From assembly GCA_965215845.1 (NCBI GenBank), contig CBDCEL010000002.1, positions 22,954-86,953 of the forward strand: a DNA stretch of 64,000 bases, read 5' to 3'. The position numbers and the translations under genes were made by a program. The notes beneath the pieces are model-generated. The model was not told where the DNA came from. It saw nothing but the letters and a program-made list of their open reading frames with translations, and searched no databases. The stretch comes from Aurantibacter sp. GTDB lineage: Bacteria > Bacteroidota > Bacteroidia > Flavobacteriales > Flavobacteriaceae. This document shows, piece after piece, positions 1 to 64,000 of the stretch; within the stretch, counting starts at the first letter, position 1; every line of letters starts with the position of its first letter.

Positions 1-2
1 TT

Positions 3-458
3 TTTAAAGAAGAGAATTGGGAAAATAGATTGGCACAAACGGCCTCTTATTTATACAATAGACTCGAGGATATCGAGGATTACAAAAAATCAAAAGATGA
101 CTTAGAAAATGAAAAGGTTAATTTCACAAGTGCTAAGCATAAAGAACAATATATTGAAAGTCTAAAGGAGAAGGAAATTAAAGCAAAGAAAGCTTCAAAA
201 ATAATCTCCAATATAAGTAAGAAAGCAAGGAGCGATGGAAATGTGCAAAAGCTATATCAGCATATTGTAGGGGACAAAGAACTGAGTGTTGATGAAGGAA
301 TTCAGATTCCAAAAATAGTCTTCGACCCACCTACATTTAATAAGCTGACGGATTCCCAAACCGAAGTGGTCAGGGAAATTTTTGGAATCATTGATGACGT
401 GCTTTCCTCCAAGGATGCCGAAAAATTGAAAAAGAGAATTCTTGACCGATTTAACTAA
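3..458 (+). CDS. C-terminal part of a hypothetical Lys/Glu-rich protein; the frame is open to the window edge
   Basis: The frame of the 30..458 ORF has no in-frame stop back to nt 3. Its TAA (456-458) directly abuts the ATG (459) of the next gene. Confidence 0.5.
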   Translation, partial: FKEENWENRLAQTASYLYNRLEDIEDYKKSKDDLENEKVNFTSAKHKEQYIESLKEKEIKAKKASKIISNISKKARSDGNVQKLYQHIVGDKELSVDEGIQIPKIVFDPPTFNKLTDSQTEVVREIFGIIDDVLSSKDAEKLKKRILDRFN

Positions 459-2396
459 ATGAGAAAGATATTATTACTGGAACCTAACTATAATAACAAA
501 TACCCTCCGATAGGTTTGATGAAGTTGGCGACCTATCATCGGATGCTTGGAGATGAGGTTACATTTTACAAAGGTGAGATGAAACAATTTGTGGTGGACC
601 AAATCTATCAGGATTGCTTAGAGAAGATTACTAAAATCCAACCCGATGTGGTATGGTACCACTATGAAAAGGAAATCAAATTTTACATAAAGACTAAAAG
701 GAAAGCCATTCTTGCCCAATTGAGTGATTATTCAACCAAAGATGAACTGACCCAAGTCTTTAATTGGGCTTCACATTATTACAGGAAAAAAAAATATCAA
801 GAGGAACCAAAATGGGATCGGGTTTTCGTCACGACTTTGTTTACGTTTTATTGGAAAAAAACGGTTGAAACTATTCATTTCGCTAAGGTTTTAGTCAAGG
901 ATACCAAGGACCTAATGGTTGGAGGTGTTATGGCTTCTTTGTTAACAGACGAAATCGAAGAGGAAACCGGGATTAAACCTTTCAAAGGTTTACTTGACAA
1001 ACCGGGCATCTTGGATGATAACCATATTATTATTGATGATCTCCCCTTGGATTATTCCATTTTGGACGAAGTGGATTATAATTACCCTACTGGAAGTGCT
1101 TATTTCACCTTTATGACCAAGGGGTGCACCAGAAAATGTGCATTTTGTTCCGTTCCGATTTTGGAGCCTATTTATAAAGAAAAGGTGGAGACTATCGACA
1201 AGTTCGATGACATTCGTAATCGTTATGGGGAGCAGCAGCATTTGTTGCTGATGGACAACAACGTTCTTGCTTCGCCTAAATTTTCCGAAATAATAGATGA
1301 AATTAAGGAAATGGGATTTTATAATGGTGCCACATATGTTGAGCCTAACCAATATGAAATAGCCATCAAGAACTTAAAGGAAGGATATAATGATAAGGCA
1401 TTTACAAATAGAATATATGGTCTTTTATGGGAGCTAAGGAGGAAGAGAGTGCGGCGATATTCAAAGGTAATTTCGGAATTGGATGCTATTTTTTCGGAAT
1501 ATCAACTACTGGATAAACGAGGGGTGACCAAAGCGAACCTTTTGAATTCTTATAATTCAATATCCCCGCTTTATGAAAAGTACAGGGACAAATCTCCTAA
1601 GCGAAGATACGTTGACTTTAATCAAGGTACAGATGCACGTTATGTGACAGAGGAATTGATGAAGAAAATGAGTGAAATTCCTATTCACCCATTAAGAATA
1701 GCCTTCGACTATATTGGAATGCGAAAGCAGTACACTTCCGCCGTACGTTTGGCCGCAAAATATGGTATAAAAAAACTATCCAATTATTTACTTTATAATT
1801 TTAAAGATAAGCCCGAAGATCTTTATAATCGTATGTTAATTAACATCGATTTGGCCGAGGAACTGAATCTGCACATATTCTCGTTTCCAATGAAGTACAT
1901 TCCTCTTTTTGGTGAAGATGCCAAAAGTCGAGACTATCTGGGAAAACATTGGAACAAAAAGTTTATCCGTGCCATTCAGTCAGTATTGAATGTTTCAAAA
2001 GGAATCGTCGCTTCTGGACGCTCTTTTTTTGAAAGAGCTTTTGGAAAGGATTTGGATGAATTCCATGAACTCTTGTATATGCCGGAAACCTATATCGTCT
2101 ATCGAAAGGTTTTCGATGAGACCAATCTTTCCGGGATATGGCGAAAAGAGTTTCGTGCGATTCGAAATTCAGGTCTATGGGATGAAACTAGGGAGATTTT
2201 GGAAAAGAGCGATTTCAGCGATATAGATAGCCTAACTTCGAATCGAGACATTAAGGCATTCTTAGGGCACTATATTATAAGCCGAAAGGATGTAAAGGAA
2301 CAGGATGTTGAAATTAAACGGATAAGAAAAAGATTCAATAATCTGATAAGAAATGATAGGTTCGTGGAACTTACGCTGACCTATGATTTTGAATAG
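459..2396 (+). CDS. Radical SAM protein with an N-terminal B12-binding-like domain (645 aa)
   Basis: CxxxCxxC cluster motif in GCTRKCAFCSVP. N-terminus ILLLEPNYNNKYPPIGLMKLATYHRMLGDEVTFY resembles the cobalamin-binding domain of class B radical SAM enzymes. Confidence 0.8.
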   Translation: MRKILLLEPNYNNKYPPIGLMKLATYHRMLGDEVTFYKGEMKQFVVDQIYQDCLEKITKIQPDVVWYHYEKEIKFYIKTKRKAILAQLSDYSTKDELTQVFNWASHYYRKKKYQEEPKWDRVFVTTLFTFYWKKTVETIHFAKVLVKDTKDLMVGGVMASLLTDEIEEETGIKPFKGLLDKPGILDDNHIIIDDLPLDYSILDEVDYNYPTGSAYFTFMTKGCTRKCAFCSVPILEPIYKEKVETIDKFDDIRNRYGEQQHLLLMDNNVLASPKFSEIIDEIKEMGFYNGATYVEPNQYEIAIKNLKEGYNDKAFTNRIYGLLWELRRKRVRRYSKVISELDAIFSEYQLLDKRGVTKANLLNSYNSISPLYEKYRDKSPKRRYVDFNQGTDARYVTEELMKKMSEIPIHPLRIAFDYIGMRKQYTSAVRLAAKYGIKKLSNYLLYNFKDKPEDLYNRMLINIDLAEELNLHIFSFPMKYIPLFGEDAKSRDYLGKHWNKKFIRAIQSVLNVSKGIVASGRSFFERAFGKDLDEFHELLYMPETYIVYRKVFDETNLSGIWRKEFRAIRNSGLWDETREILEKSDFSDIDSLTSNRDIKAFLGHYIISRKDVKEQDVEIKRIRKRFNNLIRNDRFVELTLTYDFE

Positions 2397-2406
2397 ACCT
2401 GCTTAT

Positions 2407-3633
2407 TTAAAGATGGCCGAATAATCGGTTCATTTCCGTTGCTTCTTCCTTATGATAAAAATCTTTTAAGTAATGTTGAGTGGTGGACAACTTTGTGTGG
2501 CCCAAGAGTTTGGATATCATCAAAATACCAGTTTCATTTTTAACCGCAAAATCAGCAAAGGAATGCTTGGCCATATGCATATTCACCCATTTTTTTATTC
2601 CAGCTTTTTCGCAAGCGTTCCGTAAAGCGCGATTTGTTGCATTGTTTGCAATATACAGTTTGTGTTCTATTTCAACGATGCTTTTACCCTCCATACCATA
2701 TAAGGGTGGGAATACATAGGTGCTGTTTTTTCCTTTGTATCTATTGAGAATAACATGGGCCTTGGGAGTTAATGGAAGTATCCTTTTTGAACCCGCTCGG
2801 GCTCTCGACTTTTGCATAGTATAAACTATCTCGTCGCCAACTATGTTTTCCCATTTCAGTCTGCAAACGTCAGAGAACCTCATTCCTGCAGTATAAAACG
2901 AGAAAAGAAACATATCCCTGGCCTTGGACATTCCCTTGAACCTTGATGGGATTTCTAAATTGGAAAGTTTGTTGATTTCTTCATAAGTCAATGAATCTTT
3001 TTGTGTGTTTTCGGTCGTAATCTCATACCCCTTGATAGGGTTTTGTTTTAATATACCCATCTTAACCGCTTTGTTCAGGACAGAGTACATTGACTTAAAG
3101 TTCGAAGCTACAGTGTTCACCTTGTTACCTTTTTCAAGCATCCATTTTTCGTAGTCTTTTGCAAATTGCACCGACAAATCTGCGAAGGAAATGTGACTGG
3201 AAAACTTTTCTAATTTCTCTATATATTTCTGTTGGGTGTTGGCCGTCCGCACCTTTCCTTTTAATCTGGCCTCGTTGACAATCTGTTTGTAAAAATCCAA
3301 AAAGGAACTGGAATCATACTTTTTATTGTTTTTGTAAAGGAATAACAAACGTTTGGCCGAAATTCCTTTATTATCGTAGTACAATTTCTGAACGGAAACC
3401 AAAAGAGATTCCAAACTAGAGTTGAGTTTTTCCTCAAGAGGGTGTCTTTTGACCCGTTTTTTCCTGTCGTCCCATTGAATCTTTTTAACGGAAACATCAG
3501 AATCCAAATATTGGATGTCATTTTTTGAGGTCTCCATTTTCAACCTCACAGTCAAGGTGCCGTTTTTTTTGGTATAATGGGAGAGATAATAATTGAAATT
3601 CATTTGTTCGTTATTTGTTCGGAATATGAACAA
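2407..3633 (-). CDS. Tyrosine recombinase/integrase (Bacteroidetes type); the true start is probably the ATG at 3603
   Basis: C-terminal catalytic region has MRFSDVCRLKW, HMAKHSFA and LLGHTKLSTTQHY (R, HxxR, Y). A SAM-like N-terminal domain is present. Confidence 0.9.
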   Translation of the reverse strand: MFIFRTNNEQMNFNYYLSHYTKKNGTLTVRLKMETSKNDIQYLDSDVSVKKIQWDDRKKRVKRHPLEEKLNSSLESLLVSVQKLYYDNKGISAKRLLFLYKNNKKYDSSSFLDFYKQIVNEARLKGKVRTANTQQKYIEKLEKFSSHISFADLSVQFAKDYEKWMLEKGNKVNTVASNFKSMYSVLNKAVKMGILKQNPIKGYEITTENTQKDSLTYEEINKLSNLEIPSRFKGMSKARDMFLFSFYTAGMRFSDVCRLKWENIVGDEIVYTMQKSRARAGSKRILPLTPKAHVILNRYKGKNSTYVFPPLYGMEGKSIVEIEHKLYIANNATNRALRNACEKAGIKKWVNMHMAKHSFADFAVKNETGILMISKLLGHTKLSTTQHYLKDFYHKEEATEMNRLFGHL

Positions 3634-3717
3634 ATATAAACAAATATAAACGATTATAAAAAATTGATAACCTCAATAAAAATGGGGATATACGAATAAA
3701 TACGGGGCATGGGGCAA

Positions 3718-4428
3718 TTATTCCTTCATAGTATGATATACGTTCTGCACATCATCGTCCTCTTCGATTTTCTCCAATAGTTTTTCCACATCGGCCGTCT
3801 GTTCTTCGGTCAGTTGTTTCGTAACCTGTGGAATACGTTCAAATCCCGAGGACAGAATCTCAATGTTTCGATTTTCCAGCTCTTTTTGAATATCGCCAAA
3901 GCTACCGAAAGGGGCATAGATCAAAATCCCATCCTCATCTACAAAAACTTCCTCTGCCCCGAAATCGATCATGTCGAGTTCCAATTCCTCAGGGTCTATC
4001 CCCTCGGCGGGAATTCGAAAATTGCAGGTATGGTCGAACATAAATTCCACCGAGCCTGAAGTGCCTAAACTGCCATCACATTTGTTAAAATAGCTTCTGA
4101 TATTCGCAACGGTGCGCGTATTGTTATCCGTAGCCGTTTCTATCAAAATGGCAATTCCATGCGGAGCGTAGCCCTCAAAAAGAACTTCTTTATAATCGCC
4201 TTGACTTTTATCGGTGGCCCGTTTAATGGCACGCTCGATGTTGTCTTTGGGCATATTGACCGACTTCGCATTTTGAATGACCGCTCGCAATCGCGAATTT
4301 GAGTCCGGGTCCGGACCACCTTCCTTGACCGCAATAACAATATCTTTGCCGATTCTGGTAAACGCCTTTGACATGGCCGCCCAGCGCTTCATTTTTCGTG
4401 CCTTTCGAAATTCAAAAGCTCTTCCCAT
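3718..4428 (-). CDS. yebC: YebC/PmpR family DNA-binding transcriptional regulator
   Basis: Full-length match to the family pattern MGRAFEFRKARKMKRWAAMSKAFTRIGKDIVIAVKEGGPDPDSNSRLR. Confidence 0.93.
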   Translation of the reverse strand: MGRAFEFRKARKMKRWAAMSKAFTRIGKDIVIAVKEGGPDPDSNSRLRAVIQNAKSVNMPKDNIERAIKRATDKSQGDYKEVLFEGYAPHGIAILIETATDNNTRTVANIRSYFNKCDGSLGTSGSVEFMFDHTCNFRIPAEGIDPEELELDMIDFGAEEVFVDEDGILIYAPFGSFGDIQKELENRNIEILSSGFERIPQVTKQLTEEQTADVEKLLEKIEEDDDVQNVYHTMKE

Positions 4429-4535
4429 CCCTAGTTTGTGAATTGAACAAAGACAAATTTAAAAAAAAGTTCAAGCGCAGTCTCCAGTTCAAAAGCAAAT
4501 AGTTTTGATTATTTACAATTGCCGACTGTCACAAT

Positions 4536-4823
4536 TCATTGCCTACCGACGATATTCTCTATGGCAAGTGCCAACCGAAAATCATTGTCGGTCACACCCC
4601 CGGCATCATGGGTATTCAAGCGAATGTTCAGGGAATTGTAGACATTGTTCCAATCCGGGTGGTGTTTTTGTATTTCGCATTCAAAGGCGATCAGGGTCAT
4701 GATCGAGAAAGCTTCCCTAAAGTCTTTGAATTGAAATGAGGTCTCAATGGCCCCGTTGGTATATTCCCATCCTTCCAATTTATCAAGTCTTTCCTCTATG
4801 GCCCTTTCCGTTAACTTTTCCAT
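4536..4823 (-). CDS. phhB: Pterin-4-alpha-carbinolamine dehydratase
   Basis: 95 aa with HHPDWNNVYN...THDAGGVTDND, characteristic of PCD/DCoH. Confidence 0.88.
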   Translation of the reverse strand: MEKLTERAIEERLDKLEGWEYTNGAIETSFQFKDFREAFSIMTLIAFECEIQKHHPDWNNVYNSLNIRLNTHDAGGVTDNDFRLALAIENIVGRQ

Positions 4824-4901
4824 TATTTTGAAGCTTTGGTTTCATTCCCGCAGGTGGGAATCCATTTTAATTCCTAAAGATAGGTAAGCTGAAGGAGTTC
4901 T

Positions 4902-5723
4902 TCAACCCATAATATGGTGCTCGATGATGTCTTGGCTCTTCACCCGTAAATTTTTAGGAAGCTTGTTGTCTCTGGGCAAGACGGCCAAATAACGTTCATC
5001 ATTTGTAGTAAACACCCTTTTATAGATAGGGTTGAAGTTACCGATGCGGTCTACGATTTCCATGACAAAATCTTCATGATGTACTAAATCTTCACTGCCG
5101 AGATGAAATATTCCGCTTTTGTTTCGATTGATAAGGTAGTGTATCTGCTGGGTCAATTTATCGTCATTGGTCACGTTCATGATCAGGTTCGGAAATACCT
5201 CCACAGGTTCATTGTTCCAAATAAACTGTTTGATTTCCTTTATTCTTGGAGAGCCATTGCCAAAGACCATGGGCACCCTCAAAATGGCCGTTTTCTTCTT
5301 CGGGAGGCGCATCAACATATTTTCGATTTTTATTTTCAAACGCCCATAAACACTTTCAGACAAGGTCTTGTCATTTTCATAAGAGGGATATTTGCTATAA
5401 GCGTCGAAAACATTGGCCGAGGAAAGGAAAAACAGCCTACAATCGTTTTTTGAGACGTATTCCACCAAGTGTTGATGTGCCTGTACTTGCGCGGCGAAAT
5501 TTCCTCTTAACGCAGAAATAATAATTTGCGGGCTAATTTTTTCCAACAACTGAAAAACGTCATCTTCTTGCATATCATACCGAGAGAATTGATGGTTTTC
5601 CTCGAAGGCCTTGCGGGCGGTGAAGTACGTGCCGTAAGTATCAAAGTAATTACAGAGTTCTTTGTAGATGGCATTGCCCAGAAAACCGCTTCCCCCTAAA
5701 ATGAGAATCTTTTTGTTTTCCAT
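4902..5723 (-). CDS. NAD(P)-binding sugar-nucleotide reductase/epimerase-like protein (RmlD substrate-binding family-like)
   Basis: N-terminal Rossmann motif KILILGGSGFLGNAIY; about 270 aa. Confidence 0.65.
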   Translation of the reverse strand: MENKKILILGGSGFLGNAIYKELCNYFDTYGTYFTARKAFEENHQFSRYDMQEDDVFQLLEKISPQIIISALRGNFAAQVQAHQHLVEYVSKNDCRLFFLSSANVFDAYSKYPSYENDKTLSESVYGRLKIKIENMLMRLPKKKTAILRVPMVFGNGSPRIKEIKQFIWNNEPVEVFPNLIMNVTNDDKLTQQIHYLINRNKSGIFHLGSEDLVHHEDFVMEIVDRIGNFNPIYKRVFTTNDERYLAVLPRDNKLPKNLRVKSQDIIEHHIMG

Positions 5724-5724
5724 A

Positions 5725-6639
5725 TTAAAATATGGATAAACCCGATTGGGTCGTTAAACTTTCCAGGGCGGCCATGCCCAATTTTGAGTTGCCTTTTTCA
5801 TTGAGGCCGGGTGACCAGGTGGCAACACAGAATTTTTCAGGTAACAGGGCCACAATTCCACCGCCGACCCCACTCTTTCCGGGCAGGCCTACTTCGAATG
5901 CAAATTCCCCGGCCTCATCATAAAACCCGCATGTAAGCATGAGGGCATTTATTCTTTTTATCTGGCCTAGGGTCAAATATTTTTTCCCCCTGCTGCACCT
6001 TCCCCGATTTATGAAGAGAAAGAAGGTCTTGCTCAATTGTGAACAACTCATACGCAGGGAGCATTGATGAAAGTAGAAATCTAAGACCTCTTCCACATCA
6101 TTTTTCAAATTGCCATATGACTTGAGCAAATTGGCCGCTGCATAGTTCTTAAAACCGGTTGCCCTTTCAGATCGGGCCACCTGCACATCATAATCGATCG
6201 ATTTGTCGCCTGCCAATTCTTGAACGTACGACAGAAATTGTTTTTTGCTATTTTTCAGTTCGGTCACCAGAACGTCGGCGACTACAATCGCCCCGGCATT
6301 GATCAGTGGATTCCTGGGGATACCGCTCTCTTGCTCCAACAGCGACAAATGATTGAAAGGGTCACCCGAGGGTTCGACATGCACCCGTTCCCATAGGGCC
6401 TCACCGACAAGGTCAAGTGCCATGGAAAGTGACAGCACCTTTGATATACTTTGTATGGAAAAAGGTTCTGCGAAGTCACCAACGGCGTATTCTTTTTGGT
6501 CGATATCAATAAGATGAATTCCGAACTTGTTACAGTCTACTTGTGCCAATTGAGGTATATACGACGCGACCTCACCTTTATTCGGTTCATTTTTGAGATA
6601 CATGTAAACCGATTCGATAATGTGTTGAAAATCATACAT
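5725..6639 (-). CDS. glsA: Glutaminase A
   Basis: FSIQSISKVLSLSMAL serine-lysine active-site motif and LPGKSGVGGGIVA near the C-terminus. Confidence 0.9.
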   Translation of the reverse strand: MYDFQHIIESVYMYLKNEPNKGEVASYIPQLAQVDCNKFGIHLIDIDQKEYAVGDFAEPFSIQSISKVLSLSMALDLVGEALWERVHVEPSGDPFNHLSLLEQESGIPRNPLINAGAIVVADVLVTELKNSKKQFLSYVQELAGDKSIDYDVQVARSERATGFKNYAAANLLKSYGNLKNDVEEVLDFYFHQCSLRMSCSQLSKTFFLFINRGRCSRGKKYLTLGQIKRINALMLTCGFYDEAGEFAFEVGLPGKSGVGGGIVALLPEKFCVATWSPGLNEKGNSKLGMAALESLTTQSGLSIF

Positions 6640-6641
6640 CC

Positions 6642-7724
6642 CTATTTATAAAAAGGAAGTTTGACCACCGTTGCGGGTACCGCATTTTTGCGGATCTGTA
6701 TATTGATTTTGCTGCCCACATCCGAAAAAATGGGAGGTACATAGCCCAATCCAATGCCTTTGCCCAGCGAAGGCGACATGGTTCCCGAGGTAACGACGCC
6801 GATTTTTTTGCCTTGGCCGTCTACGATGTCATAAGCTTGACGAGGAATGCCGCGGTCGTCCAATTCGAAGGCGATCAACTTTCTTTCAAGCCCCCTTGCC
6901 TTTTCTTTTTCTAGTTCCTCACGGTTTACAAAATCCTTTGAGAATTTGGTTATCCAGCCCAGGCCAGCCTCAAAAGGAGAGGTGGTATCATCGATATCGT
7001 TGCCATACAGGCAATACCCCATTTCAAGGCGTAACGTATCACGCGCCGCCAATCCGATAGGTTTTATTCCGTAGTTGGCACCCGCCTCCAGAACCTTGTC
7101 CCACACTTGTTTTACTTCCTCGTTCTTGCAGTAGATTTCGAATCCGCCCGATCCGGTATATCCGGTTGCGGAAATGATGACGTGCTCGATTCCGGCAAAA
7201 TCGGCCACCACGAAATTGTAGAATTTTATTTCGGCCAAATCGACCGAGGAAAGTGATTGCATTGCCTCCACCGCTTTCGGGCCTTGAATGGCCAGTAACG
7301 AATAATTCTCCGAAAGGTCTCGCATTTCTGCCGCGAACTCATCATTGTATTTCGAAATATGCTCCCAATCTTTTTGAATGTTCGAGGCATTGACCACCAA
7401 TAAGTATTGTTCTTCCTTAATGCGATAAACGATAAGGTCGTCCACGATTCCGCCAGTTTCGTTGGGCAGACAACTATACTGTGCCTTGCCGATCGTCAAT
7501 TTTGAGGCATCGTTGGAGGTTACTTTTTGGATGAGATCCAAAGCAGTCGGACCGCTGATCAAAAACTCGCCCATGTGGGAGACATCGAAGACACCTACCG
7601 CGTTGCGAACGGTCTCATGTTCAACATTTACACCCTCATACGAAACGGGCATATTATATCCTGCAAAGGGAACCATTTTAGCGCCAAGAGCTTCATGGGT
7701 TTTTGACAGAGCGGTATCTTTCAT
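6642..7724 (-). CDS. gcvT: Glycine cleavage system aminomethyltransferase (T protein)
   Basis: 360 aa with [26 protein letters not shown]...[10 protein letters not shown], typical of GcvT. Confidence 0.95.
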
Positions 7725-7814
7725 GGTACTGAATTTAACTGCGCAAAGCTAGAGAATAAATGAAGGATGTGAAAATATGGCGACCTAATTCTATGTCAAA
7801 TTTTAGATGGTGAC

Positions 7815-9116
7815 CTAGTGAGTGCCATCCAGCAGATAACTCTTTAATCCCGCATATGATTTAATGTGGATCGACTCCTTTTTTTTGTCCATCACTTTTT
7901 GTATTTGGAGTGGAAGTTCTAATTTTTGGCCAATGGTTTCTTCGACGACATCCAAGAACTTTACCGGATGTGCAGTTTCCAAAAAGATGCCGTAGCGATC
8001 GGGATGGTTTTCGAGATATTCCTTTAGTCCCAAATAACCGACTGCCCCATGTGGATCACAGATATAGCCTGAATTTTTATGGATTTTGAGCATCGCATTT
8101 TTTGTTTCTTCATCCGTGTATGAATAGGAAGAAAGATGCTGTTTCAATAGTTCGAAATCATCTTGAAACAAATGTCGGATCCTGATAAAATTACTGGGGT
8201 CTCCGACATCCATGGCATTAGAGATTGTTGCTGTTGAAGGCTTTGGTATGTATTTCTTGGTACGCATGAATTCAGGAACGGTGGCATTGACATTGGTCGA
8301 AGCAATAAAATGCCCCGTGGGCATGCCCAAACGTTGTGCGACCATACCCGCACAGATATTTCCGAAGTTCCCGGAAGGCACAGAGAAGACAACTTCCTTT
8401 TCTTTTGATTTGACCTGTTTATAGGCAAAAAGAAAGTAGAACAACTGCGGCAACCAACGTGCGACGTTAATGGAGTTGGCCGATGTCAATTTCATTTTGG
8501 CCAAAAGTTCTTCATCCAAAAAAGCGGTCTTTACCATTTTTTGACAATCGTCAAAGGTGCCATCGACCTCAAGGGCGGTAATGTTTTCGCCCAAGGTGGT
8601 CAATTGCCGTTCTTGAATATCACTGACTTTTCCGCTGGGGTAAAGAATGACCACGTTGACCCCATCTACACCCAAAAACCCGTTTGCGACCGCCCCGCCG
8701 GTATCGCCCGAAGTCGCTACAAGAACGGTGACATTATCCTTTTTTCCTTTGGAAAAATAACCCAGACAATTGGCCATAAAACGGGCGCCCACATCTTTGA
8801 AGGCCATTGTAGGGCCATGAAAAAGTTCCAGGGTGCCAATATGTTCCTCTATTGCCACAACGGGAAATTCAAAATCCAGTGTTTTGACAAGAATCTCTCT
8901 TAATTTCTCATTCGGAATGTCGTCGGAAACAAATTGATGGATCGCATTGAACGCAATCTCATGATTTGAAAGATTTTCGATTCGTTCAAAGAAACTTTTT
9001 GGAAGCGGCTCGATATCTTCTGGGAAATACAATCCCCGGTCAGGGGCAATTCCTGCAATGACCGCATCTTTAAAAGGTACTTTTGGTGCTTGATTGTTAA
9101 GGCTGTAGAAGTTCAT
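7815..9116 (-). CDS. thrC: Threonine synthase
   Basis: PLP lysine motif GPTMAFKDVGARF. Last gene of the thrA-thrB-thrC array. Confidence 0.95.
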   Translation of the reverse strand: MNFYSLNNQAPKVPFKDAVIAGIAPDRGLYFPEDIEPLPKSFFERIENLSNHEIAFNAIHQFVSDDIPNEKLREILVKTLDFEFPVVAIEEHIGTLELFHGPTMAFKDVGARFMANCLGYFSKGKKDNVTVLVATSGDTGGAVANGFLGVDGVNVVILYPSGKVSDIQERQLTTLGENITALEVDGTFDDCQKMVKTAFLDEELLAKMKLTSANSINVARWLPQLFYFLFAYKQVKSKEKEVVFSVPSGNFGNICAGMVAQRLGMPTGHFIASTNVNATVPEFMRTKKYIPKPSTATISNAMDVGDPSNFIRIRHLFQDDFELLKQHLSSYSYTDEETKNAMLKIHKNSGYICDPHGAVGYLGLKEYLENHPDRYGIFLETAHPVKFLDVVEETIGQKLELPLQIQKVMDKKKESIHIKSYAGLKSYLLDGTH

Positions 9117-9270
9117 CCATTGTTAAATTTTAAGGCTTCCCCTCCTCAAATGATGAAGGGAATGAATCCCGACTTTTTTGTCGGGAGAAAGGGGTGGTTG
9201 ATTTTTCAACCCCTCCGCCCTTGATTTAAGGGTCAAGGTCACCTTCGCTCAACCAAGGGGAGAAGCCCCC

Positions 9271-10218
9271 TTATTTTGAAATATTTCGAATACCGACGGT
9301 ATTGATTCCCGAAACATGAACATCGTAACCTATACCAACGTTTTTATATACCTCTTTCATAGTCCGGGCAACTTTTTTCGCAGTATCAATCCCTCTGCTA
9401 AACGCGAAAATTGAAGGCCCAGAACCCGAAATACCGCATCCCAAGGCTCCGGCTTTCATGGCTTCGGATTTTACGGTACCGAAACCGGGAATCAGGATCG
9501 ACCGAATGGGCTCAACGATATGATCTTCCAAAGACCTTCCGATCAAGTCATAGTCGTCGCTAAATAGTCCAGCTACCAGACCGCCGACATTGCCCCATTG
9601 CTTTATGCCTTGGGCCAAGGTAATCTTGGTGCGCAAAACACTTCTTGAATCCGAGGTCTTTACCTCGATTTGGGGATGGATCACCGTGGCATGCAATTCA
9701 TCAGGACTTGGAATCGGGATTACGTCAAGGGGTTCATAGCTTCTTACCAGAGTAAAGCCGCCGAATAGGGCCGGGGCCACATTGTCGGCATGGGCCACAC
9801 CACTTGCCAAACGTTCGCCTTGCATGGCAAATTTGACCAAATCCAATTTTGAGAATGGTCGCCCCAATAATTCATTTATTGCCCAGACGGCACCGGCTGA
9901 ACTGGCCGCACTACTGCCAATACCGCTGCCGGCCTTGATTTTTTTATGGATTTCGATTTCAAAGCCCAGTGGTCTACCATCAAATTCTTCCATTAACGCC
10001 AAGGCAGCCACACCGGCTACATTTTTTTTGGTTTCAAAGGGAAGGTTTTGCCCTGTAATCTTGTTGATTCGAATTCCCTTCTCAGGAACTTTGCGAACAA
10101 TCATTTCATCACCAACAGAATCTAGGGCCACACCCAACACATCAAATCCGCAAGAGATGTTGGCGATTGTCGCAGGGCAAAAAACTTTGATTTCATTCAT
10201 GGCTTCAGGCTTAGGCAA
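9271..10218 (-). CDS. thrB: Homoserine kinase (start possibly at the internal Met, 10200)
   Basis: GHMP kinase motif KIKAGSGIGSSAASSAGAV. Lies between thrA and thrC. Confidence 0.95.
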   Translation of the reverse strand: MPKPEAMNEIKVFCPATIANISCGFDVLGVALDSVGDEMIVRKVPEKGIRINKITGQNLPFETKKNVAGVAALALMEEFDGRPLGFEIEIHKKIKAGSGIGSSAASSAGAVWAINELLGRPFSKLDLVKFAMQGERLASGVAHADNVAPALFGGFTLVRSYEPLDVIPIPSPDELHATVIHPQIEVKTSDSRSVLRTKITLAQGIKQWGNVGGLVAGLFSDDYDLIGRSLEDHIVEPIRSILIPGFGTVKSEAMKAGALGCGISGSGPSIFAFSRGIDTAKKVARTMKEVYKNVGIGYDVHVSGINTVGIRNISK

Positions 10219-10279
10219 TTTCCAGTTTCCATTGTTTCAGGCCCAATTTGAAACCTGAAACTACAGCAACCAGAAATAT

Positions 10280-12724
10280 TCAAAAGTTTCCTATTCTGAT
10301 AATATCGGCAAAAATTCCGGATGCCGTTACATCGGCCCCGGCACCTGCACCTTTGATGATCATAGGCTGGTTCGGGTAACGTTCCGTGTAGAACAATACG
10401 ATATTATCGCTTCCTTCCAGATTATAAAAATCATGTCCTTTAGGAATCTTCTGCAGCCCAACACTTGCCGTTCCATTTTCATATTGGGCCACGTATTTCA
10501 ATTTGCTGTCGGCATCGATCGCATTCTTATAAAGTTCCTGAAAATTGGATTCGTACTTTTTCAATGACTCAAAAAAATCATCATTACTTGTAGTTTCCAA
10601 ACTTTCCTTAGGCAAGAAAGACTTGTTCCTTATATCATCGATTTCAAGTTGATGGCCACTTTCCCGGGCCAAAATCAAAATCTTCCGCATGACATCGATG
10701 CCACTTAAATCGATTTTAGGGTCTGGTTCGGTATAGCCTTCCTCTTGTGCTTGCTTGACTACATCATGAAAAGTGGTCTGGTCATTAAAATTGTTGAAGA
10801 TAAAATTGAGGCTACCGGAAAGTACAGCTTGAATCTTTAGGACGGTATCTCCTGAGGCCATCAAATGTTTCAGGGTATCGATGATGGGCAGACCGGCCCC
10901 GACGTTCGTTTCAAAAAGAAAAGGAGCGTTGTACAGCGTGGCCAAATTTTTCAAATTCCTGTAGTTCTGATATTCAGAGGAACAAGCAATTTTGTTACAA
11001 GTTACAACTGAAATGCTATTTTTTAGATAAGAATCATAAGTAGAAGCAACTTCTTCGCTTGCAGTATTGTCAATAAAAATACTATTGCGATAATTGAGCT
11101 TTTGTACGGTTTCGACGAATTTTGCCTTATCGGCCTTTTGTCCGTTGGCTAAAACCGATTCCCAGTTTTTTAAGGAAATGCCACCCTCGTCAAATACCAT
11201 GGTACGTGAATTGGAGATTCCGATGACACGGATATTGAGCTTTAGGTTTTCTTTGAGGTATTTTCGCTGTTGTTCAACTTGGGCCAAAAACTTTCCGCCA
11301 ACATTGCCGACGCCCATCACATATAGATTCAGTTGTTTGATGTTTTCTTCAAAAAATTCCTCATGCAGGGAATTCAAGGCTTTTTTTACATCGGTAGACT
11401 TGATTACGGCCGAAATATTGCGCTCGGATGCCCCTTGTGCGATCGCCCGAATATTTACATTATTTTTTCCGAGGGTGCTAAACATCTTTCCACTCAACCC
11501 TTGATGACTTTTCATATGGTCACCGATAAGGGCAATTATGGCCATTCCGGTTTCAGATATTACGGGGTTTATTTTCTTCCGTGCGATTTCAAAGGCGAAG
11601 GCCTCATTTATTTTTTGTACAGCTTTTTTTACATCTTTTTCATCGACCCCAACACATATGCTGTGCTCTGAAGAGGCCTGCGTAATCAAGATCACATTAA
11701 TTTCGGCCCTTGAGAGCTCTTCGAAGAATCGTGCTGAAACCCCGGGTATACCTACCATGCCCGGACCTTCTAAAGATAACAGCCCGATACTTTCAACAGA
11801 ACTAATACCAGTGACCACCCTCTTGTCCCCATTTTCGGATCTTGCTATCAAAGTACCCAAGGCCTTGGGATCAAACGTATTTTTGATATGGATTGGAATG
11901 TTCTTCGACAGTACGGGTTGAATGGTCGGGGGGTATAAGACGGAAGCCCCAAAATGTGAAAGTTCCATGGCCTCTTCATAAGAGAGTTTGGCAATGGGTT
12001 TGGCCTGTTTTACAATACTGGGGTTAGCGGTGTACATGCCGCTGACATCCGTCCAGATTTCCAAAACCTCCGCATTTGTTGCCGCCGCAATAATTGCGGC
12101 GGAATAATCGGATCCACCGCGTCCCAAGGTTGTAGTTTCCCGGTTTTCCGAAGAAGCTATAAATCCTCCCAAGACAGAAATCTTATGGTCGTGACTTTCA
12201 AAAAAATCAACGCATTTTTTATTGGTGTACTCAAAGTCGACAATGGCCTTTCCGAATTGTTCATCGCTTCGGATGAGTTCCCGACTATCCTTAAAGACGA
12301 CATCCAACCCTTCCTGTAAAAAATATTCCGAAATAATGTAGGAGGACAATAATTCTCCGTAGCTAACGATTTTATCGGATAGTTTTGGCGTCAATTCGCC
12401 AATGGAATAAGCACCTTCAAGAAGACTTTCCAATGTATTGATATCTGATTTTGCCTTACTCAAAACCGAGCTTTGCGAGTTTAAGGGAAGTAATTCCTTG
12501 ATGGCCTCCAAATGGCGCGACTCAATTTCATCCACGAACTTTGAATAGGAGTCGTCTTGCTGAGAAGCTTTTTCCGCGGCTTTAAGGAGCAAATCTGTGA
12601 TTCCGCCAAATGCCGATACGACTATGGCCAATTTGGCGCCCTTTGTCTTGGCGATTATGTTTTTGACCTTCCTAATATTTTCTGCTTTGGCGACCGATGT
12701 GCCGCCAAACTTTAAAACCTTCAT
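10280..12724 (-). CDS. thrA: Bifunctional aspartokinase / homoserine dehydrogenase
   Basis: 814 aa. N-terminal MKVLKFGGTSVA aspartokinase signature, ACT region, and a C-terminal homoserine dehydrogenase domain (GVGNVGG Rossmann motif). Confidence 0.95.
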   Translation of the reverse strand: MKVLKFGGTSVAKAENIRKVKNIIAKTKGAKLAIVVSAFGGITDLLLKAAEKASQQDDSYSKFVDEIESRHLEAIKELLPLNSQSSVLSKAKSDINTLESLLEGAYSIGELTPKLSDKIVSYGELLSSYIISEYFLQEGLDVVFKDSRELIRSDEQFGKAIVDFEYTNKKCVDFFESHDHKISVLGGFIASSENRETTTLGRGGSDYSAAIIAAATNAEVLEIWTDVSGMYTANPSIVKQAKPIAKLSYEEAMELSHFGASVLYPPTIQPVLSKNIPIHIKNTFDPKALGTLIARSENGDKRVVTGISSVESIGLLSLEGPGMVGIPGVSARFFEELSRAEINVILITQASSEHSICVGVDEKDVKKAVQKINEAFAFEIARKKINPVISETGMAIIALIGDHMKSHQGLSGKMFSTLGKNNVNIRAIAQGASERNISAVIKSTDVKKALNSLHEEFFEENIKQLNLYVMGVGNVGGKFLAQVEQQRKYLKENLKLNIRVIGISNSRTMVFDEGGISLKNWESVLANGQKADKAKFVETVQKLNYRNSIFIDNTASEEVASTYDSYLKNSISVVTCNKIACSSEYQNYRNLKNLATLYNAPFLFETNVGAGLPIIDTLKHLMASGDTVLKIQAVLSGSLNFIFNNFNDQTTFHDVVKQAQEEGYTEPDPKIDLSGIDVMRKILILARESGHQLEIDDIRNKSFLPKESLETTSNDDFFESLKKYESNFQELYKNAIDADSKLKYVAQYENGTASVGLQKIPKGHDFYNLEGSDNIVLFYTERYPNQPMIIKGAGAGADVTASGIFADIIRIGNF

Positions 12725-12784
12725 TTCAACAAATAAATTGGAAAACTAATTAATAGCGATGTGCGAACGAGTGAATATGAGAGA

Positions 12785-12865
12785 CTACCCACCACAGTGG
12801 GTCGTAGTAGTTGTGCGAGTGCCACCATTTTTGGTTTTGGAAAAAAGGCTTCCGATGTTCGACAT
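12785..12865 (-). CDS. Candidate thr operon leader peptide, 26 aa: MSNIGSLFSKTKNGGTRTTTTTHCGG
   Basis: Hand translation of the reverse strand gives ATG at 12865-12863 and TAG at 12787-12785. There are 7 Thr codons, including the run T-R-T-T-T-T-T, ending 60 nt upstream of the thrA ATG. A 5-bp hairpin, CCCAC-UGUG-GUGGG, overlaps the last codons. Confidence 0.55.
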   Translation of the reverse strand: MSNIGSLFSKTKNGGTRTTTTTHCGG

Positions 12866-12977
12866 GTTGATTGGCATACTTCTAATAATGTGTCAAAAGT
12901 AGTACATTTAACAACTGAATCAAACGATGTCAAGGATTTTTACGGAATCCTCAAAAATTGCTAAACCGACTTGCAGC

Positions 12978-14537
12978 ATGAGAATTTTCTCCGCCGATCA
13001 GATTTACCAAGCTGATAAATTCACAATAGAAAAACATGGCATAAAAAGCGATGACCTGATGGAAAGGGCTTCGTTGGAGATTTTCAATTGGTTCCATTTG
13101 CGTATGCAAGGGGCCCAAGTGAAGATTCATCTGTTTTGTGGCATCGGTAACAACGGGGGTGACGGAATCGCGCTGGCCCGTCATTTTTTTGAGCATGGTT
13201 ACAACATTGAAGTGAACGTGGTCAACTATAGCGAAAAACGTTCGCCTGATTTCTTGGCCAACCTTAATCGGCTGAAAGAACGTAAGATTTGGCCAAATTT
13301 TATCGACAGCAATTCGCCTTTCCCAAAAATCGGGCCCGATGATATCATTGTCGATGCCATATTTGGTATCGGTCTCAACCGCGAACCCGACCGTTGGGTG
13401 AAGACACTTATCGAATATCTGAACCATACAGAAGCTTTCATCGTTTCAGTGGATGTGCCCTCAGGGCTTTTTATGGACCGCATTGCGAAAAGCGGCGAAG
13501 GTATTGTCAAGTCAAACTTTATCTTAAGTTTTCAGGCCCCAAAATTGATGTTTTTCCTTCCAGAAAATGGACCCTATATCGAAAATTGGCAGGTTTTGGA
13601 TATTGGTCTTGATCCTGAGTTTCTTTTGGGTACCGAGACGGATTATGAACTGGTTACGAAACACGAACTATTGGCCTGGTATATTCCCAGAAAGAAATAT
13701 TCACACAAAGGGTCCTATGGGCATTCCCTTTTAATCGGTGGCACCCATGGAAAGATAGGGGCGATTATCTTGGCGGCCAATGCCAGTTTGAGGGCCGGTA
13801 CGGGCCTTTTGACGGCGATGGTTCCCAATTGTGGCTATCTACCGATGCAAAGCGCGGTGCCCGAGGCAATGGTACTGTCAGATCAAGATGAGCGGATCAT
13901 CACTGAAATCAATTTTGACATCGCACCTACGGCTATCGGCATCGGTACCGGTATGGGCCAAGATGCGAAAACGAAAAAGGCCTTTGGCGATTTTTTGAAG
14001 AACAATAAGGTGCCCTTGGTCGTTGATGCCGATGCGTTGAACCTCTTATCCACGGGAAAGACTTTATTGAAGAAATTGCCACCGCAATCCATTTTGACCC
14101 CACATGACAAAGAGTTTGAGAGACTGGTGGGCGAATGGGAAGATGACTTTGACAAACTCAAGAAGGCGAAAGAATTCTCTAAAAAATATGACTGTATATT
14201 GGTGCTCAAAGGAGCCCATACGATTACGATATATAAGGATAAGGGATATATAAATACGACCGGTAACCCTGGTATGGCCACGGCCGGAAGCGGTGATGTG
14301 CTGACGGGTGTCATTACGGCCCTGGTCGCACAAGGATATGCCCCTTTACGGGCGGCGGTCTTTGGTGTCTATTTACATGGAAGGGCAGGGGACGTAGGAG
14401 CCGAAATTCGTGGGTACCTCGCCTTGACGGCGGGCGACCTTATCGAATACTTGGGAGATGCACTTCTAGACCTATTCAAACTGCCTGAAGAACCAGAAAC
14501 GCAGGAAAAATCTGGGGATGGGGAAGATGATGCCTGA
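12978..14537 (+). CDS. nnr: Bifunctional NAD(P)H-hydrate epimerase / ADP-dependent dehydratase (Nnr)
   Basis: N-terminal YjeF_N part (CGIGNNGGDG) plus a C-terminal carbohydrate-kinase part (GHSLLIGG...ATAGSGDVLTG). The start is placed at MRIFSADQIYQADK rather than the track start at 12927. Confidence 0.9.
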   Translation: MRIFSADQIYQADKFTIEKHGIKSDDLMERASLEIFNWFHLRMQGAQVKIHLFCGIGNNGGDGIALARHFFEHGYNIEVNVVNYSEKRSPDFLANLNRLKERKIWPNFIDSNSPFPKIGPDDIIVDAIFGIGLNREPDRWVKTLIEYLNHTEAFIVSVDVPSGLFMDRIAKSGEGIVKSNFILSFQAPKLMFFLPENGPYIENWQVLDIGLDPEFLLGTETDYELVTKHELLAWYIPRKKYSHKGSYGHSLLIGGTHGKIGAIILAANASLRAGTGLLTAMVPNCGYLPMQSAVPEAMVLSDQDERIITEINFDIAPTAIGIGTGMGQDAKTKKAFGDFLKNNKVPLVVDADALNLLSTGKTLLKKLPPQSILTPHDKEFERLVGEWEDDFDKLKKAKEFSKKYDCILVLKGAHTITIYKDKGYINTTGNPGMATAGSGDVLTGVITALVAQGYAPLRAAVFGVYLHGRAGDVGAEIRGYLALTAGDLIEYLGDALLDLFKLPEEPETQEKSGDGEDDA

Positions 14538-14597
14538 CCTTATTTGGAAACTTTTTAGGTATCCTTTATCTTAAAGGTGTTCTAGTAAGCACCGACC

Positions 14598-15471
14598 ATG
14601 TCTTCATTTTCGCTCAACGCCGATCTCGTTCCTCTTTTTCGTGGCTTGGTCACAGGGCTTCAGCCTTTTGCCGCTGCCCAGGAAGTTGACTTGGTTTTCG
14701 AATCTTCCGTAGAAAATCTATTTGCATCCTACAACCCTGAGGAGGCCTTGTCTGAAATCACGGTCCTGCTGAGTCGAATTGTGACCTTCACCCCACAATC
14801 GTATAGCGTCAAAGTTTCGGTAGGTGAATGCGACGAAAGTAATGACCGATGTATTCTGGCCATTGAAAATACGGGGGGTCGATCTTTCGAAATTGGGGGA
14901 GATCTTGGCATCGGTCAAAAACGGACTTGAAGTCGAACGAAAAAAACAGGGTACTCGATTCGTTGTATCCATTCCAACAAAACCGAATAGTGTCATTTCG
15001 CAGAAAACCGGCGGCAATGGTAATTTACTTCCGAAGAAATATCCGAATTACTATTCGGTCATCGCCAAAAGATTGACCACACACTTTTCGAATACCGAGA
15101 ATATGGAAAAAGCGGCTGAGCTGAAAGGCAGCAGTGAGGGAGTATTTTTAAAGAAGACCAATGCCGTTATCAACTCCCATATTTCGGATCCGGATTTTAA
15201 GGTAGATACCTTGGCCGATGCCATGGCCTTGAGCCGCACACAGCTATTCCGTAAAATAAAGTCCTTGACCCAAATGTCTCCCCAGAAATACTTGCGATTT
15301 GTGCGCTTGGAAAAAGCGAAACGTTTGTTACAATCAAAAGATAAAGACTTGAATGTAAGTGAGGTATGCTATGAGGTGGGTTTTGCGAGTAAAAGCCATT
15401 TTACGCGATCTTTTCAAAAGGAGTTCGGTTTCAACCCTTCAGAATACACGAGGTCCAAAAATGCAACCTAA
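14598..15471 (+). CDS. Orphan HATPase_c-like domain fused to an AraC-type HTH; apparent 1-nt frameshift in the G6 run at 14873-14878
   Basis: ORFs 14598..14930 and 14824..15471 join as ...CILAIENTG/VDLSKLGEILASVKNGLEVERKKQGTRFVVSIP (a degenerate kinase ATPase lid). A C-terminal AraC HTH follows (LSRTQLFRKIKSLTQMSPQKYLRFVRLEKAKRLL...GFASKSHFTRSFQKEFG). Confidence 0.7.
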
Positions 15472-15563
15472 GCGCAATTTTTCGCAACCTGCGGTCAATT
15501 GTCGAAATGAAAGCCCCCTTAACTTTGGAGTGAAAAAACGGGAGAATCATAAAAAACAATCTT

Positions 15564-15956
15564 ATGGATAATTTGAAGAAAAACAGGGAATTCATTATCA
15601 AGTATTTCAACGCCATGTCAGGTGCCGAAAAGACTCGAGAGCTCTGTGAGCAATACACGACCGACGAAGAATTGATCGGACACATCGAATTCTTCGAAAC
15701 GGCATTTCCGAAATATGAATTGTTTATCGAAGAAATCATGACCGAGGGAAACAAAGTACTTATTCAGGCGAGAATGTCGGGAACACATGCCGGGGAGTTC
15801 AATGGCATTCCCCCAACGGAAAGACCGGTGGATCTTCCCTTCGCGATTCGCTATACCATTGAGAACGAAATGATCGTGGATCATTGGCTGATTGCCGATC
15901 AGATGCTTTTGATGGAGCAATTAGGTGTCATGGAACCCCATACAACCGAAATATAG
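15564..15956 (+). CDS. SnoaL-like ester cyclase family protein (130 aa)
   Basis: NREFIIKYFNAMSG...FPKYELFIEEIMTEGNKVLIQARMSGTHAGEFNGIPPT...DHWLIADQMLLMEQLG matches the predicted ester cyclase pattern. Confidence 0.8.
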   Translation: MDNLKKNREFIIKYFNAMSGAEKTRELCEQYTTDEELIGHIEFFETAFPKYELFIEEIMTEGNKVLIQARMSGTHAGEFNGIPPTERPVDLPFAIRYTIENEMIVDHWLIADQMLLMEQLGVMEPHTTEI

Positions 15957-15966
15957 ATCTAGAGGT

Positions 15967-16360
15967 ATGGACACCGTCAAAAAGAACAGAGAGTTCATCA
16001 TCAATTACTACAATGCGATATCGGGTGTTGAAAAGACCCGTGAACTTTGTGAAAAGTTTATGAGTGACGAAAAATTGATCGATCATATTCATTTTTTTTG
16101 ATACGGCCTTTCCGAAGTATGAGCTCTTTATCGAAGAAATTGTTGCCGAGGGCGATAAAGTCATCGTGCAGGGCAGGGCAACGGGAATCCATAGAGGAAA
16201 GTACAAAGGCATTCCCCCGACAGGTGGAAAAATGGATCTGCCCTTTGTGATCCGCTATATCGTCGAGAATGAAAAAATAATAGATATGTGGTTGATTGCC
16301 GATCAGATGATTTTAATGGAACAATTAGGCGTGATGCCTGAAGCAGCGCCCGTGAGTTAG
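15967..16360 (+). CDS. Tandem paralog of the ester cyclase; apparent +1 frameshift in the T8 run at 16092-16099
   Basis: Hand translation gives MDTVKKNREFIINYYNAISGVEKTRELCEKFMSDEKLIDHIHFF, then a stop. The next frame continues DTAFPKYELFIEEIVAEGDKVIVQGRATGIHRGKYKGIPPTGGKMDLPFVIRYIVENEKIIDMWLIADQMILMEQLGV. This is colinear with the upstream gene. Confidence 0.75.
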
Positions 16361-16497
16361 TTACCGAGCGCATAATTTTCGCATTCCTGGGGGATGTCTT
16401 GCCACAAATTTAATCATGTTTGTTTGTCCCTTGTGAATTAGTGGGCCATACTGACCAATACCAAAACCTGAATAATAAAATCAACAAAAAGTAAAGC

Positions 16498-17037
16498 ATG
16501 AAAAAAACAATATACCTCATGATTTTTTCCGTCGTTATTTCATGCACGGATGAAAATAACTCTGCGGCAGATCAAAAGACCATGGCTGAGCTCAAGAAGT
16601 ATAAGTCAATGGATGCTAAGGAACAAGAAACAGAACAATTTATCAAAGACTATATACGGGCCGTAAATTCAGCGGACTGGAGATCGAAACTTCCCAAATA
16701 CCTCGAGCCCAATCCAGAAGAATTCTTAAAAGAGCATTCCGTCTTTAGAACCTCTTTTCCAAATTATAAGGCAACGATCAAGCATTTGGCTGTCGATGGA
16801 AATGAAGGAGTAGTTTGGATCAACGTTACCGCCAATTTTGCCAAAGCGTTTGATCTGGAAGATGACAGCGACTATGGCGATAACATTTTGAAGGGTATAG
16901 CTGCCAAAGATCAACCCCTTTCTTGGGACGAAACCTGGTACTTCAATGTGGTCGACGGAAAGTTCGGCGATAAATTTGATTTTTTAAAGGACAACTACAA
17001 AGTGCTAAAAGACTTAAGGGCAATTGAATCAAAATAA
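16498..17037 (+). CDS. Lipoprotein with a distant SnoaL/ester-cyclase-like domain
   Basis: Lipobox-like signal MKKTIYLMIFSVVISC. Internal FPNYKATIKHLAVDGNEGVVWINVTANF resembles the cyclase core. Confidence 0.6.
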   Translation: MKKTIYLMIFSVVISCTDENNSAADQKTMAELKKYKSMDAKEQETEQFIKDYIRAVNSADWRSKLPKYLEPNPEEFLKEHSVFRTSFPNYKATIKHLAVDGNEGVVWINVTANFAKAFDLEDDSDYGDNILKGIAAKDQPLSWDETWYFNVVDGKFGDKFDFLKDNYKVLKDLRAIESK

Positions 17038-17150
17038 CGGGAATTTGTTTTTCACCGATTCATTGGCGCATTCTTACAATTAGTTGTAGGGTTTGGTCAT
17101 TATCTTGACCGCAAGAATGTCATTCATAGTTAACCGTTAAAATGTAAATC

Positions 17151-17579
17151 ATGAAAGCAGCATTAAAGATTTCCACCCTACTGCTTATAGCAGCGACAAA
17201 CTTTTCTTTTGCCCAATCGACCGAACCTAACGGAAGAACCTATTCTGTTAGATTATTGACCTTGAAGCCAGGAGTTGATTCCCAAGAATTTGAGAAATAT
17301 GCCAAAGAACAATTGGATTCGACCTTTCGCCAAGTTCCAGGTGGCGAGGCCCGCGTGGCCAAGGCGGATCGAGGAACTGATAAAGGTGTTTATGTGCTTA
17401 TCTATTTCTTTGATAGCAAAACGACCCGTGACCACTATTACCCAATTGCCGGCGGTGAGCCCTCTCCGGCTGGTCTTGAAATGCATTCCAAGATAGAAAA
17501 GACAATTTTGGGCCTTTATGAGTTTGTGGATCAAGAAGCTACCGGAAAGGATTATACCGATTACGTTTTTATCGAATAG
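17151..17579 (+). CDS. Secreted hypothetical protein (142 aa)
   Basis: Signal peptide MKAALKISTLLLIAATNFSFAQ. No motif recognised. Confidence 0.5.
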   Translation: MKAALKISTLLLIAATNFSFAQSTEPNGRTYSVRLLTLKPGVDSQEFEKYAKEQLDSTFRQVPGGEARVAKADRGTDKGVYVLIYFFDSKTTRDHYYPIAGGEPSPAGLEMHSKIEKTILGLYEFVDQEATGKDYTDYVFIE

Positions 17580-17586
17580 CATTGAT

Positions 17587-18843
17587 ATGGCAAGAATCTT
17601 AGTTGCCTGTGCCGCGGCCGATGGCCATGTAAACCCTTTTCTGCCCGTAGTTCAACATTTGATAAAACACGGCCATGAAATCGTTTGGCTATGTGGGCGG
17701 GCCTATCGTAATAAGATCGAGTCGACGGGTGCCCGTTTTGTACCAATGCCCAAGGATTTTGATCCCAATGGAATAGAAATCTATGATTTCAAGCCCGAGT
17801 TAAAAAAACTCAAGGGCATTGCCCAAATCAAGTTTTATATCAAGACCTGGTGTTACGATATGACCAAGCCTACCCTTAAGATCATAGATGAATTGAGGGA
17901 AGACTTTGAACCTGATATTTATATCAGTGATCCTATGGTGTATGGGCCTTACCTACAAGCAGAGCAAACTGGTAAGCCAAGCATAAATCTTCATGTATTG
18001 CCATTGCCCTTATCAAGCAAAGACCATGGTCCCTTTGGTACGGGCATTGGTCCTTCGAATTCGTTCTTTGGAAGACTGCGCATACGGGTATTGAATTTTT
18101 TGGTGGACAATATAATTTTTAGAGACTTGAGGAAGTATTGTAATCACCTAAGAAGCGAGGTAGGCCTAGAGCCTTTTGATCATATATTCAACGACTTTCT
18201 GAAAAGTGCCACAAAAGTCATGACGGTCACGATACCCGGGTTTGATTATCCGCGCAGTGATATGCCTAATAATGTTGAGTATATAGGTCCGATCATGCCA
18301 AGAAACTCCACTGATTTTGTAGAACCGGAATGGTGGCCGGAATTACGGGATAAACGTCCTGTGATTTTGGTCAATCAAGGTACAATTGCCAATGATATAA
18401 CCGAACTTATCTTACCTACTATGAAAGCGCTAAGGAATGAAGATGTCTTACTCATTGCCGTTCCGGTAAAAGAGCAAATAAAAGATTTACCGAGCAATGT
18501 CAAAGTGGCCAAGTTCATTCCTTTTGCCCATCTCTTACCCCATGTAGATGTAATGGTGACTAACGGAGGCTATGGGGCAACCCATATGGCCTTGGCACAC
18601 GGTATTCCCTTGGTTACTTCGGGAGGGAGTGAAGATAAAATGGAAGTATCAGCCAGAGTTGAATATTCGGGTTGTGGAATCAATCTCAAAAAATTAAAAC
18701 CACGTCCGGAACAGATTAGGAGAGCGGTAGACCTGATTTTGGCCAAACCAGAATATAAGAGAAGGGCCGCTCAACTTCAGCAGGAAATTGCTTTTTACGG
18801 TCCTTTGGAGTTGATCGAAAGAGCGGTTGCCGACTTGACCTAA
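17587..18843 (+). CDS. GT1-family UDP-glycosyltransferase (MGT/OleD-like)
   Basis: N-terminus MARILVACAAADGHVNPFLPV and C-terminal nucleotide-sugar motif VTNGGYGATHMALAHGIPLVTSGGSEDKMEVSARV. The start is taken at ATG 17587. Confidence 0.85.
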   Translation: MARILVACAAADGHVNPFLPVVQHLIKHGHEIVWLCGRAYRNKIESTGARFVPMPKDFDPNGIEIYDFKPELKKLKGIAQIKFYIKTWCYDMTKPTLKIIDELREDFEPDIYISDPMVYGPYLQAEQTGKPSINLHVLPLPLSSKDHGPFGTGIGPSNSFFGRLRIRVLNFLVDNIIFRDLRKYCNHLRSEVGLEPFDHIFNDFLKSATKVMTVTIPGFDYPRSDMPNNVEYIGPIMPRNSTDFVEPEWWPELRDKRPVILVNQGTIANDITELILPTMKALRNEDVLLIAVPVKEQIKDLPSNVKVAKFIPFAHLLPHVDVMVTNGGYGATHMALAHGIPLVTSGGSEDKMEVSARVEYSGCGINLKKLKPRPEQIRRAVDLILAKPEYKRRAAQLQQEIAFYGPLELIERAVADLT

Positions 18844-18906
18844 AAACCAAAACCCGAGATGCATCTCGGGCCTTATCATTGTTCGCCGTTCACAACTTGA
18901 ATATCC

Positions 18907-19305
18907 TTAACTTTTCAGCCGCTGTTTGATCCACGCAAGGGCGTTGTCAAACTCGATAAAGAATTTCATGGATTTTTTATAAAACAACTTTTCGATCTTA
19001 AAGTTGTGCATATCGATTTCCTTTATCGATACAATGGCAAAGGCCTTAAGATTTTCCAATTGTCTGAGGTAGGTATATATCGTAGGGTCTATTGCGTAAG
19101 AATTTTTTCTTAAACTGATATATCCGAAGTCTTTATCACGAAAGTGTATTTCACTTATTCCGATGATCTGATAGGCCCTTTCAAGTGTTAGCGTAGAACC
19201 TTCATCGAATATAACCACCATATAATTCTTGAATACCTGTACCAATGCGGTCTCTAATCGGTACTCTTGAACGATTACCGTTTTTTTCGGTCGATCTATC
19301 TTCAT
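18907..19305 (-). CDS. Hypothetical protein (132 aa)
   Basis: A clean ORF with no competing frame. No motif recognised. Confidence 0.45.
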   Translation of the reverse strand: MKIDRPKKTVIVQEYRLETALVQVFKNYMVVIFDEGSTLTLERAYQIIGISEIHFRDKDFGYISLRKNSYAIDPTIYTYLRQLENLKAFAIVSIKEIDMHNFKIEKLFYKKSMKFFIEFDNALAWIKQRLKS

Positions 19306-19513
19306 TTTCTATAGTTTCCAGTGTCTTGAACGAAAGTAGACCTATGGTGAGGTATTTTGAAAAATTTTAGATAAAACGCCTAAATATCGTTTGTTCTGTA
19401 TTTGATGGGGATACCCTGTCCGCCATTTCTTACTTCTTCACCTTTTTGCATCAAAAAAAGAGGGCCGTTTTACCGACCCTCTTATCAATGATTTCCTACT
19501 TGAACGAGAAAAC

Positions 19514-22066
19514 CTATTTCTCGGTCTCTGAAGACTTTTGAGCCTTCTTTATCTTAATCGTAAGTTCCTCTTTTTTCTTGTCAAGATCCATAAAGATGCT
19601 ATCGCCCTCTTCCAATTTTGAATTGACGATTTCTTCCGCCAGGGCGTCTTCGATATATTTCTGGATGGCCCTTTTCAATGGGCGGGCACCGTACTGCTTG
19701 TCAAAACCTTTGTCGGCGATATAATCTTTTGCCTTTTCGGTCAGATTGAGATTGTAGCCGATATCTTTTATTCTGGCAAACAACTTATCCAATTCGATAT
19801 CGATAATTTTGTGTATATCCTCTCTTTCCAGTGGGTTGAATACGATCACATCGTCGATACGATTCAAGAATTCAGGTGCGAAGGCCTTTTTCAAAGCATT
19901 TTCGATGACACTTTTTTGATGTGCATCTTCTTGCGATTTTTTGGCCGCCGTGCCGAATCCGACTCCTTGTCCGAAGTCTTTCAATTGCCGTGCCCCGATA
20001 TTCGAGGTCATGATGATAATCGTATTTCGGAAATCGATTTTTCTGCCCAAGCTATCCGTAAGGTAGCCGTCATCCAATACTTGCAATAACATATTGAACA
20101 CATCGGGATGCGCCTTTTCGACTTCGTCCAACAAAATAACGGAATAGGGTTTGCGTCTTACCTTCTCGGTGAGTTGGCCACCTTCTTCATAACCTACGTA
20201 TCCCGGAGGTGCCCCAACCAGTCGAGAAATGGCGAATTTCTCCATGTATTCGCTCATATCGATGCGAATGAGCGCATCTTCAGAATCGAACAATTCCTTT
20301 GCCAAAACTTTGGCCAATTGTGTTTTACCCACACCGGTCTGGCCCAAGAAAATAAACGAACCTATGGGCTTGTTTGGATCTTTCAGTCCGGCCCTATTTC
20401 TTTGTATTGCTTTGGCCACTTTGGCCACCGCCTCGTCTTGACCAATGACGTTGGCCTTGATCAATTCGGGAAGCTCTGCCAGTTTGTTGCTTTCGGTTTG
20501 GGCAATGCGATTCACGGGTATGCCGCTCATCATGGAAACAACATCTGCAACATTGTCTTCTGAAACTATTTCTTTGTGCTGTTTGCTGTCTTCTTCCCAC
20601 TGGGCTTGTGCAGAAGCCAAATCTTTCTCGATTCGTTTTTCATCGTCTCGAAGTTTGGCGGCCTCTTCATATTTCTGCTTCTTGACTACACTGTTCTTCA
20701 GTTCCCTGACATCTTCCAACTGCTTTTCAAGCTCCAAGATTTGTTTGGGCACATCCATATTGACGATATGAACACGGGATCCCGCTTCGTCAAGGGCATC
20801 AATGGCCTTATCGGGTAAAAAGCGATCCGTCATATAGCGATTCGTCAATTTTACACAAGCGATGACGGCTTCATCTGTATATGATACATTGTGATGGTCT
20901 TCGTATTTGCCTTTAATATTTTGGAGAATTTCGATGGTCTCCTCAACCGTGGTCGGTTCTACGATTACCTTTTGAAAACGACGTTCCAATGCACCGTCTT
21001 TCTCAATGTATTGTCTGTACTCGTCGAGAGTCGTAGCACCAATACATTGAATTTCGCCCCTTGCCAAAGCCGGTTTGAACATATTTGAGGCATCTAGGCT
21101 TCCTGTTGCCCCTCCGGCACCGACGATGGTATGTATTTCGTCAATGAACAAAATAACGTCATCGTTCTTTTCCAATTCGTTCATGACCGCTTTCATGCGC
21201 TCTTCAAACTGTCCGCGATATTTAGTACCGGCCACCAGCGACGCCAAGTCCAAGGTGACAACCCTTTTATTGTAAAGGATTCTGGAAACCTTCTTGTTGA
21301 TGATGCGAAGTGCCAAGCCTTCAGCAATAGCACTCTTGCCCACACCCGGCTCGCCGATCAATAGTGGATTGTTCTTTTTTCTTCGGCTTAGGATTTGCGA
21401 GACCCGTTCAATTTCCTTTTCCCTGCCCACAACGGGATCCAATCTATTTTCCTCGGCAAGACGTGTAAGGTCCCTTCCGAAATTGTCCAAGACCGGGGTC
21501 TTTGATTTTTTATTCCCTTTTTGCCCTGAGGTGGTTCCGAACGAACCTTCTTTGGCCTCGTTTGAATCATCATCACTTGGAAAGGATTCCGACGTAGGGG
21601 CGTCCACAATATCATCATCACTGGTGATCATGAACTTGAACTGTTCTTTCACACCATCGTAATCCACTTTTAACTTGTGCAGCAATTTGGTGGTCGGGTC
21701 GTTCTCGTTTCGAAGAATACACAATAGCAAATGTGCCGTATTTATTGAGGAACTTTGAAATAATTTAGCCTCAAGAAATGTAGTTTTCAGTGCTCTTTCG
21801 GCTTGTCTTGTAAGATGAAGGTTCTTCTTGTCTTTTTGCGTATTACCGGGGTTGGGGTTCGACGGACTCAATATCTCGACTTTTCTTCTCAAATGGTCAA
21901 GGTCTACCTCAAGGGCATCCAAAATGCTGATCGCCTTGCCATTGCCATCTCTAAGAAGTCCCAACATTAAATGCTCGGTGCCAATGAAATCATGACCGAG
22001 CCTCAAGGCCTCTTCCTTGCTATAAGCTATTACGTCCTTTACCCTTGGGGAGAAATTATCATCCAT
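19514..22066 (-). CDS. clpC: ATP-dependent Clp protease ATP-binding subunit ClpC-type (850 aa)
   Basis: Clp_N repeats, two AAA+ modules (GEPGVGKSAIAEG and GQTGVGKTQLAK), and a UVR-like linker (KKQKYEEAAKLRDDEKRIEKDL). Confidence 0.95.
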   Translation of the reverse strand: MDDNFSPRVKDVIAYSKEEALRLGHDFIGTEHLMLGLLRDGNGKAISILDALEVDLDHLRRKVEILSPSNPNPGNTQKDKKNLHLTRQAERALKTTFLEAKLFQSSSINTAHLLLCILRNENDPTTKLLHKLKVDYDGVKEQFKFMITSDDDIVDAPTSESFPSDDDSNEAKEGSFGTTSGQKGNKKSKTPVLDNFGRDLTRLAEENRLDPVVGREKEIERVSQILSRRKKNNPLLIGEPGVGKSAIAEGLALRIINKKVSRILYNKRVVTLDLASLVAGTKYRGQFEERMKAVMNELEKNDDVILFIDEIHTIVGAGGATGSLDASNMFKPALARGEIQCIGATTLDEYRQYIEKDGALERRFQKVIVEPTTVEETIEILQNIKGKYEDHHNVSYTDEAVIACVKLTNRYMTDRFLPDKAIDALDEAGSRVHIVNMDVPKQILELEKQLEDVRELKNSVVKKQKYEEAAKLRDDEKRIEKDLASAQAQWEEDSKQHKEIVSEDNVADVVSMMSGIPVNRIAQTESNKLAELPELIKANVIGQDEAVAKVAKAIQRNRAGLKDPNKPIGSFIFLGQTGVGKTQLAKVLAKELFDSEDALIRIDMSEYMEKFAISRLVGAPPGYVGYEEGGQLTEKVRRKPYSVILLDEVEKAHPDVFNMLLQVLDDGYLTDSLGRKIDFRNTIIIMTSNIGARQLKDFGQGVGFGTAAKKSQEDAHQKSVIENALKKAFAPEFLNRIDDVIVFNPLEREDIHKIIDIELDKLFARIKDIGYNLNLTEKAKDYIADKGFDKQYGARPLKRAIQKYIEDALAEEIVNSKLEEGDSIFMDLDKKKEELTIKIKKAQKSSETEK

Positions 22067-22178
22067 AAACCAACCTTAATTTCATTCATAAAATTAGTAA
22101 AACTATACATATCTAACGCAAATAGTGTTCCTATATTCGATTAAGTTGTATGAAATGACGAAAAAAACCAACAATTAG

Positions 22179-22200
22179 CAAATTGTGACGCCACAATTTG
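22179..22200. promoter_or_regulatory. Perfect 9-bp inverted repeat CAAATTGTG-ACGC-CACAATTTG in the divergent clpC/gyrA intergenic region
   Basis: Read directly from the sequence. 113 nt upstream of the clpC start and 130 nt upstream of the gyrA start. Confidence 0.5.
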
Positions 22201-22329
22201 TCCACTAAAATCGGCCTTTTGAGTGTTGATAAATTGTTGAAGAAAGTGCGGTCAAAGTGCCGCAAAAGCGGTTATTTTACGTAAATTGGCATGCTTTTTT
22301 AACACTAACTAAAATATCGAATTTTATAT

Positions 22330-24862
22330 ATGGCGGAAGGCGAAAAATTGATTTCGATCAACATAGAAGATGAAATGAAATCGGCCTACATCGATTACTC
22401 GATGTCGGTCATTGTGTCACGTGCACTGCCAGATGTGCGTGATGGCCTTAAACCGGTCCATCGAAGAGTGCTTTATGGAATGTACGAACTTGGTGTCAGA
22501 TCCAATAGTTCGCATAAGAAATCGGCACGTATCGTAGGGGAGGTTTTGGGTAAATACCATCCACATGGAGATACCTCGGTCTATGATTCGATGGTGCGAA
22601 TGGCGCAGGAGTGGAGTTTGAGATATATGTTGGTCGACGGGCAAGGGAATTTTGGTTCTGTTGATGGTGATAGTCCGGCAGCCATGCGGTACACAGAGGC
22701 TAGAATGCGAAAGATTGCTGATGAAATGCTGGCCGATATCGACAAGGATACCGTCGACCATCAACTGAATTTCGATGATTCGTTGGAAGAACCCACCGTA
22801 CTCCCGACAAGGGTGCCTAATCTTTTGGTTAACGGGGCATCTGGTATTGCCGTTGGTATGGCAACCAATATGCCGCCCCACAACTTATCTGAAGTAGTTG
22901 ATGGAACTGTTGCCTATATCGATAACAACGATATTGAAATCGATGAGTTGATCCAACATATCAAGGCCCCTGACTTTCCGACAGGTGGAATTATCTATGG
23001 ATATGATGGTGTAAAAGATGCCTTTCACACCGGTAGGGGGCGCGTAAAGGTCCGGGCCAAAGCAGAAATCGAGGAGGTACAGGGTCGAGAATGTATCGTT
23101 GTCACCGAAATACCCTATCAGGTCAATAAGGCCGACATGATCAAAAAGACGGCCGATTTGATCAACGAGAAAAAAATCGATGGTATCTCAAGTATTCGCG
23201 ATGAATCGGATAGAAAGGGAATGCGCATCGTTTACGTACTGAAGAGAGATGCCATTCCGAATATCGTGCTGAACACACTTTATAAGTACACGGCACTTCA
23301 GTCCTCATTTAGTGTGAACAACATCGCATTGGTCAATGGCAGGCCCCAATTGTTGAATGTTAAGGAGATGATCCACTATTTCGTGGAACATAGACATGAG
23401 GTTGTGGTTCGCCGAACCACTTACGAACTTAAAAAAGCAGAGGATCGGGCGCATATTCTTGAGGGTCTGATCATTGCTTCTGACAATATCGATGAGGTCA
23501 TCAAAATAATTCGTGCCTCCTCAAATGCCGATGAGGCCAGGGAGAATTTGATGGAGCGGTTCAAATTGACCGAAATCCAGGCCAAGGCCATAGTAGAGAT
23601 GCGCTTGCGTCAATTGACGGGTCTTGAACAAGATAAATTGCGTTCCGAGTACGATGAGATCGTCAAAACGATCGCCGATTTGAAAGACATTTTGGCGAAG
23701 AAGGAGCGTAGAATGCAAATCATCAAGGACGAGCTCTTGGAGGTCAAGGAAAAGTATGGGGACGCTCGCCGATCGGAAATCAATTTCGCCGGGGGCGATT
23801 TGAGTATTGAGGATATGATTCCTGATGAGCAAGTGGTGATCACCATTTCACATTTGGGTTACATCAAGCGCACTCCACTATCGGAATACAAAACCCAAAA
23901 TCGCGGAGGCGTCGGGCAGAAAGCCTCTTCTACTCGTAATGAGGATTTCTTAGAGCATCTCTTCGTTGGCACCAACCACCAGTACATGCTGTTCTTTACC
24001 CAAAAGGGAAAGTGTTTTTGGATGCGCGTATATGAAATTCCCGAAGGAAGTAGAACTTCCAAAGGAAGGGCCATTCAGAACCTGATCAACATCGAACAAG
24101 ACGATATGGTCAAGGCATTTATCTGTACCCGCGACCTTAAGGATGAAGACTATGTCAATAGTCATTATGTGATCATGGCGACCAAACGGGGAACTGTTAA
24201 GAAAACTTCATTGGAACAATATTCCCGCCCACGTCAGAACGGGATCAACGCCATTGGCATACGTGAGGGCGACGAATTGTTGGAAGCCAAACTCACCACG
24301 GGGACCAGTCAGATTTTCTTGGATTGAAATCGGGAAAGGCCATCCGCTTTGAGGAAAGCAAGACCAGACCTATGGGAAGAAATGCCTCGGGTGTAAGAGG
24401 TATCAAATTGGCCAACGAAAATGATGAGGTCATCGGAATGGTTTCGGTACACAACTTCGAGGATGAGATTTTGGTTGTTTCCGAAAATGGCTATGGCAAG
24501 CGATCGAGCATAGAAGACTATAGGATCACCAATAGAGGGGGTAAAGGGGTTAAGACGATTTCGATTACCGAAAAAACAGGAGGACTGGTCGCTATCAAGA
24601 ACGTATGCGACTCAGATGATTTGATGATCATCAACAAATCGGGCATCGCCATTCGTATGAGCGTAGAGGATTTACGTGTCATGGAAGGGCTACACAAGGG
24701 GTAAAATTGATTAACTTGAAAGACAACGATTCCATCGCCGCGGTGGCCAAGGTCATGAAAGATGAAGACAATCTTGACGAGGTCGATATTATGGATATCG
24801 AAGTCACCACAGAAGATGGCACGGCTCTTGATAATACAAGCTCGGACGAATCAGAAGAATAA
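22330..24862 (+). CDS. gyrA: DNA gyrase subunit A, with two apparent 1-nt deletions (about 24320-24322 and 24683-24684)
   Basis: Three consecutive frames read colinearly: ...[18 protein letters not shown]...[30 protein letters not shown]...SSDESEE. The N-terminus has the canonical AAMRYTE active-site Tyr motif. Confidence 0.95.
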
Positions 24863-24889
24863 TTTATAACACACTAATATTTAATTTAA

Positions 24890-26149
24890 ATGATGATGAA
24901 AACAAAACTATTAATACTTATGGTATCGCTTTTCAGTGCAATTGGTTTTGCACAAAAAAGCGAATTGAAAGCTGCTGAAAAAGCTCTCAAGGGAGGCGAT
25001 TCGCAGGCAGCGAAAACGGCTTTGGAAGCCATCTCCGGCTCAATTGCCGGAGCGGACGAAAAGTACCAGGCCCAGTACCACTTCCTGACCGGTAAAGCTT
25101 ATGCCGACCTTGCCAAAAAAGGGGACGCAAGTGCTTTTCAGAAGGCGGCCGATGCTTTCACCAAAGTGAAGGGCATGCCCGCCGGAAAAAAATACATGGG
25201 AGAGACCGATCAATACCTTCAGTCGATAACCGCCGATTTGGTCAACTCTGCCGTAGAGGACAATGGGAACAAGAAGTTCAAGGAGGCAGCCGAAAAGCTG
25301 TATATGGCTTATAAGTTGAGTCCGCAAGACACAACCTATCTCTATTATGCAGCGGGTAGTGCTGTAAATGGGCAGCATTTCGAAGATGCCCTAAAGTATT
25401 ACCAAGAGTTGGAAGCAATCGGGTACGATGGTAGTGGCATGGTATACAAGGCCACGAATATAGAATCTGGCCAGGTTGAAGAAATGGACTTGGCGCAGCG
25501 TGACCTTATGGTCAAAGCAGGGACGCATAAAGATCCGGTAGATGAAAAATTGCCTTCAAAATCTGCAGAGATCGTTAAAAATACGGCATTGATCTATACC
25601 CAATTGGGCCAAGATGATAAAGCAATGGAGGCTTACAAAGCGGCGCGCGCGAATGATCCCAATGATGTGAATTTGATTCTTAACGAGGCCAATCTTCATT
25701 ACAAGTTGGGCGATAAGGATAAGTTTAAGGAATTGATGTCAGAAGCTGCGTCCGTTGCTCCAGATAATCCAGACTTACATTACAATATTGGCGTAATCAA
25801 TATGGAACAAGGAAATCTTGAAGAGGCTCGCGCCGCTTACAAGAAAGCTTTGGAAATCAATCCTGGATATACCAATGCACAGCTCAACCTTTCGACTACC
25901 TATGTGAACGAAGGGAATGGTCTGATCGACGAGATGAACAGTCTTGGCAGTTCAAAGGCCGATATTGCAAGATATGATGAATTAAAGGCGCAAAAGGATG
26001 AACTTTTCATGCAAGGTGCCCAAGTTTTGGAAGATGCCTTAAAGGCCAACCCTGAGAACCAAGGTCTGCTTGAACAACTCAAGAACATCTATGGTGCCAT
26101 GGGAGACAATGAAAACTTCATGAGGGTAAAGAAGTTGATGGGCGAATAA
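24890..26149 (+). CDS. Secreted TPR-repeat protein (419 aa)
   Basis: Signal peptide MMMKTKLLILMVSLFSAIGFAQ. Repeated A/Y/L-rich TPR-like units (e.g. HYNIGVINMEQGNLEEARAAYKKALEINP). Confidence 0.8.
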   Translation: MMMKTKLLILMVSLFSAIGFAQKSELKAAEKALKGGDSQAAKTALEAISGSIAGADEKYQAQYHFLTGKAYADLAKKGDASAFQKAADAFTKVKGMPAGKKYMGETDQYLQSITADLVNSAVEDNGNKKFKEAAEKLYMAYKLSPQDTTYLYYAAGSAVNGQHFEDALKYYQELEAIGYDGSGMVYKATNIESGQVEEMDLAQRDLMVKAGTHKDPVDEKLPSKSAEIVKNTALIYTQLGQDDKAMEAYKAARANDPNDVNLILNEANLHYKLGDKDKFKELMSEAASVAPDNPDLHYNIGVINMEQGNLEEARAAYKKALEINPGYTNAQLNLSTTYVNEGNGLIDEMNSLGSSKADIARYDELKAQKDELFMQGAQVLEDALKANPENQGLLEQLKNIYGAMGDNENFMRVKKLMGE

Positions 26150-26171
26150 TCCAATATTTACCATTCAATTG

Positions 26172-26201
26172 AAAAACCTCCCATGCTCTGGGAGGTTTTT
26201 T
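26172..26201. terminator. Bidirectional rho-independent terminator between convergent genes
   Basis: AACCTCCCA-TGCTC-TGGGAGGTT, a perfect 9-bp stem flanked by an A5 and a T6 run. Confidence 0.75.
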
Positions 26202-26252
26202 ATTTACCGTTCTTTGTACGCTAGTATTCAGGAAATTACATTGCAAAGAGCG

Positions 26253-27428
26253 CTAACCTCTTTCCAACACAAGGGCAGATGCGCCGCCCCCTCCATTGCA
26301 TATGGCGGCGGCCCCGATACGGGCATTGTTCTGTTCCAATACATTTATCAGGGTAACGATGATTCGCGCCCCTGAACATCCAAGGGGATGGCCTAATGAA
26401 ACGGCCCCGCCGTTGACGTTGACAGTGTCGTCACTTAAGTCCAATAGTTTCATGTTGGCAAGCCCAACGACCGAAAATGCTTCATTGAATTCAAAATAAT
26501 CAACATCTTCCATTTTTACTCCTGCATTGGCAAGGGCCTTTGGTAAGGCCTTGGCGGGTGCGGTGGTGAACCACTTCGGTTCATGTGCCGCATCGGCATA
26601 GCCTTTGATCTTTGCCAAAGGCTTTAAGTTCAATTCTTGAGCCCTGTCGGCACTCATCAAAATCATGGCCGCGGCCCCGTCGTTAATCGTCGACGCATTG
26701 GCAGCGGTAACGGTACCATCCTTGGTGAAAGCAGGTCGAAGATTGGGTATTTTTTCCATTTTGACATTCTTGAACTCCTCATCCTCTGAAATTACGATGG
26801 GTTCCCCTCGTCGCTGGGGCACCTCGATCGGTACGACCTCATTTTCGAATTTTCCTGCGGACCAGGCTTCTGCCGATCTATTATATGATTGAATGGCAAA
26901 ACCATCTTGGTCTTCCCTACTGAAATTATATTCCGTTGCGCAGGCATCTGCACAAACACCCATTGCGTTCTGATCATAGACGTCAACCAGGCCATCTTTT
27001 TGCATGCTATCTATCAGGCTGGCCGGACCAAACTTTTGCCCGGACCTCATATTGACCAAATGGGGTGCAAGGCTCATATTTTCCATTCCGCCCGCAACAA
27101 TAATTTCGTTCTGGCCCAAAGCTATCGATTGGGCCGCCTGCATTACAGTTTTCATTCCCGAGGCGCAGACCTTGTTCACTGTGGTGCACGGTACCGTATC
27201 CGGTATTCCCGCGTAAATCGCAGCCTGGCGTGCAGGTGCCTGCCCGGTGCCGGCCTGTATCACATTTCCCATTAAAACTTCCTCCACTAAATCGGGTCTC
27301 AATTTTATTTGCGCCAAAGCGCCCTTTATGGCTTCGGCCCCCAACTTTGGAGCGGGAATGGAAGAAAGCCCACCCATAAAACTTCCGATTGGGGTTCTCA
27401 CCGCCGATACTATGACCACCTCTTTCAT
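26253..27428 (-). CDS. Acetyl-CoA C-acetyltransferase (thiolase II)
   Basis: 391 aa with active-site NKVCASGMK and C-terminal NGGAVSLGHPLGCSGARI...CNGGGGASA. Confidence 0.95.
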   Translation of the reverse strand: MKEVVIVSAVRTPIGSFMGGLSSIPAPKLGAEAIKGALAQIKLRPDLVEEVLMGNVIQAGTGQAPARQAAIYAGIPDTVPCTTVNKVCASGMKTVMQAAQSIALGQNEIIVAGGMENMSLAPHLVNMRSGQKFGPASLIDSMQKDGLVDVYDQNAMGVCADACATEYNFSREDQDGFAIQSYNRSAEAWSAGKFENEVVPIEVPQRRGEPIVISEDEEFKNVKMEKIPNLRPAFTKDGTVTAANASTINDGAAAMILMSADRAQELNLKPLAKIKGYADAAHEPKWFTTAPAKALPKALANAGVKMEDVDYFEFNEAFSVVGLANMKLLDLSDDTVNVNGGAVSLGHPLGCSGARIIVTLINVLEQNNARIGAAAICNGGGGASALVLERG

Positions 27429-27574
27429 AAAAATTCATTGTTTGATTACAGAATGCGAAATTAAGAAATATTCGTCCAAAAGATATTTGAGATAAGATGA
27501 TGCGAGGTTAAAACATTCCACTTGCTAAATTCTTAAGTTTTTAATTTTCTATTTTTGATATAGATACCTTTCTT

Positions 27575-29623
27575 ATGCGAAAATTTTTGGATAAGATTTT
27601 TAAGAACCAATCCGTTATATACAAAAGTCTGCTCTACGTTGCCTCGGCATGCCTTATTGTATTTTTCTTTCCGAAGGGTGGACAGTTCAAGTACGAATTC
27701 CAAAAAGGAAGGCCATGGCAGTATCAGAACTTATATGCCCCTTTCGATTTTTCCATCAACAAGGGTCAAGCTGAAGTTTTGATAGAACAACAGCGTATCC
27801 AAGACGAGAAACTTGACTATTATAGTTATGATAATGATGTTCCCATTGAGGTAAGGGCCAATTTTGAAGAAAGGTTTCCCGTTATTTTTTCAACAGATAA
27901 TTATAATAGGGGCCAGCTTCATACTTTAAAACAAGCTGCCTTGGAAATTTTGGACGAGCTCTACGAATTCGGAGTTGTAAGAACCAAAGCACAAGGAAGC
28001 ACTTTCAGGGATATCTATCTGGTCAGGAATCAAGAGGCCAACCGAATCGACTACACGAAACTCCGTAGTATCGACCTCCTCGAAAATTCGATCAATGCCT
28101 TTTTAAAAAGAAGAGGCCTAAGTGGGTATGCGAATGGTTTTCAGAGGTTGTTCTCCGGTCTTATCAAGCCCAATGTTTCATTTGACAAGGCGCTTACCGA
28201 AAAAGCCTTGGAGAGCGAACTTTCAAAGATTTCGCACACTAGGGGGACGATTTCAGAAGGGGAATTGGTAATCGCCAAAGGGGCTGTGGTCGAGGCTGAG
28301 GATCTCAATATTCTCAATTCCCTCAAGAAGGAGTATGAATCAGAACTCTGGGCCAACGACAACTTCTATTATATACTCAGCGGCTATACCGTGCTGGTTG
28401 CACTTGTTCTCATGATGCTATTGCTTTTTCTAAAAAAGTACAGAAGGGAAATCTATGAAGACAACACAAAAGTCACCTTCATTTTTTTCAATGTGGTGTT
28501 GATGGTTTTTATTACCACCTTGGTCGTGCAATACAATGAAGCCTACATTTTCGTGGTACCGCTTTGTATTTTACCCTTGATTATCAAGACCTTTTTTGAT
28601 GCCCGTCTTGCCCTTTTCGTCCATGTGCTGGCCGTGCTGATATTGGGCTTCGTGGTACCGAACAGTTATGAGTATATTTTTTTACAGATTATTGCCGGTA
28701 TTGTCACTATTTTGACCGTAGAACAGCTGTACAAAAGAGCCAATCTGTTTATCTCGGTCGGTCAGATTACCCTCATTTATATGGTGGGCTATCTGGCATT
28801 CCACACGATTCACGAGGGAAATCTCAACAATATCGAGTGGGTAACCCTAGGTCTTTTTCTGCTCAACGGTATGATCACCCTATTTGTTCAGCCCTTGATT
28901 TATATCTACGAAAGAATCTTTGGTCTTGTTTCCGACGTTTCGTTGTTGGAACTTTCAGACACCAATACAAAGCTTCTCAAGGAATTGTCGAATAAGGCCC
29001 CTGGGACCTTTCACCATTCCTTGCAGGTTTCAAATCTAGCCGAGGCGGCCGCAAATGAAATAGGCGCCAATGCCATGCTAGTAAGGGTAGGGGCACTATA
29101 CCATGATATTGGTAAAATGGAGAACCCTACATTTTACACGGAGAACCAGATTACCAATGTAAATCCGCATGACGAGATCTCACCACGGGAAAGTGCAAAG
29201 ATTATCATTGATCATGTTATCAAGGGTATTGAGCTGGCCAGAAAGAACAATCTGCCCGATCGGGTGATTGATTTTATTCGCTCACATCATGGTAATACAA
29301 CCGTGTATTATTTTTTCAAAAAGGAGCAAGAATCAGGTCGGCCGGCAAACGAAGATGATTTCAAGTACCCGGGCCCCATACCTTTCTCGAAAGAGACGGC
29401 GATTTTGATGATGGCCGACTCTGTGGAGGCGGCCTCGAAAAGTCTTAAAAACCCGACTTTCACGATTATCGATGAATTCATTGATAAAATAATCGACGGA
29501 CAAATGTCTGCCAACCAATTTTTGAACGCAAACATTACTTTTCGGGAAATTGAAACGGTAAAAAAAGTGTTGAAGCAGAAGCTTACGAACATTTACCATT
29601 TACGCGTAGAGTATCCCGAGTAA
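27575..29623 (+). CDS. 7TM-receptor-type membrane protein with an intracellular HD/HDIG phosphohydrolase domain
   Basis: Central block of about 7 hydrophobic helices, then HHSLQVSNLAEAAA...GALYHDIGK...SHHG (HD domain). Confidence 0.85.
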   Translation: MRKFLDKIFKNQSVIYKSLLYVASACLIVFFFPKGGQFKYEFQKGRPWQYQNLYAPFDFSINKGQAEVLIEQQRIQDEKLDYYSYDNDVPIEVRANFEERFPVIFSTDNYNRGQLHTLKQAALEILDELYEFGVVRTKAQGSTFRDIYLVRNQEANRIDYTKLRSIDLLENSINAFLKRRGLSGYANGFQRLFSGLIKPNVSFDKALTEKALESELSKISHTRGTISEGELVIAKGAVVEAEDLNILNSLKKEYESELWANDNFYYILSGYTVLVALVLMMLLLFLKKYRREIYEDNTKVTFIFFNVVLMVFITTLVVQYNEAYIFVVPLCILPLIIKTFFDARLALFVHVLAVLILGFVVPNSYEYIFLQIIAGIVTILTVEQLYKRANLFISVGQITLIYMVGYLAFHTIHEGNLNNIEWVTLGLFLLNGMITLFVQPLIYIYERIFGLVSDVSLLELSDTNTKLLKELSNKAPGTFHHSLQVSNLAEAAANEIGANAMLVRVGALYHDIGKMENPTFYTENQITNVNPHDEISPRESAKIIIDHVIKGIELARKNNLPDRVIDFIRSHHGNTTVYYFFKKEQESGRPANEDDFKYPGPIPFSKETAILMMADSVEAASKSLKNPTFTIIDEFIDKIIDGQMSANQFLNANITFREIETVKKVLKQKLTNIYHLRVEYPE

Positions 29624-29755
29624 TTGATTTTAAATGGGGCCAAGAGTTGCCCATTTTTATAATTTCCCCTAAAATGGCGTGCTAAAAATATTTCGAAAAC
29701 GCCTGATTTTGGTATGGGCTTTGAGGCCCTATTGTTTAATTGCAAATATGTGACC

Positions 29756-32107
29756 ATGAAGATTCTTTCCTTAAGTATGGTATTCGTTCTCTTACTAACA
29801 ACAAAAACAGTCTATTCGCAGAATTTTGGTCCGAATCCACGTAATTTGAAACAGGAGTTAGGACTTGATCCTGGTACCCAGGGCCCTCAAAAGAATGGGT
29901 TGGATTCCTTGATAACCTGGCAAGAGCAGTTGGTGGTGCATCTTGATAAGCCGCAATTGATAAAGGACACACCTTCTTTTTTCAAGGCATATATGCTTAC
30001 CGGACCCAACAAGGTAAGGGCCACCCAGAGTAGCGTGCTTAAGGTGGAATTGGTGAACCAAAACCAAGAAATCGCTTTCACCCAGTACCACAGGATTATT
30101 GAAGGTATGTCACATGGCACGTTGAATTTGCCCAAAAAACTAAAAGAAGGTTTTTATACGCTGCGAGCTTATACCCAGTGGATGCAGAATTATGGAGAAC
30201 CGTATTATTTCACTAGGCAGGTGCAAGTGATCGGCTCCAAACTGAAATCGAATAAAAAAAATAAAATCGAGACTTTACAAATCAATTTCTATCCTGAAGG
30301 AGGTAGTTTGGTTTCTGGTTTGAACAATCATCTTTTAATCAAAATCGAGGACAATCATGGTCGTCCACTAAGAATCGATGGTAATATTGTTGATGAAAAT
30401 GGGGTTGCTACGACCGAGGTTTCTTCTTTTGAAGCAGGAATATCCTCGGCCATCATCAAACCCTTATCGAACAAGAGGTATAAATTCGTTGGCCCCAATG
30501 GCATAGAACAGGCGATACCCAATGCTCAGGATGAAGGATATGTCGTCAGGGTCAATAATCTTGACGATTCCTTGGTGAAAGTAAATGTTCAAGCCTCCGA
30601 TCAAAGAAAGGGTAAAAAGGTCTATTTAAAAGGAGAAATGGACGGGGTCGAATATTTTCGCCAAGAACTTGAACTTGTTGATGATGAATTGCAGCTAGAC
30701 ATACCCAAAGCAGCTATGCCAAGAGGTTTTTTGGCAATTTCATTATTTGACGAGTCTGAATTTGTATGGGCCAAAAGACAGATTTTTGTGAGCGGCAACA
30801 AAACCCTGAACATCGAAATAAACCCAATTGCAAATACGGCCGATTCCGGCAAAGCCACTTTTAAGGTAAAGGTCAGTGATTCAGAGGGCAATCCCATAGA
30901 AACCTCCCTATCGCTGGGGGCGACTGCAATTGGAAAGGAAGACTTTGCCAATTCATTTCAAATAGGCCAATTTGATAAGGGGGTCGACCCAAATCGGCGC
31001 AAGGAAAGATTCTTAAATGATCTGATGGTCTTGACCAAAGAGGATGGGAAGAACGGTTTATCAGATATTTCTTCGGACGGAATTAGATACCCTTTTCAAA
31101 AAGGGTTGGAACTTTACGGCCATGTTTATGATTTGAACAACAATTTGTTGCCAAATACAAAAATTCAAGTTATTGCAGGTTCTGAAGATGATTTCTTCGT
31201 GAAAGAGATTATTACGGATGCTCAAGGTCTGCTGCGTCTTAACGACTTACAGTTCGTAGGGGAAACCCAATTCATTTTTAGAACATCTGGCGATGACCCA
31301 AAGTCACGCCTGGTAAAATTCCAGCCAATGGACCAAACTCCTGGCAATGCCACGGACTCACTAAAAAAGGAACGGACAAAGCCCACCAAAAACCAAAGGG
31401 TAGAGCCCTCAACTTGGCGGCCCATTGATTCAACAAATTTGGTAGAACTTGAAGAGGTTAAAATCAGTAAAGAACGAGATCTGAAGAGTTCTTCAAATTC
31501 TGCCTACGGGGTAAAAGCAACCAGGGTTGTCCATCAAGATGTTGATAAGCCAAAGACGTTACCTCAATTGTTTTTGAATATTCCAGGGGTACAGGTACAA
31601 GATATTGGTGGCCTAAGGCCAAGATTATTTATACCGCGGGCAACCGGGAAAGGTCCGCTTATATGGGTCTTGGACGGTCAACCCTTGATTCAGCCAACTT
31701 CGCTGGTGGATATTATGAATACTGTCAGTTCCGCTGATATCGAACGGATCGAAATTCTTTTTGGCCCCCAAGCGGCCGTTTATGGCACAAGATCTTCGGG
31801 AGGCGCAATTCTTATTTACACGAGAACAGGTAATGTTGATTACATCAAAAGGAAAGAGGCCCAATTGATGTTTCAAGGGTTTCGTCGATCTGTCAGCTTT
31901 GAAAGCTATCAAGAATCGATTTCAAACAAAAAAAGAAACCAAAGCGGTCTGCCCATTACTTTGTATTGGAATCCAGATTTAAGAACCGATTCCAATGGCG
32001 AGGTGATTGTAAGCTTCGTTCCTCCTTCCAGAGGCCAGCGAATGGAGTTACGGGTAAGTGCGGTCACCGAAATAGGGCAGATAGGCCATTCCAAGGCAAG
32101 CTTTTAA
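29756..32107 (+). CDS. Secreted large protein with a C-terminal TonB-dependent-receptor plug-like domain
   Basis: Signal peptide MKILSLSMVFVLLLTTKTVYSQ (start moved to 29756). C-terminus PGVQVQD...VLDGQPL...DIERIEILFGPQAAVYGTRSSGGAILIYT resembles the Plug domain. Confidence 0.7.
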   Translation: MKILSLSMVFVLLLTTKTVYSQNFGPNPRNLKQELGLDPGTQGPQKNGLDSLITWQEQLVVHLDKPQLIKDTPSFFKAYMLTGPNKVRATQSSVLKVELVNQNQEIAFTQYHRIIEGMSHGTLNLPKKLKEGFYTLRAYTQWMQNYGEPYYFTRQVQVIGSKLKSNKKNKIETLQINFYPEGGSLVSGLNNHLLIKIEDNHGRPLRIDGNIVDENGVATTEVSSFEAGISSAIIKPLSNKRYKFVGPNGIEQAIPNAQDEGYVVRVNNLDDSLVKVNVQASDQRKGKKVYLKGEMDGVEYFRQELELVDDELQLDIPKAAMPRGFLAISLFDESEFVWAKRQIFVSGNKTLNIEINPIANTADSGKATFKVKVSDSEGNPIETSLSLGATAIGKEDFANSFQIGQFDKGVDPNRRKERFLNDLMVLTKEDGKNGLSDISSDGIRYPFQKGLELYGHVYDLNNNLLPNTKIQVIAGSEDDFFVKEIITDAQGLLRLNDLQFVGETQFIFRTSGDDPKSRLVKFQPMDQTPGNATDSLKKERTKPTKNQRVEPSTWRPIDSTNLVELEEVKISKERDLKSSSNSAYGVKATRVVHQDVDKPKTLPQLFLNIPGVQVQDIGGLRPRLFIPRATGKGPLIWVLDGQPLIQPTSLVDIMNTVSSADIERIEILFGPQAAVYGTRSSGGAILIYTRTGNVDYIKRKEAQLMFQGFRRSVSFESYQESISNKKRNQSGLPITLYWNPDLRTDSNGEVIVSFVPPSRGQRMELRVSAVTEIGQIGHSKASF

Positions 32108-32229
32108 ATCCATTCTTTTTTAATAAAAAAACCACCTAGAAATGTTGTGTTCTAATATTGGAAGAAGTATTTTTGCGTCCGCTTTTTCTTGATAGGAGAA
32201 GACAGTCGTTCATTGAATATGACAATATT

Positions 32230-32313
32230 GGAGAGGTGCCGGAGTGGTAACGGAGCAGATTGCTAATCTGTCGACGCGTAAGTGTCGCCCGGGTTCGAGT
32301 CCCGGTCTCTCCG
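32230..32313 (+). tRNA. tRNA-Ser (anticodon GCT), long variable arm
   Basis: Acceptor GGAGAGG/TCTCTCC, anticodon stem-loop GCAGA-TTGCTAA-TCTGT, T-arm CCGGG-TTCGAGT-CCCGG. Confidence 0.9.
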
Positions 32314-32442
32314 CAATTTCCTTTGAACTATCAATTTGCTTAGGTAGTATATCCAAATAATTTTGGAGTTTGGGATTTGAAAAATTAAAAAGCGATTAGG
32401 TGGGAGGCCGACGCACCGTCTGGCCCCTTGCTAAAAAAGGTC

Positions 32443-32467
32443 TACTAGACCTTTTTTGATCGCTCGG
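32443..32467. terminator. Palindromic hairpin AAAAAAGGTCTACTAGACCTTTTTT between the two tRNAs
   Basis: GGTCTA/TAGACC arms flanked by A6 and T6, read directly. The loop is very small, so the function is uncertain. Confidence 0.4.
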
Positions 32468-32539
32468 TCCGGTTCCCGGTCTACTTGATCAAAGTGACAT
32501 TGGGGGTTTGGTACTTGAAATATTGACATTTACACCATT

Positions 32540-32614
32540 CGGGGTGTAGCGTAGCCCGGTTATCGCGCCTGCTTTGGGAGCAGGAGGTCGCAGGTTCGAA
32601 TCCTGCCACCCCGA
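32540..32614 (+). tRNA. tRNA-Pro (anticodon TGG)
   Basis: Acceptor CGGGGTG/CACCCCG, anticodon stem-loop CCTGC-TTTGGGA-GCAGG, T-arm GCAGG-TTCGAAT-CCTGC. Confidence 0.9.
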
Positions 32615-32619
32615 CGAAC

Positions 32620-32698
32620 CTAGTATTATTTAATACTAGTTGATTGCTAACTAAATGATTATCAGATATTTAATTTTTTTTGATATCATTTAGTTAGC
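32620..32698. repeat. Two strong inverted repeats immediately after tRNA-Pro
   Basis: CTAGTATTA-TT-TAATACTAG (32620-32639), and a 14-bp perfect inverted repeat GCTAACTAAATGAT (32646-32659) / ATCATTTAGTTAGC (32685-32698). Confidence 0.8.
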
Positions 32699-32716
32699 TT
32701 TAAAATCAATGAAAAA

Positions 32717-32847
32717 GGGAACAATTCGGGAACAAATCGGGAACAGTTCCTTTACAATTTTTTACTTATCTTTTCCTGTGAAATAAGGCCTTTATAAGTG
32801 ATTTGACTTTCGTGTTAGAATAATGTTTAACTCTAATTCGGGAACAA
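32717..32847 (+). promoter_or_regulatory. Iterated GGGAACA motifs upstream of the ICE integrase
   Basis: Copies at 32717, 32728 and 32739 (11-nt phasing; the third is part of the palindrome GGAACAGTTCC). A fourth copy at 32840-32846 directly abuts the ATG. Confidence 0.5.
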
Positions 32848-34081
32848 ATGACAGCTTCAAAGACTTTTAAGATTCTATTTCGACAAATCAAAGCCAGGGG
32901 CAATGGCGAAGTAGCTCCTATCTATGTTCGAATTACCGTAAGGGGAAGGCGTGTTGAGATCAGCACCGACTTGTCCTATTCAATGGCGGAATGGGACACT
33001 AAACAAGGAAGAGCCAAAGGAAGGGTGGCTCAGGCAAGGGAATTGAATGACCAACTGGACAGCATCTATGTGGAAATCAAGGAGTGCTATAGGACGCTCA
33101 AAAGGGAAGGTAGATTCATAACTGCCCAAGCGATTAAAGCTCGATATCTTGGAACCGACCACAATGATGAAACATTGCTAGGACTATCAAGATATCATTT
33201 TGATAAGAACAGGGGTAAACTTGCTCCGGGAACTTTGAAAAATTACTTCACAACGGAAGCTTATTTGAAGGACTTTGTAATCAAGGAGTACAAAACAACT
33301 GACATTCCACTGGAATTTATTCAATATAGTTTTGTCGTCGATTTTGAACAATTTCTCCGCAACCCCAAAAACCACATGAGCAAGACTCGTCCGTTAAAGA
33401 ACAATGGCATAATGAAACACATCGAACGGCTCAAAAAACTGGTTGGTTTTGCAGAAAAATTGGGTTGGATTTCAAAACATCCGTTCGAAAAGTATGAACT
33501 TTCATACGACAAATTCAGAAACGGGTTTTTGACAGAACATCAATTAAGGAATTTTGAGACCGTCGAACTGAATAGCCCTAAATTAATTCGTGTACGCGAT
33601 GTTTTTATTTTTTTGCTGCTATACCGGATTGGCCTATATCGATGTCAAACAATTGAACCGACAAAATATTGTTATGGGAATCGATGGGCGTCAGTGGTTG
33701 TCCCTTTTCCGCGAAAAAAGCGATGTGCCAGTTAAGATTCCCCTTCTGGACAAAGCAAGGACCATTTTGAAAAAGTATAAAAATTTCGAAGATTCAGAAA
33801 GGTTATTCCCCGTTTGTTCAAACCAGAAAATGAACCAATACCTTAAGGAAATTGCCTCCTTGTGCAAAATTGACATTAAAGTAACTTGTCATATTGCCCG
33901 TCATACTTTTGCTACTACGGTAACCCTTTCCAATGGAGTGCCCATTGAAACGGTTTCGAAGCTCTTGGGGCATGCCAAGCTTTCCACCACCCAGATATAC
34001 GCCAATGTTGTCGAAAGGAAAATAAAGGAGGACATGAGCAAGTTGCAGAAAAGGCTAAATAATACTGCGCAAAGTGCATAA
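32848..34081 (+). CDS. Tyrosine recombinase/integrase of the ICE; apparent +1 frameshift in the T7 run at 33608-33614
   Basis: The two ORFs join as ...LIRVRDVFIF/CCYTGLAYIDVKQL. The C-terminus has HIARHTFATT and LLGHAKLSTTQIYANV. Confidence 0.85.
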
Positions 34082-34201
34082 ATAATTAAGAATTTAAAGA
34101 AAAACCATAATTCAAACCGTTTAGTTCTGTTAAAAGGATTTCAAAGTATTCTTAATTTAGAACAAGGTCATAGATTAGAATCGAAAGTTAAATCATTTAA
34201 G

Positions 34202-34241
34202 GGCCATCACCGAAGGCTGGATAAATTGTGATGGCCTTTTT
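34202..34241 (+). terminator. Rho-independent terminator after the integrase
   Basis: GGCCATCAC (34202-34210) pairs with GTGATGGCC (34228-34236), followed by T5. Confidence 0.65.
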
Positions 34242-34431
34242 ACAGTAATATACCAAGTTCTGTTACTTTTCGATGGATGCGTTCATAATTTTCCGGGAGC
34301 TCTTGATTTGAATTTCTATTTCCTGATGGAAGTTCTTAATTTTTGAGGTGCTCTAAATTGTATTTCCGTATCGTTTCCGTTGGCCAAAAACACAGATCAA
34401 CGCTACCTCTATCCATAGAACACATTGGCTC

Positions 34432-34515
34432 ATGTTTTTGCAGCTTCAAGCTTTCAAAGACTTTAAACCGAAGGTCTACTGTACCACAAAAGCCTTATAT
34501 TTAAGTTCTTACTAG
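34432..34515 (+). CDS. Speculative 27-aa ORF, MFLQLQAFKDFKPKVYCTTKALYLSSY, a possible substrate peptide
   Basis: Hand-translated. It ends 9 nt before the dehydratase ATG. 5 of the last 12 residues are Cys, Thr or Ser. It is too short to appear in the ORF track. Confidence 0.2.
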   Translation: MFLQLQAFKDFKPKVYCTTKALYLSSY

Positions 34516-34524
34516 CTGACCAAA

Positions 34525-36776
34525 ATGAAAAATTCTTCCAGAATGCGGTTTCCGTATGTCCAGTTTGACCGATTCTGTATCCGCACTCCATTATTTCCTG
34601 TCGAATTTTTCAAGAAGTTGACTTCCGACAAGGAAATTCACGATGAACAACTAATGGAAAAGATTAATAATCCAGTTATCCAAGAAGCACTTTTCTTGGC
34701 TTCACCGGATCTCTATTTCCAAATCGGTTAGATGGTGCAAAGGTGAAATCAAGAGTGTGGCAAAAAAAAATAGGATTAAACTCTCACTATTAAAATATTT
34801 GACCAGAATGGCCACTCGTTGCACACCCTTTGGGCTGTTCGCTGGTTGCTCAGCGGGAAATTTTGCATCCAGTAGCTCATTAGAAGTCCCCCCACCGGAA
34901 TATTATAAAAGACAAACACGGTACGATATGCATTTTTTGGTATCGTTTTCAAGTTACCTGTCGAATAAAAAGAAGATTAAGGATCAAATCAAGTTTTATC
35001 CAAATTCGACTATTTATAAAATTGGTAAGAGGTATCGCTATGTTGAATACACCTACGTGGAAAAAAGAAGACAACACAGTTTGGAATCTGTTGTCCATTC
35101 TCCCTACTTGGAGAAAATTCTTAAAATATCCAATAAAGGAGCAACAGTAGAAACCCTTGTTAAAAAGATGACAGAGCTTGGAATTGATAAACCGGAGGCA
35201 TTAAGATTCATAAGCGAACTAATCTCCAACCAAATATTGATTGGTGATCTTGAACCTTCTGTGACGGGCCAGGACTCCCTAGAAGAACTTCGATTGAAAC
35301 TATCGGAGTTGGATAATACCGAGGAGCAGTTGGTACTTGTTAAGGGAATGCAATTGAGACTGGATGTAATCGATCAACAATTGGGCAATCGAATAAATAA
35401 ATACCTATCAATTAAAGAATTGTTTTCGTCATTGGGAATACCCTACGAATTAAAATATTTATTCCAAACTGACCTTTATACTTCCTTAAGGGGAGAAAAA
35501 TCTTGGGTATTCCATCTTAAAGAAAGTAAAACTGGGAATGGCCTTCCTGAACAAAATTTCGACTTTGACAAAAAATCAGAACCTCGAACGTTTCAAGGAC
35601 TCATTCCATAGAAGATACGAAGGTCAAAAGATACCACTTTTACAAGTTTTGGATGTTGAAAGCGGAATTGGTTACGTTCAAAATCCCAACAATTTAGTGA
35701 CCACCCCTTTTTTGGATGATATCGATTATGTAGGTGAAAATATGTCTAGAGATACCTTGGAAACGAGTTGGTCGTCTTTTCACAGGGTACTTCACAAAAA
35801 GTTGTATGAAACAATTTCAATCAATGCTGAAGAAATCAAATTGACTGACCGCGATTTTCCAAGTTTGGAATACGATTGGCTCGATGCCCCAGAGACGATT
35901 TCCGTGATGTTCGAGGCCATCATTGAGAAAGGTCAGGAAAAGATAGTTATGGATTATTGTGGACCTTGGGCAGCAAAATTACTGGGTAGGTTTTGTTATG
36001 GTGATGACGGAGTGAAGAAAATGGTAAATGAAATCGTCGCTACGGAAAAAGAATTATTGCCGGACAAAGTACTTGCTGAAATTGTGCATCTACCCGAATC
36101 CCGAACAGGTAATATATTACGCAGACCAAGCTTAAGAGCTTACGAAATACCATACTTGGGCAAATCGAATCTTGCCCGAGAAAATCAAATTTCTCTAACG
36201 GATATTTTAGTCGCTGTTGAACAGGGTAACGTAAAACTTTATTCAAAAAAAATTGAAAAAGAAATAATCCCATGTTTAACGAACGCCCACAACTACACCC
36301 ACAATGCTCTCCCGATTTATCAGTTTTTATGTGACTTACAATATCAGAATAGAAGGAATTATTCTTTTAATTGGGGTAATCTTTCCTCACAATTTAGATA
36401 TCTTCCTAGGGTGACCTACAAGGATGTCATTCTTTCAAAAGCAATATGGAACCTCGAAAAAAAGGATGTTGAAAATATTCTCAATTTTCATAAAAAGGGT
36501 ACATTGACAATCCAAAAAATAAGTTCTTGGCGTATTAGTTTGAAACTTCCAAAACTCATGCAACTGGTAGAAAGAGACAATACCTTATTGATAAATTTTG
36601 AAAATTTGTCCTCTTCACAAATGCTTTTTGACCAGATTAAGAATGCTGACAATTTTCGACTGGAAGAATTTTTATTCAATAATGAGTGTTTGGTGAGGAG
36701 GGGCGAAAACGGTTATTGCAATCAATTTGTTGTTGCTTTTCATAAAGAGCAACCTGAACCAGACGGTAAGATATGA
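34525..36776 (+). CDS. Lanthipeptide/thiopeptide-type dehydratase, N-terminal (glutamylation) domain protein (LanB-N); two apparent frameshifts (about 34725-34730 and the A5 run at 35496-35500)
   Basis: Three colinear ORFs. Hallmark motifs are FCIRTPLFP, ALFLASPDLY, LKYLTRMATRCTPFGLFAG, FKDSFHRRYEGQKIPLLQVLDVESGIGY and EIVHLPESRTGNILRRP. Confidence 0.8.
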
Positions 36777-37627
36777 AGCGCAAATTCATTTTAGGAGATG
36801 AATGGTTATATTACAAGGTATATTGCGGACCCAGCTCGGCCGATTTAATTCTTCAAGATGTCATTTTACCATTAACCAGAAACCTCCAAAATGATAATCA
36901 AATCAAACTTTGGTTTTTTATACGCTACCAAGACCCAGAACCACATATACGACTAAGACTGAAGTTGACCAAGTTGGCCCATCTGGGAGATGCCGTAGCA
37001 ATGTTCAAACATTATATTTCACCTTTTCTAATTAGCAATTTGGTATGGTCCGTTCAAATTGATACCTACGTTCGCGAACTTGAAAGGTATGGATCAAGCA
37101 CAATAGAACCTGCAGAACAAATTTTTTTCTGCGACAGTGACTTAGTTGCCAATACTATCCCATTAATTGAGGATGAAGAATTCTATTTTCTATTTGTTTT
37201 GAAATGTATCGATTCGTTTCTGAATCAATTTCAACTAAAAGAAGATGAAAAATGGAAATTTTACGAACAAAACGCCCTCGCATTTAAACATGAATTCAAT
37301 GTCGGCAAATTAACTTTAAAGAGCTTGTCCAAAAAGTACAACGTGCTCAAGGACAGGTTGGAAAGAATCCTATTTCATAATTTATTGAAAGATTATGGTC
37401 CATTGCAAGAATTATTGAATAAAAGAAACAAGGCTATTGACCATTCCGCCAAGAAGATAATATCTCTGAGGAACGAGAATAAGTTAGAAGTAAACTTCTC
37501 TGATCTCTTAGGAAGTTATGTCCACATGTTTTTTAATAGGGCATTTCGAGATAGACAACGATTTTACGAAATGGTGGGATATGACTCTCTTCAAATGTGT
37601 ACCAGAAGAAATTATAAACAAAATTAA
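36773..37627 (+). CDS. Lanthipeptide/thiopeptide-type dehydratase C-terminal (elimination) domain protein (LanB-C / SpaB_C-like)
   Basis: DEWLYYKVYCGP...IKLWFFIRYQDPEPHIRLRLKL is the typical opening of this domain. Its start overlaps the previous stop (ATGA). Confidence 0.8.
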   Translation: MKRKFILGDEWLYYKVYCGPSSADLILQDVILPLTRNLQNDNQIKLWFFIRYQDPEPHIRLRLKLTKLAHLGDAVAMFKHYISPFLISNLVWSVQIDTYVRELERYGSSTIEPAEQIFFCDSDLVANTIPLIEDEEFYFLFVLKCIDSFLNQFQLKEDEKWKFYEQNALAFKHEFNVGKLTLKSLSKKYNVLKDRLERILFHNLLKDYGPLQELLNKRNKAIDHSAKKIISLRNENKLEVNFSDLLGSYVHMFFNRAFRDRQRFYEMVGYDSLQMCTRRNYKQN

Positions 37628-37918
37628 ACAAGGGTGTTGCTAGGAAGCAACTATAATATGGACTGTAGGCTAAATCTAGATTTGCTAAATACATTGGATA
37701 GCTATAATTAACATCATGAAGAAAAACACCAACCTCATGAATTCCTTTTAGAAAAGGGTATTAAACTACTTTAGAAAATTTAATTACCGTCACAAAGTAT
37801 TTAGTTCACGTTCCGAAGAATAGGAACTCCTCCATTTAATTTTAGATTATCTCCAGTACCGCCCCATTACTTTTTCCGATAGCAAAAAAACAACATCCGT
37901 TCTTGGAGACGGCATAAA

Positions 37919-37947
37919 GCCAGCCCTGCAATTTGCAGGGCTTTTTT
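37919..37947 (+). terminator. Strong hairpin plus T6 with no annotated gene directly upstream
   Basis: AGCCCTGCA-ATT-TGCAGGGCT followed by TTTTTT. It lies 290 nt after the LanB-C stop. Confidence 0.6.
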
Positions 37948-38193
37948 ATACGTCTTTCCCAAGCACGGATATTGTAGGAAGTACAGCATCAAAAAAAGGG
38001 TAACGGCATACGGCACTATGGGAAGTAAATCAAAAACAAACAAGATGAAATGGTACAAAATCCTCAAAAAGGAGGCGAGTCCAAAGTTAAAAAATCAAAA
38101 AAGGGAAAACGCACCGGATATAATAAGTAAATCGATTTTAAAGACCGTTCGAGGGTCGGGCGGTTCAATTCTAATTTTTTAAATATTTCAATT

Positions 38194-38547
38194 ATGAGCA
38201 ATCTTAGAAACAAAGTCCAATTGATTGGGAACGTGGGGAACAACCCCGAAATGACCGTTTTGGAAAGCGGCAAAAAACTGATCCGTTTTTCATTGGCTAC
38301 CAATGAGAACTACAAAGATGCAGAAGGCCGAAAGGTACAATCCACCGACTGGCACAACATGGTCGCCTGGGGCAAGACCGCTGAGATCATCGAGAAATAT
38401 GCAGTAAAGGGCAAGCAGATTGCCATCGAGGGCAAACTGACCTCTAGAAGCTATGAGACCAAAGACGGCGAAAAAAGATACGTTACGGAGGTTATCGTAA
38501 ACGAGGTTCTGTTATTGGGTGCCAAGAAGGAAAACAAAGCGGCTTAA
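38194..38547 (+). CDS. ssb: Single-stranded DNA-binding protein, short form (117 aa)
   Basis: OB-fold pattern MSNLRNKVQLIGNVGNNPEM...TDWHNMVAWGKTAEI...KGKQIAIEGKLTSRSYETKDGEKRYVTEV. The C-terminus is basic (KKENKAA) rather than the acidic tip of canonical SSB. Confidence 0.88.
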   Translation: MSNLRNKVQLIGNVGNNPEMTVLESGKKLIRFSLATNENYKDAEGRKVQSTDWHNMVAWGKTAEIIEKYAVKGKQIAIEGKLTSRSYETKDGEKRYVTEVIVNEVLLLGAKKENKAA

Positions 38548-38635
38548 TGTCTTGACCATTCAAAATTAAAGAGGGCATCTCTCGGAAAAGGTCTGCCCTC
38601 TTTTTTCATTACTACTAACGTTTAAATTAAAAGCA

Positions 38636-39085
38636 ATGAAGGACAAAGTTAACGAAATAAAAGTGAGTTATAAAGAATGTGTTCCCGCCACCCTTTGGAG
38701 GAAGATCAATTCCTCGAGGGATGCCGCCGAAATGCTTTACGAACTATGGGATAGCGACACCATAGGTCTTCAGGAGTCTTTTAAAGTGGTGCTATTGAAC
38801 AACAACAATAAGGTCAAAGGTATTTACCAGTTGTCAAGGGGAGGGATTACGGGAACGGTAATCGATATGAGGATTCTTTTTGCCGTGATTTTAAAAACCC
38901 TTTCAGTGGCCATCATCTTGACGCACAACCACCCCAGCGGAATGCTAAAAGCGAGCAGAACGGACAAAGAGCTGACCCTAAAAATCAAAAGGGCAGCCGA
39001 ACTTTTCAACGTGAGGTTATTGGACCACCTGATCATCGTACCCGATGGGGACTATTACAGTTTTGCCGACAACGGAATTCTCTGA
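38636..39085 (+). CDS. RadC-like JAB/JAMM domain protein
   Basis: Exact JAMM spacing HNHPSGMLKASRTD (HxH-x7-S-xx-D); about 150 aa. Confidence 0.85.
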   Translation: MKDKVNEIKVSYKECVPATLWRKINSSRDAAEMLYELWDSDTIGLQESFKVVLLNNNNKVKGIYQLSRGGITGTVIDMRILFAVILKTLSVAIILTHNHPSGMLKASRTDKELTLKIKRAAELFNVRLLDHLIIVPDGDYYSFADNGIL

Positions 39086-39100
39086 TTAATATCGACGGTC

Positions 39101-39298
39101 ATGGTAAAACTAAACTACAGCAATCTGGACGAAGAGACCCAAGAGCGGTTATTGATGAAATCCAAACGGGAAATCGAAGCACGGTATGGCGAGGATCTCA
39201 AAACCTATACCAAGGAAAACGGATTGGACTATCGCCAACTTTTGGAAGAGGAAGCCATCCGAAACCTGTACAACTATAAATACACGTTCACCATTTAA
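39101..39298 (+). CDS. Hypothetical small protein (65 aa)
   Basis: ORF followed by a terminator. No motif recognised. Confidence 0.45.
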   Translation: MVKLNYSNLDEETQERLLMKSKREIEARYGEDLKTYTKENGLDYRQLLEEEAIRNLYNYKYTFTI

Positions 39299-39322
39299 AG
39301 GAAAGGAGATTTTATTCGAACG

Positions 39323-39349
39323 GGGCGACTTGGAAAAGTTGCCCTTTTT
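39323..39349 (+). terminator. Rho-independent terminator
   Basis: GGGCGAC-TTGGAAAA-GTTGCCC followed by TTTTT. Confidence 0.65.
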
Positions 39350-39399
39350 CTTTTAAGGAAACGCAACAGTTTAAATCACTCTTTATGAAATCCATAATA

Positions 39400-39680
39400 A
39401 TAGGGTTTAGACCCTCTTAAAATAGTTGCATTTATCCGTTTTGCGATAGCTGGCCTTTACCTTGAGGGAAAGGTCTTTTGAATTCGCCCTGCGGGGCGAT
39501 TCGGAAGAGCGAGAGGATAACACGCAAAGCGGTGTTATGGTGTTCGGTTTCATTTTCAACCCGTTGAAAATAAGCGGTTTATGGCAGATTCGGGTTTGTT
39601 TTAAGGCTGAAAGGGATAAAAATTTTGGCGCAAAAAGTCCTGGAACCCCTATAAACATTGAAAAATTTTGGCGCAAAAAA
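39400..39680 (+). promoter_or_regulatory. Candidate oriT / mob promoter region
   Basis: Hairpins at 39480-39502 (GAATTCGCCC..GGGCGATTC) and 39517-39538 (ATAACACGC-AAA-GCGGTGTTAT). A 19-nt direct repeat AAAAATTTTGGCGCAAAAA at 39618-39636 and 39661-39679; the second copy abuts the mobA ATG. Confidence 0.5.
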
Positions 39681-40247
39681 ATGAGTAAGAAGAGGTATAC
39701 ATACAATTATTCGAACATCAATGTGAGGGTAATAGTGGCCAAGAGATTTCGCAAATTCTCAAAAAAAATTGCCAAGTCCCATACGGAGGCACTAACTGCA
39801 ATGTTGGACTTTTTCGAATGGCACAACTATTCCCCGAACCAAAGGTTCGCCAAGGACATCAATGCCGGGGTGGAACTCAACCGCAAACGTATCGAGGCCC
39901 ATATCGCCATTTCCAAGTCCATCGAAAAAGCGCAGAACGTTCCCCTGACCGCAATGGAAACAATGCTCAGATCGCTGTTCGAGGAGGACAGCAAAAAAAT
40001 CGACCTCAAGGCAATCGAGGCCGAAATCTCCAAGGAAAGAAAATCTAAAACCAAAGAAAAAAAGAGTTCTGTCCCACGAATAAAGCACGATAGGACCGTT
40101 CGAAAATTGGCAGCGATCAAGGAACGCCTGCAGTACGTTCTTGACCAGATCGAACCGGTAAGCAATCGCTTCGGAAAGGACTTTTTAAAGATTGGGATTA
40201 CCCGTGAGGAACTGGCACGCTTCAAACAGGCCCTAAAAGAATCATAA
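39681..40247 (+). CDS. Mobilization accessory protein (BfmA/BtgA, CTnDOT MobA-like)
   Basis: Position and size (188 aa, basic, start at ATG 39681) directly upstream of the relaxase-like gene. The upstream part of the track ORF overlaps the oriT-like region and is discounted. Confidence 0.6.
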   Translation: MSKKRYTYNYSNINVRVIVAKRFRKFSKKIAKSHTEALTAMLDFFEWHNYSPNQRFAKDINAGVELNRKRIEAHIAISKSIEKAQNVPLTAMETMLRSLFEEDSKKIDLKAIEAEISKERKSKTKEKKSSVPRIKHDRTVRKLAAIKERLQYVLDQIEPVSNRFGKDFLKIGITREELARFKQALKES

Positions 40248-40248
40248 G

Positions 40249-41268
40249 ATGTACATCGCGATCACACCCCAGAAAATTGGACCGACCTATTCGAATAGCG
40301 TAGCGGATTATGTTGCCTATCTCGAAAAGGAAAACGAGGGACTTGAACCAGGTGACCAAGAGCATTTTTTTAACCAGACCGAGGATCGAATTGCTCCCGA
40401 TACCGTCATTTCAGAAATCGATGCCAATACGGCAAAGCTCAAAAAAACCGAACCCAAATTCTATTCCATAATGGTCAGCCCCAGCCAACGGGAACTTAAA
40501 AAAATCGCCGATAATCCAGAGGCCTTAAGAGCATATACCCGTGAACTGATGAAGGAATATGCAAAGTCTTTTTATCGCGATAAGCCCGTGACGGTAGACC
40601 AGATAAAATACTTTGCCAAATTGGAACATGAACGCACCTATCGTGGATTTGAAAAAGAGGTTCTGGAAAATGCTCCCTACCGAAAACGAATTGCCAAACT
40701 GGAAAACGATATCCGCAAAGTCAGTCGTGGGGAACTGGAGGGGAGCATCGAAAAACTGCAACTGGAAATCAAAAAACTTAGGGAAAATGCCCCACACAAA
40801 ATCAATGGACAAATAATCGTTGCGGGGATGAAAAAGGAGGGCGACCAATCCCATATCCATATCATCGTCAGCCGCAAGGACGTGACCAACACCTTTAGTC
40901 TTTCCCCCGGATCAAAGTACAGGGCCTCCGAAGTGGAGATGCGCGGCAAAAAGGTGCAACGCGGTTTTCATCGTGATCGGTTCTATGAAAAATCGGAACA
41001 GGTCTTTGACAAGCTCTTTGGCTACGACCGGAATTTTGCGGAAACCTACAAGGCCAAAAAGACCTTGGTCAAAGACCCCATCATGTTTCGGATGCTCTTG
41101 GGCAACCTACCATCTAGCGAGAAAGCCTTGGCATTAAAGCTGCTTTCAAAATCCGGCATGCGCATTCCCTCGATCCCGACCAATAAAGTACAGTTGGCCC
41201 TAAAGGTTTTCCATCGCTTGCGAAGGGGAATGAAAAAGGCCATGGAAGCAGGGTCGATAGGTATCTAA
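40249..41268 (+). CDS. Relaxase-like mobilization protein (Bacteroidetes MobB/BtgB type)
   Basis: N-terminal Tyr-containing region (SNSVADYVAYLEKEN) and a histidine motif GDQSHIHIIVSRKD. Lies between the MobA-like gene and the coupling protein. Confidence 0.65.
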   Translation: MYIAITPQKIGPTYSNSVADYVAYLEKENEGLEPGDQEHFFNQTEDRIAPDTVISEIDANTAKLKKTEPKFYSIMVSPSQRELKKIADNPEALRAYTRELMKEYAKSFYRDKPVTVDQIKYFAKLEHERTYRGFEKEVLENAPYRKRIAKLENDIRKVSRGELEGSIEKLQLEIKKLRENAPHKINGQIIVAGMKKEGDQSHIHIIVSRKDVTNTFSLSPGSKYRASEVEMRGKKVQRGFHRDRFYEKSEQVFDKLFGYDRNFAETYKAKKTLVKDPIMFRMLLGNLPSSEKALALKLLSKSGMRIPSIPTNKVQLALKVFHRLRRGMKKAMEAGSIGI

Positions 41269-41345
41269 ACAAGGATTATGGAGCAATTGAACTATATAGT
41301 CGTAATCTGGGTCTTGTTTTTGGGAAGCGGTTTTGAGCTTGGCCC

Positions 41346-42875
41346 TTGTCCGCTTGTTTAAAATCCGGTTTTTATATAAATATGTTCTGGATAGCCTTGG
41401 GTTTGGCCTGGGTAGGGTTTAAAACCGGAAATACCCAACAGTTTGTAATGATCTTATTGGTCGTTGGACTGCCATTGTTTTTTATAAACATCCTTTGGTT
41501 CGTCTACTTTCCAAAAGAAGGCGACAATGCGATTATAAAGCGTTACGCCGTTCACTTGAAAGTCTCCAAAGGCGAGGTGCTTCTGAAAAATATCCGTAGG
41601 GGCATTGCCGTTATCGGTGCTGCCGGAAGCGGTAAGACCGAAAGTGTCGTCCATCCATTGTTGAAGCATTTCAACCAATGGAACTTCAGCGGGGTCATTT
41701 ATGATTACAAGGACTTTGAGATTACCGAAATGGCCTACCCGCTCTTTAGCAAGGGCGATATTCCCTTCCAGATCATTTCGTTCGATACGGTTCATGCCAA
41801 GGTCAACCCCATAGCCCCAAGATACCTGCCCGATGAGGAGAGTGTCAATGAAGTCTCCCGTGTTCTCGTGGAAAACCTTTTGGAACAAAGGGACAATCAA
41901 ATGAATGCCACGACCCGGTTCTTTAATGATGTGGTCGAAGGATTGATCGGGGGGATGATATGGCGGTTGAAAACGGATTTCAAGGATGCCTGCACCTTGC
42001 CCCATTTGATAGCCCTGTATCAACAACTCGATACCAGGGGCTTGATCAAGTTTCTTTCCGCGAACACGACTTCTAAGGCCATGGCCGATGCCTTTATCAA
42101 CGGGGTAGGATCGGAGCGACAGACCGCCGGGGTCAAAAGTACCTTGGCCAATGCCTTTAAAAAGATAAGCACACAGCGCATCTTTATGGTACTGTCCGAA
42201 GATGAGATCGACCTGAACATTAACCATCCCGATAGTTTAAAGGTAGTCTCCGTGGTCAACAATCCAAGAATCGAGACTTCCTTGTCCCCGATAATCGCAA
42301 CGATCCTGCATACGATTACCAAACAGATGAGCGTGCGCCGCCGAAACCCTTCCTTTCTGTTGATGGAGGAGGCCGCGACTTTACGCTTGTTGAACATGCA
42401 CCGTATTCCAGCTACATTGCGGAGTTATGACATTGCTACGGTCTATGTGCTACAAGATAAAATTCAAAACGATATGATGTACGGACCTATGGCGAGCAAG
42501 GCAATTCTGGGCAATCTCTCCTATCAGTTTTTTGGGAAGGCCAATGACCCCGATACGGCCAAATACTACGAACGTTTTTTCGAGATCGTGAAGAAGGAGA
42601 CCAAAAGTGTGAACAAAGGGTATAATCTAAATTTCGACACGCGAGTGACGAAAGGGGAGCGGGAGGTGGCCAAGACCAGGGCCGATGTGTTTTATGGATT
42701 GCCACAAGGAAAATTTATGGTCTTGGCGGATGGAAGGGATAAGAAAGTACAGTTTAAAACTCCAAAAATCATTAGGCAATTGCCACCCTCGAAACGAAAT
42801 TCAAAGAAAGAACTTCAGGAGAATTTTGAGCGGATCCATCGGGAGGTAAAAGGGTTGTTGAAAAGCCAAACCTGA
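41346..42875 (+). CDS. Type IV secretion coupling protein (TraG/VirD4 family; CTnDOT MobC-like)
   Basis: N-terminal TM helices and Walker A GAAGSGKTES. A short ATG ORF at 41278 (MEQLNYIVVIWVLFLGSGFELGP...) in another frame may be the true N-terminus, split by one more frameshift. Confidence 0.8.
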   Translation: MSACLKSGFYINMFWIALGLAWVGFKTGNTQQFVMILLVVGLPLFFINILWFVYFPKEGDNAIIKRYAVHLKVSKGEVLLKNIRRGIAVIGAAGSGKTESVVHPLLKHFNQWNFSGVIYDYKDFEITEMAYPLFSKGDIPFQIISFDTVHAKVNPIAPRYLPDEESVNEVSRVLVENLLEQRDNQMNATTRFFNDVVEGLIGGMIWRLKTDFKDACTLPHLIALYQQLDTRGLIKFLSANTTSKAMADAFINGVGSERQTAGVKSTLANAFKKISTQRIFMVLSEDEIDLNINHPDSLKVVSVVNNPRIETSLSPIIATILHTITKQMSVRRRNPSFLLMEEAATLRLLNMHRIPATLRSYDIATVYVLQDKIQNDMMYGPMASKAILGNLSYQFFGKANDPDTAKYYERFFEIVKKETKSVNKGYNLNFDTRVTKGEREVAKTRADVFYGLPQGKFMVLADGRDKKVQFKTPKIIRQLPPSKRNSKKELQENFERIHREVKGLLKSQT

Positions 42876-42919
42876 CCAGCGAGTTTATCCATAGTTACAA
42901 AATTCAAGGCCCACAATGC

Positions 42920-44605
42920 CTAATCGACATATTCAAATTCATTGAGTTTTTCGTTCCATTTCAAATCATAAATATCCCATTTTTGGCCGGGACTTCGCTC
43001 TTCTTCCAGTTTTTGGGCAATGATTACATGCTCACCATTTGTCCTGACCGTAATCATACCATATTTAGCGACGTTGCTGTCCCGTAATTTTTCCATTTCC
43101 TCGATCTTGGCCTCAATGTCCTTTTTGACTGTCAAGGCTTTCAGTTCCTCTTCCAGCTTTTTCAACCTCTCGTAAAACTTGATCGGGTATGAAAACTCAA
43201 AAGTGCTTCTCGCAAGCTCGGTACTAAAGATCAAAGGCCTGATCCCCCTTCCCGATTTGCCGTAGGCACCAAGGGCATCCGGCCTGGGATGGGCATGTGA
43301 TTCCTTGTCCCCGCTGGAGATGATCGTGGCTATGGGATTAATGGCCCTTAGAAAGGAATCAAGGACATCGGCCGCGCCATGGTGACAGGCCTTGGCGATA
43401 TCCGACTGAAACTTTCCCCGTGTTTTGGAAATAATGACGTCGAGCAGTTTTTCCGATTCCTCGAGAAGTTGTTCGAGTTCTTTTCTTTTGTTACTGCTCA
43501 ACTGGCCCGAAAGCTTCACCTTGGTTTTACGAATGGTCTCTTCAAGAGAACTTAAAGTTGTCTCGATCTGGGAATAATGCTTTGCGAGGTAGTCCTGAGA
43601 TTTGGTGTTGAGATCGCCCCCTAGGAGCATTTTCAAGTTTTTATACCTGAGCATGAAAACGATGGAATGACCATTTTTGGTTTCCCCTTCACTGCCAAGT
43701 TTAACAAGACAGTCCCTGGTTTTTCCCTGAAAAGTAACTTTCTCGGTAATGGGCCCCAGGATTTCCAAACTTAGTTCATTTGGCGCCTTGAAATGGTCCA
43801 AATTGGTTTTGGAGATATCAAGAAATTGGAATTTTACGCTTTTGTTATTGGTCCGGGCCGCTCGAAGTGTTTTAATGTATAATTTATCATGCCTCGGATT
43901 TTTTGGCGGAGGGTTACTTTTTATTAAATCGTGCATTTCCTTATTGGTGAGCACCGTATCCCATAAGTGAAAGTGTTTCTTGCTATCGGCAGGCACTTTT
44001 CTGCCCAGATCATTGAACCAGGTTTTTTTATCGGCATCTTTGAACGGCCTTTCCACAATTCCATTGTGGCAGATATTCTTTATGCTAAGTTTTTTGTTGG
44101 AAAATATATTGTGGAAGCCATAATAATGGTCCAGGTCCGGATGTGAAATTACCGCGTAGTCGATTTCAAAAGGTTTTTTTACGTTATTCGTAGAGCTGGT
44201 CGCCCCATCGACCCCGGCCACGATTCTATTTCGAAGGTTGTATCTCCAATTGATAAAACGGGCCATATTGTCCGCACCTTTGCCATCAAACCCCACGCCG
44301 GCACCGGCATCTATCAAGATCACCTCGTCATCAGGTGTCACGATATGGCACCCATCGCCCTGCCCGATGTCGACAAAATTGACCTCGAGTATTCTCTTGT
44401 TGCTGAGCCATTCCTTTTTTAACCACCCGTTGTCGTTTCGTGAACGCACCTCGACCCAATCGCCTTGCTTTTTCCCGGTGCATTTCGCATAATCCCCGAG
44501 AATCAAATGGTTGATGGCATTTTTTGATGTGGTCATTTTTGGTGCTATCCTCAAGACGACATCCCGTTGGGTCACAAAACAAGGTAACTTTAAATTCAAG
44601 GCCAT
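42920..44605 (-). CDS. SH3-like domain + ComEC-type MBL-fold metallo-hydrolase with a coiled-coil insert (561 aa)
   Basis: GDWVEVRSRNDNGWLKKEWL (SH3-like). VNFVDIGQGDGCHIVTPDDEVILIDAG, VISHPDLDHYYG, LLGGDL and ACHHGAAD are ComEC/Rec2-type MBL motifs. Confidence 0.7.
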   Translation of the reverse strand: MALNLKLPCFVTQRDVVLRIAPKMTTSKNAINHLILGDYAKCTGKKQGDWVEVRSRNDNGWLKKEWLSNKRILEVNFVDIGQGDGCHIVTPDDEVILIDAGAGVGFDGKGADNMARFINWRYNLRNRIVAGVDGATSSTNNVKKPFEIDYAVISHPDLDHYYGFHNIFSNKKLSIKNICHNGIVERPFKDADKKTWFNDLGRKVPADSKKHFHLWDTVLTNKEMHDLIKSNPPPKNPRHDKLYIKTLRAARTNNKSVKFQFLDISKTNLDHFKAPNELSLEILGPITEKVTFQGKTRDCLVKLGSEGETKNGHSIVFMLRYKNLKMLLGGDLNTKSQDYLAKHYSQIETTLSSLEETIRKTKVKLSGQLSSNKRKELEQLLEESEKLLDVIISKTRGKFQSDIAKACHHGAADVLDSFLRAINPIATIISSGDKESHAHPRPDALGAYGKSGRGIRPLIFSTELARSTFEFSYPIKFYERLKKLEEELKALTVKKDIEAKIEEMEKLRDSNVAKYGMITVRTNGEHVIIAQKLEEERSPGQKWDIYDLKWNEKLNEFEYVD

Positions 44606-44886
44606 TTTTGAAATTTTTACTGGATATTAATTAATCATGTTTACATGCCGATCCATAGCGGGGATAGATCCGGTTTTATTAAAGGGGATGGTGGTAATAC
44701 TTGGAGTATTAAAAGATATACCTTTTTTAAAAACACACGTTACACGGAAACCTTAAAAAAACTAAGGTTTTCATATTGCCAACTACCGGATATGACAAAG
44801 AAGCTCCACAAACTTTTAACTGTGGTACTGAACATGTAACACACAAGAATAACAACGTGTAAGTACCCCTTAATTAGCTACAGTTT

Positions 44887-45321
44887 TTATTCTTCTAGTT
44901 CTAATATATTTTTTGATAAAATAGAAAATGCGTGAACGATTTTTGTCCTATGCGTAAATCTGGTGTACTTCTCTCCTTTCAGATATTCTAATATATCAGC
45001 AGACCATAATTCCAATTCTCCATTCTTAATATTAAAATGAAAATCGTGTGCAAGATTATTTCTTAGTTTATTTACTTTTTTGAGAGAGGAAACGATGAAT
45101 TTTTGTTTTTCAATCTCCTTAAATCTTATACTCTCAAACGCTTTAATTTTTCTATAAAATGAATGATCTTCGGAATTCTTTACTTCGCATCTGTTTAACG
45201 ATGTCTCTAAAACAGTTTCAAGTAACAAATGTCCTTTAAGTAATATTAGTTCTAGATCAGTTTTTGAATCTAAATGTCCCCATACTGCCCATTCAAATAA
45301 AAAATCAATTTTCTCTCCCAA
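44887..45321 (-). CDS. Small HEPN-motif protein (144 aa, DUF4145-like)
   Basis: Rx4H motif in VNKLRNNLAHDF; predicted all-helical; 18 nt after the preceding gene. Confidence 0.6.
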   Translation of the reverse strand: MGEKIDFLFEWAVWGHLDSKTDLELILLKGHLLLETVLETSLNRCEVKNSEDHSFYRKIKAFESIRFKEIEKQKFIVSSLKKVNKLRNNLAHDFHFNIKNGELELWSADILEYLKGEKYTRFTHRTKIVHAFSILSKNILELEE

Positions 45322-45339
45322 TTCTTTTACGGCAACTGT

Positions 45340-46032
45340 TTAATTACATTTTTTTATAAAATCGTGTCTAAATTTCATCCACTCAAAAGCCGCTTTTTTG
45401 AAAGTTCTTGAGTATAGCTCTTTGGAAATTACTTGTTCCAAATACAATTCAATTGTAGTTGTGAATTCGCGAACATATTTGGTCAAGTTAATATAATCAG
45501 CTTCCTCATTACTTCTTACAATTAGTATCCTATTTGCTTTTTTGTCTAATGATGATTGTGCAACTTTATAATAATGGAAATTATTGTTTTTATCAATGTA
45601 GCTTGTTGTATGCGAAGCTATTTTATTTCTCAATTCAATCGCATCCGTTTTTTTAAGTTGTTCCCGAATTCTCTTTTGATTTTGAAAGTTAAATAATCGG
45701 ACTAAATCTGTGATTACGCCAACCTGCAAATAACAAGCATTTAAAACGCCATATAGTCTTAAATACATTTCTCCTTGTCTATTTTCACTAACATGCAAGC
45801 CGTTTTCCAAAAATTCATTAATAGCATATTGAGCATCTTCCATTTGGTCGATACAAGCTCGGAATAAATCATGATCATAAAGATTTTGAAATCTCAACTT
45901 TTTTGTCAATTGTTTTATTTGTTCCTCCTCTGTTGGATAGGTTTTGACGTTTGTATACCTTAAAATTCCGAGTAGGATTTCGCAGTAAATTTCAACTTTT
46001 GATATTTGGCTTAAATATTCCTCGTCTGTCAT
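45340..46032 (-). CDS. HEPN-motif protein (230 aa)
   Basis: Rx5H motif in AIELRNKIASHT, preceded by a helical LYGVLNACYLQVGVITDLVRL segment; 29 nt after the preceding gene. Confidence 0.55.
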   Translation of the reverse strand: MTDEEYLSQISKVEIYCEILLGILRYTNVKTYPTEEEQIKQLTKKLRFQNLYDHDLFRACIDQMEDAQYAINEFLENGLHVSENRQGEMYLRLYGVLNACYLQVGVITDLVRLFNFQNQKRIREQLKKTDAIELRNKIASHTTSYIDKNNNFHYYKVAQSSLDKKANRILIVRSNEEADYINLTKYVREFTTTIELYLEQVISKELYSRTFKKAAFEWMKFRHDFIKKCN

Positions 46033-46061
46033 TGGTCGTTCGTCAAATTGTAACTGACTTG

Positions 46062-46949
46062 TTATTTTATAAATTTATTTACAGTCATTGGTAAAAAGAT
46101 TTCTCTTTCATTTTCTTCTAACTTTTGGCCGATTTTACAGTCGATTGTTACAAAGAAGTTTCTGTCACCGAATCTTGCTACTAGTCTTTTGTCATTTCGC
46201 CTTAGACTTAACATCTCAAATGCGTTAGCAGGAATTATACCCTTAAGTTGTTTAAATACATTTTCATCAAAGTCAAAAGTCACTACATATGTTTCTTCAT
46301 TCACAATCAAACCTCCTGAAATAGAAAACTGATCAGGATCTAATTGTGTTATTTCCGTTATTGGAATATCTGGAAATATTAAGTTTTTAAAGCTTTCAAA
46401 ACCCAGCCTTTTAAGATGCAATCCTAAATCTTTTGCGAGCTTATTATAGTCTACCGTAAACACTTTATTAGGAGCTAGTAAGTCTTTAAGCGGGTCCCAA
46501 AATCTAGGGATACTAATTAATGGAAAATGAAGCAAAGGTTCGGGTTTTTGTATATCATATAGTACAAACTCTTTTCCGTTGCAAAGTGCAAAAAAATTCA
46601 CTCTCACCTCACTATGAATTGCGTATGAGTATGCTTGCTCAACGTGTTTAGATTTAATAATTTCTTCATTTGGTGATTTTGCGTCAAGAATCCAGGCAGC
46701 TTTTCCATTCACTTCAAACAAATAGTCTGGTATTATATATATGCTTTTACGTTTCGAGCCTATCGAAACAAAAGGGTGAATTAACTTTCTACCCCTTATT
46801 ATTTGATTAGGCTTGTCTGCCGAATATCCAAGTCCGCGTATTATTGGGATTATGATTTCCTCTCTGACAGAGTCTTCCTGAAATTCAGGATTTTCGAGAT
46901 TATCAAAATTAAATCCTTCGAGGATATTGAATAGTTTTTCTGATGCCAT
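46062..46949 (-). CDS. HsdR_N-type PD-(D/E)xK nuclease-fold protein with an unknown C-terminal half (295 aa)
   Basis: EEIIIPIIRGLGY...IPDYLFEVNGKAAWILDAKSP...HVEQAYSYA carries the PD...(D/E)xK signature of the type I restriction R-subunit N-terminal domain family. Confidence 0.65.
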   Translation of the reverse strand: MASEKLFNILEGFNFDNLENPEFQEDSVREEIIIPIIRGLGYSADKPNQIIRGRKLIHPFVSIGSKRKSIYIIPDYLFEVNGKAAWILDAKSPNEEIIKSKHVEQAYSYAIHSEVRVNFFALCNGKEFVLYDIQKPEPLLHFPLISIPRFWDPLKDLLAPNKVFTVDYNKLAKDLGLHLKRLGFESFKNLIFPDIPITEITQLDPDQFSISGGLIVNEETYVVTFDFDENVFKQLKGIIPANAFEMLSLRRNDKRLVARFGDRNFFVTIDCKIGQKLEENEREIFLPMTVNKFIK

Positions 46950-47059
46950 GCAATTCCATTTGTCTTTTCAAGGTTAAGGCGAATGTAAGATTACATCTAT
47001 AAGTATATTAAATATGCAGTCAATCATTTAATTGAGCTTTAGTTTGACTCTTTTTTTTG

Positions 47060-47962
47060 TTACCGCCATATATCTTCATATATCTGAGTGTATTCATCCA
47101 ACTCAATTACTTCAAATCCTACTGAATTCAAAAAGAATTTTTGTCCATCTGAATTCCTTGGTGAACTTTTCTTAATAAACCAACCATTGTGTTTTCTATT
47201 TGGAAACCTTCTGAAATATTTCGCTCTTTCAATCAATAGCCATCTAAGAAAAACCTCTGTTTCGTTCAAACCTAAGCCCACTATTACAAGAGATTTATTG
47301 AATATAATATGTAACCAAGTTTTATATCCTGGCCAAGCTTCTTGGTTTTTCCCTTCAAAATTTATGTTCTCTGGCTTCTTGTGAATAAGTCTTCTTGCTC
47401 TTTCCACATTGCCCATATATTGTGAAAGACCAAGTTTAATACTTCTGTGATATCTTGCCATTCCATTTATATACCAAACTCCGAATCCTGCGGTAGGATA
47501 ATTTAAAGTATAATTTGAATAATAATTTGACCATGGATAAAAATCGGTGAAATTTGTTCCCTCCATCCTATTGAACTCTAAATTCATTGATTTAGGAATC
47601 AATTTATCAAAATTTGTTGTTAGAATTTGCGAGTTCATTTCATGTATTCGTTCTAAAATCAGATTTTGCTTCAGGTTTGCCTCCCATTCTTTCATCCTTC
47701 GTTGCACATCCTTTTGCAGTAAAGAGCTAAATTTTTTATCTGATGCATTTTGTATTTCTAAAGCATCGTAAAACTCAGTAAAAGATATTCCATGCGGAAT
47801 TGTACTTTGGGTATTAAATGAATGGGTCTGCCATAAATCCAATAATAAGTCATTCCATGATACTCCATCATTCTCGTAATATAGATTTATTCCATTTCCA
47901 AGAATGAACGCAAGATCGTGATGATTTCTATTAAATATTCTTATTACCTGTTCGACACTCAT
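47060..47962 (-). CDS. SIR2-like (SIR2_2-type) protein, stand-alone (300 aa)
   Basis: AFILGNGINLY...SWNDLL (GAGxS..W..LL analogue), ILTTNFDKLI (TTNYD box), and LVIVGLGLNETEVFLRWLL (GYS..D analogue). Confidence 0.65.
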   Translation of the reverse strand: MSVEQVIRIFNRNHHDLAFILGNGINLYYENDGVSWNDLLLDLWQTHSFNTQSTIPHGISFTEFYDALEIQNASDKKFSSLLQKDVQRRMKEWEANLKQNLILERIHEMNSQILTTNFDKLIPKSMNLEFNRMEGTNFTDFYPWSNYYSNYTLNYPTAGFGVWYINGMARYHRSIKLGLSQYMGNVERARRLIHKKPENINFEGKNQEAWPGYKTWLHIIFNKSLVIVGLGLNETEVFLRWLLIERAKYFRRFPNRKHNGWFIKKSSPRNSDGQKFFLNSVGFEVIELDEYTQIYEDIWR

Positions 47963-48036
47963 TTTTAATTTGTTCAGTCCTTTGTTTGAACTTTGCCAAA
48001 GGTGAAAGATGTACAGAGTAACGATGTAGGAGTGAT

Positions 48037-50571
48037 TCAGTCATCATCTATTGTTACTTGTAGTATTTTATTTCTTGTTTTTTCAATATCCATTATAATT
48101 ATTTCAGAAAGATTTAGCTGTTCAAAATTTGTTTCCAATATCCATTTTTTGCAATCGGCTTTTGACATTTTGGTTGAAGGGGTATACTCTGAAATGGTAA
48201 TAACAGAATTTCTGCTCAATCCTAATGATAATAGAGAGAGTTGAGATTCTTGGGAAACCCCAAATTCTAACCATAGATTTAAATCTGGTATTCCATCTAA
48301 CAAATCATTCCGGTTTATCTCTTTTAAATAAAATCTTAGTATATCAATATAGCAGCTCGATTCTTTGGCGAACCTGAATCTCGCAAAATTCTCTACCATT
48401 TCCATAATATTTCTGCATACACTATCTACTTTATAATATGCGCCTTTGGATTTATAATTGTTAATAGAACTAGTAATTATATAAGATAGTGGTTTACCTG
48501 ACATCCAATGGATCAGCACTATCGCCCGTGTAGGATTCATTTGAGGGAAAAAAGATGCCAATGTTTTACCGATTCTACCTATAAATTTCACATATTCGTC
48601 ATATGCATTTTCGTCTTCTGGATAGGCAGGAATTAAACTTTCAATCTCCGTTTTTTTCTCTTCAAAATAGTCTAGTAGTTCTTGCTGTGCAATTGGAGAA
48701 ATTCCTGGGTTTTTTAATATGATTTCATCAGGAATTTTAATTATTGGTTTTAATTCCTTAAAAAGACTTTTAAGGCTTATATGAAATTGGGTTTGCCCCA
48801 ACTTATTTTCTAAGAAACGAGAATAGTAATAACTAAATGCAAATTCATATTCTTGATTTCCTTCCGCTTCACTTCTTGGACTACCCTCTTGAATATATCT
48901 AATAAAGTCATCACTTTTGTTTTCTTCAAGTTCATTAAGTGCTTTAACAATTTTTTGTTTTTTCTTATCTGGACTTGGAGGAAAACCCCATTCTTTAGGT
49001 TGTATACAAACTATATTTCCACTAAACTCTTTTCCCCAACGCCCAGCTCTTCCTGCTAAGTTCCAAAAATCATTTTCATTTAATGGTTTATTCTTGCCGC
49101 GCGTTGGTTTTCTAATAAAAACTGCTGTGGCTGGAAGATTAACTCCTTCTAGAAGGGTCGATGTACATATTAGGTATTTTATTTTGTTTAACTTGAATAA
49201 TCTTTCGATTTCTTGTCGTATTAGCAAGGGCATATTTCCATAGTGAAATGCTATTTTCCGATTTAAAACTTTACCAAGTATATAATCATTATGAATTGTG
49301 TTTTTAACAAGTTTAATCAGCTCCTTTAATTCTTTGCACGGATTATCATCTTCGGAAAGTTCATAAACTATGTTCGCATATTTTTCGGACTCAGCTGCAC
49401 CATTGGCATAAATTAAGTTTCCAAATTTGTTTCTGGAGATGGCTTTTGATATAAGCGCTAACTTTCTAGATTCTGGTGTAGGTCTATCCGAAAGTTCAAC
49501 TATTCCAACTTCAATTGGTTTTTGCTTTGTAATTAGATTGATATACCATTTTGTGGGCTTTCTTCTTACTTGAGTTACGTATAACAAATTTTGATTGACT
49601 GCTACAAATTCTGTATTAATAGCCTTGTTTTTTTTTCCAAGGGATAAATTTTCAAATAGCACCTCAGGGTTTGACGTAAAAGGACTTGAAAAGTATACTT
49701 TCACATCTGGATTTAAATCAATTACATCTTCGATTTTTCTTTGTAGAAGAATACCTCTATTATTATTGTCAATCTTATGTGCTTCATCTATAAGAAGGAA
49801 ATCAATTCTCCTGTCCGTACTTTGCATTAAATACCAGTGCAATCTTTCTTGAGTAAATACAAAAAGGTTGGACTGATCTGAAATCTCATTTTGTAACGGA
49901 ACTGTAGTCAGGTTAATATCTGAAATTTCGTTCTGTATCATTAATTCCGTCAAATCTTCTTCAACTTGACTTATGAGCGCCCTTGTAGGTACTATATATA
50001 CGATGTTCTTATTTCGACTTTTTAGTTCTTCAATTAATAACTGATAAAGGATAAATGATTTACCTGCCGAAGTTGGAGCGGAAATACTAATTGCAGAATT
50101 GGCTCTTGACGCATCATATACCTCTTTTTGAAACCGATTTAATGAAACGATTGAATCATTTATGATAATAGAATTTCTTACCCTAGTTTGATTATTCATT
50201 AGTTTGAAAGGAAGAGGTAAATTTGAAGCATAGTCTTCACTAAGCAAATTCCTTTTAATGGCAAGTCTAATTGAAATTTGATTTGTCAAGGTTTCAAGAA
50301 TTATTGCTGCTCCAGATTTTTGTGTGTCAGTAGTGTTGCAAATCAAACATGTTTGAGCAATCCTAAGAGAAGCATCAAGGTGTGTGCTATTAGATGATTG
50401 GCATAAAACACTTCCAATACTTAATACATTATTCCAATTTATTTCTTTTAATAAATCGTCTCTGTTGATATCCCAAATCAGATTTGGAATTGTATCACCA
50501 ACTGAGATCTTGAGTATTGCTTCATATTGTTTTTGAAAGCTATTCAGATTATATAATTTGTCAAAAATCAT
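48037..50571 (-). CDS. SF2 DEAH-box helicase (HamB-like, 844 aa)
   Basis: Motif I APTSAGKSF, motif II LLIDEAHKI, motif VI NLAGRAGRWG. Its ATG overlaps the upstream stop (ATGA). Confidence 0.85.
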   Translation of the reverse strand: MIFDKLYNLNSFQKQYEAILKISVGDTIPNLIWDINRDDLLKEINWNNVLSIGSVLCQSSNSTHLDASLRIAQTCLICNTTDTQKSGAAIILETLTNQISIRLAIKRNLLSEDYASNLPLPFKLMNNQTRVRNSIIINDSIVSLNRFQKEVYDASRANSAISISAPTSAGKSFILYQLLIEELKSRNKNIVYIVPTRALISQVEEDLTELMIQNEISDINLTTVPLQNEISDQSNLFVFTQERLHWYLMQSTDRRIDFLLIDEAHKIDNNNRGILLQRKIEDVIDLNPDVKVYFSSPFTSNPEVLFENLSLGKKNKAINTEFVAVNQNLLYVTQVRRKPTKWYINLITKQKPIEVGIVELSDRPTPESRKLALISKAISRNKFGNLIYANGAAESEKYANIVYELSEDDNPCKELKELIKLVKNTIHNDYILGKVLNRKIAFHYGNMPLLIRQEIERLFKLNKIKYLICTSTLLEGVNLPATAVFIRKPTRGKNKPLNENDFWNLAGRAGRWGKEFSGNIVCIQPKEWGFPPSPDKKKQKIVKALNELEENKSDDFIRYIQEGSPRSEAEGNQEYEFAFSYYYSRFLENKLGQTQFHISLKSLFKELKPIIKIPDEIILKNPGISPIAQQELLDYFEEKKTEIESLIPAYPEDENAYDEYVKFIGRIGKTLASFFPQMNPTRAIVLIHWMSGKPLSYIITSSINNYKSKGAYYKVDSVCRNIMEMVENFARFRFAKESSCYIDILRFYLKEINRNDLLDGIPDLNLWLEFGVSQESQLSLLSLGLSRNSVITISEYTPSTKMSKADCKKWILETNFEQLNLSEIIIMDIEKTRNKILQVTIDDD

Positions 50572-51530
50572 TTCCCCAGCATCTTTAAGAAATGATCTCT
50601 AAATTCTTGCACAGATGGAAATGGAATAATGAATACGTGAATTTCGAATTTTTCCAAGCTAACATGTGATTTAATGTGCTTACCGGTGGTTTTTAACCAA
50701 TTTGCAATTTTATCCCGAAATGATGTTGCTAGGTCTGATGTCACCTTTTCTAATGGTTGACTTGGATATTCGTCATCGTCAAACCCTACGAAACAAACAC
50801 CTTTGTAATTTAGCTTGTTGGAAAGGTCATCATCTAGGTCGAAATATCTAACTAATATTTTTTCCAAATCCGGATTGTTCGTGTTGTCGAGTAGATTCGT
50901 TGAGATTAGATGTAGGTCTCTTGTTTGTGTACTGTCATGTCCTTTAGCATCTAAAAGGAATCCTTGAAGACTTTCGAAACAATGTTTTAATGCATTATTT
51001 GCAGTTTGCTCCATTTTAGATTCCCCCCAGTAAAGGGATAAGCTATCATCTTCCTCTTCATATTTTACATGAATTCCATCTGCACCTTGGTAATGTAGTT
51101 TTCCAGATGTTTTCAGAGTCATTTTGCTAATAAGCTGGGGCAACTTTAGTATTTCTTGTACCAGTATATAAAGTAGCATTTCTCCAAATTCACCTGTCTT
51201 CTCTAGGTCAACAAAAAGCTCCTTTGCTCTTCTTTCAAGTTCTAATATTTTACTTGACGAACCTGTTCTTTCCAAGAATCCTCTGGCTTCGTCTTGATGC
51301 TTTTTGGGTAATGAATAATCAACTATTTTTGTAAGAACAAATTCAATAAGGTCTTTTGTCCTGGGCTTTCCATCAGCATCTAATTTTAAACAATAACAAT
51401 AGCCTTTTGCCTCAGTATCCTCAATTTCAAGTTCTACTTCTATTTTCTCAAGTCGGGAAAATATTTGACCTTCACCATCAACGAGAAGGAGCTTAATTGC
51501 GTCATGTATCCATTTACTTCTATCTTTCAA
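50568..51530 (-). CDS. DUF1837-like protein (HamA-like, 320 aa)
   Basis: KTGEFGEMLLYILV...KTSGKLHYQGADGIHVKY...LYWGESKM gives a D...ExK nuclease-like core resembling DUF1837. Translationally coupled to the helicase. Confidence 0.6.
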   Translation of the reverse strand: MKDRSKWIHDAIKLLLVDGEGQIFSRLEKIEVELEIEDTEAKGYCYCLKLDADGKPRTKDLIEFVLTKIVDYSLPKKHQDEARGFLERTGSSSKILELERRAKELFVDLEKTGEFGEMLLYILVQEILKLPQLISKMTLKTSGKLHYQGADGIHVKYEEEDDSLSLYWGESKMEQTANNALKHCFESLQGFLLDAKGHDSTQTRDLHLISTNLLDNTNNPDLEKILVRYFDLDDDLSNKLNYKGVCFVGFDDDEYPSQPLEKVTSDLATSFRDKIANWLKTTGKHIKSHVSLEKFEIHVFIIPFPSVQEFRDHFLKMLGK

Positions 51531-51614
51531 TCTTTTTATTTTACAAATAGCTTTTATATAGATGAAAAATGCATTTATTTACTAAGATAAAAAGGATAAA
51601 ATAGATGTGTCCGT

Positions 51615-52222
51615 TCATCTTTTATCGGGTCTCAACTTTCCTGAAAGCCCATTATACCTCAAATATTTGTAGTAGGTTGCTCTTGAAATATCCAACCGCC
51701 CACAAATCTCAGAAACCGGCAATTTACCCTCTTTAAAGTAATCCTTACAAGATACGGCTATCTGTTGATTTTTCTTACTAATACCTTTTAGAGCTCCTAA
51801 AACTTGTCCACGACGGCGTACAGATTCTAAGCCCGCCTTGGTCGGTTCAATAATGATGTCCCGTTCCAATTGGGCCAGAGCAGCGAAAATGTTGATGATA
51901 AACTCCGATTGAGAGGATTTTTTGGTGGTATCAATAAAAGACTCTATAATACTTCTAAATTTTACACCTTTTTCATCAAGTTCAGACATTAACTTGGTAA
52001 AATGAATTAGGCTTCTAACCAGCCTGTCCAATTTCCAAACTACTATGGTATCACCCTCCCAGAAATAATCTAAAAGTTTACTCAGATTTTTTCGCTCTTC
52101 TTTGGTGCTCGAAACCTTGTCCGTATAAATGTTGTTTTCTTTGATTCCTTCTTTTAGAAGGCATCAATTTGAAGATCTAAATTCTGTTCGTTGGTACTTA
52201 CTCGCGCATATCCAAATATCAT
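51615..52222 (-). CDS. Serine recombinase (resolvase/invertase family); apparent frameshift near 52150-52165
   Basis: Hand-translated N-terminus MIFGYARVSTNEQNLDLQIDA (catalytic Ser motif). The next frame continues LKEGIKENNIYTDKVSSTKEERKNLSKLLDYFWEGDTIVVWKLDRLVRSL into the 138-aa track ORF, which ends in an HTH (ISRATYYKYL). Confidence 0.8.
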
Positions 52223-52568
52223 GACCTTAAAGTTTAATTAAAGGTCAAAATAGAAACGAATTAATTAGTACGGGAAAATGAACTTTGCGAAATTAGTGAA
52301 CTCGAGAAATGTCAATAGTTCACAAAAACGGTAGATTTGGTAAACCCATTTAATTTTATAAAAGACGCCTTTAAGGGGTTATGAAAAACGACGGACAGAG
52401 GAACTGTGATTTAAAGAACCAAACTTCCATTAGATAGCATCGCAACCAGCAATGCTATCGGGGTTGAATATTGGTCAAGAATTGTTTTATGGCATCAATA
52501 TAAAAGATATGTGACTATCGTTATTAAAAAGATTGGTTTTTGTTACTTTTAGTAAACTATATTTGTCT

Positions 52569-52592
52569 AAATGTAAAAAATATTTTACATTT
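52569..52592. promoter_or_regulatory. Palindrome AAATGTAAAA-AATA-TTTTACATTT, a candidate operator
   Basis: Perfect 10-bp arms, 36 nt upstream of the 52628 start of the membrane-protein/XRE operon. Confidence 0.5.
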
Positions 52593-52627
52593 GATTTATT
52601 CTAACTACTAACGTAAAGATTACGGTC

Positions 52628-53101
52628 ATGCGCACAAATTATTTATTGCCCAATAAATACAAGATCATTGGATGGATAATGTTTATTTCCGGAATTGTTT
52701 CTGGAATTACGGTATATTTCATTCCATTCAAAACTGAACCTCTTAAAATGAAAGTTTTGTCAATTCTCAATGACTTCGCGGCAGGCCCAAATGAAATGGA
52801 GTACTTCAAAATTATTGAAAGTGGTATTGCCTTTGAATTAATCCTTCTTGCCATCATTTTTGGAGGATTGATTGTTTGTTTTTCTAAAGAAAAAGTAGAA
52901 GATGAGTTTATTTATAAACTCAGAAATGACTCTTTGGTCTGGGCAATAATTTTTAACTATAGCGTGCTGATCGTACTAATTCTATTTATCCACAATTTTA
53001 CTTTTATGCATGTTTTGGTCCTCAATATCTTCACTCCATTGATATTCTTCATCGTCCGTTTTAATTTTTTGAAAATGAAATACGAAAGTCATGAAGAATA
53101 A
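52628..53101 (+). CDS. Small multi-pass membrane protein (DUF2975-like context)
   Basis: Four hydrophobic helices. Overlaps the downstream XRE gene by 11 nt. Confidence 0.6.
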   Translation: MRTNYLLPNKYKIIGWIMFISGIVSGITVYFIPFKTEPLKMKVLSILNDFAAGPNEMEYFKIIESGIAFELILLAIIFGGLIVCFSKEKVEDEFIYKLRNDSLVWAIIFNYSVLIVLILFIHNFTFMHVLVLNIFTPLIFFIVRFNFLKMKYESHEE

Positions 53102-53291
53102 TATAAAAGTACAGCGGGCAATTCATGATATGACACAGGCGGATTTGGCGAAAAAAATTGGAGTTAGTAGGCAAACTATAAATGCCATGGAAAAAAATAA
53201 ATATGTGCCATCTACAGTGTTGTCGCTAAAAATTGCAAGACTCTTTAAAAAGCCCGTTGAAGATATTTTCTTTTTGGATGATCAGGATTGA
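53091..53291 (+). CDS. XRE-family HTH transcriptional regulator (YozG-like, 66 aa)
   Basis: MTQADLAKKIGVSRQTINAMEKNKYVPS is a classic Cro/C1 HTH. Confidence 0.88.
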   Translation: MKNNIKVQRAIHDMTQADLAKKIGVSRQTINAMEKNKYVPSTVLSLKIARLFKKPVEDIFFLDDQD

Positions 53292-53525
53292 TAAAAACTT
53301 GCTATCTATTGGAACATATATCAAAACTCCATCATATTCCAACACTTTCCATTTGTTTTGGATGCTTTAATTTGGATGACCTCGAGTGGTGATTTCTAGA
53401 GAAGCTCTTTTTACATAGATTGTACACGTGAATATGCGGCCAATACAAACAATAATATTTGAGCTTTAATTGTTTAATAGGTAGGATGCCTGTCAATTGA
53501 TATATCCAATTTATAACCGTACACT

Positions 53526-55019
53526 ATGTCAAAGATGAAAGCACGGAACATCTTAACGATATTAATATTGTTGGGGCTTACGGCTTGTTCCAAAAAGGAA
53601 TATGGAATAATAATAAATGGTAAGATAGCCGGAAATAACCCTGAAAAAATAGAGTATACAACACCAATTAACGGAAACTGGTTTTATGGTCATAAAGAGT
53701 TTACATCGACGGACTCCCTAGGGATATTCCAAATTAAAATGAACATTGAAGAACCGTCGTTCGCAACCATTTATATTCCCGGAAAAGCCAGTTGTGTGCT
53801 GTTGCTGGAACCTGGCAAAACATATGACATCGACCTGGAAACCGACCAAAACAAGTTTGTTGTCCACTCCCCGGACAGTATTGCACAAAACTTCTATAAT
53901 ACTTTGCCCGCTCCCGATTTTAATCTTTTCGGTTTAATGGAGTTTAGCAACGATTCAATACCCTCGCTAATATCTTCCAAAATAGCCGAACTTAAAGAAA
54001 GGGAGGTTTCGATGTTCGACGAATTACTGCAAAAGAATGATATTTCAAAAGACTTTTATGAACTGGCAATCTTGGACAGAAAGGTTTACTATTCTGCTCT
54101 TGAGGCCGGTGCGGCAACACTGCTCTTAAATAGGTTTCTGGATAAAAAGCATATAGGAAAAGTTAAAGAATTAAGAACCTTTTGGGACGAAAACATTGGA
54201 ATATCCAAAACGACCCAACAGGGTTACGATCGTTCTCCTTGGTTTTATGCTTTCGTAAATAATGCAATATGGTATCACCGTTACTCTTCAAGGAAACCTG
54301 ATTCGGAAGATATGCCATTGATGGAAGATTTTGTTGAAAAGTTGCATTATAACATTGATGCGCCGAAAAAATATCTTGAGGGGAAGGAACTTGAATATTA
54401 TTTGGCTTCCTATATTTTCTTCGAAATATGGTCATCCAAAGACAATTCAAAAGAATTGATCGAACTCTATGAAGATTTCAAAAGTGAATACCCAAATGGT
54501 CTTTACAATGGATATCTAACTTCTGCCATAAGACCGATTATCGATTATCACGAAAAACTGGAAACTGCCCCTACAAATGAAAAGGTACGACTGGTGAAAG
54601 GCCAAGAAAATATCGATACTTTCGATGAGCTGATAAAACTGTTTCATGGGAAGAAGGTTTTTATTGATATATGGGGAACGTGGTGCGCTCCATGCAAAAG
54701 AGAGTTCGAGCACAAAGATGCGTTGGACAAACTTTTAGAATCGAGGGATATTGCAAAACTCTATATTTGTGAAGGACGGAGCAGCAAGAAAAAGGCGTGG
54801 AAAGAAATGATAAGATTCTACGATTTAGAAGGTTATCATCTAATGACAAACGAAAAACTTAATAGAGATATAATTGACAGATTTGGCAATAACGGACGAT
54901 TTGCCTACCCCAGATATCTTTTACTTGACGAAAATGGAAAAGTCGTTAATCCTGAAACAAGTTATCCATCAAATATCGCGCAACTAGAAAAGGAAATAAA
55001 TGAAAGTTATCAATGGTAA
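53526..55019 (+). CDS. Lipoprotein with a C-terminal TlpA/thioredoxin-like domain
   Basis: Lipobox LLGLTAC. CxxC active site in FIDIWGTWCAPCKREF. Confidence 0.8.
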   Translation: MSKMKARNILTILILLGLTACSKKEYGIIINGKIAGNNPEKIEYTTPINGNWFYGHKEFTSTDSLGIFQIKMNIEEPSFATIYIPGKASCVLLLEPGKTYDIDLETDQNKFVVHSPDSIAQNFYNTLPAPDFNLFGLMEFSNDSIPSLISSKIAELKEREVSMFDELLQKNDISKDFYELAILDRKVYYSALEAGAATLLLNRFLDKKHIGKVKELRTFWDENIGISKTTQQGYDRSPWFYAFVNNAIWYHRYSSRKPDSEDMPLMEDFVEKLHYNIDAPKKYLEGKELEYYLASYIFFEIWSSKDNSKELIELYEDFKSEYPNGLYNGYLTSAIRPIIDYHEKLETAPTNEKVRLVKGQENIDTFDELIKLFHGKKVFIDIWGTWCAPCKREFEHKDALDKLLESRDIAKLYICEGRSSKKKAWKEMIRFYDLEGYHLMTNEKLNRDIIDRFGNNGRFAYPRYLLLDENGKVVNPETSYPSNIAQLEKEINESYQW

Positions 55020-55177
55020 AAGTCGTAATAATTGATAGCCCATTGACCATTGATGATTGTGATGTTGAAGGTTACAGAAACCCATTCTCTCACTTGATTT
55101 AATAGGCATAATTAACCCCACGTTAAATTATTCTTTTAGTAACAAATGGGAATTATGTTAGGTAATGCAGAATTAAT

Positions 55178-56365
55178 TTATTGCGCAATGATTGGTCCTT
55201 TAAGAGTTGGATATTTTAATGTGGCCCTTAATAAATGGTAGCCTTCTTCTCCGGGTCCTTTGCCATATTTTGTGGTTATTTGCACGTATCCTATGATCGT
55301 ACCGTCATCCTTTTTACAAATATCAACAAACTTGACGCCCAAATTTTCTCCTGAGGAAATGTTTTTGTTTACCGCAATTATTTTATTGTTCAGAACATAA
55401 TCATTTGATTTATAAAGTAAAAGATGGTCATTATCTGAATCTGAATCTTCCGATGCATTCTTGTCTAATGCTGTTACGACATTTCTAATTTTCAATTCTT
55501 CAATATTTAATACAAGGTGATCTAAATAATTGTTGTTCGGATTATATTCAAATGCAATTTTGAATCGAGAGGTTAATGGCGGAGCTGCCCATGGTCTCCA
55601 TTCAAGTGTTTGTGTCTCATCAAAAACGAAATCTTCAATTATATCAAACCTGTTTGAGTCATCTTGAATACCAAACAAATAAAAGGTGTCTTGATTTCGT
55701 TCTTTATCCCTCCACCAAATTAATTCACAGGGATGTATTTCAGGACGCCAATCATGTCCGCTATCCAAGACCCATGGACCATAGACACAAATATCTCGAC
55801 CTTCTAAGGGTGAATCGGGAGTATGTTTTTCCATCATTCTTGTCCTGGGATTCCATCGATTCTCTTGTTTGGGAAACCAAAAGTTATTATATAGATGCTC
55901 GTCCGGTGTGATTTCTGCCTGGAAACAATCTTCATAAGTGCCACTGGTTTCGCATCTCTTCCATTCAGTGGTGTCAATAGCCCGACTTTTGGGATCTTCA
56001 ATAATATATTTAAAATCTGTGTTTGGAACTATATTAAGGTTCCAATCATATTCATCTCCTATGGGATTATGAACAATATAATTATGAAGTTTCCCATTTA
56101 CAGCCATTTTCAAACCATTTACTGGTGACCACTTGTCTGGCCAAGCAATGTCGTTATCTTTGGCAACAATATATTGAATTCCCTCATTTTCCGGATCATA
56201 CCCATGTACCCCTTCTGTTTTCCTTTTCGTAAACTCAAAAAAAGCTATTTGTTCAGAAGTACAGGTTGGTATTTCAGAATCTTTAATTATTGTGTTTTTA
56301 GGCGTTGAGCATGATAAACATAAAATTATCAACCAAAAACCTATATTGCAGACACAGTTTTTCAT
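55178..56365 (-). CDS. Hypothetical Trp/Cys-rich lipoprotein (395 aa)
   Basis: Signal/lipobox WLIILCLSCS. No motif recognised. Confidence 0.5.
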   Translation of the reverse strand: MKNCVCNIGFWLIILCLSCSTPKNTIIKDSEIPTCTSEQIAFFEFTKRKTEGVHGYDPENEGIQYIVAKDNDIAWPDKWSPVNGLKMAVNGKLHNYIVHNPIGDEYDWNLNIVPNTDFKYIIEDPKSRAIDTTEWKRCETSGTYEDCFQAEITPDEHLYNNFWFPKQENRWNPRTRMMEKHTPDSPLEGRDICVYGPWVLDSGHDWRPEIHPCELIWWRDKERNQDTFYLFGIQDDSNRFDIIEDFVFDETQTLEWRPWAAPPLTSRFKIAFEYNPNNNYLDHLVLNIEELKIRNVVTALDKNASEDSDSDNDHLLLYKSNDYVLNNKIIAVNKNISSGENLGVKFVDICKKDDGTIIGYVQITTKYGKGPGEEGYHLLRATLKYPTLKGPIIAQ

Positions 56366-56542
56366 AATTATTATTGATTAAAATGTATTTTTTATAGCGA
56401 CTTCAAATATTCTCAGAACTTGATGATTTGTTGTTTTTAAGATAGTCAAATAATTTTTTGTAAACACCGTTTTGCTAAAAGGATTCCCAGGTTTTATTAA
56501 ACTTTATTTGCCGACGGTTACTTAGTCAGATAGATCTAAAGA

Positions 56543-56881
56543 TTATCCAGTTCCATGCTTAGAATAGTGGTCAATATGAAACTGCTTCAATGGAAAAGAA
56601 AATCGATAATCGTGTTCCGGTTCATCAGTAAATCCAAATAACATCAACCCTCTACAAAACTGGGCGTCGTATTTATACATGACCGTTCGATACCCGGCCG
56701 CGGAGATAACCATGGTACAGTTCTGGATTACGTCATCTGTCCATTGCATTTTTTGGTCGTCAAGAGCCATATGAATATACTTTGTAATACCATCGGGCAG
56801 GTATTCGTTCATAACAAGTCCCTCTATCAGATCCAGTTTCCGCATGCCAATATAAACAGTGCGAACGTCCCTGTTCTTCAT
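56543..56881 (-). CDS. Hypothetical protein (112 aa from the ATG at 56881)
   Basis: Its ATG overlaps the TGA of the upstream 86-aa ORF (ATGA), indicating coupling rather than a frameshift. Confidence 0.5.
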   Translation of the reverse strand: MKNRDVRTVYIGMRKLDLIEGLVMNEYLPDGITKYIHMALDDQKMQWTDDVIQNCTMVISAAGYRTVMYKYDAQFCRGLMLFGFTDEPEHDYRFSFPLKQFHIDHYSKHGTG

Positions 56882-57138
56882 TGGCGAAGTTTTACCCTTA
56901 CCCACCCGGTCTCCGGCAGCTCATAGCGATCCAATTTCATTACCTTTTTTTCGCCATCATTATATCGGTACACTAAAAATGTGCAGTGATCGTTCGCCTC
57001 GATGTGAAAGTTGCCCAGACGTTTCGGAAAGGAATAGAATTTTAGTTCACATTCTTGACGTAAGGTATGTTCACCGATTTCCTTCAGTAGGTTCTTGATA
57101 CCGTAACGGTCAAAATTTCTGAAAACAATGCTCCTCAA
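56878..57138 (-). CDS. Hypothetical protein (about 86 aa; TTG start uncertain)
   Basis: ORF directly downstream of traN. The frame stays open upstream to 57211, but no ATG or GTG start is available there. Confidence 0.45.
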   Translation of the reverse strand: MRSIVFRNFDRYGIKNLLKEIGEHTLRQECELKFYSFPKRLGNFHIEANDHCTFLVYRYNDGEKKVMKLDRYELPETGWVRVKLRQ

Positions 57139-57283
57139 AACAATGGATTTTTTCCGAAAATATGGAAAAAATCCAAATACGATATATCGGAACCTGGATT
57201 TTTTGACTTTAACACTTTTAGTTGTATAACAGGTTTGGATTAATCCTGTTAAAATGGGTTTCTGTTGGAAATGATGGACTTTA

Positions 57284-58114
57284 TCACAACCTCCTTCTAA
57301 ATATCACTTCCCGATTCCCCTTCAATTCCTTTAGCCTCAATTCAAGCTTTTCATTATCCCCCAATGTAAACTTGGGCAGGACATAAACGAATCTCGAAGT
57401 TTCCCCATGTCTTGTTTTCCTGGGCATTTGATAAATGTATTGGGGCGTAAGTGGTACGGATTGATAAGAAGCTTTACGTTTGTCATTACCCATGACCATG
57501 GCAAGTTTTAGATAGTCGATATCAAAATCGATTCCCGACTCGTTTTTGATCTCCATCTGTACAAAGACCAAGTCCTCATAATAAACCATATTCTTAATGG
57601 CAAGTAACATGCCTTGTTTTCGCTTCATAATCTTTTTACGTTCAGGTTGTTCCAGAATAGCGGCACAAGATTTTTCCAAAAATGCTATTGGATACTGCTT
57701 TTTTACTACTTGATCGGAATCGGGTTTTATGGTGTCGGTAATGGCAATTGGTTCCCTGTTATGCTCATGTCCGATACTTTCCTCAACCGAAATAAAACGG
57801 TTTTTCTCTGGCAGCTCTTCGCCGTATTCGATTATGTAGGAATACACTTTTCCATCAGTGGTAATGACCAAAAGATTGCTTGGATTTCCTTTGGTCGCTT
57901 TCAATAATCCCAAAGGTTGTGCCCGTTCGCGGTTATAGCTGAACACAAAGTTGTCCGCGCCAACGATTCCTTGCCGTATGTTGGTCGGAAAGAACAAGGC
58001 CAAGTTCATTTTTTCATTTGCATAAATGGTGTCCAGTTTCCTTGTTTTCTGACCGAAATTTGGAAGAATTGTCGAAAGAAGTATAAATGTTATTATTCCT
58101 GTTTTCATGATCAT
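57284..58114 (-). CDS. traN: Conjugative transposon protein TraN-like
   Basis: Signal peptide, size, and position after the TraM-like gene. The assignment rests mainly on the CTnDOT gene order. Confidence 0.65.
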   Translation of the reverse strand: MIMKTGIITFILLSTILPNFGQKTRKLDTIYANEKMNLALFFPTNIRQGIVGADNFVFSYNRERAQPLGLLKATKGNPSNLLVITTDGKVYSYIIEYGEELPEKNRFISVEESIGHEHNREPIAITDTIKPDSDQVVKKQYPIAFLEKSCAAILEQPERKKIMKRKQGMLLAIKNMVYYEDLVFVQMEIKNESGIDFDIDYLKLAMVMGNDKRKASYQSVPLTPQYIYQMPRKTRHGETSRFVYVLPKFTLGDNEKLELRLKELKGNREVIFRRRL

Positions 58115-58163
58115 CTTTTTAAATTAACGCCCACCCGCCTGCCGTCGGGCAGGTTTTGGGCTT

Positions 58164-59102
58164 TCATGACTTTGGTCTTAAAATGAGCTTATAGTTGTTG
58201 TTGACCGTAACCTTTACGTTCCGGTTATTCCGTTGGAATACTTTTTTCACCCCACTCACGCCGGTGTTGACGGCACCGGAAACATCGGGAACACCGGGAA
58301 TATTGAAGTCTTGGATTACATCGCCCAATACCTCGTTGAAAACATCCCCCCGAAAACTGTTCCGGATGTAAATGCCCTCCAGTCCATCGGCATTGTCATA
58401 GGCCTTAAGCTTTAAGGGCGTACCCTCTATGTTTTCCACGTTCAATACGACCCTGTTAGGCCTGAACCTTACGATTCCGTAGAGCAAGGTATTTTTCTTG
58501 ACCTCGATACCTTGAACCGTGGTGTTTTGGGTTGCCCGCATCTGCAAGCGGTCGTTGACCTTGACGGTCTGCTCCCCATCGATTTCCACTTCCAACGATT
58601 CACCCGTACCGTCCGCCAGGACTTGGGGGCTGACCGCAAAGAACATTTGATGTTCGAGACCCATGGCCTTCAGAGGGGAAACCGTATCCTTGGTATCGAT
58701 GACCTCGCTTTTCTTTCTACGTTTTTTTCGTAACGGTTTCCTGGTTCCCGAATCCACGGAATCTTGCGAATAATCGATACGCCCCAAGCGATAGATGCTA
58801 TCCACTATGCGCTGTTTCTTTTTGTCCAAAAGGTCTTCATCATACATTCCCGTTTCATCCAAAAACCGTTCGTCATAAATGCTGGGTGCGATCCGTTCCC
58901 TTTCCTCTTTGATGGCATCGACGGCCACTTTTTTTGAGGGGTACATATCCTCCCCTTCCTCCAATTCAGGCACCAAAGTGTGTTGCAGCTTGTTCGTGTC
59001 ATCACCATTCTCGCCCAATACAAATACCGAATAACTTATGATGAAAAGAATGACGACCCCAATGACGGCCACAAACACTATTTTCTTTTTATCCATTTTC
59101 AT
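58164..59102 (-). CDS. traM: Conjugative transposon protein TraM-like
   Basis: Single N-terminal TM helix, charged linker, and a C-terminal beta-rich domain. Lies between the TraK-like and TraN-like genes. Confidence 0.65.
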   Translation of the reverse strand: MKMDKKKIVFVAVIGVVILFIISYSVFVLGENGDDTNKLQHTLVPELEEGEDMYPSKKVAVDAIKEERERIAPSIYDERFLDETGMYDEDLLDKKKQRIVDSIYRLGRIDYSQDSVDSGTRKPLRKKRRKKSEVIDTKDTVSPLKAMGLEHQMFFAVSPQVLADGTGESLEVEIDGEQTVKVNDRLQMRATQNTTVQGIEVKKNTLLYGIVRFRPNRVVLNVENIEGTPLKLKAYDNADGLEGIYIRNSFRGDVFNEVLGDVIQDFNIPGVPDVSGAVNTGVSGVKKVFQRNNRNVKVTVNNNYKLILRPKS

Positions 59103-59123
59103 AGTCCGATTTTTAAGTCCAAT

Positions 59124-59738
59124 TCAGTCCTCTTCCTTTACCTTCTTCAAGGAACTCTCGAAATAATCCGTTATCAATAGCCCATGGGTGTTTTTCGGAA
59201 AGTTGCGGTCCACGGTTATGAGCCCGCCCGTAGAGACCAGCTCATAGCGATCTATCACCGATCCCCTGTTTATCTCGAATACGGTAACGGTCTTGAACCG
59301 ATACGGTTCGGCGTTCAAATCAATTTTCGATTCCACGCTCAATACCTTTTGTACAAGGGAATATTGTAAGATGCGATTATAGACCCCGTCCGCCTTTTTT
59401 TGCCTGTATACATTATCGACCGTACCGTTGCCGAGCCAAAGGGCTTTCTCCAAATTGCTTTCGTAATTACTGTCATCGATGCCGTAGAAGTATTCATGGA
59501 ACAACTTCAAATGGGACAGGGCCTCGACCTGAAGGTTTTCCTTTTGGGAGACCAATTTCAAGGGAATCACCGAACCGTCGGTATTGACCGCAAAGGCACT
59601 TTCCATCGCCTTATTGTACATATTGAAGACCATCACTCCTGAGAATACGCTTGAGAGCAAGGCCGTTACGGTAACGGTAATAGTAACGTAGCGGTTCAGC
59701 TTTAGCACATCATATATATTTTTATAGGGTAGTTTCAT
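59124..59738 (-). CDS. traK: Conjugative transposon protein TraK-like
   Basis: 204 aa with an N-terminal TM helix (VTITVTVTALLSSVFSGVMVF). Typical size and position. Confidence 0.7.
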   Translation of the reverse strand: MKLPYKNIYDVLKLNRYVTITVTVTALLSSVFSGVMVFNMYNKAMESAFAVNTDGSVIPLKLVSQKENLQVEALSHLKLFHEYFYGIDDSNYESNLEKALWLGNGTVDNVYRQKKADGVYNRILQYSLVQKVLSVESKIDLNAEPYRFKTVTVFEINRGSVIDRYELVSTGGLITVDRNFPKNTHGLLITDYFESSLKKVKEED

Positions 59739-59785
59739 CTTTTTCTTTTTTAGTAAAAAGGGTCTATGACCCTTGCCCGCGGGTG

Positions 59786-60628
59786 CTACCCGCTAAAAAG
59801 TCTTAGGGTAAAGGTGGTCGCCCTTTTATAAAGTTTGAATTTTAAGAATACGATAAACCCGATCGTCGCCGCTTCGACCAAGATCTTGATGGTATTGTTG
59901 TCCGTTGGCCCGCCCCAAAGGTTCGTCCAGAAGTTGGCATTGATTTCCGAATAGAGTTGGTTTACGAAGATGTTGACCAGAAAGAAAGCGGGCACCAACA
60001 TATATACGGCCGCATACAGCTTGAAAAAAGTATAGGCCATGTTTCGAAACTTTTCAAAAACGGCCAAACTGATGACCAAAGGGAAGAATGCCTGCATGAT
60101 GCCCAAAAGAAAGTACCGCTCCGCCAGGAACAAGGGGTAGATGAAGAGGTCTATCATCCACAGGACCAATCCAATGAAAAAACTGAACATCTTTATCCCG
60201 AAGACCGGAGTGACCAAAGCTTCGTACAACAAGGCCCATGCTTTTTTGGCCGCATCGAAAGCCCCCACATCCTCTTCAATGGGAATATCCTGTAGTTGCA
60301 ACGGGATCAGGGCCGGGGCCGTATCACGATACTGTCCTTCGATGGCCACCAAGATACCATCGAAAAACCCCAGGATCTGGGTCGAGAATATGACCAACAG
60401 GACGATAACGAAATTCTTGGCCAAATCCCTTGGGGAGAGTCCCCAAGAGTACCCCTCCTTATCTGCAAGACCCTCATTGTATTTTTTGAGGATGTTGACC
60501 AAAAAGAACAGCACGGCCAAGACCTTGATACCACGAATGGTATAGGTGGAGAAGTCGGTGCCCTTGATCGTCTCAAAGACAGCGTCCACATATTCAAGGC
60601 CGATGCCCAATGTTACCGCAATTTCCAT
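59786..60628 (-). CDS. traJ: Conjugative transposon membrane protein TraJ-like
   Basis: Polytopic membrane protein (at least 5 TM helices) between the TraI-like and TraK-like genes. Confidence 0.65.
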   Translation of the reverse strand: MEIAVTLGIGLEYVDAVFETIKGTDFSTYTIRGIKVLAVLFFLVNILKKYNEGLADKEGYSWGLSPRDLAKNFVIVLLVIFSTQILGFFDGILVAIEGQYRDTAPALIPLQLQDIPIEEDVGAFDAAKKAWALLYEALVTPVFGIKMFSFFIGLVLWMIDLFIYPLFLAERYFLLGIMQAFFPLVISLAVFEKFRNMAYTFFKLYAAVYMLVPAFFLVNIFVNQLYSEINANFWTNLWGGPTDNNTIKILVEAATIGFIVFLKFKLYKRATTFTLRLFSG

Positions 60629-60631
60629 GTT

Positions 60632-61213
60632 TCAATAATTTGGCTTCCTGCCGTTGATAACGGCCTGCATCTCCCTAAAGGCAATGATATCCCGATATCG
60701 TTGGGTCTTCCGTTCGATTTCCGATACCATCTCCTGGGATTCCCGTTGATGGGCACGAATAGCACGCATCCGTTCCCCGTCGGTCAGTTTCAGATGGTCG
60801 CTCGAAAGGATCTCGTTGATGAACTCTAGGTCTTCCGTAGCCTGGTCCAGAATGGCATTGAAGGAGGAAGAAATCCGTTCCACTTCATCCGCACGGATAT
60901 GGGGCGAATTCAAAATATCCCTGAGATCGCCCTGGACAGTATCGTAAAGGCGTTTGTTGTTCCGGATGAGTTCTTGCACCGCTTTCAACTTCTCGATGGC
61001 AGCGCTTACCTTTTCGATATTCTCCTTTTGCTTTTTTAGGAATTTGACCGTCTTAATGATGTTGGCGGTCTGCTTGCCCGCCTCCACCAATTGCTTGACA
61101 AAAGAGAGGAAGTTCACATTGTCGTACACCGGAAATCCTTGGCAGGCAGCGCCTGCAGGCATAAATAGGGCAAAGGTCAACACTATAATTCCTGTTTTGA
61201 TTTTCTTTTTCAT
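60632..61213 (-). CDS. Secreted coiled-coil conjugation protein (TraI/DUF4141-like)
   Basis: Signal peptide and FPVYDNVNFLSFVKQLVEAGKQ. Position directly after the ATPase gene. Confidence 0.55.
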   Translation of the reverse strand: MKKKIKTGIIVLTFALFMPAGAACQGFPVYDNVNFLSFVKQLVEAGKQTANIIKTVKFLKKQKENIEKVSAAIEKLKAVQELIRNNKRLYDTVQGDLRDILNSPHIRADEVERISSSFNAILDQATEDLEFINEILSSDHLKLTDGERMRAIRAHQRESQEMVSEIERKTQRYRDIIAFREMQAVINGRKPNY

Positions 61214-61279
61214 GATTTCTAGATTTTGAGATGTCTTGTTCGAAATCTTGAACGAATGACATCGGGTTAAACATTTGAG

Positions 61280-63696
61280 CTAGGCAACTTTGAGTTTCAG
61301 AAACTCTTTAATCGCCAACTCCATATCATTATTATTTTTATAAATCCGCATTATGCGGTCGCTGTCGGGGCCGTCGGTCAGGTAAGCGGCGAATACCTCT
61401 GGCGGCACTTCCAATCGGAAGATGTTGCTCTCCTTGCCGATCTTGATGAACATCTCGGTGTACTTGCGTTCCCCGGTCAGGTCGTTCCTGATGGATTTCA
61501 GTTGGTTCAGGTCATGGCTAGAAAGGTTCAACCTCTTTACCAGTTCACCGTACCCCTTTTCGTTGTTGAGGCTATAAATGACCTGTGTGTTTTCAAGGAT
61601 GCTGGCCGAAGTGGAGTTATCGGGCAGTTGGTTTATGGATTGTAAAACGATTCCGATGGCCCCTTCCTGTTTTCGGATTGCCTGATAGTAGAATTCCACG
61701 CTCTCCAATACATTGGGGAATTTCAATTGTTTTGCGAACTCGTCGAATAGGATGATCCCTTTTTCTTCCTTGTTTCGCCATATGGTCCGTTGGATGGCCG
61801 TTTTTATCAATTTCAACATGACGGAGAGGATTTCCTTGTTGTCCTTTACCTCGTCCAGTTCGAAGACGATCAATCGTTTGTCCTCGATCTTATAGGATTG
61901 GTCTTCGCTCATCTCGAAAAGGAAACTGTAAAGTCCTCCCTCCACATATTCCGAAAGGATATGAAGGAAATTCGTAATGTTGAAATAGGGGGCATCAATG
62001 CCCAATTTTTGTAAAAGGGTTTCCCTGTCCTTGCGGATGAATCGATAAAAGCTTTCCAAGGAATGTCCATCGGAAACCGTTTTGTAGTAATGCTGAAGGA
62101 TTTTCTTCAACGATACCGATTGCGCCTTGGTCACCTTCATGTCGGAGGCCAATAGTTCGAACAAAAACACGGATAGGTCTTCCAATCGTTCGGGGGCGAC
62201 ATCGGTGCCACCGGTACCCGGATTTACAAAGAACGGATTGATTCCTAGGTTTTTTCCGCTCTCGTATCGTAATACGGTATACTGATCGGGGTACAACTGT
62301 GCGAACTTGGTATACGAACCCCCAAGATCGATGATGACCAAGCGGACGTCCTTTTCGAAATACTGGCGAAGGATGTTGTTCGCCAAGAAAGATTTGCCTT
62401 CTCCCGTTGGGGCGAGTATGACAAAGTTTCTGGCCTTGATCCGTTTTTTCCTTTCGTCCCAGACATCTTTCAATACAGGGATATTATGCTCCCGGTCATT
62501 GAAGACGATACCCGTCTTATCAGATCGGTAATTCGTATTGTTGATCAGCAAGCAAAGCGCATGCTTCAAATCGGTCACGTACAGATCCTCGTTCGAGAAG
62601 TTGGAGGAGAAACAGCAATAGCTGTTCAGAAAGAAGTTTTTACGCTCCTCGCTGCTTGGGTAATATGGAACGATGTCCAATTCCTTGAACTCGGTCTTGA
62701 TTTTTGACGCGATACTTTCTAGCTGTCGGGCTTCCCGACTCCAATAGATGACATTCAAGTGACCTCGAACAATCCGGGAACTATCATCGTTGTTTATCTG
62801 GTCTAGGATGTATTGGATTTTCTTTAGGACAACTTTGTTCTGCGAACCGAAGTTGGAACTCTTGTTCAGCTCTTCGATTTTCTTGTCCAACAGCTTGCGC
62901 CATTTCTGTTTGTAGTCTAGATAGATGACCTGGTTGACAACATGGTTCTCGTTCAAGGAAAGTCCAAGGCCATCGATAAATCCCTGATGGAAGCTGAAGT
63001 CATCGGAGGTAAAGCGTTCGTTGATCTTGCTCGTCTGGACTTTTCCCCAAAACACCGCTCGCTGTTCACCGCAAGCACATCGAAATAGTGTTCCCCGATC
63101 TGGATGTTCTTTTTGTCAAGCTCAATGGCAGTATCGAAACCCTCATTGAAACCATTGAAATAGGCATTTCCCAAGTTCAATATCTCGGCCTCTGCAAGAG
63201 GTATCAAAGAAACCTTTCTACCATTATTGATAAAGGAAACCGAATCATTGACGGCAGCTCTGAAACGTTGGAGATTCTCCTGTAGCACTTCTGGAATCTT
63301 TACATCCACTTTGCGAAAAGGGTTGACATATTTCGGGTTGTTGAGCTGTTTGTTCTTGGTGAGGGTAAAGAAGAGATAGCCATGGTGTTCCATATGCTCC
63401 CTTCCCTTGAAATAATCATGGGTGGCTTTGGACAAAAAAGTATCGTTGGGTAGATTTTCCGAAGTGAACGACTTTTTGAAGTAGATGTCATGTTTATGCA
63501 CGACCGTACCAACGGGCAACGATTTTATCGCCTGAAACCAATTGCTGTGCAGATCCTCGAAATCTTTTTCCGAAAGGGAATAGATTTCCGGTAACTGTAC
63601 CCGATAGCAGGCCACAACGTTCCCGTTGTTAGAGAAGATCAAATGACCTTTGATGTCCTTTACGGGCCGATATTTAGCGATGTTGATCTTCGACAT
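61280..63696 (-). CDS. traG: Conjugative ATPase TraG (VirB4-like); apparent 1-nt frameshift near 63055-63058
   Basis: The two ORFs join as ...HYFDVLAVNSE(R)/VFWGKVQTSKINERF. Walker A ILAPTGEGKSF and Walker B GIILFDEFAK. Confidence 0.85.
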
Positions 63697-63967
63697 GGTT
63701 CAGAATATTGTCTTTTTTGTTGCTGATGCTTTTCGGGAATACCTTTCGGAGATTGAACGGTCGGGTGCTGCTTTGCATTCTGCTCAGGCCTATAAATAGA
63801 CCCGTGTTCCAGATAAAAAGCGTTAGAACGATCATCGGACTGAACGAAAAAATGATGACCAGCAGACTGGCAACCACCGACACCATCAAAAGGGCAAAGA
63901 GCGATATGGGCAGGCCCCATATCAATGCCCCATTGCGGATGTTCCGGTAGACCTCGAACGTTTTCAT
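63674..63967 (-). CDS. Small membrane conjugation protein (TraF/DUF4133-like)
   Basis: 97 aa, two TM helices, directly upstream of and overlapping traG. Confidence 0.55.
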   Translation of the reverse strand: MKTFEVYRNIRNGALIWGLPISLFALLMVSVVASLLVIIFSFSPMIVLTLFIWNTGLFIGLSRMQSSTRPFNLRKVFPKSISNKKDNILNHVEDQHR

Positions 63968-64000
63968 GATTTTTTTGATAAAGGACCACAGCGGGCCGTT

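Follow-up and report, generated by a model that had tools for sequence, protein, structure and literature searches.

Separate glutamylation and elimination proteins that operate without LanC are known from the thiopeptide and goadsporin pathways (TbtB/TbtC and GodF/GodG), where the dehydroamino acids are kept in the products or consumed in other chemistry. The pinensin-type class I clusters of Bacteroidota combine a split LanB and a LanC with LxLxKx5L...GG leaders and a C39 exporter (Walker et al. 2020, PMC7268733). LanC-less clusters are excluded from that set and could not be seen by this mining, since the search was seeded on LanC (PMC7268733). The full-length class I dehydratases MadB and NisB (PDB 9G04 and 4WD9) are both partnered by LanC. 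A description of LanC-less LanB clusters from Bacteroidota, or of a link between LanB and grasp-with-spasm systems, was not found in the searchable literature.

The window, i.e., the whole stretch of 64,000 nucleotides that was analyzed, lies on a contig of an Aurantibacter sp. (C2) and contains two adjacent genes that were originally predicted to be a split LanB-type dehydratase pair. This assignment was borne out by matches to PF04738 and to PF14028/TIGR03891. The genes are arranged as follows.

34525-36776, + strand: LanB-N (glutamylation subunit) gene, in three frames in the assembly
34525..34731, + strand: LanB-N piece 1, with a TAG stop at its end; contains RTPLFP
34730..35611 (listed ORF 34757-35611), + strand: LanB-N piece 2, in a second frame; contains YLTR and RCTPFG
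35496..36776 (listed ORF 35538-36776), + strand: LanB-N piece 3, in a third frame; contains the GIG and GRF motifs
36773..37627, + strand: LanB-C (glutamate-elimination subunit), intact, 284 aa; PF14028 / TIGR03891

The LanB-N gene starts at the ATG at 34525 and not at 34432, as had been supposed, and the single protein of about 750 aa that had been proposed is not encoded as such in the assembly, where RTPLFP, RCTPFGLFAG, and RRYEGQKIPLLQVLD fall in three different frames. Every motif that had been quoted is present in the sequence, and the 284-aa length of LanB-C and the ATGA overlap were both confirmed. In the Pfam search, PF04738 (Lant_dehydr_N) matched 34757-35608 (profile positions 34-272, E 1.8e-43) and 35538-36773 (profile positions 292-646 of 649, E 5.2e-77). 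Compared with the intact 749-aa homologue of the metagenome locus L003, piece 1 aligns to residues 1-67 (69% identity), piece 2 to residues 69-337 (61%, gap-free), and piece 3 to residues 324-742 (63%, gap-free). The PF04738 matches, together with the alignment of residues 1-67, cover Lant_dehydr_N from end to end, spread across three frames. The translation carries YLTR, RCTPFG, GIG, and GRF, i.e., all four of the listed LanB motifs YxxR, RxTPFG, GxG, and GRF (PMC3091789).

LanB-C matched PF14028 with E 6.6e-63 and TIGR03891 with E 7e-60. It is a separate, translationally coupled protein, overlapping LanB-N by 4 nt (ATGA, 36773-36776). Both domains align with MadB and NisB, at low similarity (phmmer E 1e-10 to 1e-17) and with the elimination-domain motifs conserved, although each of these enzymes is one polypeptide and here there are two. 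Piece 3 aligns to MadB 346-737, and LanB-C aligns to MadB 769-1019 and NisB 732-968, with HIRLR, ELERYG, and YVHMFFNR kept. The Arg/Arg/His positions of the elimination domain, putatively catalytic in view of NisB mutagenesis, are kept by LanB-C in the NisB alignment. The point at which LanB-N and LanB-C are split coincides with the domain boundary of MadB at residues 741/742 (PMC12241602). Judged by these matches, the pair makes up a split LanB-type Ser/Thr dehydratase of the glutamyl-tRNA-dependent kind, one half per gene, with predicted activity. The enzyme is of an ordinary kind, within a LanC-less lineage that has no prior characterization.

The placement of the pair directly after an integrase, as cargo of an ICE, was confirmed, and the element was found to sit at the 3' end of tRNA-Pro. 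It is 63.3 kb long and extends 32 kb beyond the end of the window. Comparison with the empty site on C4, the contig whose 534-565 kb region C2 resembles, shows that the insertion starts directly after tRNA-Pro, and the repeat C[CT]ACCCCGAC is present at both ends of the insert. The following features of the element and its surroundings lie in the window.

32540..32615, + strand: tRNA-Pro(TGG), attachment site and left end of the ICE (ARAGORN)
32848..34081, + strand: tyrosine integrase in two frames (ORFs 32848-33735 and 33590-34081; Pfam)
34202..34241, + strand: inverted repeat GGCCATCAC...GTGATGGCC followed by TTTTT, between the integrase and LanB-N (read from the sequence)
37922..37950, + strand: terminator-like hairpin (9-bp stem, 6 GC pairs) with a T-run, about 300 nt past LanB-C (consensus scan)
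38194..42875, + strand: ICE backbone with SSB, RadC, a 65-aa ORF, a BfmA-like protein, a DUF5712 relaxase, and a coupling protein (Pfam, NCBIfam)
57284..63696, - strand: TraN/DUF4138, TraM, and a TraG that is read as two ORFs, all conjugation genes of the Bacteroidota type (Pfam)

The Tra genes mark the element as a conjugative ICE. Its membership in the Bacteroidota ICEs is also borne out by the tRNA-associated integrase, the relaxase and coupling-protein genes, the direct repeats, and the empty site on the related C4. The backbone genes are 59-72% identical to their counterparts on the mobile element of L007/L061. The first integrase ORF carries Arm-DNA-bind_5 and Phage_int_SAM_5 and the second Phage_integrase (Pfam), with the frame change at 33611-33612, beside T5 and T7 runs. 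The inverted repeat at 34202..34241 is likely a terminator; it has a loop of 17 nt, which is why the consensus scan does not list it. The hairpin at 37922..37950 is weak evidence when taken alone, because the scan gave four sites in the region and 3.2 are expected by chance. Flanked by these two terminator-like hairpins, the LanB pair is apparently a separate unit of two genes. A sigma-70 promoter scan, with a model unsuited to Bacteroidota promoters, returned 12 sites versus a chance expectation of 13.2. The spacer of 567 nt from LanB-C to SSB contains no recognizable gene remnant. The GC content is 0.32 to 0.38 in the LanB pair, the regulator block, the grasp block, and the exporter, and 0.45 in the ICE backbone.

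The absence of LanC had been presented as a peculiarity of this locus, but it is common to a whole clade. Among 400 genomes of the family, a LanB-C homologue was found in 33 (about 8%) and LanC in 26, with roughly 40% of the LanB-C loci being without LanC. In a quick, midpoint-rooted tree of Flavobacteriaceae LanB-C homologues, the LanC-linked proteins form one clade (SH-aLRT 95). The LanB-C of the window is placed outside it, in a seven-member clade that is LanC-less throughout (SH-aLRT 99), as the sister of L003 (96). Eleven further LanC-less genome loci were fetched, and in each of them the pair belongs to a peptide cluster and adjoins a regulator and/or an exporter. LanB-N, LanB-C, and TPR/AraC are consecutive in 10 of the 11, nine of which have a GG-leader peptide directly after the regulator, and the same gene order is found in the metagenome loci L003-L007, L014, and L016. 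In the usual operon of the lineage, LanB-N and LanB-C are followed by a TPR/AraC regulator with a membrane anchor and by a GG-leader precursor, often also by an S8 protease and C39-ABC/HlyD. Sometimes the neighbor is a grasp-with-spasm system, and mobile elements often carry these clusters.

An alignment of 16 precursors revealed a single leader consensus that is common to the clades, and the precursors of several relatives contain no Cys whatever. On related mobile elements, the LanB pair always occurs with a precursor, a regulator, and an exporter and never beside the integrase, a position that homologous elements do not share with the window. The analysis brought out a coherent LanC-less split-LanB lineage in Flavobacteriaceae, with a fixed TPR/AraC neighbor, GG-leader precursors, and some Cys-free cores. 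Since its clusters recur on mobile elements, their products may be horizontally traded competition or signaling peptides. Among 5.8 billion proteins, the closest LanB-C is 59% identical, and a scan of genome contigs gave one distant locus. The public data searched contain no close relative of the exact arrangement, and none of four genus mates that were searched carries the LanB pair.

According to the original prediction, the pair had no LanC, precursor, transporter, or protease within several kilobases. For LanC, this was upheld for the whole genome: PF05147 gave no match, and the search can detect the gene, since it finds LanC in 26 of the 400 family genomes. YcaO (PF02624) is likewise absent from the whole genome, while control genomes were matched; around the LanB pair, no gene looks like a pyridine synthase. 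The window itself contains no LanC, exporter, or protease. In the gaps between integrase and LanB-N and between LanB-C and SSB, no GG-leader was found in any frame, the only ORF being one of 11 codons (MKKNTNLMNSF), and tblastn searches at permissive E-values for a hidden precursor or remnant gave only noise.

For the other partners, the prediction holds inside the window only. Searches by tblastn, ORF lists, and NCBIfam located a regulator, a precursor, an S8 protease, and C39-ABC/HlyD at C2:90.5-105.6 kb, i.e., 3.6 to 18.7 kb past the end of the window and 30 to 45 kb from the LanB pair on the same ICE. The LanC/precursor/transporter set that had been envisaged just outside the region therefore exists in a looser form, with precursor, exporter, and protease but no LanC. 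The apparent lack of partners is mostly an effect of the window edge, beyond which they lay, and the "orphan" state of the pair should not be read as biology.

The ICE holds one each of the TPR/AraC regulator, the 54-aa precursor, the S8 protease, and the C39-ABC/HlyD exporter. The regulator and the 54-aa peptide are 32 kb from the LanB pair and on the opposite strand, not directly downstream of LanB-C. In the candidate precursor, the family leader KLNLEKKSIANL...IIGG precedes the core SEISIYCGGGATQVPTTPKN, which has one Cys and six Ser/Thr; the block around the precursor is related to another LanB clade. The regulator and S8 flank the precursor, exactly as they do in L014, L016, and L007, and it fits both the family leader consensus and LxLxKx5L...GG, the leader motif of Bacteroidetes class I LanAs (PMC7268733). 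Its match to NF038153 is weak (E 8e-4). In a leader-pattern search of the whole genome it was the sole convincing match; one other seems spurious.

The system resembles the pinensin-type clusters in the domain boundary at which LanB is split, the leader motif, the double-Gly site, the C39-ABC exporter, and the host phylum. It differs from them in that LanC is missing from cluster and genome, in that the LanC-less LanB-C proteins lie outside the LanC-linked clade, in the TPR/AraC regulator as the fixed neighbor of the lineage, and in cores that are Cys-poor or Cys-free. The LanC of a class I lanthipeptide cluster is lacking here and in all nearest relatives. With the thiopeptide and goadsporin pathways the locus shares a split LanB pair without LanC; in contrast to them, the genome has no YcaO or azole-forming enzyme, and the precursors are Bacteroidota-type GG-leader peptides. 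The YcaO-type cyclodehydratase that marks a thiopeptide or linear azole peptide cluster is thus missing.

The enzyme pair and the precursor block differ in their nearest relatives. The LanB pair is nearest to clade A (L003, 59-63%; L006 and L007, 48-50%), whereas the regulator and S8 of the ICE are nearest to clade B (L014 and L016, 47-56%), which has a LanB pair that shares just 30-33% identity with that of the window. Judged by these identities, the pathway set of the ICE is a mosaic, in which the regulator/precursor/protease block is nearest to a different LanB clade. By this discordance, the enzyme and the precursor, whose compatibility is presumed, did not coevolve within a single operon. 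In every relative examined the pathway genes are contiguous, versus a separation of 32 kb here, and a rearrangement breakpoint is not betrayed by any repeat or gene remnant. A single inversion, by which the pair would have been parted from a regulator, precursor, and S8 of its own, was considered but dropped as the main reading, because the regulator and S8 are nearest to the clade with the 30-33% identical LanB, and because the breakpoints show no inverted repeats or remnants. A chimeric precursor, with a clade A leader on a clade B core, was also set aside, given that the leader consensus is common across clades and does not discriminate.

We lean slightly toward a reading in which the LanC-less split LanB is RiPP cargo of the ICE, acts in trans on the 54-aa precursor of the same element, and owes its frameshifts to contig errors. 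RiPP cargo working in trans is most likely what the pair is, and not an ICE-maintenance function. LanB-N would glutamylate core Ser/Thr residues of the 54-aa peptide, and LanB-C would eliminate glutamate to give Dha/Dhb. C39-ABC/HlyD would then cleave after GG and export the peptide, which the S8 protease may trim. Without a cyclase, the product would retain its dehydroamino acids or gain at most one spontaneous thioether via the single Cys. A dehydroamino-acid product with few or no lanthionine rings, one of the options originally put forward, is plausible in view of the Cys-free precursors of several relatives.

Going further, it is tentatively possible that the LanC-less LanB-N/LanB-C/TPR-AraC clusters constitute a RiPP subclass of linear Asp/Gly/Thr-rich dehydroamino-acid peptides, with a clade-swapped LanB pair acting in trans in the present case. 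Dehydroamino acids would be retained in the linear products, because several cores have no Cys. On this ICE, a LanB pair of one clade would have displaced the native pair of another and would operate from its own transcription unit next to the integrase. If this is true, the dehydratases would be exchangeable modules that recognize the common K.KL.LEKF.I.KL...GG leader.

It is rather unlikely that the pair is instead decaying, severed from its own clade A regulator, precursor, and exporter on landing in the cargo position next to the integrase, and with a truly inactive LanB-N, while the regulator, precursor, and S8 are a clade B remnant without a LanB of its own. Such decay would fit the different clades of the two blocks, the operon that is contiguous in every relative, and the lack of any usual neighbor adjacent to the pair. 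It would also fit the two 1-nt frameshifts in LanB-N, with frame changes at 34726-34729 (in GGTT, with no long homopolymer) and within about 35491-35503 and a stop at 34729-34731. However, C2 is an error-prone strain-variant copy of C4: it is 95-96.7% identical to C4:534-565 kb, and the indels in coding sequences between the two are mostly of 1 nt, in short base runs. The essential gyrA, an intact 844-aa gene on C4, has two similar 1-nt breaks on C2, where the integrase, TraG, and C39-ABC genes are likewise split. The genome is scored as 92% complete; of the four genus mates, three score 99%.

Because the same type of break hits gyrA and several ICE genes, those in LanB-N carry little weight. 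The three pieces of LanB-N show no gaps or further stops against L003, their identity of 61-69% is no lower than that of the intact LanB-C, and the catalytic motifs are retained. The ICE also carries every pathway component just once, which would be unexpected for random remnants. LanB-N, for which a true disruption had been entertained, is indeed broken in the assembly, but the two frameshifts are most likely contig errors, and the real gene is probably intact; an apparent pseudogene on a contig with an equally broken gyrA should not be taken as biology.

Still less probable is that the contig misorders or misorients a segment and that the real pair lies directly upstream of the TPR/AraC-precursor-S8 block. 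Inverting C2:60.6-94.4 kb would indeed give the order LanB-N, LanB-C, TPR, peptide, S8 of L007, L014, and L016, and the contig is demonstrably error-prone. Yet the errors observed are 1-nt indels, none of them structural, and the contig flanks are collinear with C4. The two would-be breakpoints have no inverted repeats, the ICE is free of internal repeats by which an assembly could be misled, and the discordant clades speak against the two blocks ever having formed a single operon.

That the pair serves the ICE in establishment or anti-defense, or dehydrates a protein or peptide encoded elsewhere, outside any peptide natural-product cluster, is very improbable: the pair does adjoin the integrase in what is apparently its own transcription unit, and LanB clusters do occur on related mobile elements, but nothing points to establishment, anti-defense, or a protein substrate, a matching precursor and exporter are present on the same ICE, related elements keep LanB with its peptide genes and away from the integrase, public data hold no close relative of the arrangement (best LanB-C match, 59%), and the LanC-less genome loci that were fetched proved to be peptide clusters in 11 of 11 cases, nine with the GG-leader precursor after the regulator.

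Grasp-with-spasm systems (TIGR04192/TIGR04193) are found beside LanC-less LanB operons in four relatives and also on this ICE, where the system adjoins the exporter and has two GG-leader precursors of its own. Its precursors are GG-leader peptides like those of the LanB lineage, but its chemistry is that of an ATP-grasp and SPASM-domain maturase, and nothing indicates that LanB acts on them. One exporter is probably common to both systems.

The extent of the mobile element (ICE) was established by comparing the contig containing the window (CBDCEL010000002.1, here C2; coordinates without a prefix are those of the window, which is C2:22954-86953) with another contig of the same assembly (C4). 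C2:55,502-118,876 is missing from C4, which shows the empty site. The insert starts right after tRNA-Pro(TGG) (32540-32615), and C[CT]ACCCCGAC borders it at both ends. The ICE is about 63.3 kb long, from 32,616 to about 95,929, so that half of it lies outside the window. Its genes are arranged as integrase, LanB pair, SSB, RadC, BfmA-like protein, DUF5712 relaxase and coupling protein, followed by a defence island that includes Hachiman and then by TraN, TraM and TraG. This order confirms that the pair is the first cargo after the integrase, and the ICE borders and genes, together with the domain matches of the following features, indicate that a split LanB enzyme in an ICE setting had been identified rightly.

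34202-34241, inverted repeat and T-run, read directly from the sequence
34525, ATG start of the LanB-N (glutamylation) gene, PF04738
34525-34731, LanB-N piece 1, ending in TAG
36773-37627, LanB-C (elimination) gene, 284 aa, PF14028 (Pfam) and TIGR03891 (NCBIfam)
37922-37950, terminator-like hairpin, 3' of the LanB pair

PF04738 was matched at 34757-35608 (profile 34-272, E 1.8e-43) and again at 35538-36773 (profile 292-646, E 5.2e-77), and the 284-aa protein matched PF14028 (E 6.6e-63) and TIGR03891 (E 7e-60). Both predicted genes are therefore present, with the ATGA overlap described in the original prediction; the start is at 34525 rather than 34432, and LanB-N as assembled occupies three frames, with no single open frame. 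The first frame change is at GGTT (34726-34729) and the second within about 35491-35503, AGGGGAGAAAAATC. Aligned to the intact 749-aa homologue of L003, a metagenome locus, the three pieces are 69, 61 and 63% identical without gaps, and contain no further stops. The inverted repeat and the terminator-like hairpin possibly bracket a two-gene unit. GC content is 0.32-0.38 in all the peptide-pathway genes, the LanB pair among them, compared with 0.45 for the ICE backbone and 0.44 for the chromosome flanks. An 11-codon ORF (MKKNTNLMNSF, 37707-37742) lies 80 nt past LanB-C and starts like the family precursor peptides; no GG-leader continues it in any frame, and either a relic or chance might explain it.

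The genome consists of four contigs (4.59 Mb) with a completeness score of 92.2%; the search covered four genus mates, three of which reach 99%. C2:26.7-55.5 kb (3724-32549) and C2:118.9-125.6 kb match C4:565-534 kb in reverse orientation at 95-96.7% identity, and because of this duplication C2 is a second-strain contig within the "genome", with the ICE inserted in it. Indels between C2 and C4 coding sequences are mostly single bases in short runs (TTTTT/TTTTTT, CCCCC/CCCCCC and GGGG/GGGGG, for example), and twelve of them occur in the 6.7-kb right flank. Two 1-nt indels (24319 and 24685) leave gyrA (22330-24859) in three frames on C2, with PF00521 and the gyrase C-terminal repeats in separate ORFs; the C4 copy is intact (844 aa). 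Since no cell survives with gyrA so broken, these breaks are contig errors. Within the insert, the integrase is also split, with its frame change beside T5 and T7 runs, and the C39-ABC transporter gene is split likewise, twice. TraG (61280-63696) occupies two ORFs, one with DUF3875 and one with a P-loop, which overlap by ~100 nt, likely another contig frameshift. The two breaks per 2.25 kb of LanB-N are in line with the C2 background rate and, given that C2 is an error-prone strain variant, are weak evidence of disruption. Every frameshift on C2, including those behind other findings from the window, should be distrusted.

Apart from the frame changes, the LanB pair looks competent from its conserved residues. 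Alignment to NisB showed that LanB-C retains HIRLR, ELERYG and YVHMFFNR, which hold the Arg/Arg/His that we take to be required for glutamate elimination in NisB. The LanB-N translation contains YLTR, RCTPFG, GIG and GRF, which all appear in the LanB motif list of Marsh et al. (PMC3091789). The nearest solved structure is that of the class I dehydratase MadB (PDB 9G04), whose domain boundary is at residues 741/742 (PMC12241602). LanB-N piece 3 aligns to MadB 346-737 and LanB-C to 769-1019, and thus the layout is the same two-domain one, whereas the Aurantibacter enzyme is naturally cut into two proteins at that boundary.

Neither LanC (PF05147) nor YcaO (PF02624) is encoded anywhere in the genome. 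A LanB-C homologue was found in 33 and LanC in 26 of 400 sampled family genomes. In a maximum likelihood tree of 38 LanB-C sequences, comparison of positions placed LanC within about 5 kb at 17 loci and found none at at least 12. The LanC-linked sequences form one clade (SH-aLRT 95), and that of the window falls in a seven-member clade, all LanC-less (SH-aLRT 99), with L003, also its best database match (59% identity), as sister (SH-aLRT 96). On this tree, the lack of LanC is a trait of the lineage; because the tree comes from a quick, midpoint-rooted search, it does not fix whether LanC was lost or gained. The absence of LanC noted originally thus extends to the entire genome and is not peculiar to this locus.

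The LanC-less relatives share an operon. In the metagenome loci L003-L007, LanB-N (~749 aa) and LanB-C (~285 aa) are followed by a TPR/HTH_18 (AraC-type) protein (~560 aa), a 50-74-aa peptide, and a C39-ABC transporter with HlyD, with an S8 protease before the transporter in L007. Among 11 LanC-less genome loci fetched, LanB-N, LanB-C and TPR/AraC are consecutive in 10, a peptide ORF lies directly 3' of the regulator in nine, and S8 and/or ABC/HlyD are near most. The aligned peptide leaders give the consensus K.KL.LEKF.I.KL.....I.GG, the same motif (LxLxKx5L...GG) as in Bacteroidetes class I LanAs having C39 exporters (PMC7268733). Asp, Gly and Thr are abundant in the cores, and Cys is missing altogether from those of L048, L049 and L056, so that the products of these three cannot be lanthipeptides. 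An ATP-grasp/SPASM pair adjoins the LanB cluster in four loci (L014, L048, L051 and L054). Several clusters are on or beside mobile-element genes (L007/L061: SSB, RadC, DUF5712, coupling protein and RteC; L014: DUF5712 and integrase; L054: RadC; L056: integrase). No description of this TPR/AraC-linked lineage was found in the searchable literature, and to that extent it is uncharacterised. The lineage is the more interesting by-product; the LanB pair itself adds one more member to a known kind of enzyme.

The original prediction of no precursor, transporter or protease holds for the window, but these genes are found beyond it on the same ICE; their apparent lack arises because the window ends mid-ICE.

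C2:89987-90274, minus, HTH_17 protein
C2:90579-92222, minus, S8 protease
C2:92277-92441, minus, 54-aa ORF, MKKSTKLNLEKKSIANLGSGNLLNAKQTHKIIGGSEISIYCGGGATQVPTTPKN
C2:92533-94194, minus, TPR/AraC protein
C2:94478-94675 and 94712-94873, plus, two GG-leader peptides
plus, grasp-with-spasm ATP-grasp (TIGR04192, E 1e-94)
plus, SPASM maturase (TIGR04193, E 8e-54)
plus, four ORFs after the maturase: two without family match, then DUF6625 and DUF6734
C2:102129-104320, plus, C39-ABC transporter in three frames, 72-84% to those of LanB clusters
C2:104322-105614, plus, HlyD

The order regulator, peptide, S8 is that of L007, L014 and L016. The divergent plus-strand block, from C2:94478 onward, comprises a grasp-with-spasm system (C2:94478-101992, 7.5-15 kb beyond the window end) and the exporter. 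The 54-aa ORF fits the family leader alignment and matches the class I leader model NF038153 weakly (E 8e-4, below cutoff). In a genome scan with a leader pattern hand-written from family peptides, it was the sole convincing ORF; one further hit appears spurious.

The LanB pair is 59-63% identical to that of L003 and 48-50% to those of L006 and L007 (clade A), and the regulators of these clusters are only 23-26% identical to that of the ICE. The ICE regulator (47-49%) and S8 (53-56%) resemble their counterparts in L014 and L016 (clade B), whose LanB pair shares only 30-33% identity with that of the window and sits on a very long tree branch. The core tail of the 54-aa ORF, C.GG.TQVPTTPKN, also resembles the clade-B C.GG.TTLPTTPTK. 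Because their nearest relatives lie in different clades, the pair and the regulator/precursor/S8 block probably do not descend from one ancestral operon. Either a pair from clade A has taken over the function of a native clade-B pair, or the two blocks are both leftovers; replacement seems more economical, since the ICE has exactly one of each component and a leader common to the clades. A single operon split by inversion is improbable given the clade mismatch and would-be breakpoints at which a search for inverted repeats, internal repeats and gene remnants found none.

Alongside the observed gene identities, lineage, locations and leader match, we infer catalysis, substrate pairing and product as follows. 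LanB-N would glutamylate Ser/Thr residues in the precursor core; LanB-C would then eliminate glutamate to give Dha/Dhb. The C39-ABC/HlyD pump, which probably also serves the neighbouring grasp-with-spasm peptides, would cut after GG and export the peptide, and S8 may trim the product, with the TPR/AraC protein as putative pathway regulator. Without a cyclase, the product would retain its dehydroamino acids, or the single Cys would add spontaneously; the original proposal that the product may carry dehydroamino acids only was a sensible guess. The suggestion that the pair serves ICE establishment or anti-defence found no support.

In such elements, the place where LanB cargo meets the SSB end may serve repeatedly as a cargo slot. 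At the LanC-linked locus L057 (G023:C17:31000-50999, 7835-11310), an SSB 69% identical to that of the ICE abuts LanB-C, right after it on the opposite strand. In L061 (7084-8682), from the related mobile element of GCA_947501955, a second TPR/AraC gene and a series of small hypothetical genes occupy the slot upstream of SSB; the combination of integrase and LanB pair is absent there. ARAGORN called a tRNA-Lys(TTT) at 59718-59802 on the plus strand, within the tra operon (minus strand), where it overlaps two tra ORF ends; the call may be spurious, or the ICE may carry this tRNA. Finally, C4, the main contig, encodes at 2,753,000-2,767,100 a RadC homologue (49%), a C39-ABC that is intact (68% identical to those of LanB clusters) and HlyD as two separate matches; this region is possibly a second mobile element or an island for bacteriocin export.

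Follow-up and report, generated by a model that had tools for sequence, protein, structure and literature searches.

The window analysed, a 64,000-nt stretch of DNA from a marine Flavobacteriaceae genome, carries a Bacteroidota-type ICE beside tRNA-Ser/tRNA-Pro. Between the coupling-protein gene of this element and traN lies a variable cargo hotspot, which includes an array of six genes. The features of the region are as follows.

41346-42875, plus strand: T4CP/TraG-like coupling-protein gene (Pfam TrwB_AAD_bind, TraG-D_C, T4SS-DNA_transf), the conserved left flank of the hotspot
42876-57283: variable ICE cargo hotspot, 14.4 kb, with the six-gene array as its most AT-rich part
42920-44605, minus strand: 561-aa metallo-beta-lactamase-fold protein (MBL561; Pfam Lactamase_B), GC 0.446 and GC3 0.53, backbone-like
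44806-44825, minus strand: terminator-like hairpin 3' of p144, in a 281-nt spacer rich in hairpins
44887-45321, minus strand: p144, a small single-domain HEPN-like protein and predicted RNase (TTG start; family-profile match to HepS)
45340-46032, minus strand: p230, a putative HEPN protein judging from an invariant R135-N-x4-H141 (R-x5-H) motif
46062-46949, minus strand: nuc295, a stand-alone PD-(D/E)xK nuclease, HsdR-N/type IV-restriction-like (Pfam HSDR_N, 25.8 bits against a cut-off of 25.1)
47060-47962, minus strand: stand-alone SIR2_2-like protein, candidate NADase (Pfam SIR2_2 E 1.5e-4, below cut-off)
48037-50571, minus strand: HamB, Hachiman sensor helicase (PADLOC HamB1 E 1e-272, full length; Pfam DEAD, ResIII, Helicase_C)
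50568-51530, minus strand: HamA (DUF1837), Hachiman effector nuclease (Pfam HamA 6e-53; PADLOC HamA1 3e-106)
51615-52222, minus strand: small serine recombinase pseudogene (Gin invertase/resolvase type)
52229-52286: conserved stretch upstream of the recombinase (homologous to locus L087), a candidate binding site with a decayed palindrome, now a degenerate inverted repeat
52287-52627: AT-rich spacer without ORFs, containing two short hairpin-forming palindromes
52628-56905: remaining low-GC cargo, five proteins, GC 0.357
within 52628-56905, plus strand: 157-aa membrane protein
53091-53291, plus strand: 66-aa Cro/C1 HTH protein
53526-55019, plus strand: TlpA/redoxin-like lipoprotein
within 52628-56905, minus strand: 395-aa and 120-aa proteins, no assigned family
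57284-58114, minus strand: traN (Pfam DUF4138), the conserved right flank of the hotspot

The ORF list agrees with the initial annotation in placing all six array genes on the minus strand, from 51530 down to 44887, and the spacers between them measure -4 to 110 nt. The minus-strand run exceeds these six genes, as the recombinase pseudogene and the MBL-fold gene are co-oriented with them, giving eight genes from 52222 to 42920. Only one terminator-like region was detected, after p144; such hairpins are weak evidence, their count not being above shuffled expectation.

The two genes at the upstream end of the array constitute a Hachiman system, a firm assignment on sequence grounds. HamA displays the motif GADG...GESK and its end overlaps the start of HamB by 4 nt, and HamB has a DEAH box at residue 262 and is similar to the HamB of known structure (PDB 8vx9, E 6e-14). 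Hachiman is a self-sufficient two-gene system (PMC12278908), in which HamB surveys DNA and, once damage is detected, the HamA nuclease is freed and degrades DNA, resulting in abortive infection (PMC12278908, PMC11914072). By homology and from this literature, the HamB encoded here would sense damaged DNA and release HamA in the same way.

The next two genes encode single proteins with wide distributions. The SIR2-like protein preserves GNG, TTNFD (N117) and H172, and SIR2_2 is matched by 24 of 30 relatives; its family comprises 957 homologs from several phyla, and the relatives sampled elsewhere are solitary, beside Gabija or beside a 1040-aa SIR2 protein. Once activated, it may deplete NAD+. 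The nuclease nuc295 contains the motif PDY...DAK and resembles the N-terminus of a PADLOC type IIG REase (9e-9). Its 1220 homologs are named 'type I restriction enzyme HsdR N-terminal domain-containing' or 'putative type IV restriction endonuclease', and relatives elsewhere sit after a NERD/UvrD helicase or an OLD-type ATPase. A type IV-restriction-like mode of action would be consistent with these similarities.

The two small genes at the downstream end have an Rx4-6H motif in common. In the p144 family (118 clusters at 50% identity), R87, N88 and H92 are invariant and form an RNxxAH motif. The family profile matches HepS (PDB 9oij, E 6e-5) and, weakly, Csm6 HEPN domains, and Pfam HEPN families are weakly matched by a few p144 relatives. 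The likeness to HepS (PMC13043305) exists at the profile level only; p144 may be a HepS-like single-domain HEPN protein that acts as an abortive-infection RNase. Its relatives elsewhere follow AbiH or unknown genes. For p230, 85 homologs were detected, all in Flavobacteriia-type genomes, two of which have the UniRef name 'HEPN AbiU2-like'. An AlphaFold2 model of p230 (pLDDT 92) yielded no Foldseek match in PDB or BFVD, and the protein did not match Pfam HEPN. Relatives of p230 elsewhere occur after FRG/PDC-S15, DUF4062, a Card1-like nuclease or unknown genes. Of the labels originally given to the array (sensor helicase, DNase, NADase and RNases), the Hachiman assignments are secure, HSDR_N barely passed its threshold, and the SIR2_2 match gains from the relatives what it lacks in the protein itself. 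The term RNases goes further than the profile-level resemblance of p144 and the conserved R-x5-H motif of p230, from which any function of the latter would have to be deduced.

Homology divides the array 2+1+1+2, and not into three two-gene blocks as had been proposed. Gene-sized homology blocks are shared with different partners, at 44874-46033 (L097/L098), 46054-46976 (L009/L010), 47058-47971 (L105) and, over the recombinase, 51658-52286 (L087), and each block stops no more than about 30-70 nt from its gene. The suggestion that the six genes cooperate finds no support here: all four non-Hachiman genes occur elsewhere, each among entirely different neighbors, and Hachiman is complete in itself. 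This evidence from other neighborhoods concerns the non-Hachiman genes, with three to eight relatives sampled per family and without close relatives of this Hachiman for context.

The hotspot itself is well defined by comparison with other elements. The T4CP and relaxase genes are present in all 80 related Flavobacteriaceae ICE loci, and in 49 of these traN lies at most 10 kb from the T4CP gene, with a slot of 0.6-9.4 kb; in 22 more the slot exceeds 9 kb. Slot GC is lower than backbone GC in 44 of 47 loci. With the closest ICEs (L011-L015, L017 and L019), nucleotide homology ends on the left at about 42839-42870 and restarts on the right at about 57279-57309. The related ICEs carry ever-different cargo in this slot, mostly AT-rich and often defensive, including a different Hachiman in L015, a type I R-M system in L087 and, in L014, a small gene pair that may be toxin-antitoxin-like, judging from its size and sequence. 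None of the 80 related ICEs encodes MBL561, p144, p230, nuc295, the SIR2-like protein, HamA, mem157, Trx497, p395 or p120; for HamB there is one distant match, in L015 (28% identity), and the recombinase has a single ortholog, in L087. Presence or absence of the 44.6-52.6 kb region as a unit had been proposed as a check; the region is missing from all 80 along with its neighbors on both sides, and it therefore does not vary as a unit of its own.

In composition, the array block (GC 32.6%) is distinct from the ICE backbone (0.446-0.453) and essentially no other 8 kb of the window falls lower (the sliding values have a minimum of 0.325 and a median of 0.423). The AT-richness that was first noticed, relative to a backbone of about 44.6% GC, is therefore real, and the spot counts behind it were exact (26.7% GC at 45341-45400, 48.3% at 7021-7080). 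GC3 is uniform among the six genes (0.22-0.28) and ranges from 0.29 to 0.46 in the remaining cargo. A discontinuity at both borders of the array had been anticipated, but only the left one, at about 44573, was found. The best two-breakpoint segmentation of the window yields a low-GC tract of 44573-56648, the sequence from 52628 to 57283 has a GC content of 35.7%, and neither the sliding nor the segmentation profile contains a step at 52.6 kb, low GC running past this point to about 56.65 kb. The compositional and homology borders are at 42.9/44.6 kb and 56.6/57.3 kb.

These comparisons bear out the view that the genes are foreign, AT-rich cargo within the ICE, most of them defensive or defence-like. 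The block is probably the densest part of a mosaic defence island in the usual ICE cargo slot, put together one gene at a time from four or more modules that circulate independently (Hachiman, the single SIR2_2-like gene, the single HsdR-N/PD-(D/E)xK nuclease gene, and the p230 and p144 pair), each of which would be expected to work alone. As such it is an ordinary defence island, of a kind already known. The gene identities, as far as given above, are demonstrated, as are the hotspot borders, the mosaic make-up and the frameshift in the recombinase, whereas the biochemical activities, the separateness of the phenotypes and the history of acquisition are inferences. The shared orientation, tight spacing and low GC would have arisen as genes from a low-GC Flavobacteriia pool accumulated in the hotspot and would not mark a functional unit. 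However, given the uniform GC3, the single orientation, the short spacers and the sole terminator-like region at the end, it is possible that several modules moved together and that transcription reads through them.

A serine recombinase was reported just upstream of the array. A gene of the resolvase/invertase type does occupy 51615-52222, but it is interrupted by a 1-nt deletion near 52160, with a stop at codon 23, so that only a 138-aa ORF without the catalytic serine is left. The adjoining DNA is ORF-free as described (405 nt, 52223-52627, no ORF of 60 aa or more), but its repeats are just three short palindromes (52217-52252, 52433-52459 and 52569-52592), and direct and tandem repeats are absent from it. 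At L087:11654-12271 lies an ortholog that is intact (205 aa, 73% identity); it heads the type I R-M cargo at the same hotspot and abuts the T4CP gene, and among proteins of solved structure it is closest to Gin (E 2e-36) and the gamma-delta/Tn3 resolvases. In L087, a 17-nt inverted repeat with a 24-nt spacer ends 5 nt before the ATG, and the copy in the window is degenerate. The recombinase gene and about 65-75 nt upstream form a conserved unit found between different flanks in four or more contexts, homology giving way to flank divergence at about 52286-52298 (at 52286 for L087), and 52206-52273 is common to several contigs with diverging flanks. An independent contig from run X1 has the frameshifted allele as well, and the same community contains at least three recombinase alleles, one of them frame-restoring. 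The recombinase is a decayed remnant that cannot act now; it may once have been part of cargo exchange or multimer resolution.

The initial annotation suggested that 44.6-52.6 kb was probably acquired as its own mobile cassette, bounded by this recombinase, and that the six genes may be co-transcribed and cooperate. On this model the segment would be self-contained, brought in or movable by the recombinase, and its genes would form one multi-effector system. Such a cassette would account for the very low GC3, the common orientation and spacing, and the terminator-like hairpins only after p144. The position of the intact ortholog at the head of another defence cargo, and the preservation of the recombinase 5' end with its upstream DNA in several contexts up to a divergence point at about 52287-52298, are also in its favor. 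However, the enzyme is frameshifted and its palindrome decayed, and enzymes of the small Gin/resolvase class recombine two sites in cis, which inverts or resolves the DNA and does not insert cassettes. There is no second copy of the recombinase site in the window, and no flanking repeats, terminal repeats or target-site duplications were found around the array. Given also the lack of a GC step at 52.6 kb, the occurrence of each non-Hachiman gene elsewhere without the others, and the absence of the block and its neighbors from the related ICEs, a discrete nested cassette is very unlikely.

A single arrival of the whole left cargo (42.9-52.3 kb), by site-specific or homologous ICE-ICE exchange at the recombinase/res-like site and the T4CP gene, with later decay of the recombinase and functionally independent genes, is slightly less improbable but still unlikely. 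The recurrence of the recombinase unit in different contexts with a common end point, its junction with the T4CP gene in L087, the eight genes on one strand and the several alleles in the community are all compatible with such an exchange. Yet the backbone-like GC of the MBL gene argues against a common origin with the array, the recombinase is oriented oppositely to L087 with respect to the T4CP gene and is found in just one of 80 relatives, and homology that changes partner from one gene-sized block to the next suggests that the cargo was assembled piecemeal.

The source assembly derives from low-depth metagenome data (2-3x), and the path across 52206-52298 crosses a repeat node of 68 nt that is common to several contigs, with a depth of 5.6 against 2 and branching flanks, so the linkage between the array and the right cargo rests on the deposited assembly. 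Missing from run X1 are 32.6-37.1 kb and portions of 53.6-57.2 kb. A low-coverage chimera, involving either the island or the junction near 52.2-52.3 kb and leaving the array and the right cargo/traN side non-contiguous, is nevertheless extremely unlikely. One independent X1 contig covers 41361-51027 (T4CP to HamA) with zero mismatches, exact-match X1 contigs tile 51024-53224, a single X3 contig spans 54075-59000, and both flanks consist of the expected ICE backbone genes in the order and orientation of 49 related loci.

Within the mosaic island favored here, the MBL-fold gene on the left of the array is possibly a further defence effector, as MBL561 weakly matches PADLOC LmuA and PDC-M48B as well as NCBIfam 6A-MBL and ComEC.

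The gene order of the window begins with chromosomal DNA and continues into a Bacteroidota-type ICE, in which the six-gene array sits between the gene of the coupling protein (T4CP) and traN.

Features of the ICE and of the interval between the T4CP gene and traN
32230-32615: tRNA-Ser and tRNA-Pro genes (ARAGORN and Rfam agree)
32848-33735 and 33590-34081: tyrosine integrase, in two frames, after the tRNA genes
Right of the integrase, within the ICE: split LanB-type dehydratase, then SSB and RadC genes, then the gene of a BfmA-like mobilisation protein
40249-41268: DUF5712 relaxase
41346-42875, plus strand: coupling protein T4CP
42920-44605, minus strand: 561-aa MBL-fold protein (MBL561)
44887-45321, minus strand: p144
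45340-46032, minus strand: p230
46062-46949, minus strand: HsdR-N-type nuclease
47060-47962, minus strand: SIR2-like protein
48037-50571, minus strand: HamB
50568-51530, minus strand: HamA
51615-52222: serine recombinase gene
57284-58114, minus strand: traN; traM and the VirB4/TraG ATPase gene, also on the minus strand, lie further right

Well populated and of an ordinary kind, the array is a defence island that occupies the usual cargo slot of a Flavobacteriaceae ICE. The initial annotation had read it as a mobile cassette nested in the cargo of the ICE, with six genes that may cooperate; its observations are mostly right, and these two readings are mostly not supported. They give way to a documented case of ordinary piecemeal accretion of defence genes in an ICE hotspot, and the main interest lies in the uncharacterised single-gene families and in the newly defined hotspot itself.

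The six minus-strand ORFs are present at the coordinates first assigned to them, the earlier spot GC counts (26.7% and 48.3%) are exact, and the block, at 32.6% GC, is essentially the lowest-GC 8-kb stretch of the window. A compositional step had been expected at both borders. The left one exists (at approximately 44573), but the right one does not, and low GC runs on to approximately 56648: two-breakpoint likelihood segmentation of 37.8-64 kb gives a low-GC segment of 44573-56648, with a GC fraction of 0.333 vs 0.448 outside. GC is 0.29-0.34 over 52.3-53.5 kb and 0.357 over 52628-57283. The GC3 values of the six genes are slightly lower and very uniform (0.22-0.28), with 0.29-0.46 in the other cargo genes and 0.40 in the recombinase gene. 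The 405-nt stretch upstream of the recombinase gene is free of ORFs, as had been noted; its repeats are three short palindromes, with no direct repeats among them. Around 44.6 and 52.6 kb, a search for the direct or inverted repeats or target-site duplications that could mark a cassette yielded only short pairs at chance level, none of which brackets the block.

The proposal that the block is present or absent as a unit was examined in related ICEs. A T4CP protein scan, with one genome per species, confirmed 507 relatives and provided 80 of them, all from Flavobacteriaceae, as loci with flanks of 10 kb. All 80 have the relaxase and T4CP genes, and in 49 of them traN is no more than 10 kb away. 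None of the 80 carries MBL561, p144, p230, the nuclease, the SIR2-like protein, HamA, the membrane protein, the redoxin-like lipoprotein, p395 or p120; HamB has a single distant match (28% identity, in locus L015) and the recombinase a single ortholog (in locus L087). In the closest ICEs, with T4CPs that are 82-85% identical, nucleotide homology stops at 42839-42870 and restarts at 57279-57309. Since the block and its neighbors on both sides are missing from the 80 ICEs, and since homology breaks at the flanks, the varying unit is the whole 14.4-kb T4CP-traN interval rather than a discrete cassette within it.

This interval spans 0.6-9.4 kb in the 49 loci with traN in reach and more than 9 kb in 22 others, so that both content and length vary at a fixed position between conserved backbone genes. 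Its GC is below that of the adjacent backbone in 44 of 47 relatives (mean difference 0.044, maximum approximately 0.13-0.14), and AT-richness is therefore a trait of the cargo slot across the ICE family and not the signature of a nested cassette. The few related hotspots that were looked at contain other cargo. At L015 the slot has a different Hachiman, which indicates that the same type of defence was acquired independently at this hotspot; at L087 the recombinase ortholog is followed by a type I R-M system. The slot of L014, another of the closest ICEs, has a small gene pair read as toxin-antitoxin-like without a family search, and that of L013 has a large protein and an AAA ATPase, the latter recognized by its GxxGxGKS motif, likewise without a family search. 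The Hachiman at L015 (11102-14886, a Maribacter sp. ICE, T4CP 83% identical) is of a different subtype and in the opposite orientation, with a HamA of 341 aa and a HamB of 918 aa.

Hotspot 5 of the SXT/R391 ICEs is an example of an ICE cargo hotspot with a defence island. The slot described here resembles such hotspots in its fixed position between conserved backbone genes, in content that varies among otherwise related elements, and in AT-rich, co-oriented cargo made up of unrelated defence modules. It differs in its host element, a Bacteroidota-type ICE of the Flavobacteriaceae, and in its flanks, the coupling-protein gene and traN. A survey covers the defence systems that chromosomally integrated mobile elements carry (PMC10201445); a light literature search found no earlier description of the T4CP-traN hotspot. 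The slot is common to at least 80 marine Flavobacteriaceae ICEs and could be mined for new defence genes.

Two further parts of the cargo lie outside the array. MBL561 (42920-44605) combines an MBL fold with an SH3-like N-terminus and a coiled-coil tail, with weak matches to Lamassu LmuA, PDC-M48B and a 6A-MBL defence protein, and may be a further defence effector; it is cargo (0/80 related ICEs), yet its GC is backbone-like. Right of the recombinase, 52628-53291 encodes a 157-aa multi-pass membrane protein with a faint YLATT match (E 0.02), and a 66-aa Cro/C1-type HTH gene (53091-53291) overlaps the end of the membrane-protein gene, the two forming a small unit in low-GC cargo.

The suggestion that the six genes cooperate as one system is not borne out by their homologs. 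With 3-8 contexts sampled per family, array genes elsewhere occur singly or in pairs with other neighbors, each module other than Hachiman has different ones, and the SIR2-like gene accompanies neither the nuclease nor Hachiman in any of them. Nucleotide homology to other sequences comes in blocks (44874-46033, 46054-46976, 47058-47971 and 51658-52286) that end within approximately 30 nt of each module, or approximately 65 nt upstream in the case of the recombinase. Together, these contexts and module-sized blocks indicate that the array is a mosaic of at least four modules (2+1+1+2), and obligate cooperation of all six genes is unlikely. The spacers, from the recombinase gene to p144, measure 84, -4, 74, 110, 29 and 18 nt, and the only terminator-like hairpins in the array follow p144. 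None of the minus-strand spacers has an exact copy of the Bacteroidetes TAnnTTTG motif; one-mismatch -7-like versions in the 74-nt and 110-nt spacers make internal promoters possible. A scan for sigma-70 promoters and terminators was uninformative, as its counts were at or below shuffled expectation, and the sequence was found in no RNA run.

The resolvase/invertase-type gene that was thought to bound the array lies where it had been placed, at 51615-52222, but it does not encode an intact enzyme. Its frame opens MIFGYARVSTNEQNLDLQIDAF, followed by TAA, so that the 5' fragment encodes MIFGYARVST... and stops at codon 23; the remainder of the protein lies in another frame, in a 138-aa ORF that has the HTH but, of the Resolvase profile, only positions 72-144. 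Relative to the intact 205-aa ortholog at L087 (73% identity), one base is missing in a short T run near 52160. The frameshifted allele is reproduced without difference in an independent Logan contig from the metagenome run X1, and a second allele in the same metagenomes, approximately 88% identical, has an extra base that restores the frame. Given this repetition and the separate frame-restoring allele, the frameshift is probably real, although the depth is just 2-3x. At least three alleles of the 5' part of the gene coexist in the metagenome runs X1 and X3, one of them with the frame-restoring base at 52160.

Small serine recombinases, such as the Gin/Hin invertases and the gamma-delta/Tn3 resolvases, act on two sites in cis, inverting or resolving the DNA between them. 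The best PDB matches of the intact L087 ortholog are Gin (E 2e-36) and gamma-delta resolvase (E 6e-28; gamma-delta/Tn3 class). Its 205 aa, and its nearest solved relatives, set it apart from the large serine recombinases, which exceed approximately 400 aa, have recombinase and zinc-ribbon domains, and can both integrate and excise. As in the small enzymes, the intact form is about 205 aa long, with an N-terminal catalytic domain (YARVS) and a C-terminal HTH, and the L087 gene is directly preceded by a palindromic site, whose 17-nt inverted repeat has a 24-nt spacer between its arms and ends 5 nt before the ATG. Unlike in those systems, the gene in the window is frameshifted and its palindrome is degenerate. 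Pattern searches allowing three mismatches detected no second recombination site in the window beyond chance, and thus no invertible or resolvable segment can be defined. An invertible segment of 42.9-52.3 kb, an idea prompted by the recombinase pointing the other way at L087, was rejected for want of a partner site.

The recombinase gene and approximately 65-75 nt upstream form a conserved unit, with flanks that differ in the window, at L087 and in two other metagenome contigs, and at L087 this unit heads another defence cargo at the same hotspot. It is conceivable on these grounds that the recombinase once took part in cargo exchange, an intermediate model that we consider quite improbable; the window itself has a frameshifted gene, a degenerate palindrome and no partner site. 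Piecemeal accretion into the T4CP-traN slot is the preferred account of the array. The sequence at 52206-52298 (the 5' end of the recombinase gene and the region upstream) is identical or near-identical in several X1 and X3 contigs, whose flanks diverge at approximately 52287-52298.

The first module of the array, reading along the minus strand, is a type I Hachiman. HamA matches the Pfam HamA family (DUF1837 domain) at 6e-53 and PADLOC HamA1 at 3e-106, over residues 8-319 of 320. The gene of HamB, a superfamily-2 helicase, adjoins that of HamA in the same orientation and overlaps it by 4 nt (50568-50571); HamB matches PADLOC HamB1 over its full length at 1e-272. By inspection, HamB has AGKS and DEAH262, and HamA has GADG149 and GESK169-172 (D...ExK). 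As a prediction from sequence, the assignment of both proteins is firm. In the published systems, HamB is a sensor helicase that holds the HamA nuclease in check until DNA damage is detected (PMC12278908; PMC11914072). Shared with them are a DUF1837 HamA gene directly upstream of, and overlapping, the gene of a DEAH-box HamB, full-length PADLOC matches, and the nuclease and helicase motifs. The pair in the window is nonetheless far from the structurally studied complexes (HamB vs 8vx9, E 6e-14; HamA without a PDB sequence match), and it is without the trypsin-MBL or PezAT accessories reported for some Hachiman subtypes. The MBL gene of the cargo was considered as a partner, by comparison with the published trypsin-MBL modules, and rejected, as a trypsin gene is lacking and four genes separate it from Hachiman. 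An exact-sequence look-up of HamB returned no record, and no relatives of HamB were found in viral contigs.

SIR2-domain defence proteins include ThsA of Thoeris, DSR1/DSR2, SIR2-HerA and the SIR2-associated short Argonautes. The SIR2-like protein of the window (300 aa) falls just below the SIR2_2 (PF13289) cut-off (22.4 vs 24.5 bits, E 1.5e-4), a model matched by 24 of its 30 relatives, at best with 1e-7. In these 30 members N117 (TTNFD) is invariant, H172 is kept in at least 90%, and GNG is also conserved; across several phyla, the family counts at least 957 members. It shares with the known proteins a putative SIR2_2-type domain with the conserved Asn and His, as well as defence-island surroundings, for instance beside Gabija in locus L002. 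It differs from them in being a single domain with no sensor or partner domain and no conserved partner gene. No partner of the Thoeris, DSR, SIR2-HerA or SPARSA kind (TIR ThsB, HerA, Argonaute or a long DSR C-terminus) was found in the window or in five other contexts. Searches of the PDB, by sequence or by family profile, gave nothing meaningful, and PADLOC gave no significant match (best PDC-S25, E 0.007, over 43 residues). Elsewhere, a Saprospiraceae genome has the gene on its own, a Flavobacteriaceae MAG has it next to Gabija, and Melioribacter has it next to an AAA/peptidase pair; the closest relative (80% identity) precedes a 1040-aa SIR2 protein. A conserved pair of SIR2-like protein and nuclease was ruled out, the partner being present in none of five SIR2-like and none of three nuclease contexts.

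The 295-aa nuclease narrowly passes the Pfam HSDR_N cut-off (25.8 vs 25.1 bits) and matches the PADLOC type IIG REase N-terminus at 9e-9. With PDY74 and DAK89-91, it has the PD-(D/E)xK motif of HsdR-N/Mrr-like nucleases; a PDB sequence search gave nothing meaningful. An 87% identical homolog is found downstream of a NERD/UvrD helicase in a mobilisable defence island, and a 70% identical one downstream of an OLD-type ATPase on a plasmid-like contig. The SIR2_2-like protein, the HsdR-N nuclease and p230 are candidate single-gene defence families, which recur in defence islands and are absent from curated defence models.

The last two genes encode p230 and p144. The p144 family is small (118 clusters), with R87, N88 and H92 invariant in an RNxxAH motif. 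A profile search with the family picks up the HEPN core of HepS (9oij; E 6e-5) and, weakly, the HEPN domains of Csm6 (0.016-0.19). Its Rx4-6H motif and this likeness to a HEPN domain of known structure identify p144 as a HEPN-like protein and predicted RNase. HepS is a single-protein HEPN abortive-infection tRNase from the Gifsy-1 prophage (PMC13043305; PDB 9oij). Like HepS, p144 is small and single-domain, has the N-x2-R-N-x2-A-H HEPN motif, and occurs in defence-island contexts. Unlike HepS, it has 144 rather than 212 aa, the likeness is limited to approximately 80 residues, and in most cases it closely follows another gene (p230, AbiH or an unknown one). As a distant relative, the 144-aa family may be a minimal version of that abortive-infection tRNase. 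A fold prediction for p144 without an alignment was unusable (pLDDT 37). The gene adjoins p230 only in its two closest metagenomic relatives, further relatives being downstream of AbiH or unknown genes.

For p230, the matches found are from Flavobacteriia-type genomes only, R135 and H141 are invariant, and an AlphaFold2 model has a pLDDT of 92. The designation "HEPN AbiU2-like" derives only from the UniRef labels of two homologs. None of 45 family members has a Pfam HEPN match, and Foldseek found no match to the model in the PDB and BFVD at E <= 0.001, so that a HEPN identity of p230 is putative; an hhalign comparison of the p230 and p144 families gives 17% probability, limited to the motif. 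Homologs of p230 lie downstream of FRG/PDC-S15 (87% identity, three loci), DUF4062, a Card1-like nuclease and unknown genes. The sampled upstream neighbors of p230 and p144 include the HsdR-N nuclease, FRG/PDC-S15, the Card1-like nuclease and AbiH. Homologs were observed 24-60 nt downstream of the unrelated FRG/PDC-S15, Card1-like nuclease and AbiH genes, at the following loci elsewhere.

Loci with tight coupling of p230 or p144 homologs to an upstream gene
L006: 9093-10693
L008: 9092-10693
L095: 4534-6714
L101: 484-2293

Such coupling is not universal, as other copies have gaps of 160-240 nt. A bolder reading, which appears unlikely, would make p230 and p144 a new class of small, Flavobacteriia-specific Rx4-6H abortive-infection nucleases and, separately, would have the Gin-like recombinase and its palindrome drive the swapping of T4CP-traN cargo in Flavobacteriaceae ICEs. 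The two proteins would then act as add-on effectors or regulators encoded directly downstream of diverse defence or Abi genes, and the modeled fold of p230 would be one that is not represented in the PDB or BFVD.

The mosaic of modules in an ordinary cargo slot was read from low-depth metagenome data (2-3x). Independent contigs confirm two stretches as continuous, one contig covering 41361-51027 and another 54075-59000; the path over 52206-52298 goes through a repeat node. Just upstream of the 157-aa membrane-protein gene, 52560-52594 is a 35-nt AT-rich palindromic stretch (AAATGTAAAA...TTTTACATTT) that matches sequence at approximately 100-150x depth in X1 and X3 with unrelated flanks, probably from an abundant unrelated genome. 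Contigs of X1 and X3 also join 42598, in the 3' end of the T4CP gene, to 44771 on the other strand, in the spacer that follows p144; the shorter side has just 32 nt, and no inverted repeat matching this joint was seen in the window.

Several minor observations concern the ICE backbone. An Rfam scan of 32-64 kb detected only the two tRNAs; ARAGORN additionally calls a tRNA-Lys of 85 nt (59718-59802, plus strand), flanked by two tra genes of the minus strand, but the Rfam tRNA model fails to support this call, which is probably false. The Arm-binding and SAM-like domains of the tyrosine integrase are encoded in 32848-33735 and the catalytic Phage_integrase part in 33590-34081, a split that may mean that the ICE is immobilised or may reflect indel errors of the low-depth assembly. 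Run X1 has zero contigs over 32.6-37.1 kb. A second variable region, 34757-37627, is AT-rich and contains the LanB-type lantibiotic dehydratase, with its N-terminal domain split between two ORFs (34757-35611 and 35538-36776) and the gene of its C-terminal domain next; homology to related ICEs begins only at approximately 37.82 kb.

Follow-up and report, generated by a model that had tools for sequence, protein, structure and literature searches.

Three adjacent nuclease-like genes in a low-GC defence island of Aurantibacter sp.: a probable stack of single-gene units

Described relatives and the layout of the locus

The described systems closest to the genes treated here include the following three. 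HepS, from the Gifsy-1 prophage of Salmonella Typhimurium (PDB 9oij/9oik), is a lone HEPN protein that suffices by itself for abortive infection (Abi) and has no conserved partner; it rests as a tetramer, is activated by a phage tail-tip protein and cleaves tRNA at the anticodon (PMC13043305). The 'multi-pronged' HEPN-REase systems are linked to restriction-modification (R-M) and include fusions of DUF4145 to an REase as well as AbiU2 in R-M operons (Anantharaman et al., 2013; PMC3710099). Hachimoji is a self-contained two-gene system formed by HamA and HamB.

In this study, we analysed a stretch of 64,000 nt from Aurantibacter sp. (contig CBDCEL010000002.1), hereafter the window. It contains three close-packed genes on the minus strand, which code for proteins of 295 aa (46062-46949, ATG start), 230 aa (45340-46032, ATG start) and 144 aa (44887-45321, TTG start). 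The TTG start of the last gene is backed by N-terminal conservation among its homologues. The junctions measure 29 nt (46033-46061, minus strand) and 18 nt (45322-45339, minus strand), exactly as an earlier sequence-only reading of this DNA had placed them, and the motifs quoted in that reading are conserved throughout the respective families, so that they are not chance strings. A scan for promoter- or terminator-like sites between the three genes found none; it was of the sigma-70 type, which is uninformative for Bacteroidota. Because the genes are co-oriented, lie only 18-29 nt apart and have no such site between them, they are probably co-transcribed in the window, and co-expression of the trio could permit cooperation. 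When plausible nuclease genes lie close together on one strand of a defence island, this alone is no sign of a multi-gene system.

The surroundings were described earlier as a defence island, and this description holds. The GC content is 30-36% over ~45-57 kb, compared with 42-47% in the surroundings. Directly upstream of the trio region, on the same strand, lies a complete pair of HamB (48037-50571, minus strand; PADLOC HamB 1e-272) and HamA (50568-51530, minus strand; Pfam HamA PF08878 6e-53, PADLOC HamA 3e-106). This pair is a Hachimoji system and belongs to the context of the three genes. Of the 156 loci fetched with the three families, only 4 had a HamB-like helicase, at varied positions, and none of the three genes co-occurred with such helicases consistently. 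An orphan SIR2_2-like gene (47060-47962, minus strand; SIR2_2 22.4 bits, below the GA of 24.5) and a gene for an MBL-fold protein of 561 aa flank the locus. The low-GC island has mobilisation genes at its flanks. Genes for a DUF5712 protein and for a type IV coupling protein lie at 40249-42875, and a resolvase gene, which is truncated, lies at 51615-52031. The earlier proposal that the island sits on an ICE is borne out as far as these genes go, and not as a whole.

Domain and fold assignments of the three proteins

The 295-aa protein had been read as a PD-(D/E)xK protein with an HsdR_N-like context, and the profile matches agree. Its N-terminal nuclease domain (~residues 18-136) matches Pfam HSDR_N marginally (1.1e-5, 25.8 bits vs GA 25.1) and the PADLOC model of the REase_MTase_IIG N-terminus with 9e-9. 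The motif IPDY...LDAK corresponds to P74-D75-Y76 and D89-A90-K91 and is fixed in 22 homologues, across which D75, D89, K91, Q105 and Y109 do not vary at all. The D...D-x-K core and the QxxxY motif are shared with HsdR N-terminal and type IIG (MmeI-like) domains. Unlike these enzymes, the protein has no helicase/translocase, methyltransferase or specificity domain, and it carries instead its own conserved C-terminal domain of ~150 aa (~150-295), to which no function is assigned. PDB profile searches returned no relative of the protein, nor of this domain. With regard to type I R-M, an ATPase (SF2 translocase) domain is absent, and the ORFs scanned over 40.2-56.4 kb include no N6_Mtase or Methylase_S gene, in agreement with the earlier statement that no methyltransferase or specificity subunit lies nearby. 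Lack of a cognate methyltransferase is a trait that the protein has in common with type IV (Mrr/Mcr-type) enzymes. By these signatures, the protein belongs with the PD-(D/E)xK nucleases, of the HsdR_N / type IIG N-terminal type, and it is solitary. Most plausibly, it would need no partner and behave as a type IV-like DNA nuclease that depends on DNA modification or structure, with the C-terminal domain picking the target. Its family differs from restriction nucleases in that it is often found outside obvious defence islands.

The 144-aa protein had been placed in the HEPN superfamily, and profile and fold comparisons concur. KLRNNLAHD corresponds to R87-N88...H92 (Rx4H, RNxxAH) and is fixed in 43 homologues, as are K29, G30, H31 and E35. 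Pfam gave no match for the window protein, for which no curated HEPN-clan model reached threshold. Among its relatives, the recurrent sub-threshold matches are nearly all to HEPN-clan models (HepT-like 7, HEPN_MAE_28990 5, RiboL-PSP-HEPN 5, Csm6_HEPN 3, DUF4145 2). A PDB profile search with the family retrieved HepS (9oij) as the top match at E=0.031 with the motif region aligned. The AF2 model (pLDDT 84) is all-helical, and HepS structures 9oij/9oik take Foldseek ranks 1-4 with probability 0.98-1.0 and TMq 0.53-0.57, at weak E values of 0.06-0.22; a 'HEPN domain protein' (4nqf) follows at rank 35. Taken together, profile and model comparisons give good, if not overwhelming, grounds to regard the 144-aa protein as a small stand-alone HEPN protein and a distant structural relative of HepS. 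Both are small single-domain proteins with an R-x4-H motif and belong to families without a conserved partner gene. They differ in sequence (~15% identity) and length (144 aa vs 212 aa for the HepS chain), and the 144-aa gene is here not part of a prophage; in the sublineage of the window it forms a pair with the 230-aa gene. Only for HepS are the tetramer, the sensing of the tail tip and the cleavage of anticodons known. By analogy with HepS, the 144-aa protein might rest as an inactive homo-oligomer that is switched on by a phage-derived cue; once activated, it would cut RNA (e.g., tRNA) via composite Rx4H sites and lead to abortive infection.

The third protein was also called HEPN, but for this one the assignment is unsupported by profile and fold searches. 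ELRNKIASH corresponds to R135...H141 (Rx5H) of the 230-aa protein, and among 126 diverse relatives G95, R135 and H141 are the only invariant columns; the family has in addition a GExYLRLYGxLN motif. It comprises 85 close clusters, or 870 clusters at 50% identity, and has no Pfam match. Pfam HEPN models did not match any of 40+26+126 relatives, NCBIfam, PHROGs and PADLOC gave no HEPN link for the protein, and PDB profile searches with three alignments of the family yielded no sequence match. The AF2 model (pLDDT 88) has a core of alpha-helices and, at residues 155-181, a beta insertion, and no HEPN structure was among its Foldseek matches in PDB and BFVD (TM<0.4). Two family members (P0015, P0032) are named 'HEPN AbiU2-like' in UniRef, which recalls AbiU2 of the HEPN-REase systems; Pfam HMMs did not bear out this label at E<=10. 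The 230-aa protein is a candidate RNase, which would most likely work on its own as a metal-independent RNase or as a toxin.

Distribution of the three families and the 230+144 pair

Whether the three families occur together was assessed in the 156 fetched loci, with a final tally by BLAST and HMMs on six-frame translations. Of these loci, 65 carry the 230-aa family, 85 the 144-aa family and 12 the 295-aa family. The 230-aa and 144-aa families overlap in six loci, which represent four places, and the 295-aa family overlaps with neither. Within 6 kb of the 230-aa family, 51 genome loci showed no relative of the 295-aa or the 144-aa protein. Among 80 metagenome loci with the 144-aa family, a 230-aa relative was found in two and a 295-aa relative in none. 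Both small genes are absent from all 12 loci with the 295-aa family, a small sample of its >1220 clusters, and the full three-gene arrangement was seen in the window only. The three genes have separate distributions and are, therefore, best regarded as separate single-gene units and not as one system. In our preferred reading, to which we give a probability of about 0.7, single-gene units, each mobile and acquired independently of the others, are stacked at this locus in a low-GC defence island.

The immediate neighbours of each family are varied as well. Genes directly upstream of the 230-aa family fall into 25 families in 37 loci. In DNA alignments of these loci, similarity starts ~20 nt before the ATG and unrelated genes lie upstream of that point; in the window, the 29-nt junction with the 295-aa gene marks this edge of a mobile 230-aa unit. 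For the 144-aa family, 39 clustered upstream neighbours represent 30 unrelated families. No partner gene is conserved in the contexts examined for the 295-aa family. Plasmids of Nostoc and Acidithiobacillus carry relatives of the 295-aa protein whose genes look monocistronic: the closest same-strand annotated gene is at a distance of >240 nt, and the next gene downstream is read in the opposite direction. A relative with 87% identity is preceded by a NERD/UvrD helicase gene and followed by an unrelated 150-aa gene. In mobile elements, the 295-aa family was detected on five viral contigs (IMG/VR) and five plasmids (PLSDB), and the 144-aa family in neither collection.

Two look-alikes of the window arrangement were set aside. 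In Owenweeksia, genes for 294, 225 and 142 aa resemble the trio in size, but the small ones have hydrophobic, signal-peptide-like N-termini and no similarity to the window proteins. One locus (L158) has the order SIR2_2, 295-family gene and 559-aa gene, compared with SIR2-like, 295-aa and, further on, 561-aa MBL-fold in the window. BLAST showed no similarity between the SIR2-like proteins of the two loci or between the 559-aa and 561-aa proteins, and the shared order is taken as a coincidence.

The strongest alternative is that the 230-aa and 144-aa genes form a two-gene unit, either a hetero-oligomeric RNase or a sensor-effector pair, with the 295-aa nuclease as an unrelated neighbour; we consider this unlikely. 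Besides the window, the two genes are adjacent in four places (L008/L009, L011/L012, L064 and L065) with gaps of 3-17 nt, and both proteins carry an invariant Rx4-6H motif. Identities to the window proteins at these places are 87/83/81/73% for the 230-aa and 83/81/82/61% for the 144-aa protein, so that divergence is roughly parallel, which would fit two genes that work as a pair in this sublineage. Between the window and one of these loci (L009), DNA homology runs through the 230/144 junction. However, the partner is absent from 59 of the 65 loci with the 230-aa family and from 79 of the 85 with the 144-aa family. Unpaired copies include 230-aa proteins with 87-89% identity to that of the window (L001, L013, L014), which follow an FRG-domain gene and have no 144-aa gene after them, and 144-aa proteins with 63-66% identity (L066, L071-L074, L081). 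A search with HMMs for cryptic 230-aa relatives in 51 ORFs upstream of the 144-aa family recovered only the six known pairs. Outside the motif, the two families have no detectable homology; in hhalign, the motif alone aligns, with a probability of 1.2%. Moreover, a HEPN active site normally arises from two copies of one protein. A heterodimer of the two proteins, as suggested earlier, does not apply as a rule: the pair is facultative. The two genes travel together in one Flavobacteriia sublineage, and any cooperation between them is optional, because both families mostly occur apart.

Defence candidates, possible passengers and operon insertion by the 230-aa family

Each of the three genes is a single-gene defence or toxin candidate, and the defence role of all three is putative. 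An improbable alternative is that at least one of them has no defence function and is a passenger of the island, the 295-aa protein serving as a DNA-repair or DNA-processing nuclease and the 230-aa gene being selfish and toxin-like or regulatory. In favour of this, the full-length 295-aa family is unusually conserved, with 60-70% identity between Bacteroidota orders, and its Owenweeksia copy lies alongside DNA ligase and lipoprotein genes. The insertions of the 230-aa family into biosynthetic operons described below point in the same direction, as does the absence of both small-gene families from the scan of viral contigs in IMG/VR. On the other hand, many settings are defence islands: apart from the window with Hachimoji, SIR2-like and MBL-fold genes, one locus has SMODS, NERD-helicase, HNH and type I R-M genes (L144) and another, with a 295-family gene, SIR2_2, HigB and relaxase genes (L158). 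Two further loci contain a helicase and a methylase together with TIR, caspase-like and DUF4062 genes (L003), and RT and PRTase-CE (L010). The invariant residues of catalytic type also suggest that the proteins are active enzymes.

The sequence-only reading had combined the PD-(D/E)xK protein and two HEPN proteins into one heteromeric nuclease/RNase defence module; although the genes are closely packed on one strand, and the frequent fusion or operonic association of HEPN domains with REase-fold nucleases (PMC3710099) makes a link between an REase-fold gene and adjoining genes with Rx4-6H motifs not implausible a priori, this is highly improbable, since the co-conservation check found the 295-aa family with neither small gene in the 156 loci, the trio shows neither a fusion nor a conserved operonic linkage, and the HEPN fold of the 230-aa protein is unsupported by Pfam, Foldseek and hhalign.

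As a stack of single-gene units, the locus draws attention to three families in their own right: small solo HEPN proteins that resemble HepS and form a clade in Bacteroidota, the phylum to which the 144-aa family is mostly limited; an HsdR_N-type nuclease that is solitary, very widespread and equipped with an uncharacterised C-terminal domain; and the large, Pfam-less 230-aa family with its invariant Rx5H motif and its habit of operon insertion, which is the most interesting of the three. Current concepts remain unchanged unless the 230-aa family turns out to have a novel RNase fold or to be an operon-hitchhiking element of a new kind. Tentatively, and with the odds rather against it, this family could be a large undescribed group of Rx5H enzymes, either divergent HEPN-like RNases or convergent with them, that are carried as a solo cassette. 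Potentially, such a minimal single-gene cassette wedges itself directly behind same-strand genes, those of housekeeping operons included. It might depend on host transcription for constitutive expression, serve as a solo toxin or Abi sentinel, and have become the partner of a HepS-like HEPN gene in some Flavobacteriia. The family ranges over Bacteroidota, Proteobacteria, Planctomycetota, Nitrospirota and others, with three distant matches in PLSDB. Its genes are often wedged into operons: in five Psychrobacter species such a gene separates trpB from trpA, and in two anaerobic MAGs one separates lipB from lipA.

Independent distribution of three packed genes

The three genes under study are minus-strand ORFs of 295 aa (46062-46949), 230 aa (45340-46032) and 144 aa (44887-45321, TTG start), and their coordinates, sizes and gaps of 29 nt (295-aa/230-aa) and 18 nt (230-aa/144-aa) reproduced the sequence-only reading exactly. 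A scan of the window sequence found no terminator-like site between them and the gaps are short; therefore, the three genes are probably co-transcribed. Genes that are stacked densely in islands end up with short gaps and shared transcription. The trio is immediately preceded, in the same orientation, by a SIR2_2-like orphan gene (47060-47962) and then by HamB (48037-50571) and HamA (50568-51530) of the two-gene Hachimoji defence system; downstream of the 144-aa gene, across a 281-nt gap, lies an MBL-fold gene (42920-44605, minus). The ~45-57 kb block has a GC content of 30-36%, whereas 42-47% was found around it. It is bordered on one side by genes for a DUF5712 protein and a type IV coupling protein (40249-42875). 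At the other border of the low-GC island, a 138-aa ORF (51615-52031, minus) encodes a truncated recombinase: of the serine-resolvase catalytic domain it covers just the C-terminal half (model 72-144), together with an HTH. Low GC, the Hachimoji, SIR2_2-like and MBL neighbours and the flanking DUF5712, coupling protein and resolvase genes support a horizontally acquired defence island adjoining mobilisation genes. Of the proposed defence island on an ICE, the island beside mobilisation genes stands, whereas the ICE is only partly supported.

A heteromeric module of all three genes, as had been proposed, is refuted by the lack of co-conservation. In a final tally of 156 loci, made with tblastn and family HMMs on six-frame translations, the 230-aa family occurred in 65, the 144-aa family in 85 and the 295-aa family in 12 loci; the two small families coincided in six loci (four distinct places), and neither coincided with the 295-aa family in any. 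None of the 51 genome loci of the 230-aa family had a 295-aa or 144-aa relative within 6 kb. Among 80 metagenome loci of the 144-aa family, a 230-aa relative stood upstream only in the two closest (81-83% identical) and a 295-aa relative in none, and neither small gene was present in the 12 loci, from assemblies, plasmids and viral contigs, that were retrieved through the 295-aa family. The genes immediately upstream varied widely: 37 loci of the 230-aa family had neighbours from 25 families, and 39 loci of the 144-aa family had neighbours from 30. Thus, the three families are distributed independently of one another. The nearest relatives of each gene also keep different company: the closest compared 295-aa relative (87% identity) has a NERD/UvrD helicase before it and an unrelated 150-aa gene after it, and 230-aa relatives that are 87-89% identical follow an FRG-domain gene and have no 144-aa gene behind them. 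In DNA alignments of 230-family loci, homology begins ~20 nt 5' of the ATG and extends past the stop codon only where a 144-aa gene comes next.

The two small genes might still form an RNase of their own. The pair recurs with gaps of 3-17 nt in four places (fetched loci L008/L009, L011/L012, L064 and L065) and its members show roughly parallel divergence; therefore, both genes travel together in one Flavobacteriia sublineage. However, each family is mostly found without the other, even among close relatives of the window copies, which makes an obligate heteromeric RNase unlikely; optional cooperation is possible. In L008 (positions 952-7640 of that locus) the pair, with a 230-family gene that is N-terminally shortened as called (185 aa), is bracketed by three copies of one rve-family IS transposase, possibly as the cargo of a composite transposon. 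In L011 (4629-10123; a 1.16-Mb ENA scaffold) it lies inside a run of small same-strand genes encoding, in order, DUF2971, a 147-aa membrane-like protein, the 230-aa and 143-aa proteins, a 261-aa protein, a 314-aa protein with another Rx4H motif (ELRNLFAHH) and HNH_4. The run resembles a closely packed array of solo nuclease or HEPN-like genes.

A probable DNA nuclease and a probable solo HEPN protein

The PD-(D/E)xK/HsdR_N assignment of the 295-aa protein was upheld. Residues 72-136 match Pfam HSDR_N (25.8 bits; gathering score 25.1), and residues 18-135 the N-terminus of a PADLOC type IIG restriction enzyme model (9e-9). D75 (IPDY), D89-A-K91 (LDAK) and Q105...Y109 are invariant in an alignment of 22 homologues. 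A QxxxY element accompanies HsdR-type nuclease domains, and by their motifs these residues are the PD-(D/E)xK core plus this element. Conservation is as high in the C-terminal half (KDLGLHLKRLGF, TFDF, EENxxEIF), for which profile searches found no Pfam or PDB relative. The family comprises more than 1220 clusters, with full-length members 60-70% identical across several Bacteroidota orders; Nostoc and Acidithiobacillus plasmids hold remoter full-length relatives, where the gene appears monocistronic. Probably, the protein would act as a lone, methyltransferase-less, type IV-like DNA nuclease, the C-terminal domain of which would choose the target. In two of the 12 contexts the gene lies directly behind one for a UvrD-type helicase-nuclease: NERD+UvrD, 669 aa, with a 23-nt overlap (L144 3014-5903), and UvrD+PDDEXK_1, 1054 aa, with a 30-nt gap (L157 1806-5888). 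An occasional partnership is possible.

In the 144-aa protein, the Rx4H motif (R87-N88...H92, RNxxAH), K29-G30-H31 and E35 are invariant across 43 homologues. A Pfam search with the window protein gave no match; family members gave scattered weak matches, nearly all recurrent ones to HEPN-clan models (HepT-like, HEPN_MAE_28990, RiboL-PSP-HEPN, Csm6_HEPN, DUF4145, Cthe_2314). The family profile picked out HepS (PDB 9oij; E=0.031), and the motif fell within the aligned region. The AF2 model is all-helical (pLDDT 84), and its four best Foldseek matches were HepS chains (probability 0.98-1.0, TMq 0.53-0.57). Together, these clan, profile and fold matches support the proposed membership of the HEPN superfamily; however, with an identity to HepS of only ~15%, the protein is not assigned to the HepS family itself. 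HepS, the 'HEPN Solo' abortive-infection protein of prophage Gifsy-1, has no partner gene, rests as a tetramer, is switched on by siphovirus tail-tip proteins and cuts tRNA anticodon loops (PMC13043305). By analogy, the 144-aa protein is probably likewise a latent homo-oligomeric RNase that would be triggered during infection, leading to abortive infection.

The 230-aa family

The Rx5H motif is real: when 126 relatives of the 230-aa protein, down to ~20% identity, were aligned, the sole invariant columns were G95, R135 and H141, and D66, A70, Y90, L91, L93, Y94, L97 and Q103 were nearly invariant. The family holds 870 clusters at 50% identity (E<=1e-3) and reaches Proteobacteria, Planctomycetota, Nitrospirota and Dadabacteria. 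Pfam searches of member sets (40, 26 and 126) gave no match, NCBIfam, PADLOC and PHROG no assignment, and a PDB sequence search no relative. The model is confident (pLDDT 88, pTM 0.86); Foldseek against PDB and BFVD returned no convincing match. With hhalign, just 26 columns around the motif aligned to the 144-aa family (probability 1.2%). UniRef names two homologues 'HEPN AbiU2-like', a label that Pfam fails to reproduce even at E<=10. Of the HEPN call the invariant motif stands, whereas a Pfam, PDB or Foldseek tie to HEPN was not obtained; the protein may plausibly be a HEPN protein. The earlier domain interpretation is two-thirds confirmed. The 230-aa protein would be an Rx5H enzyme in its own right, most likely an RNase or a toxin.

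Fusion or linkage of HEPN domains to REase-fold nucleases has been described before (PMC3710099), and experiments have established solo HEPN Abi proteins (PMC13043305). The window genes fit both as new members, and the locus defines no new architecture; its most novel surviving reading is carried by the 230-aa family.

Several 230-family relatives are wedged into same-strand housekeeping gene strings with gaps of 12-93 nt: between trpB (PALP) and trpA in five Psychrobacter species (~5845-6590 in L046, L047, L052, L053 and L055), between lipB and lipA in an Anaerohalosphaeraceae MAG (L045 3526-4257) and a Pirellulales MAG (L049 5866-6600), and directly after a methionine aminopeptidase (Nonlabens) or Sua5/YciO/YrdC gene (L030 6001-6708, L042 5758-6468). 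This placement is unusual for a defence gene and suggests a cassette riding on host operon transcription. A short conserved leader, GCTATAATTTGA(C/A)AAATG, precedes the ATG in L001 (~5978-6000), L013 and L014; the L011 leader also has a CTATAAT core, and the window leader (46033-46061, minus) reads GTTACAATTTGACGAACGACCAATG. The leader may travel with the gene and serve as a minimal Bacteroidota-type promoter or translation signal.

Other genes in the window

The SIR2_2-like orphan (300 aa) has a sub-threshold SIR2_2 match (22.4 bits; GA 24.5) and no PADLOC or NCBIfam assignment. Another SIR2_2-like gene (391 aa) lies directly upstream of a 295-family gene in L158, which makes two such cases including the window; BLAST detected no similarity between the two proteins. 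The MBL-fold protein (561 aa) carries a long coiled-coil-like insertion, with weak matches to PADLOC LmuA (2.5e-11), PDC-M48B and the ComEC/Rec2 MBL domain and a faint one to the '6A-MBL' anti-phage enzyme; it may be a further candidate single-gene defence gene in the island. On the plus strand, a LanB-type lanthipeptide dehydratase looks split across 34757-37627: Lant_dehydr_N is divided between 34757-35611 (model positions 34-272) and an overlapping ORF at 35538-36776 (292-646), and Lant_dehydr_C matches at 36773-37627. Such a divided N-domain points to a frameshift, a pseudogene or an error in sequencing.
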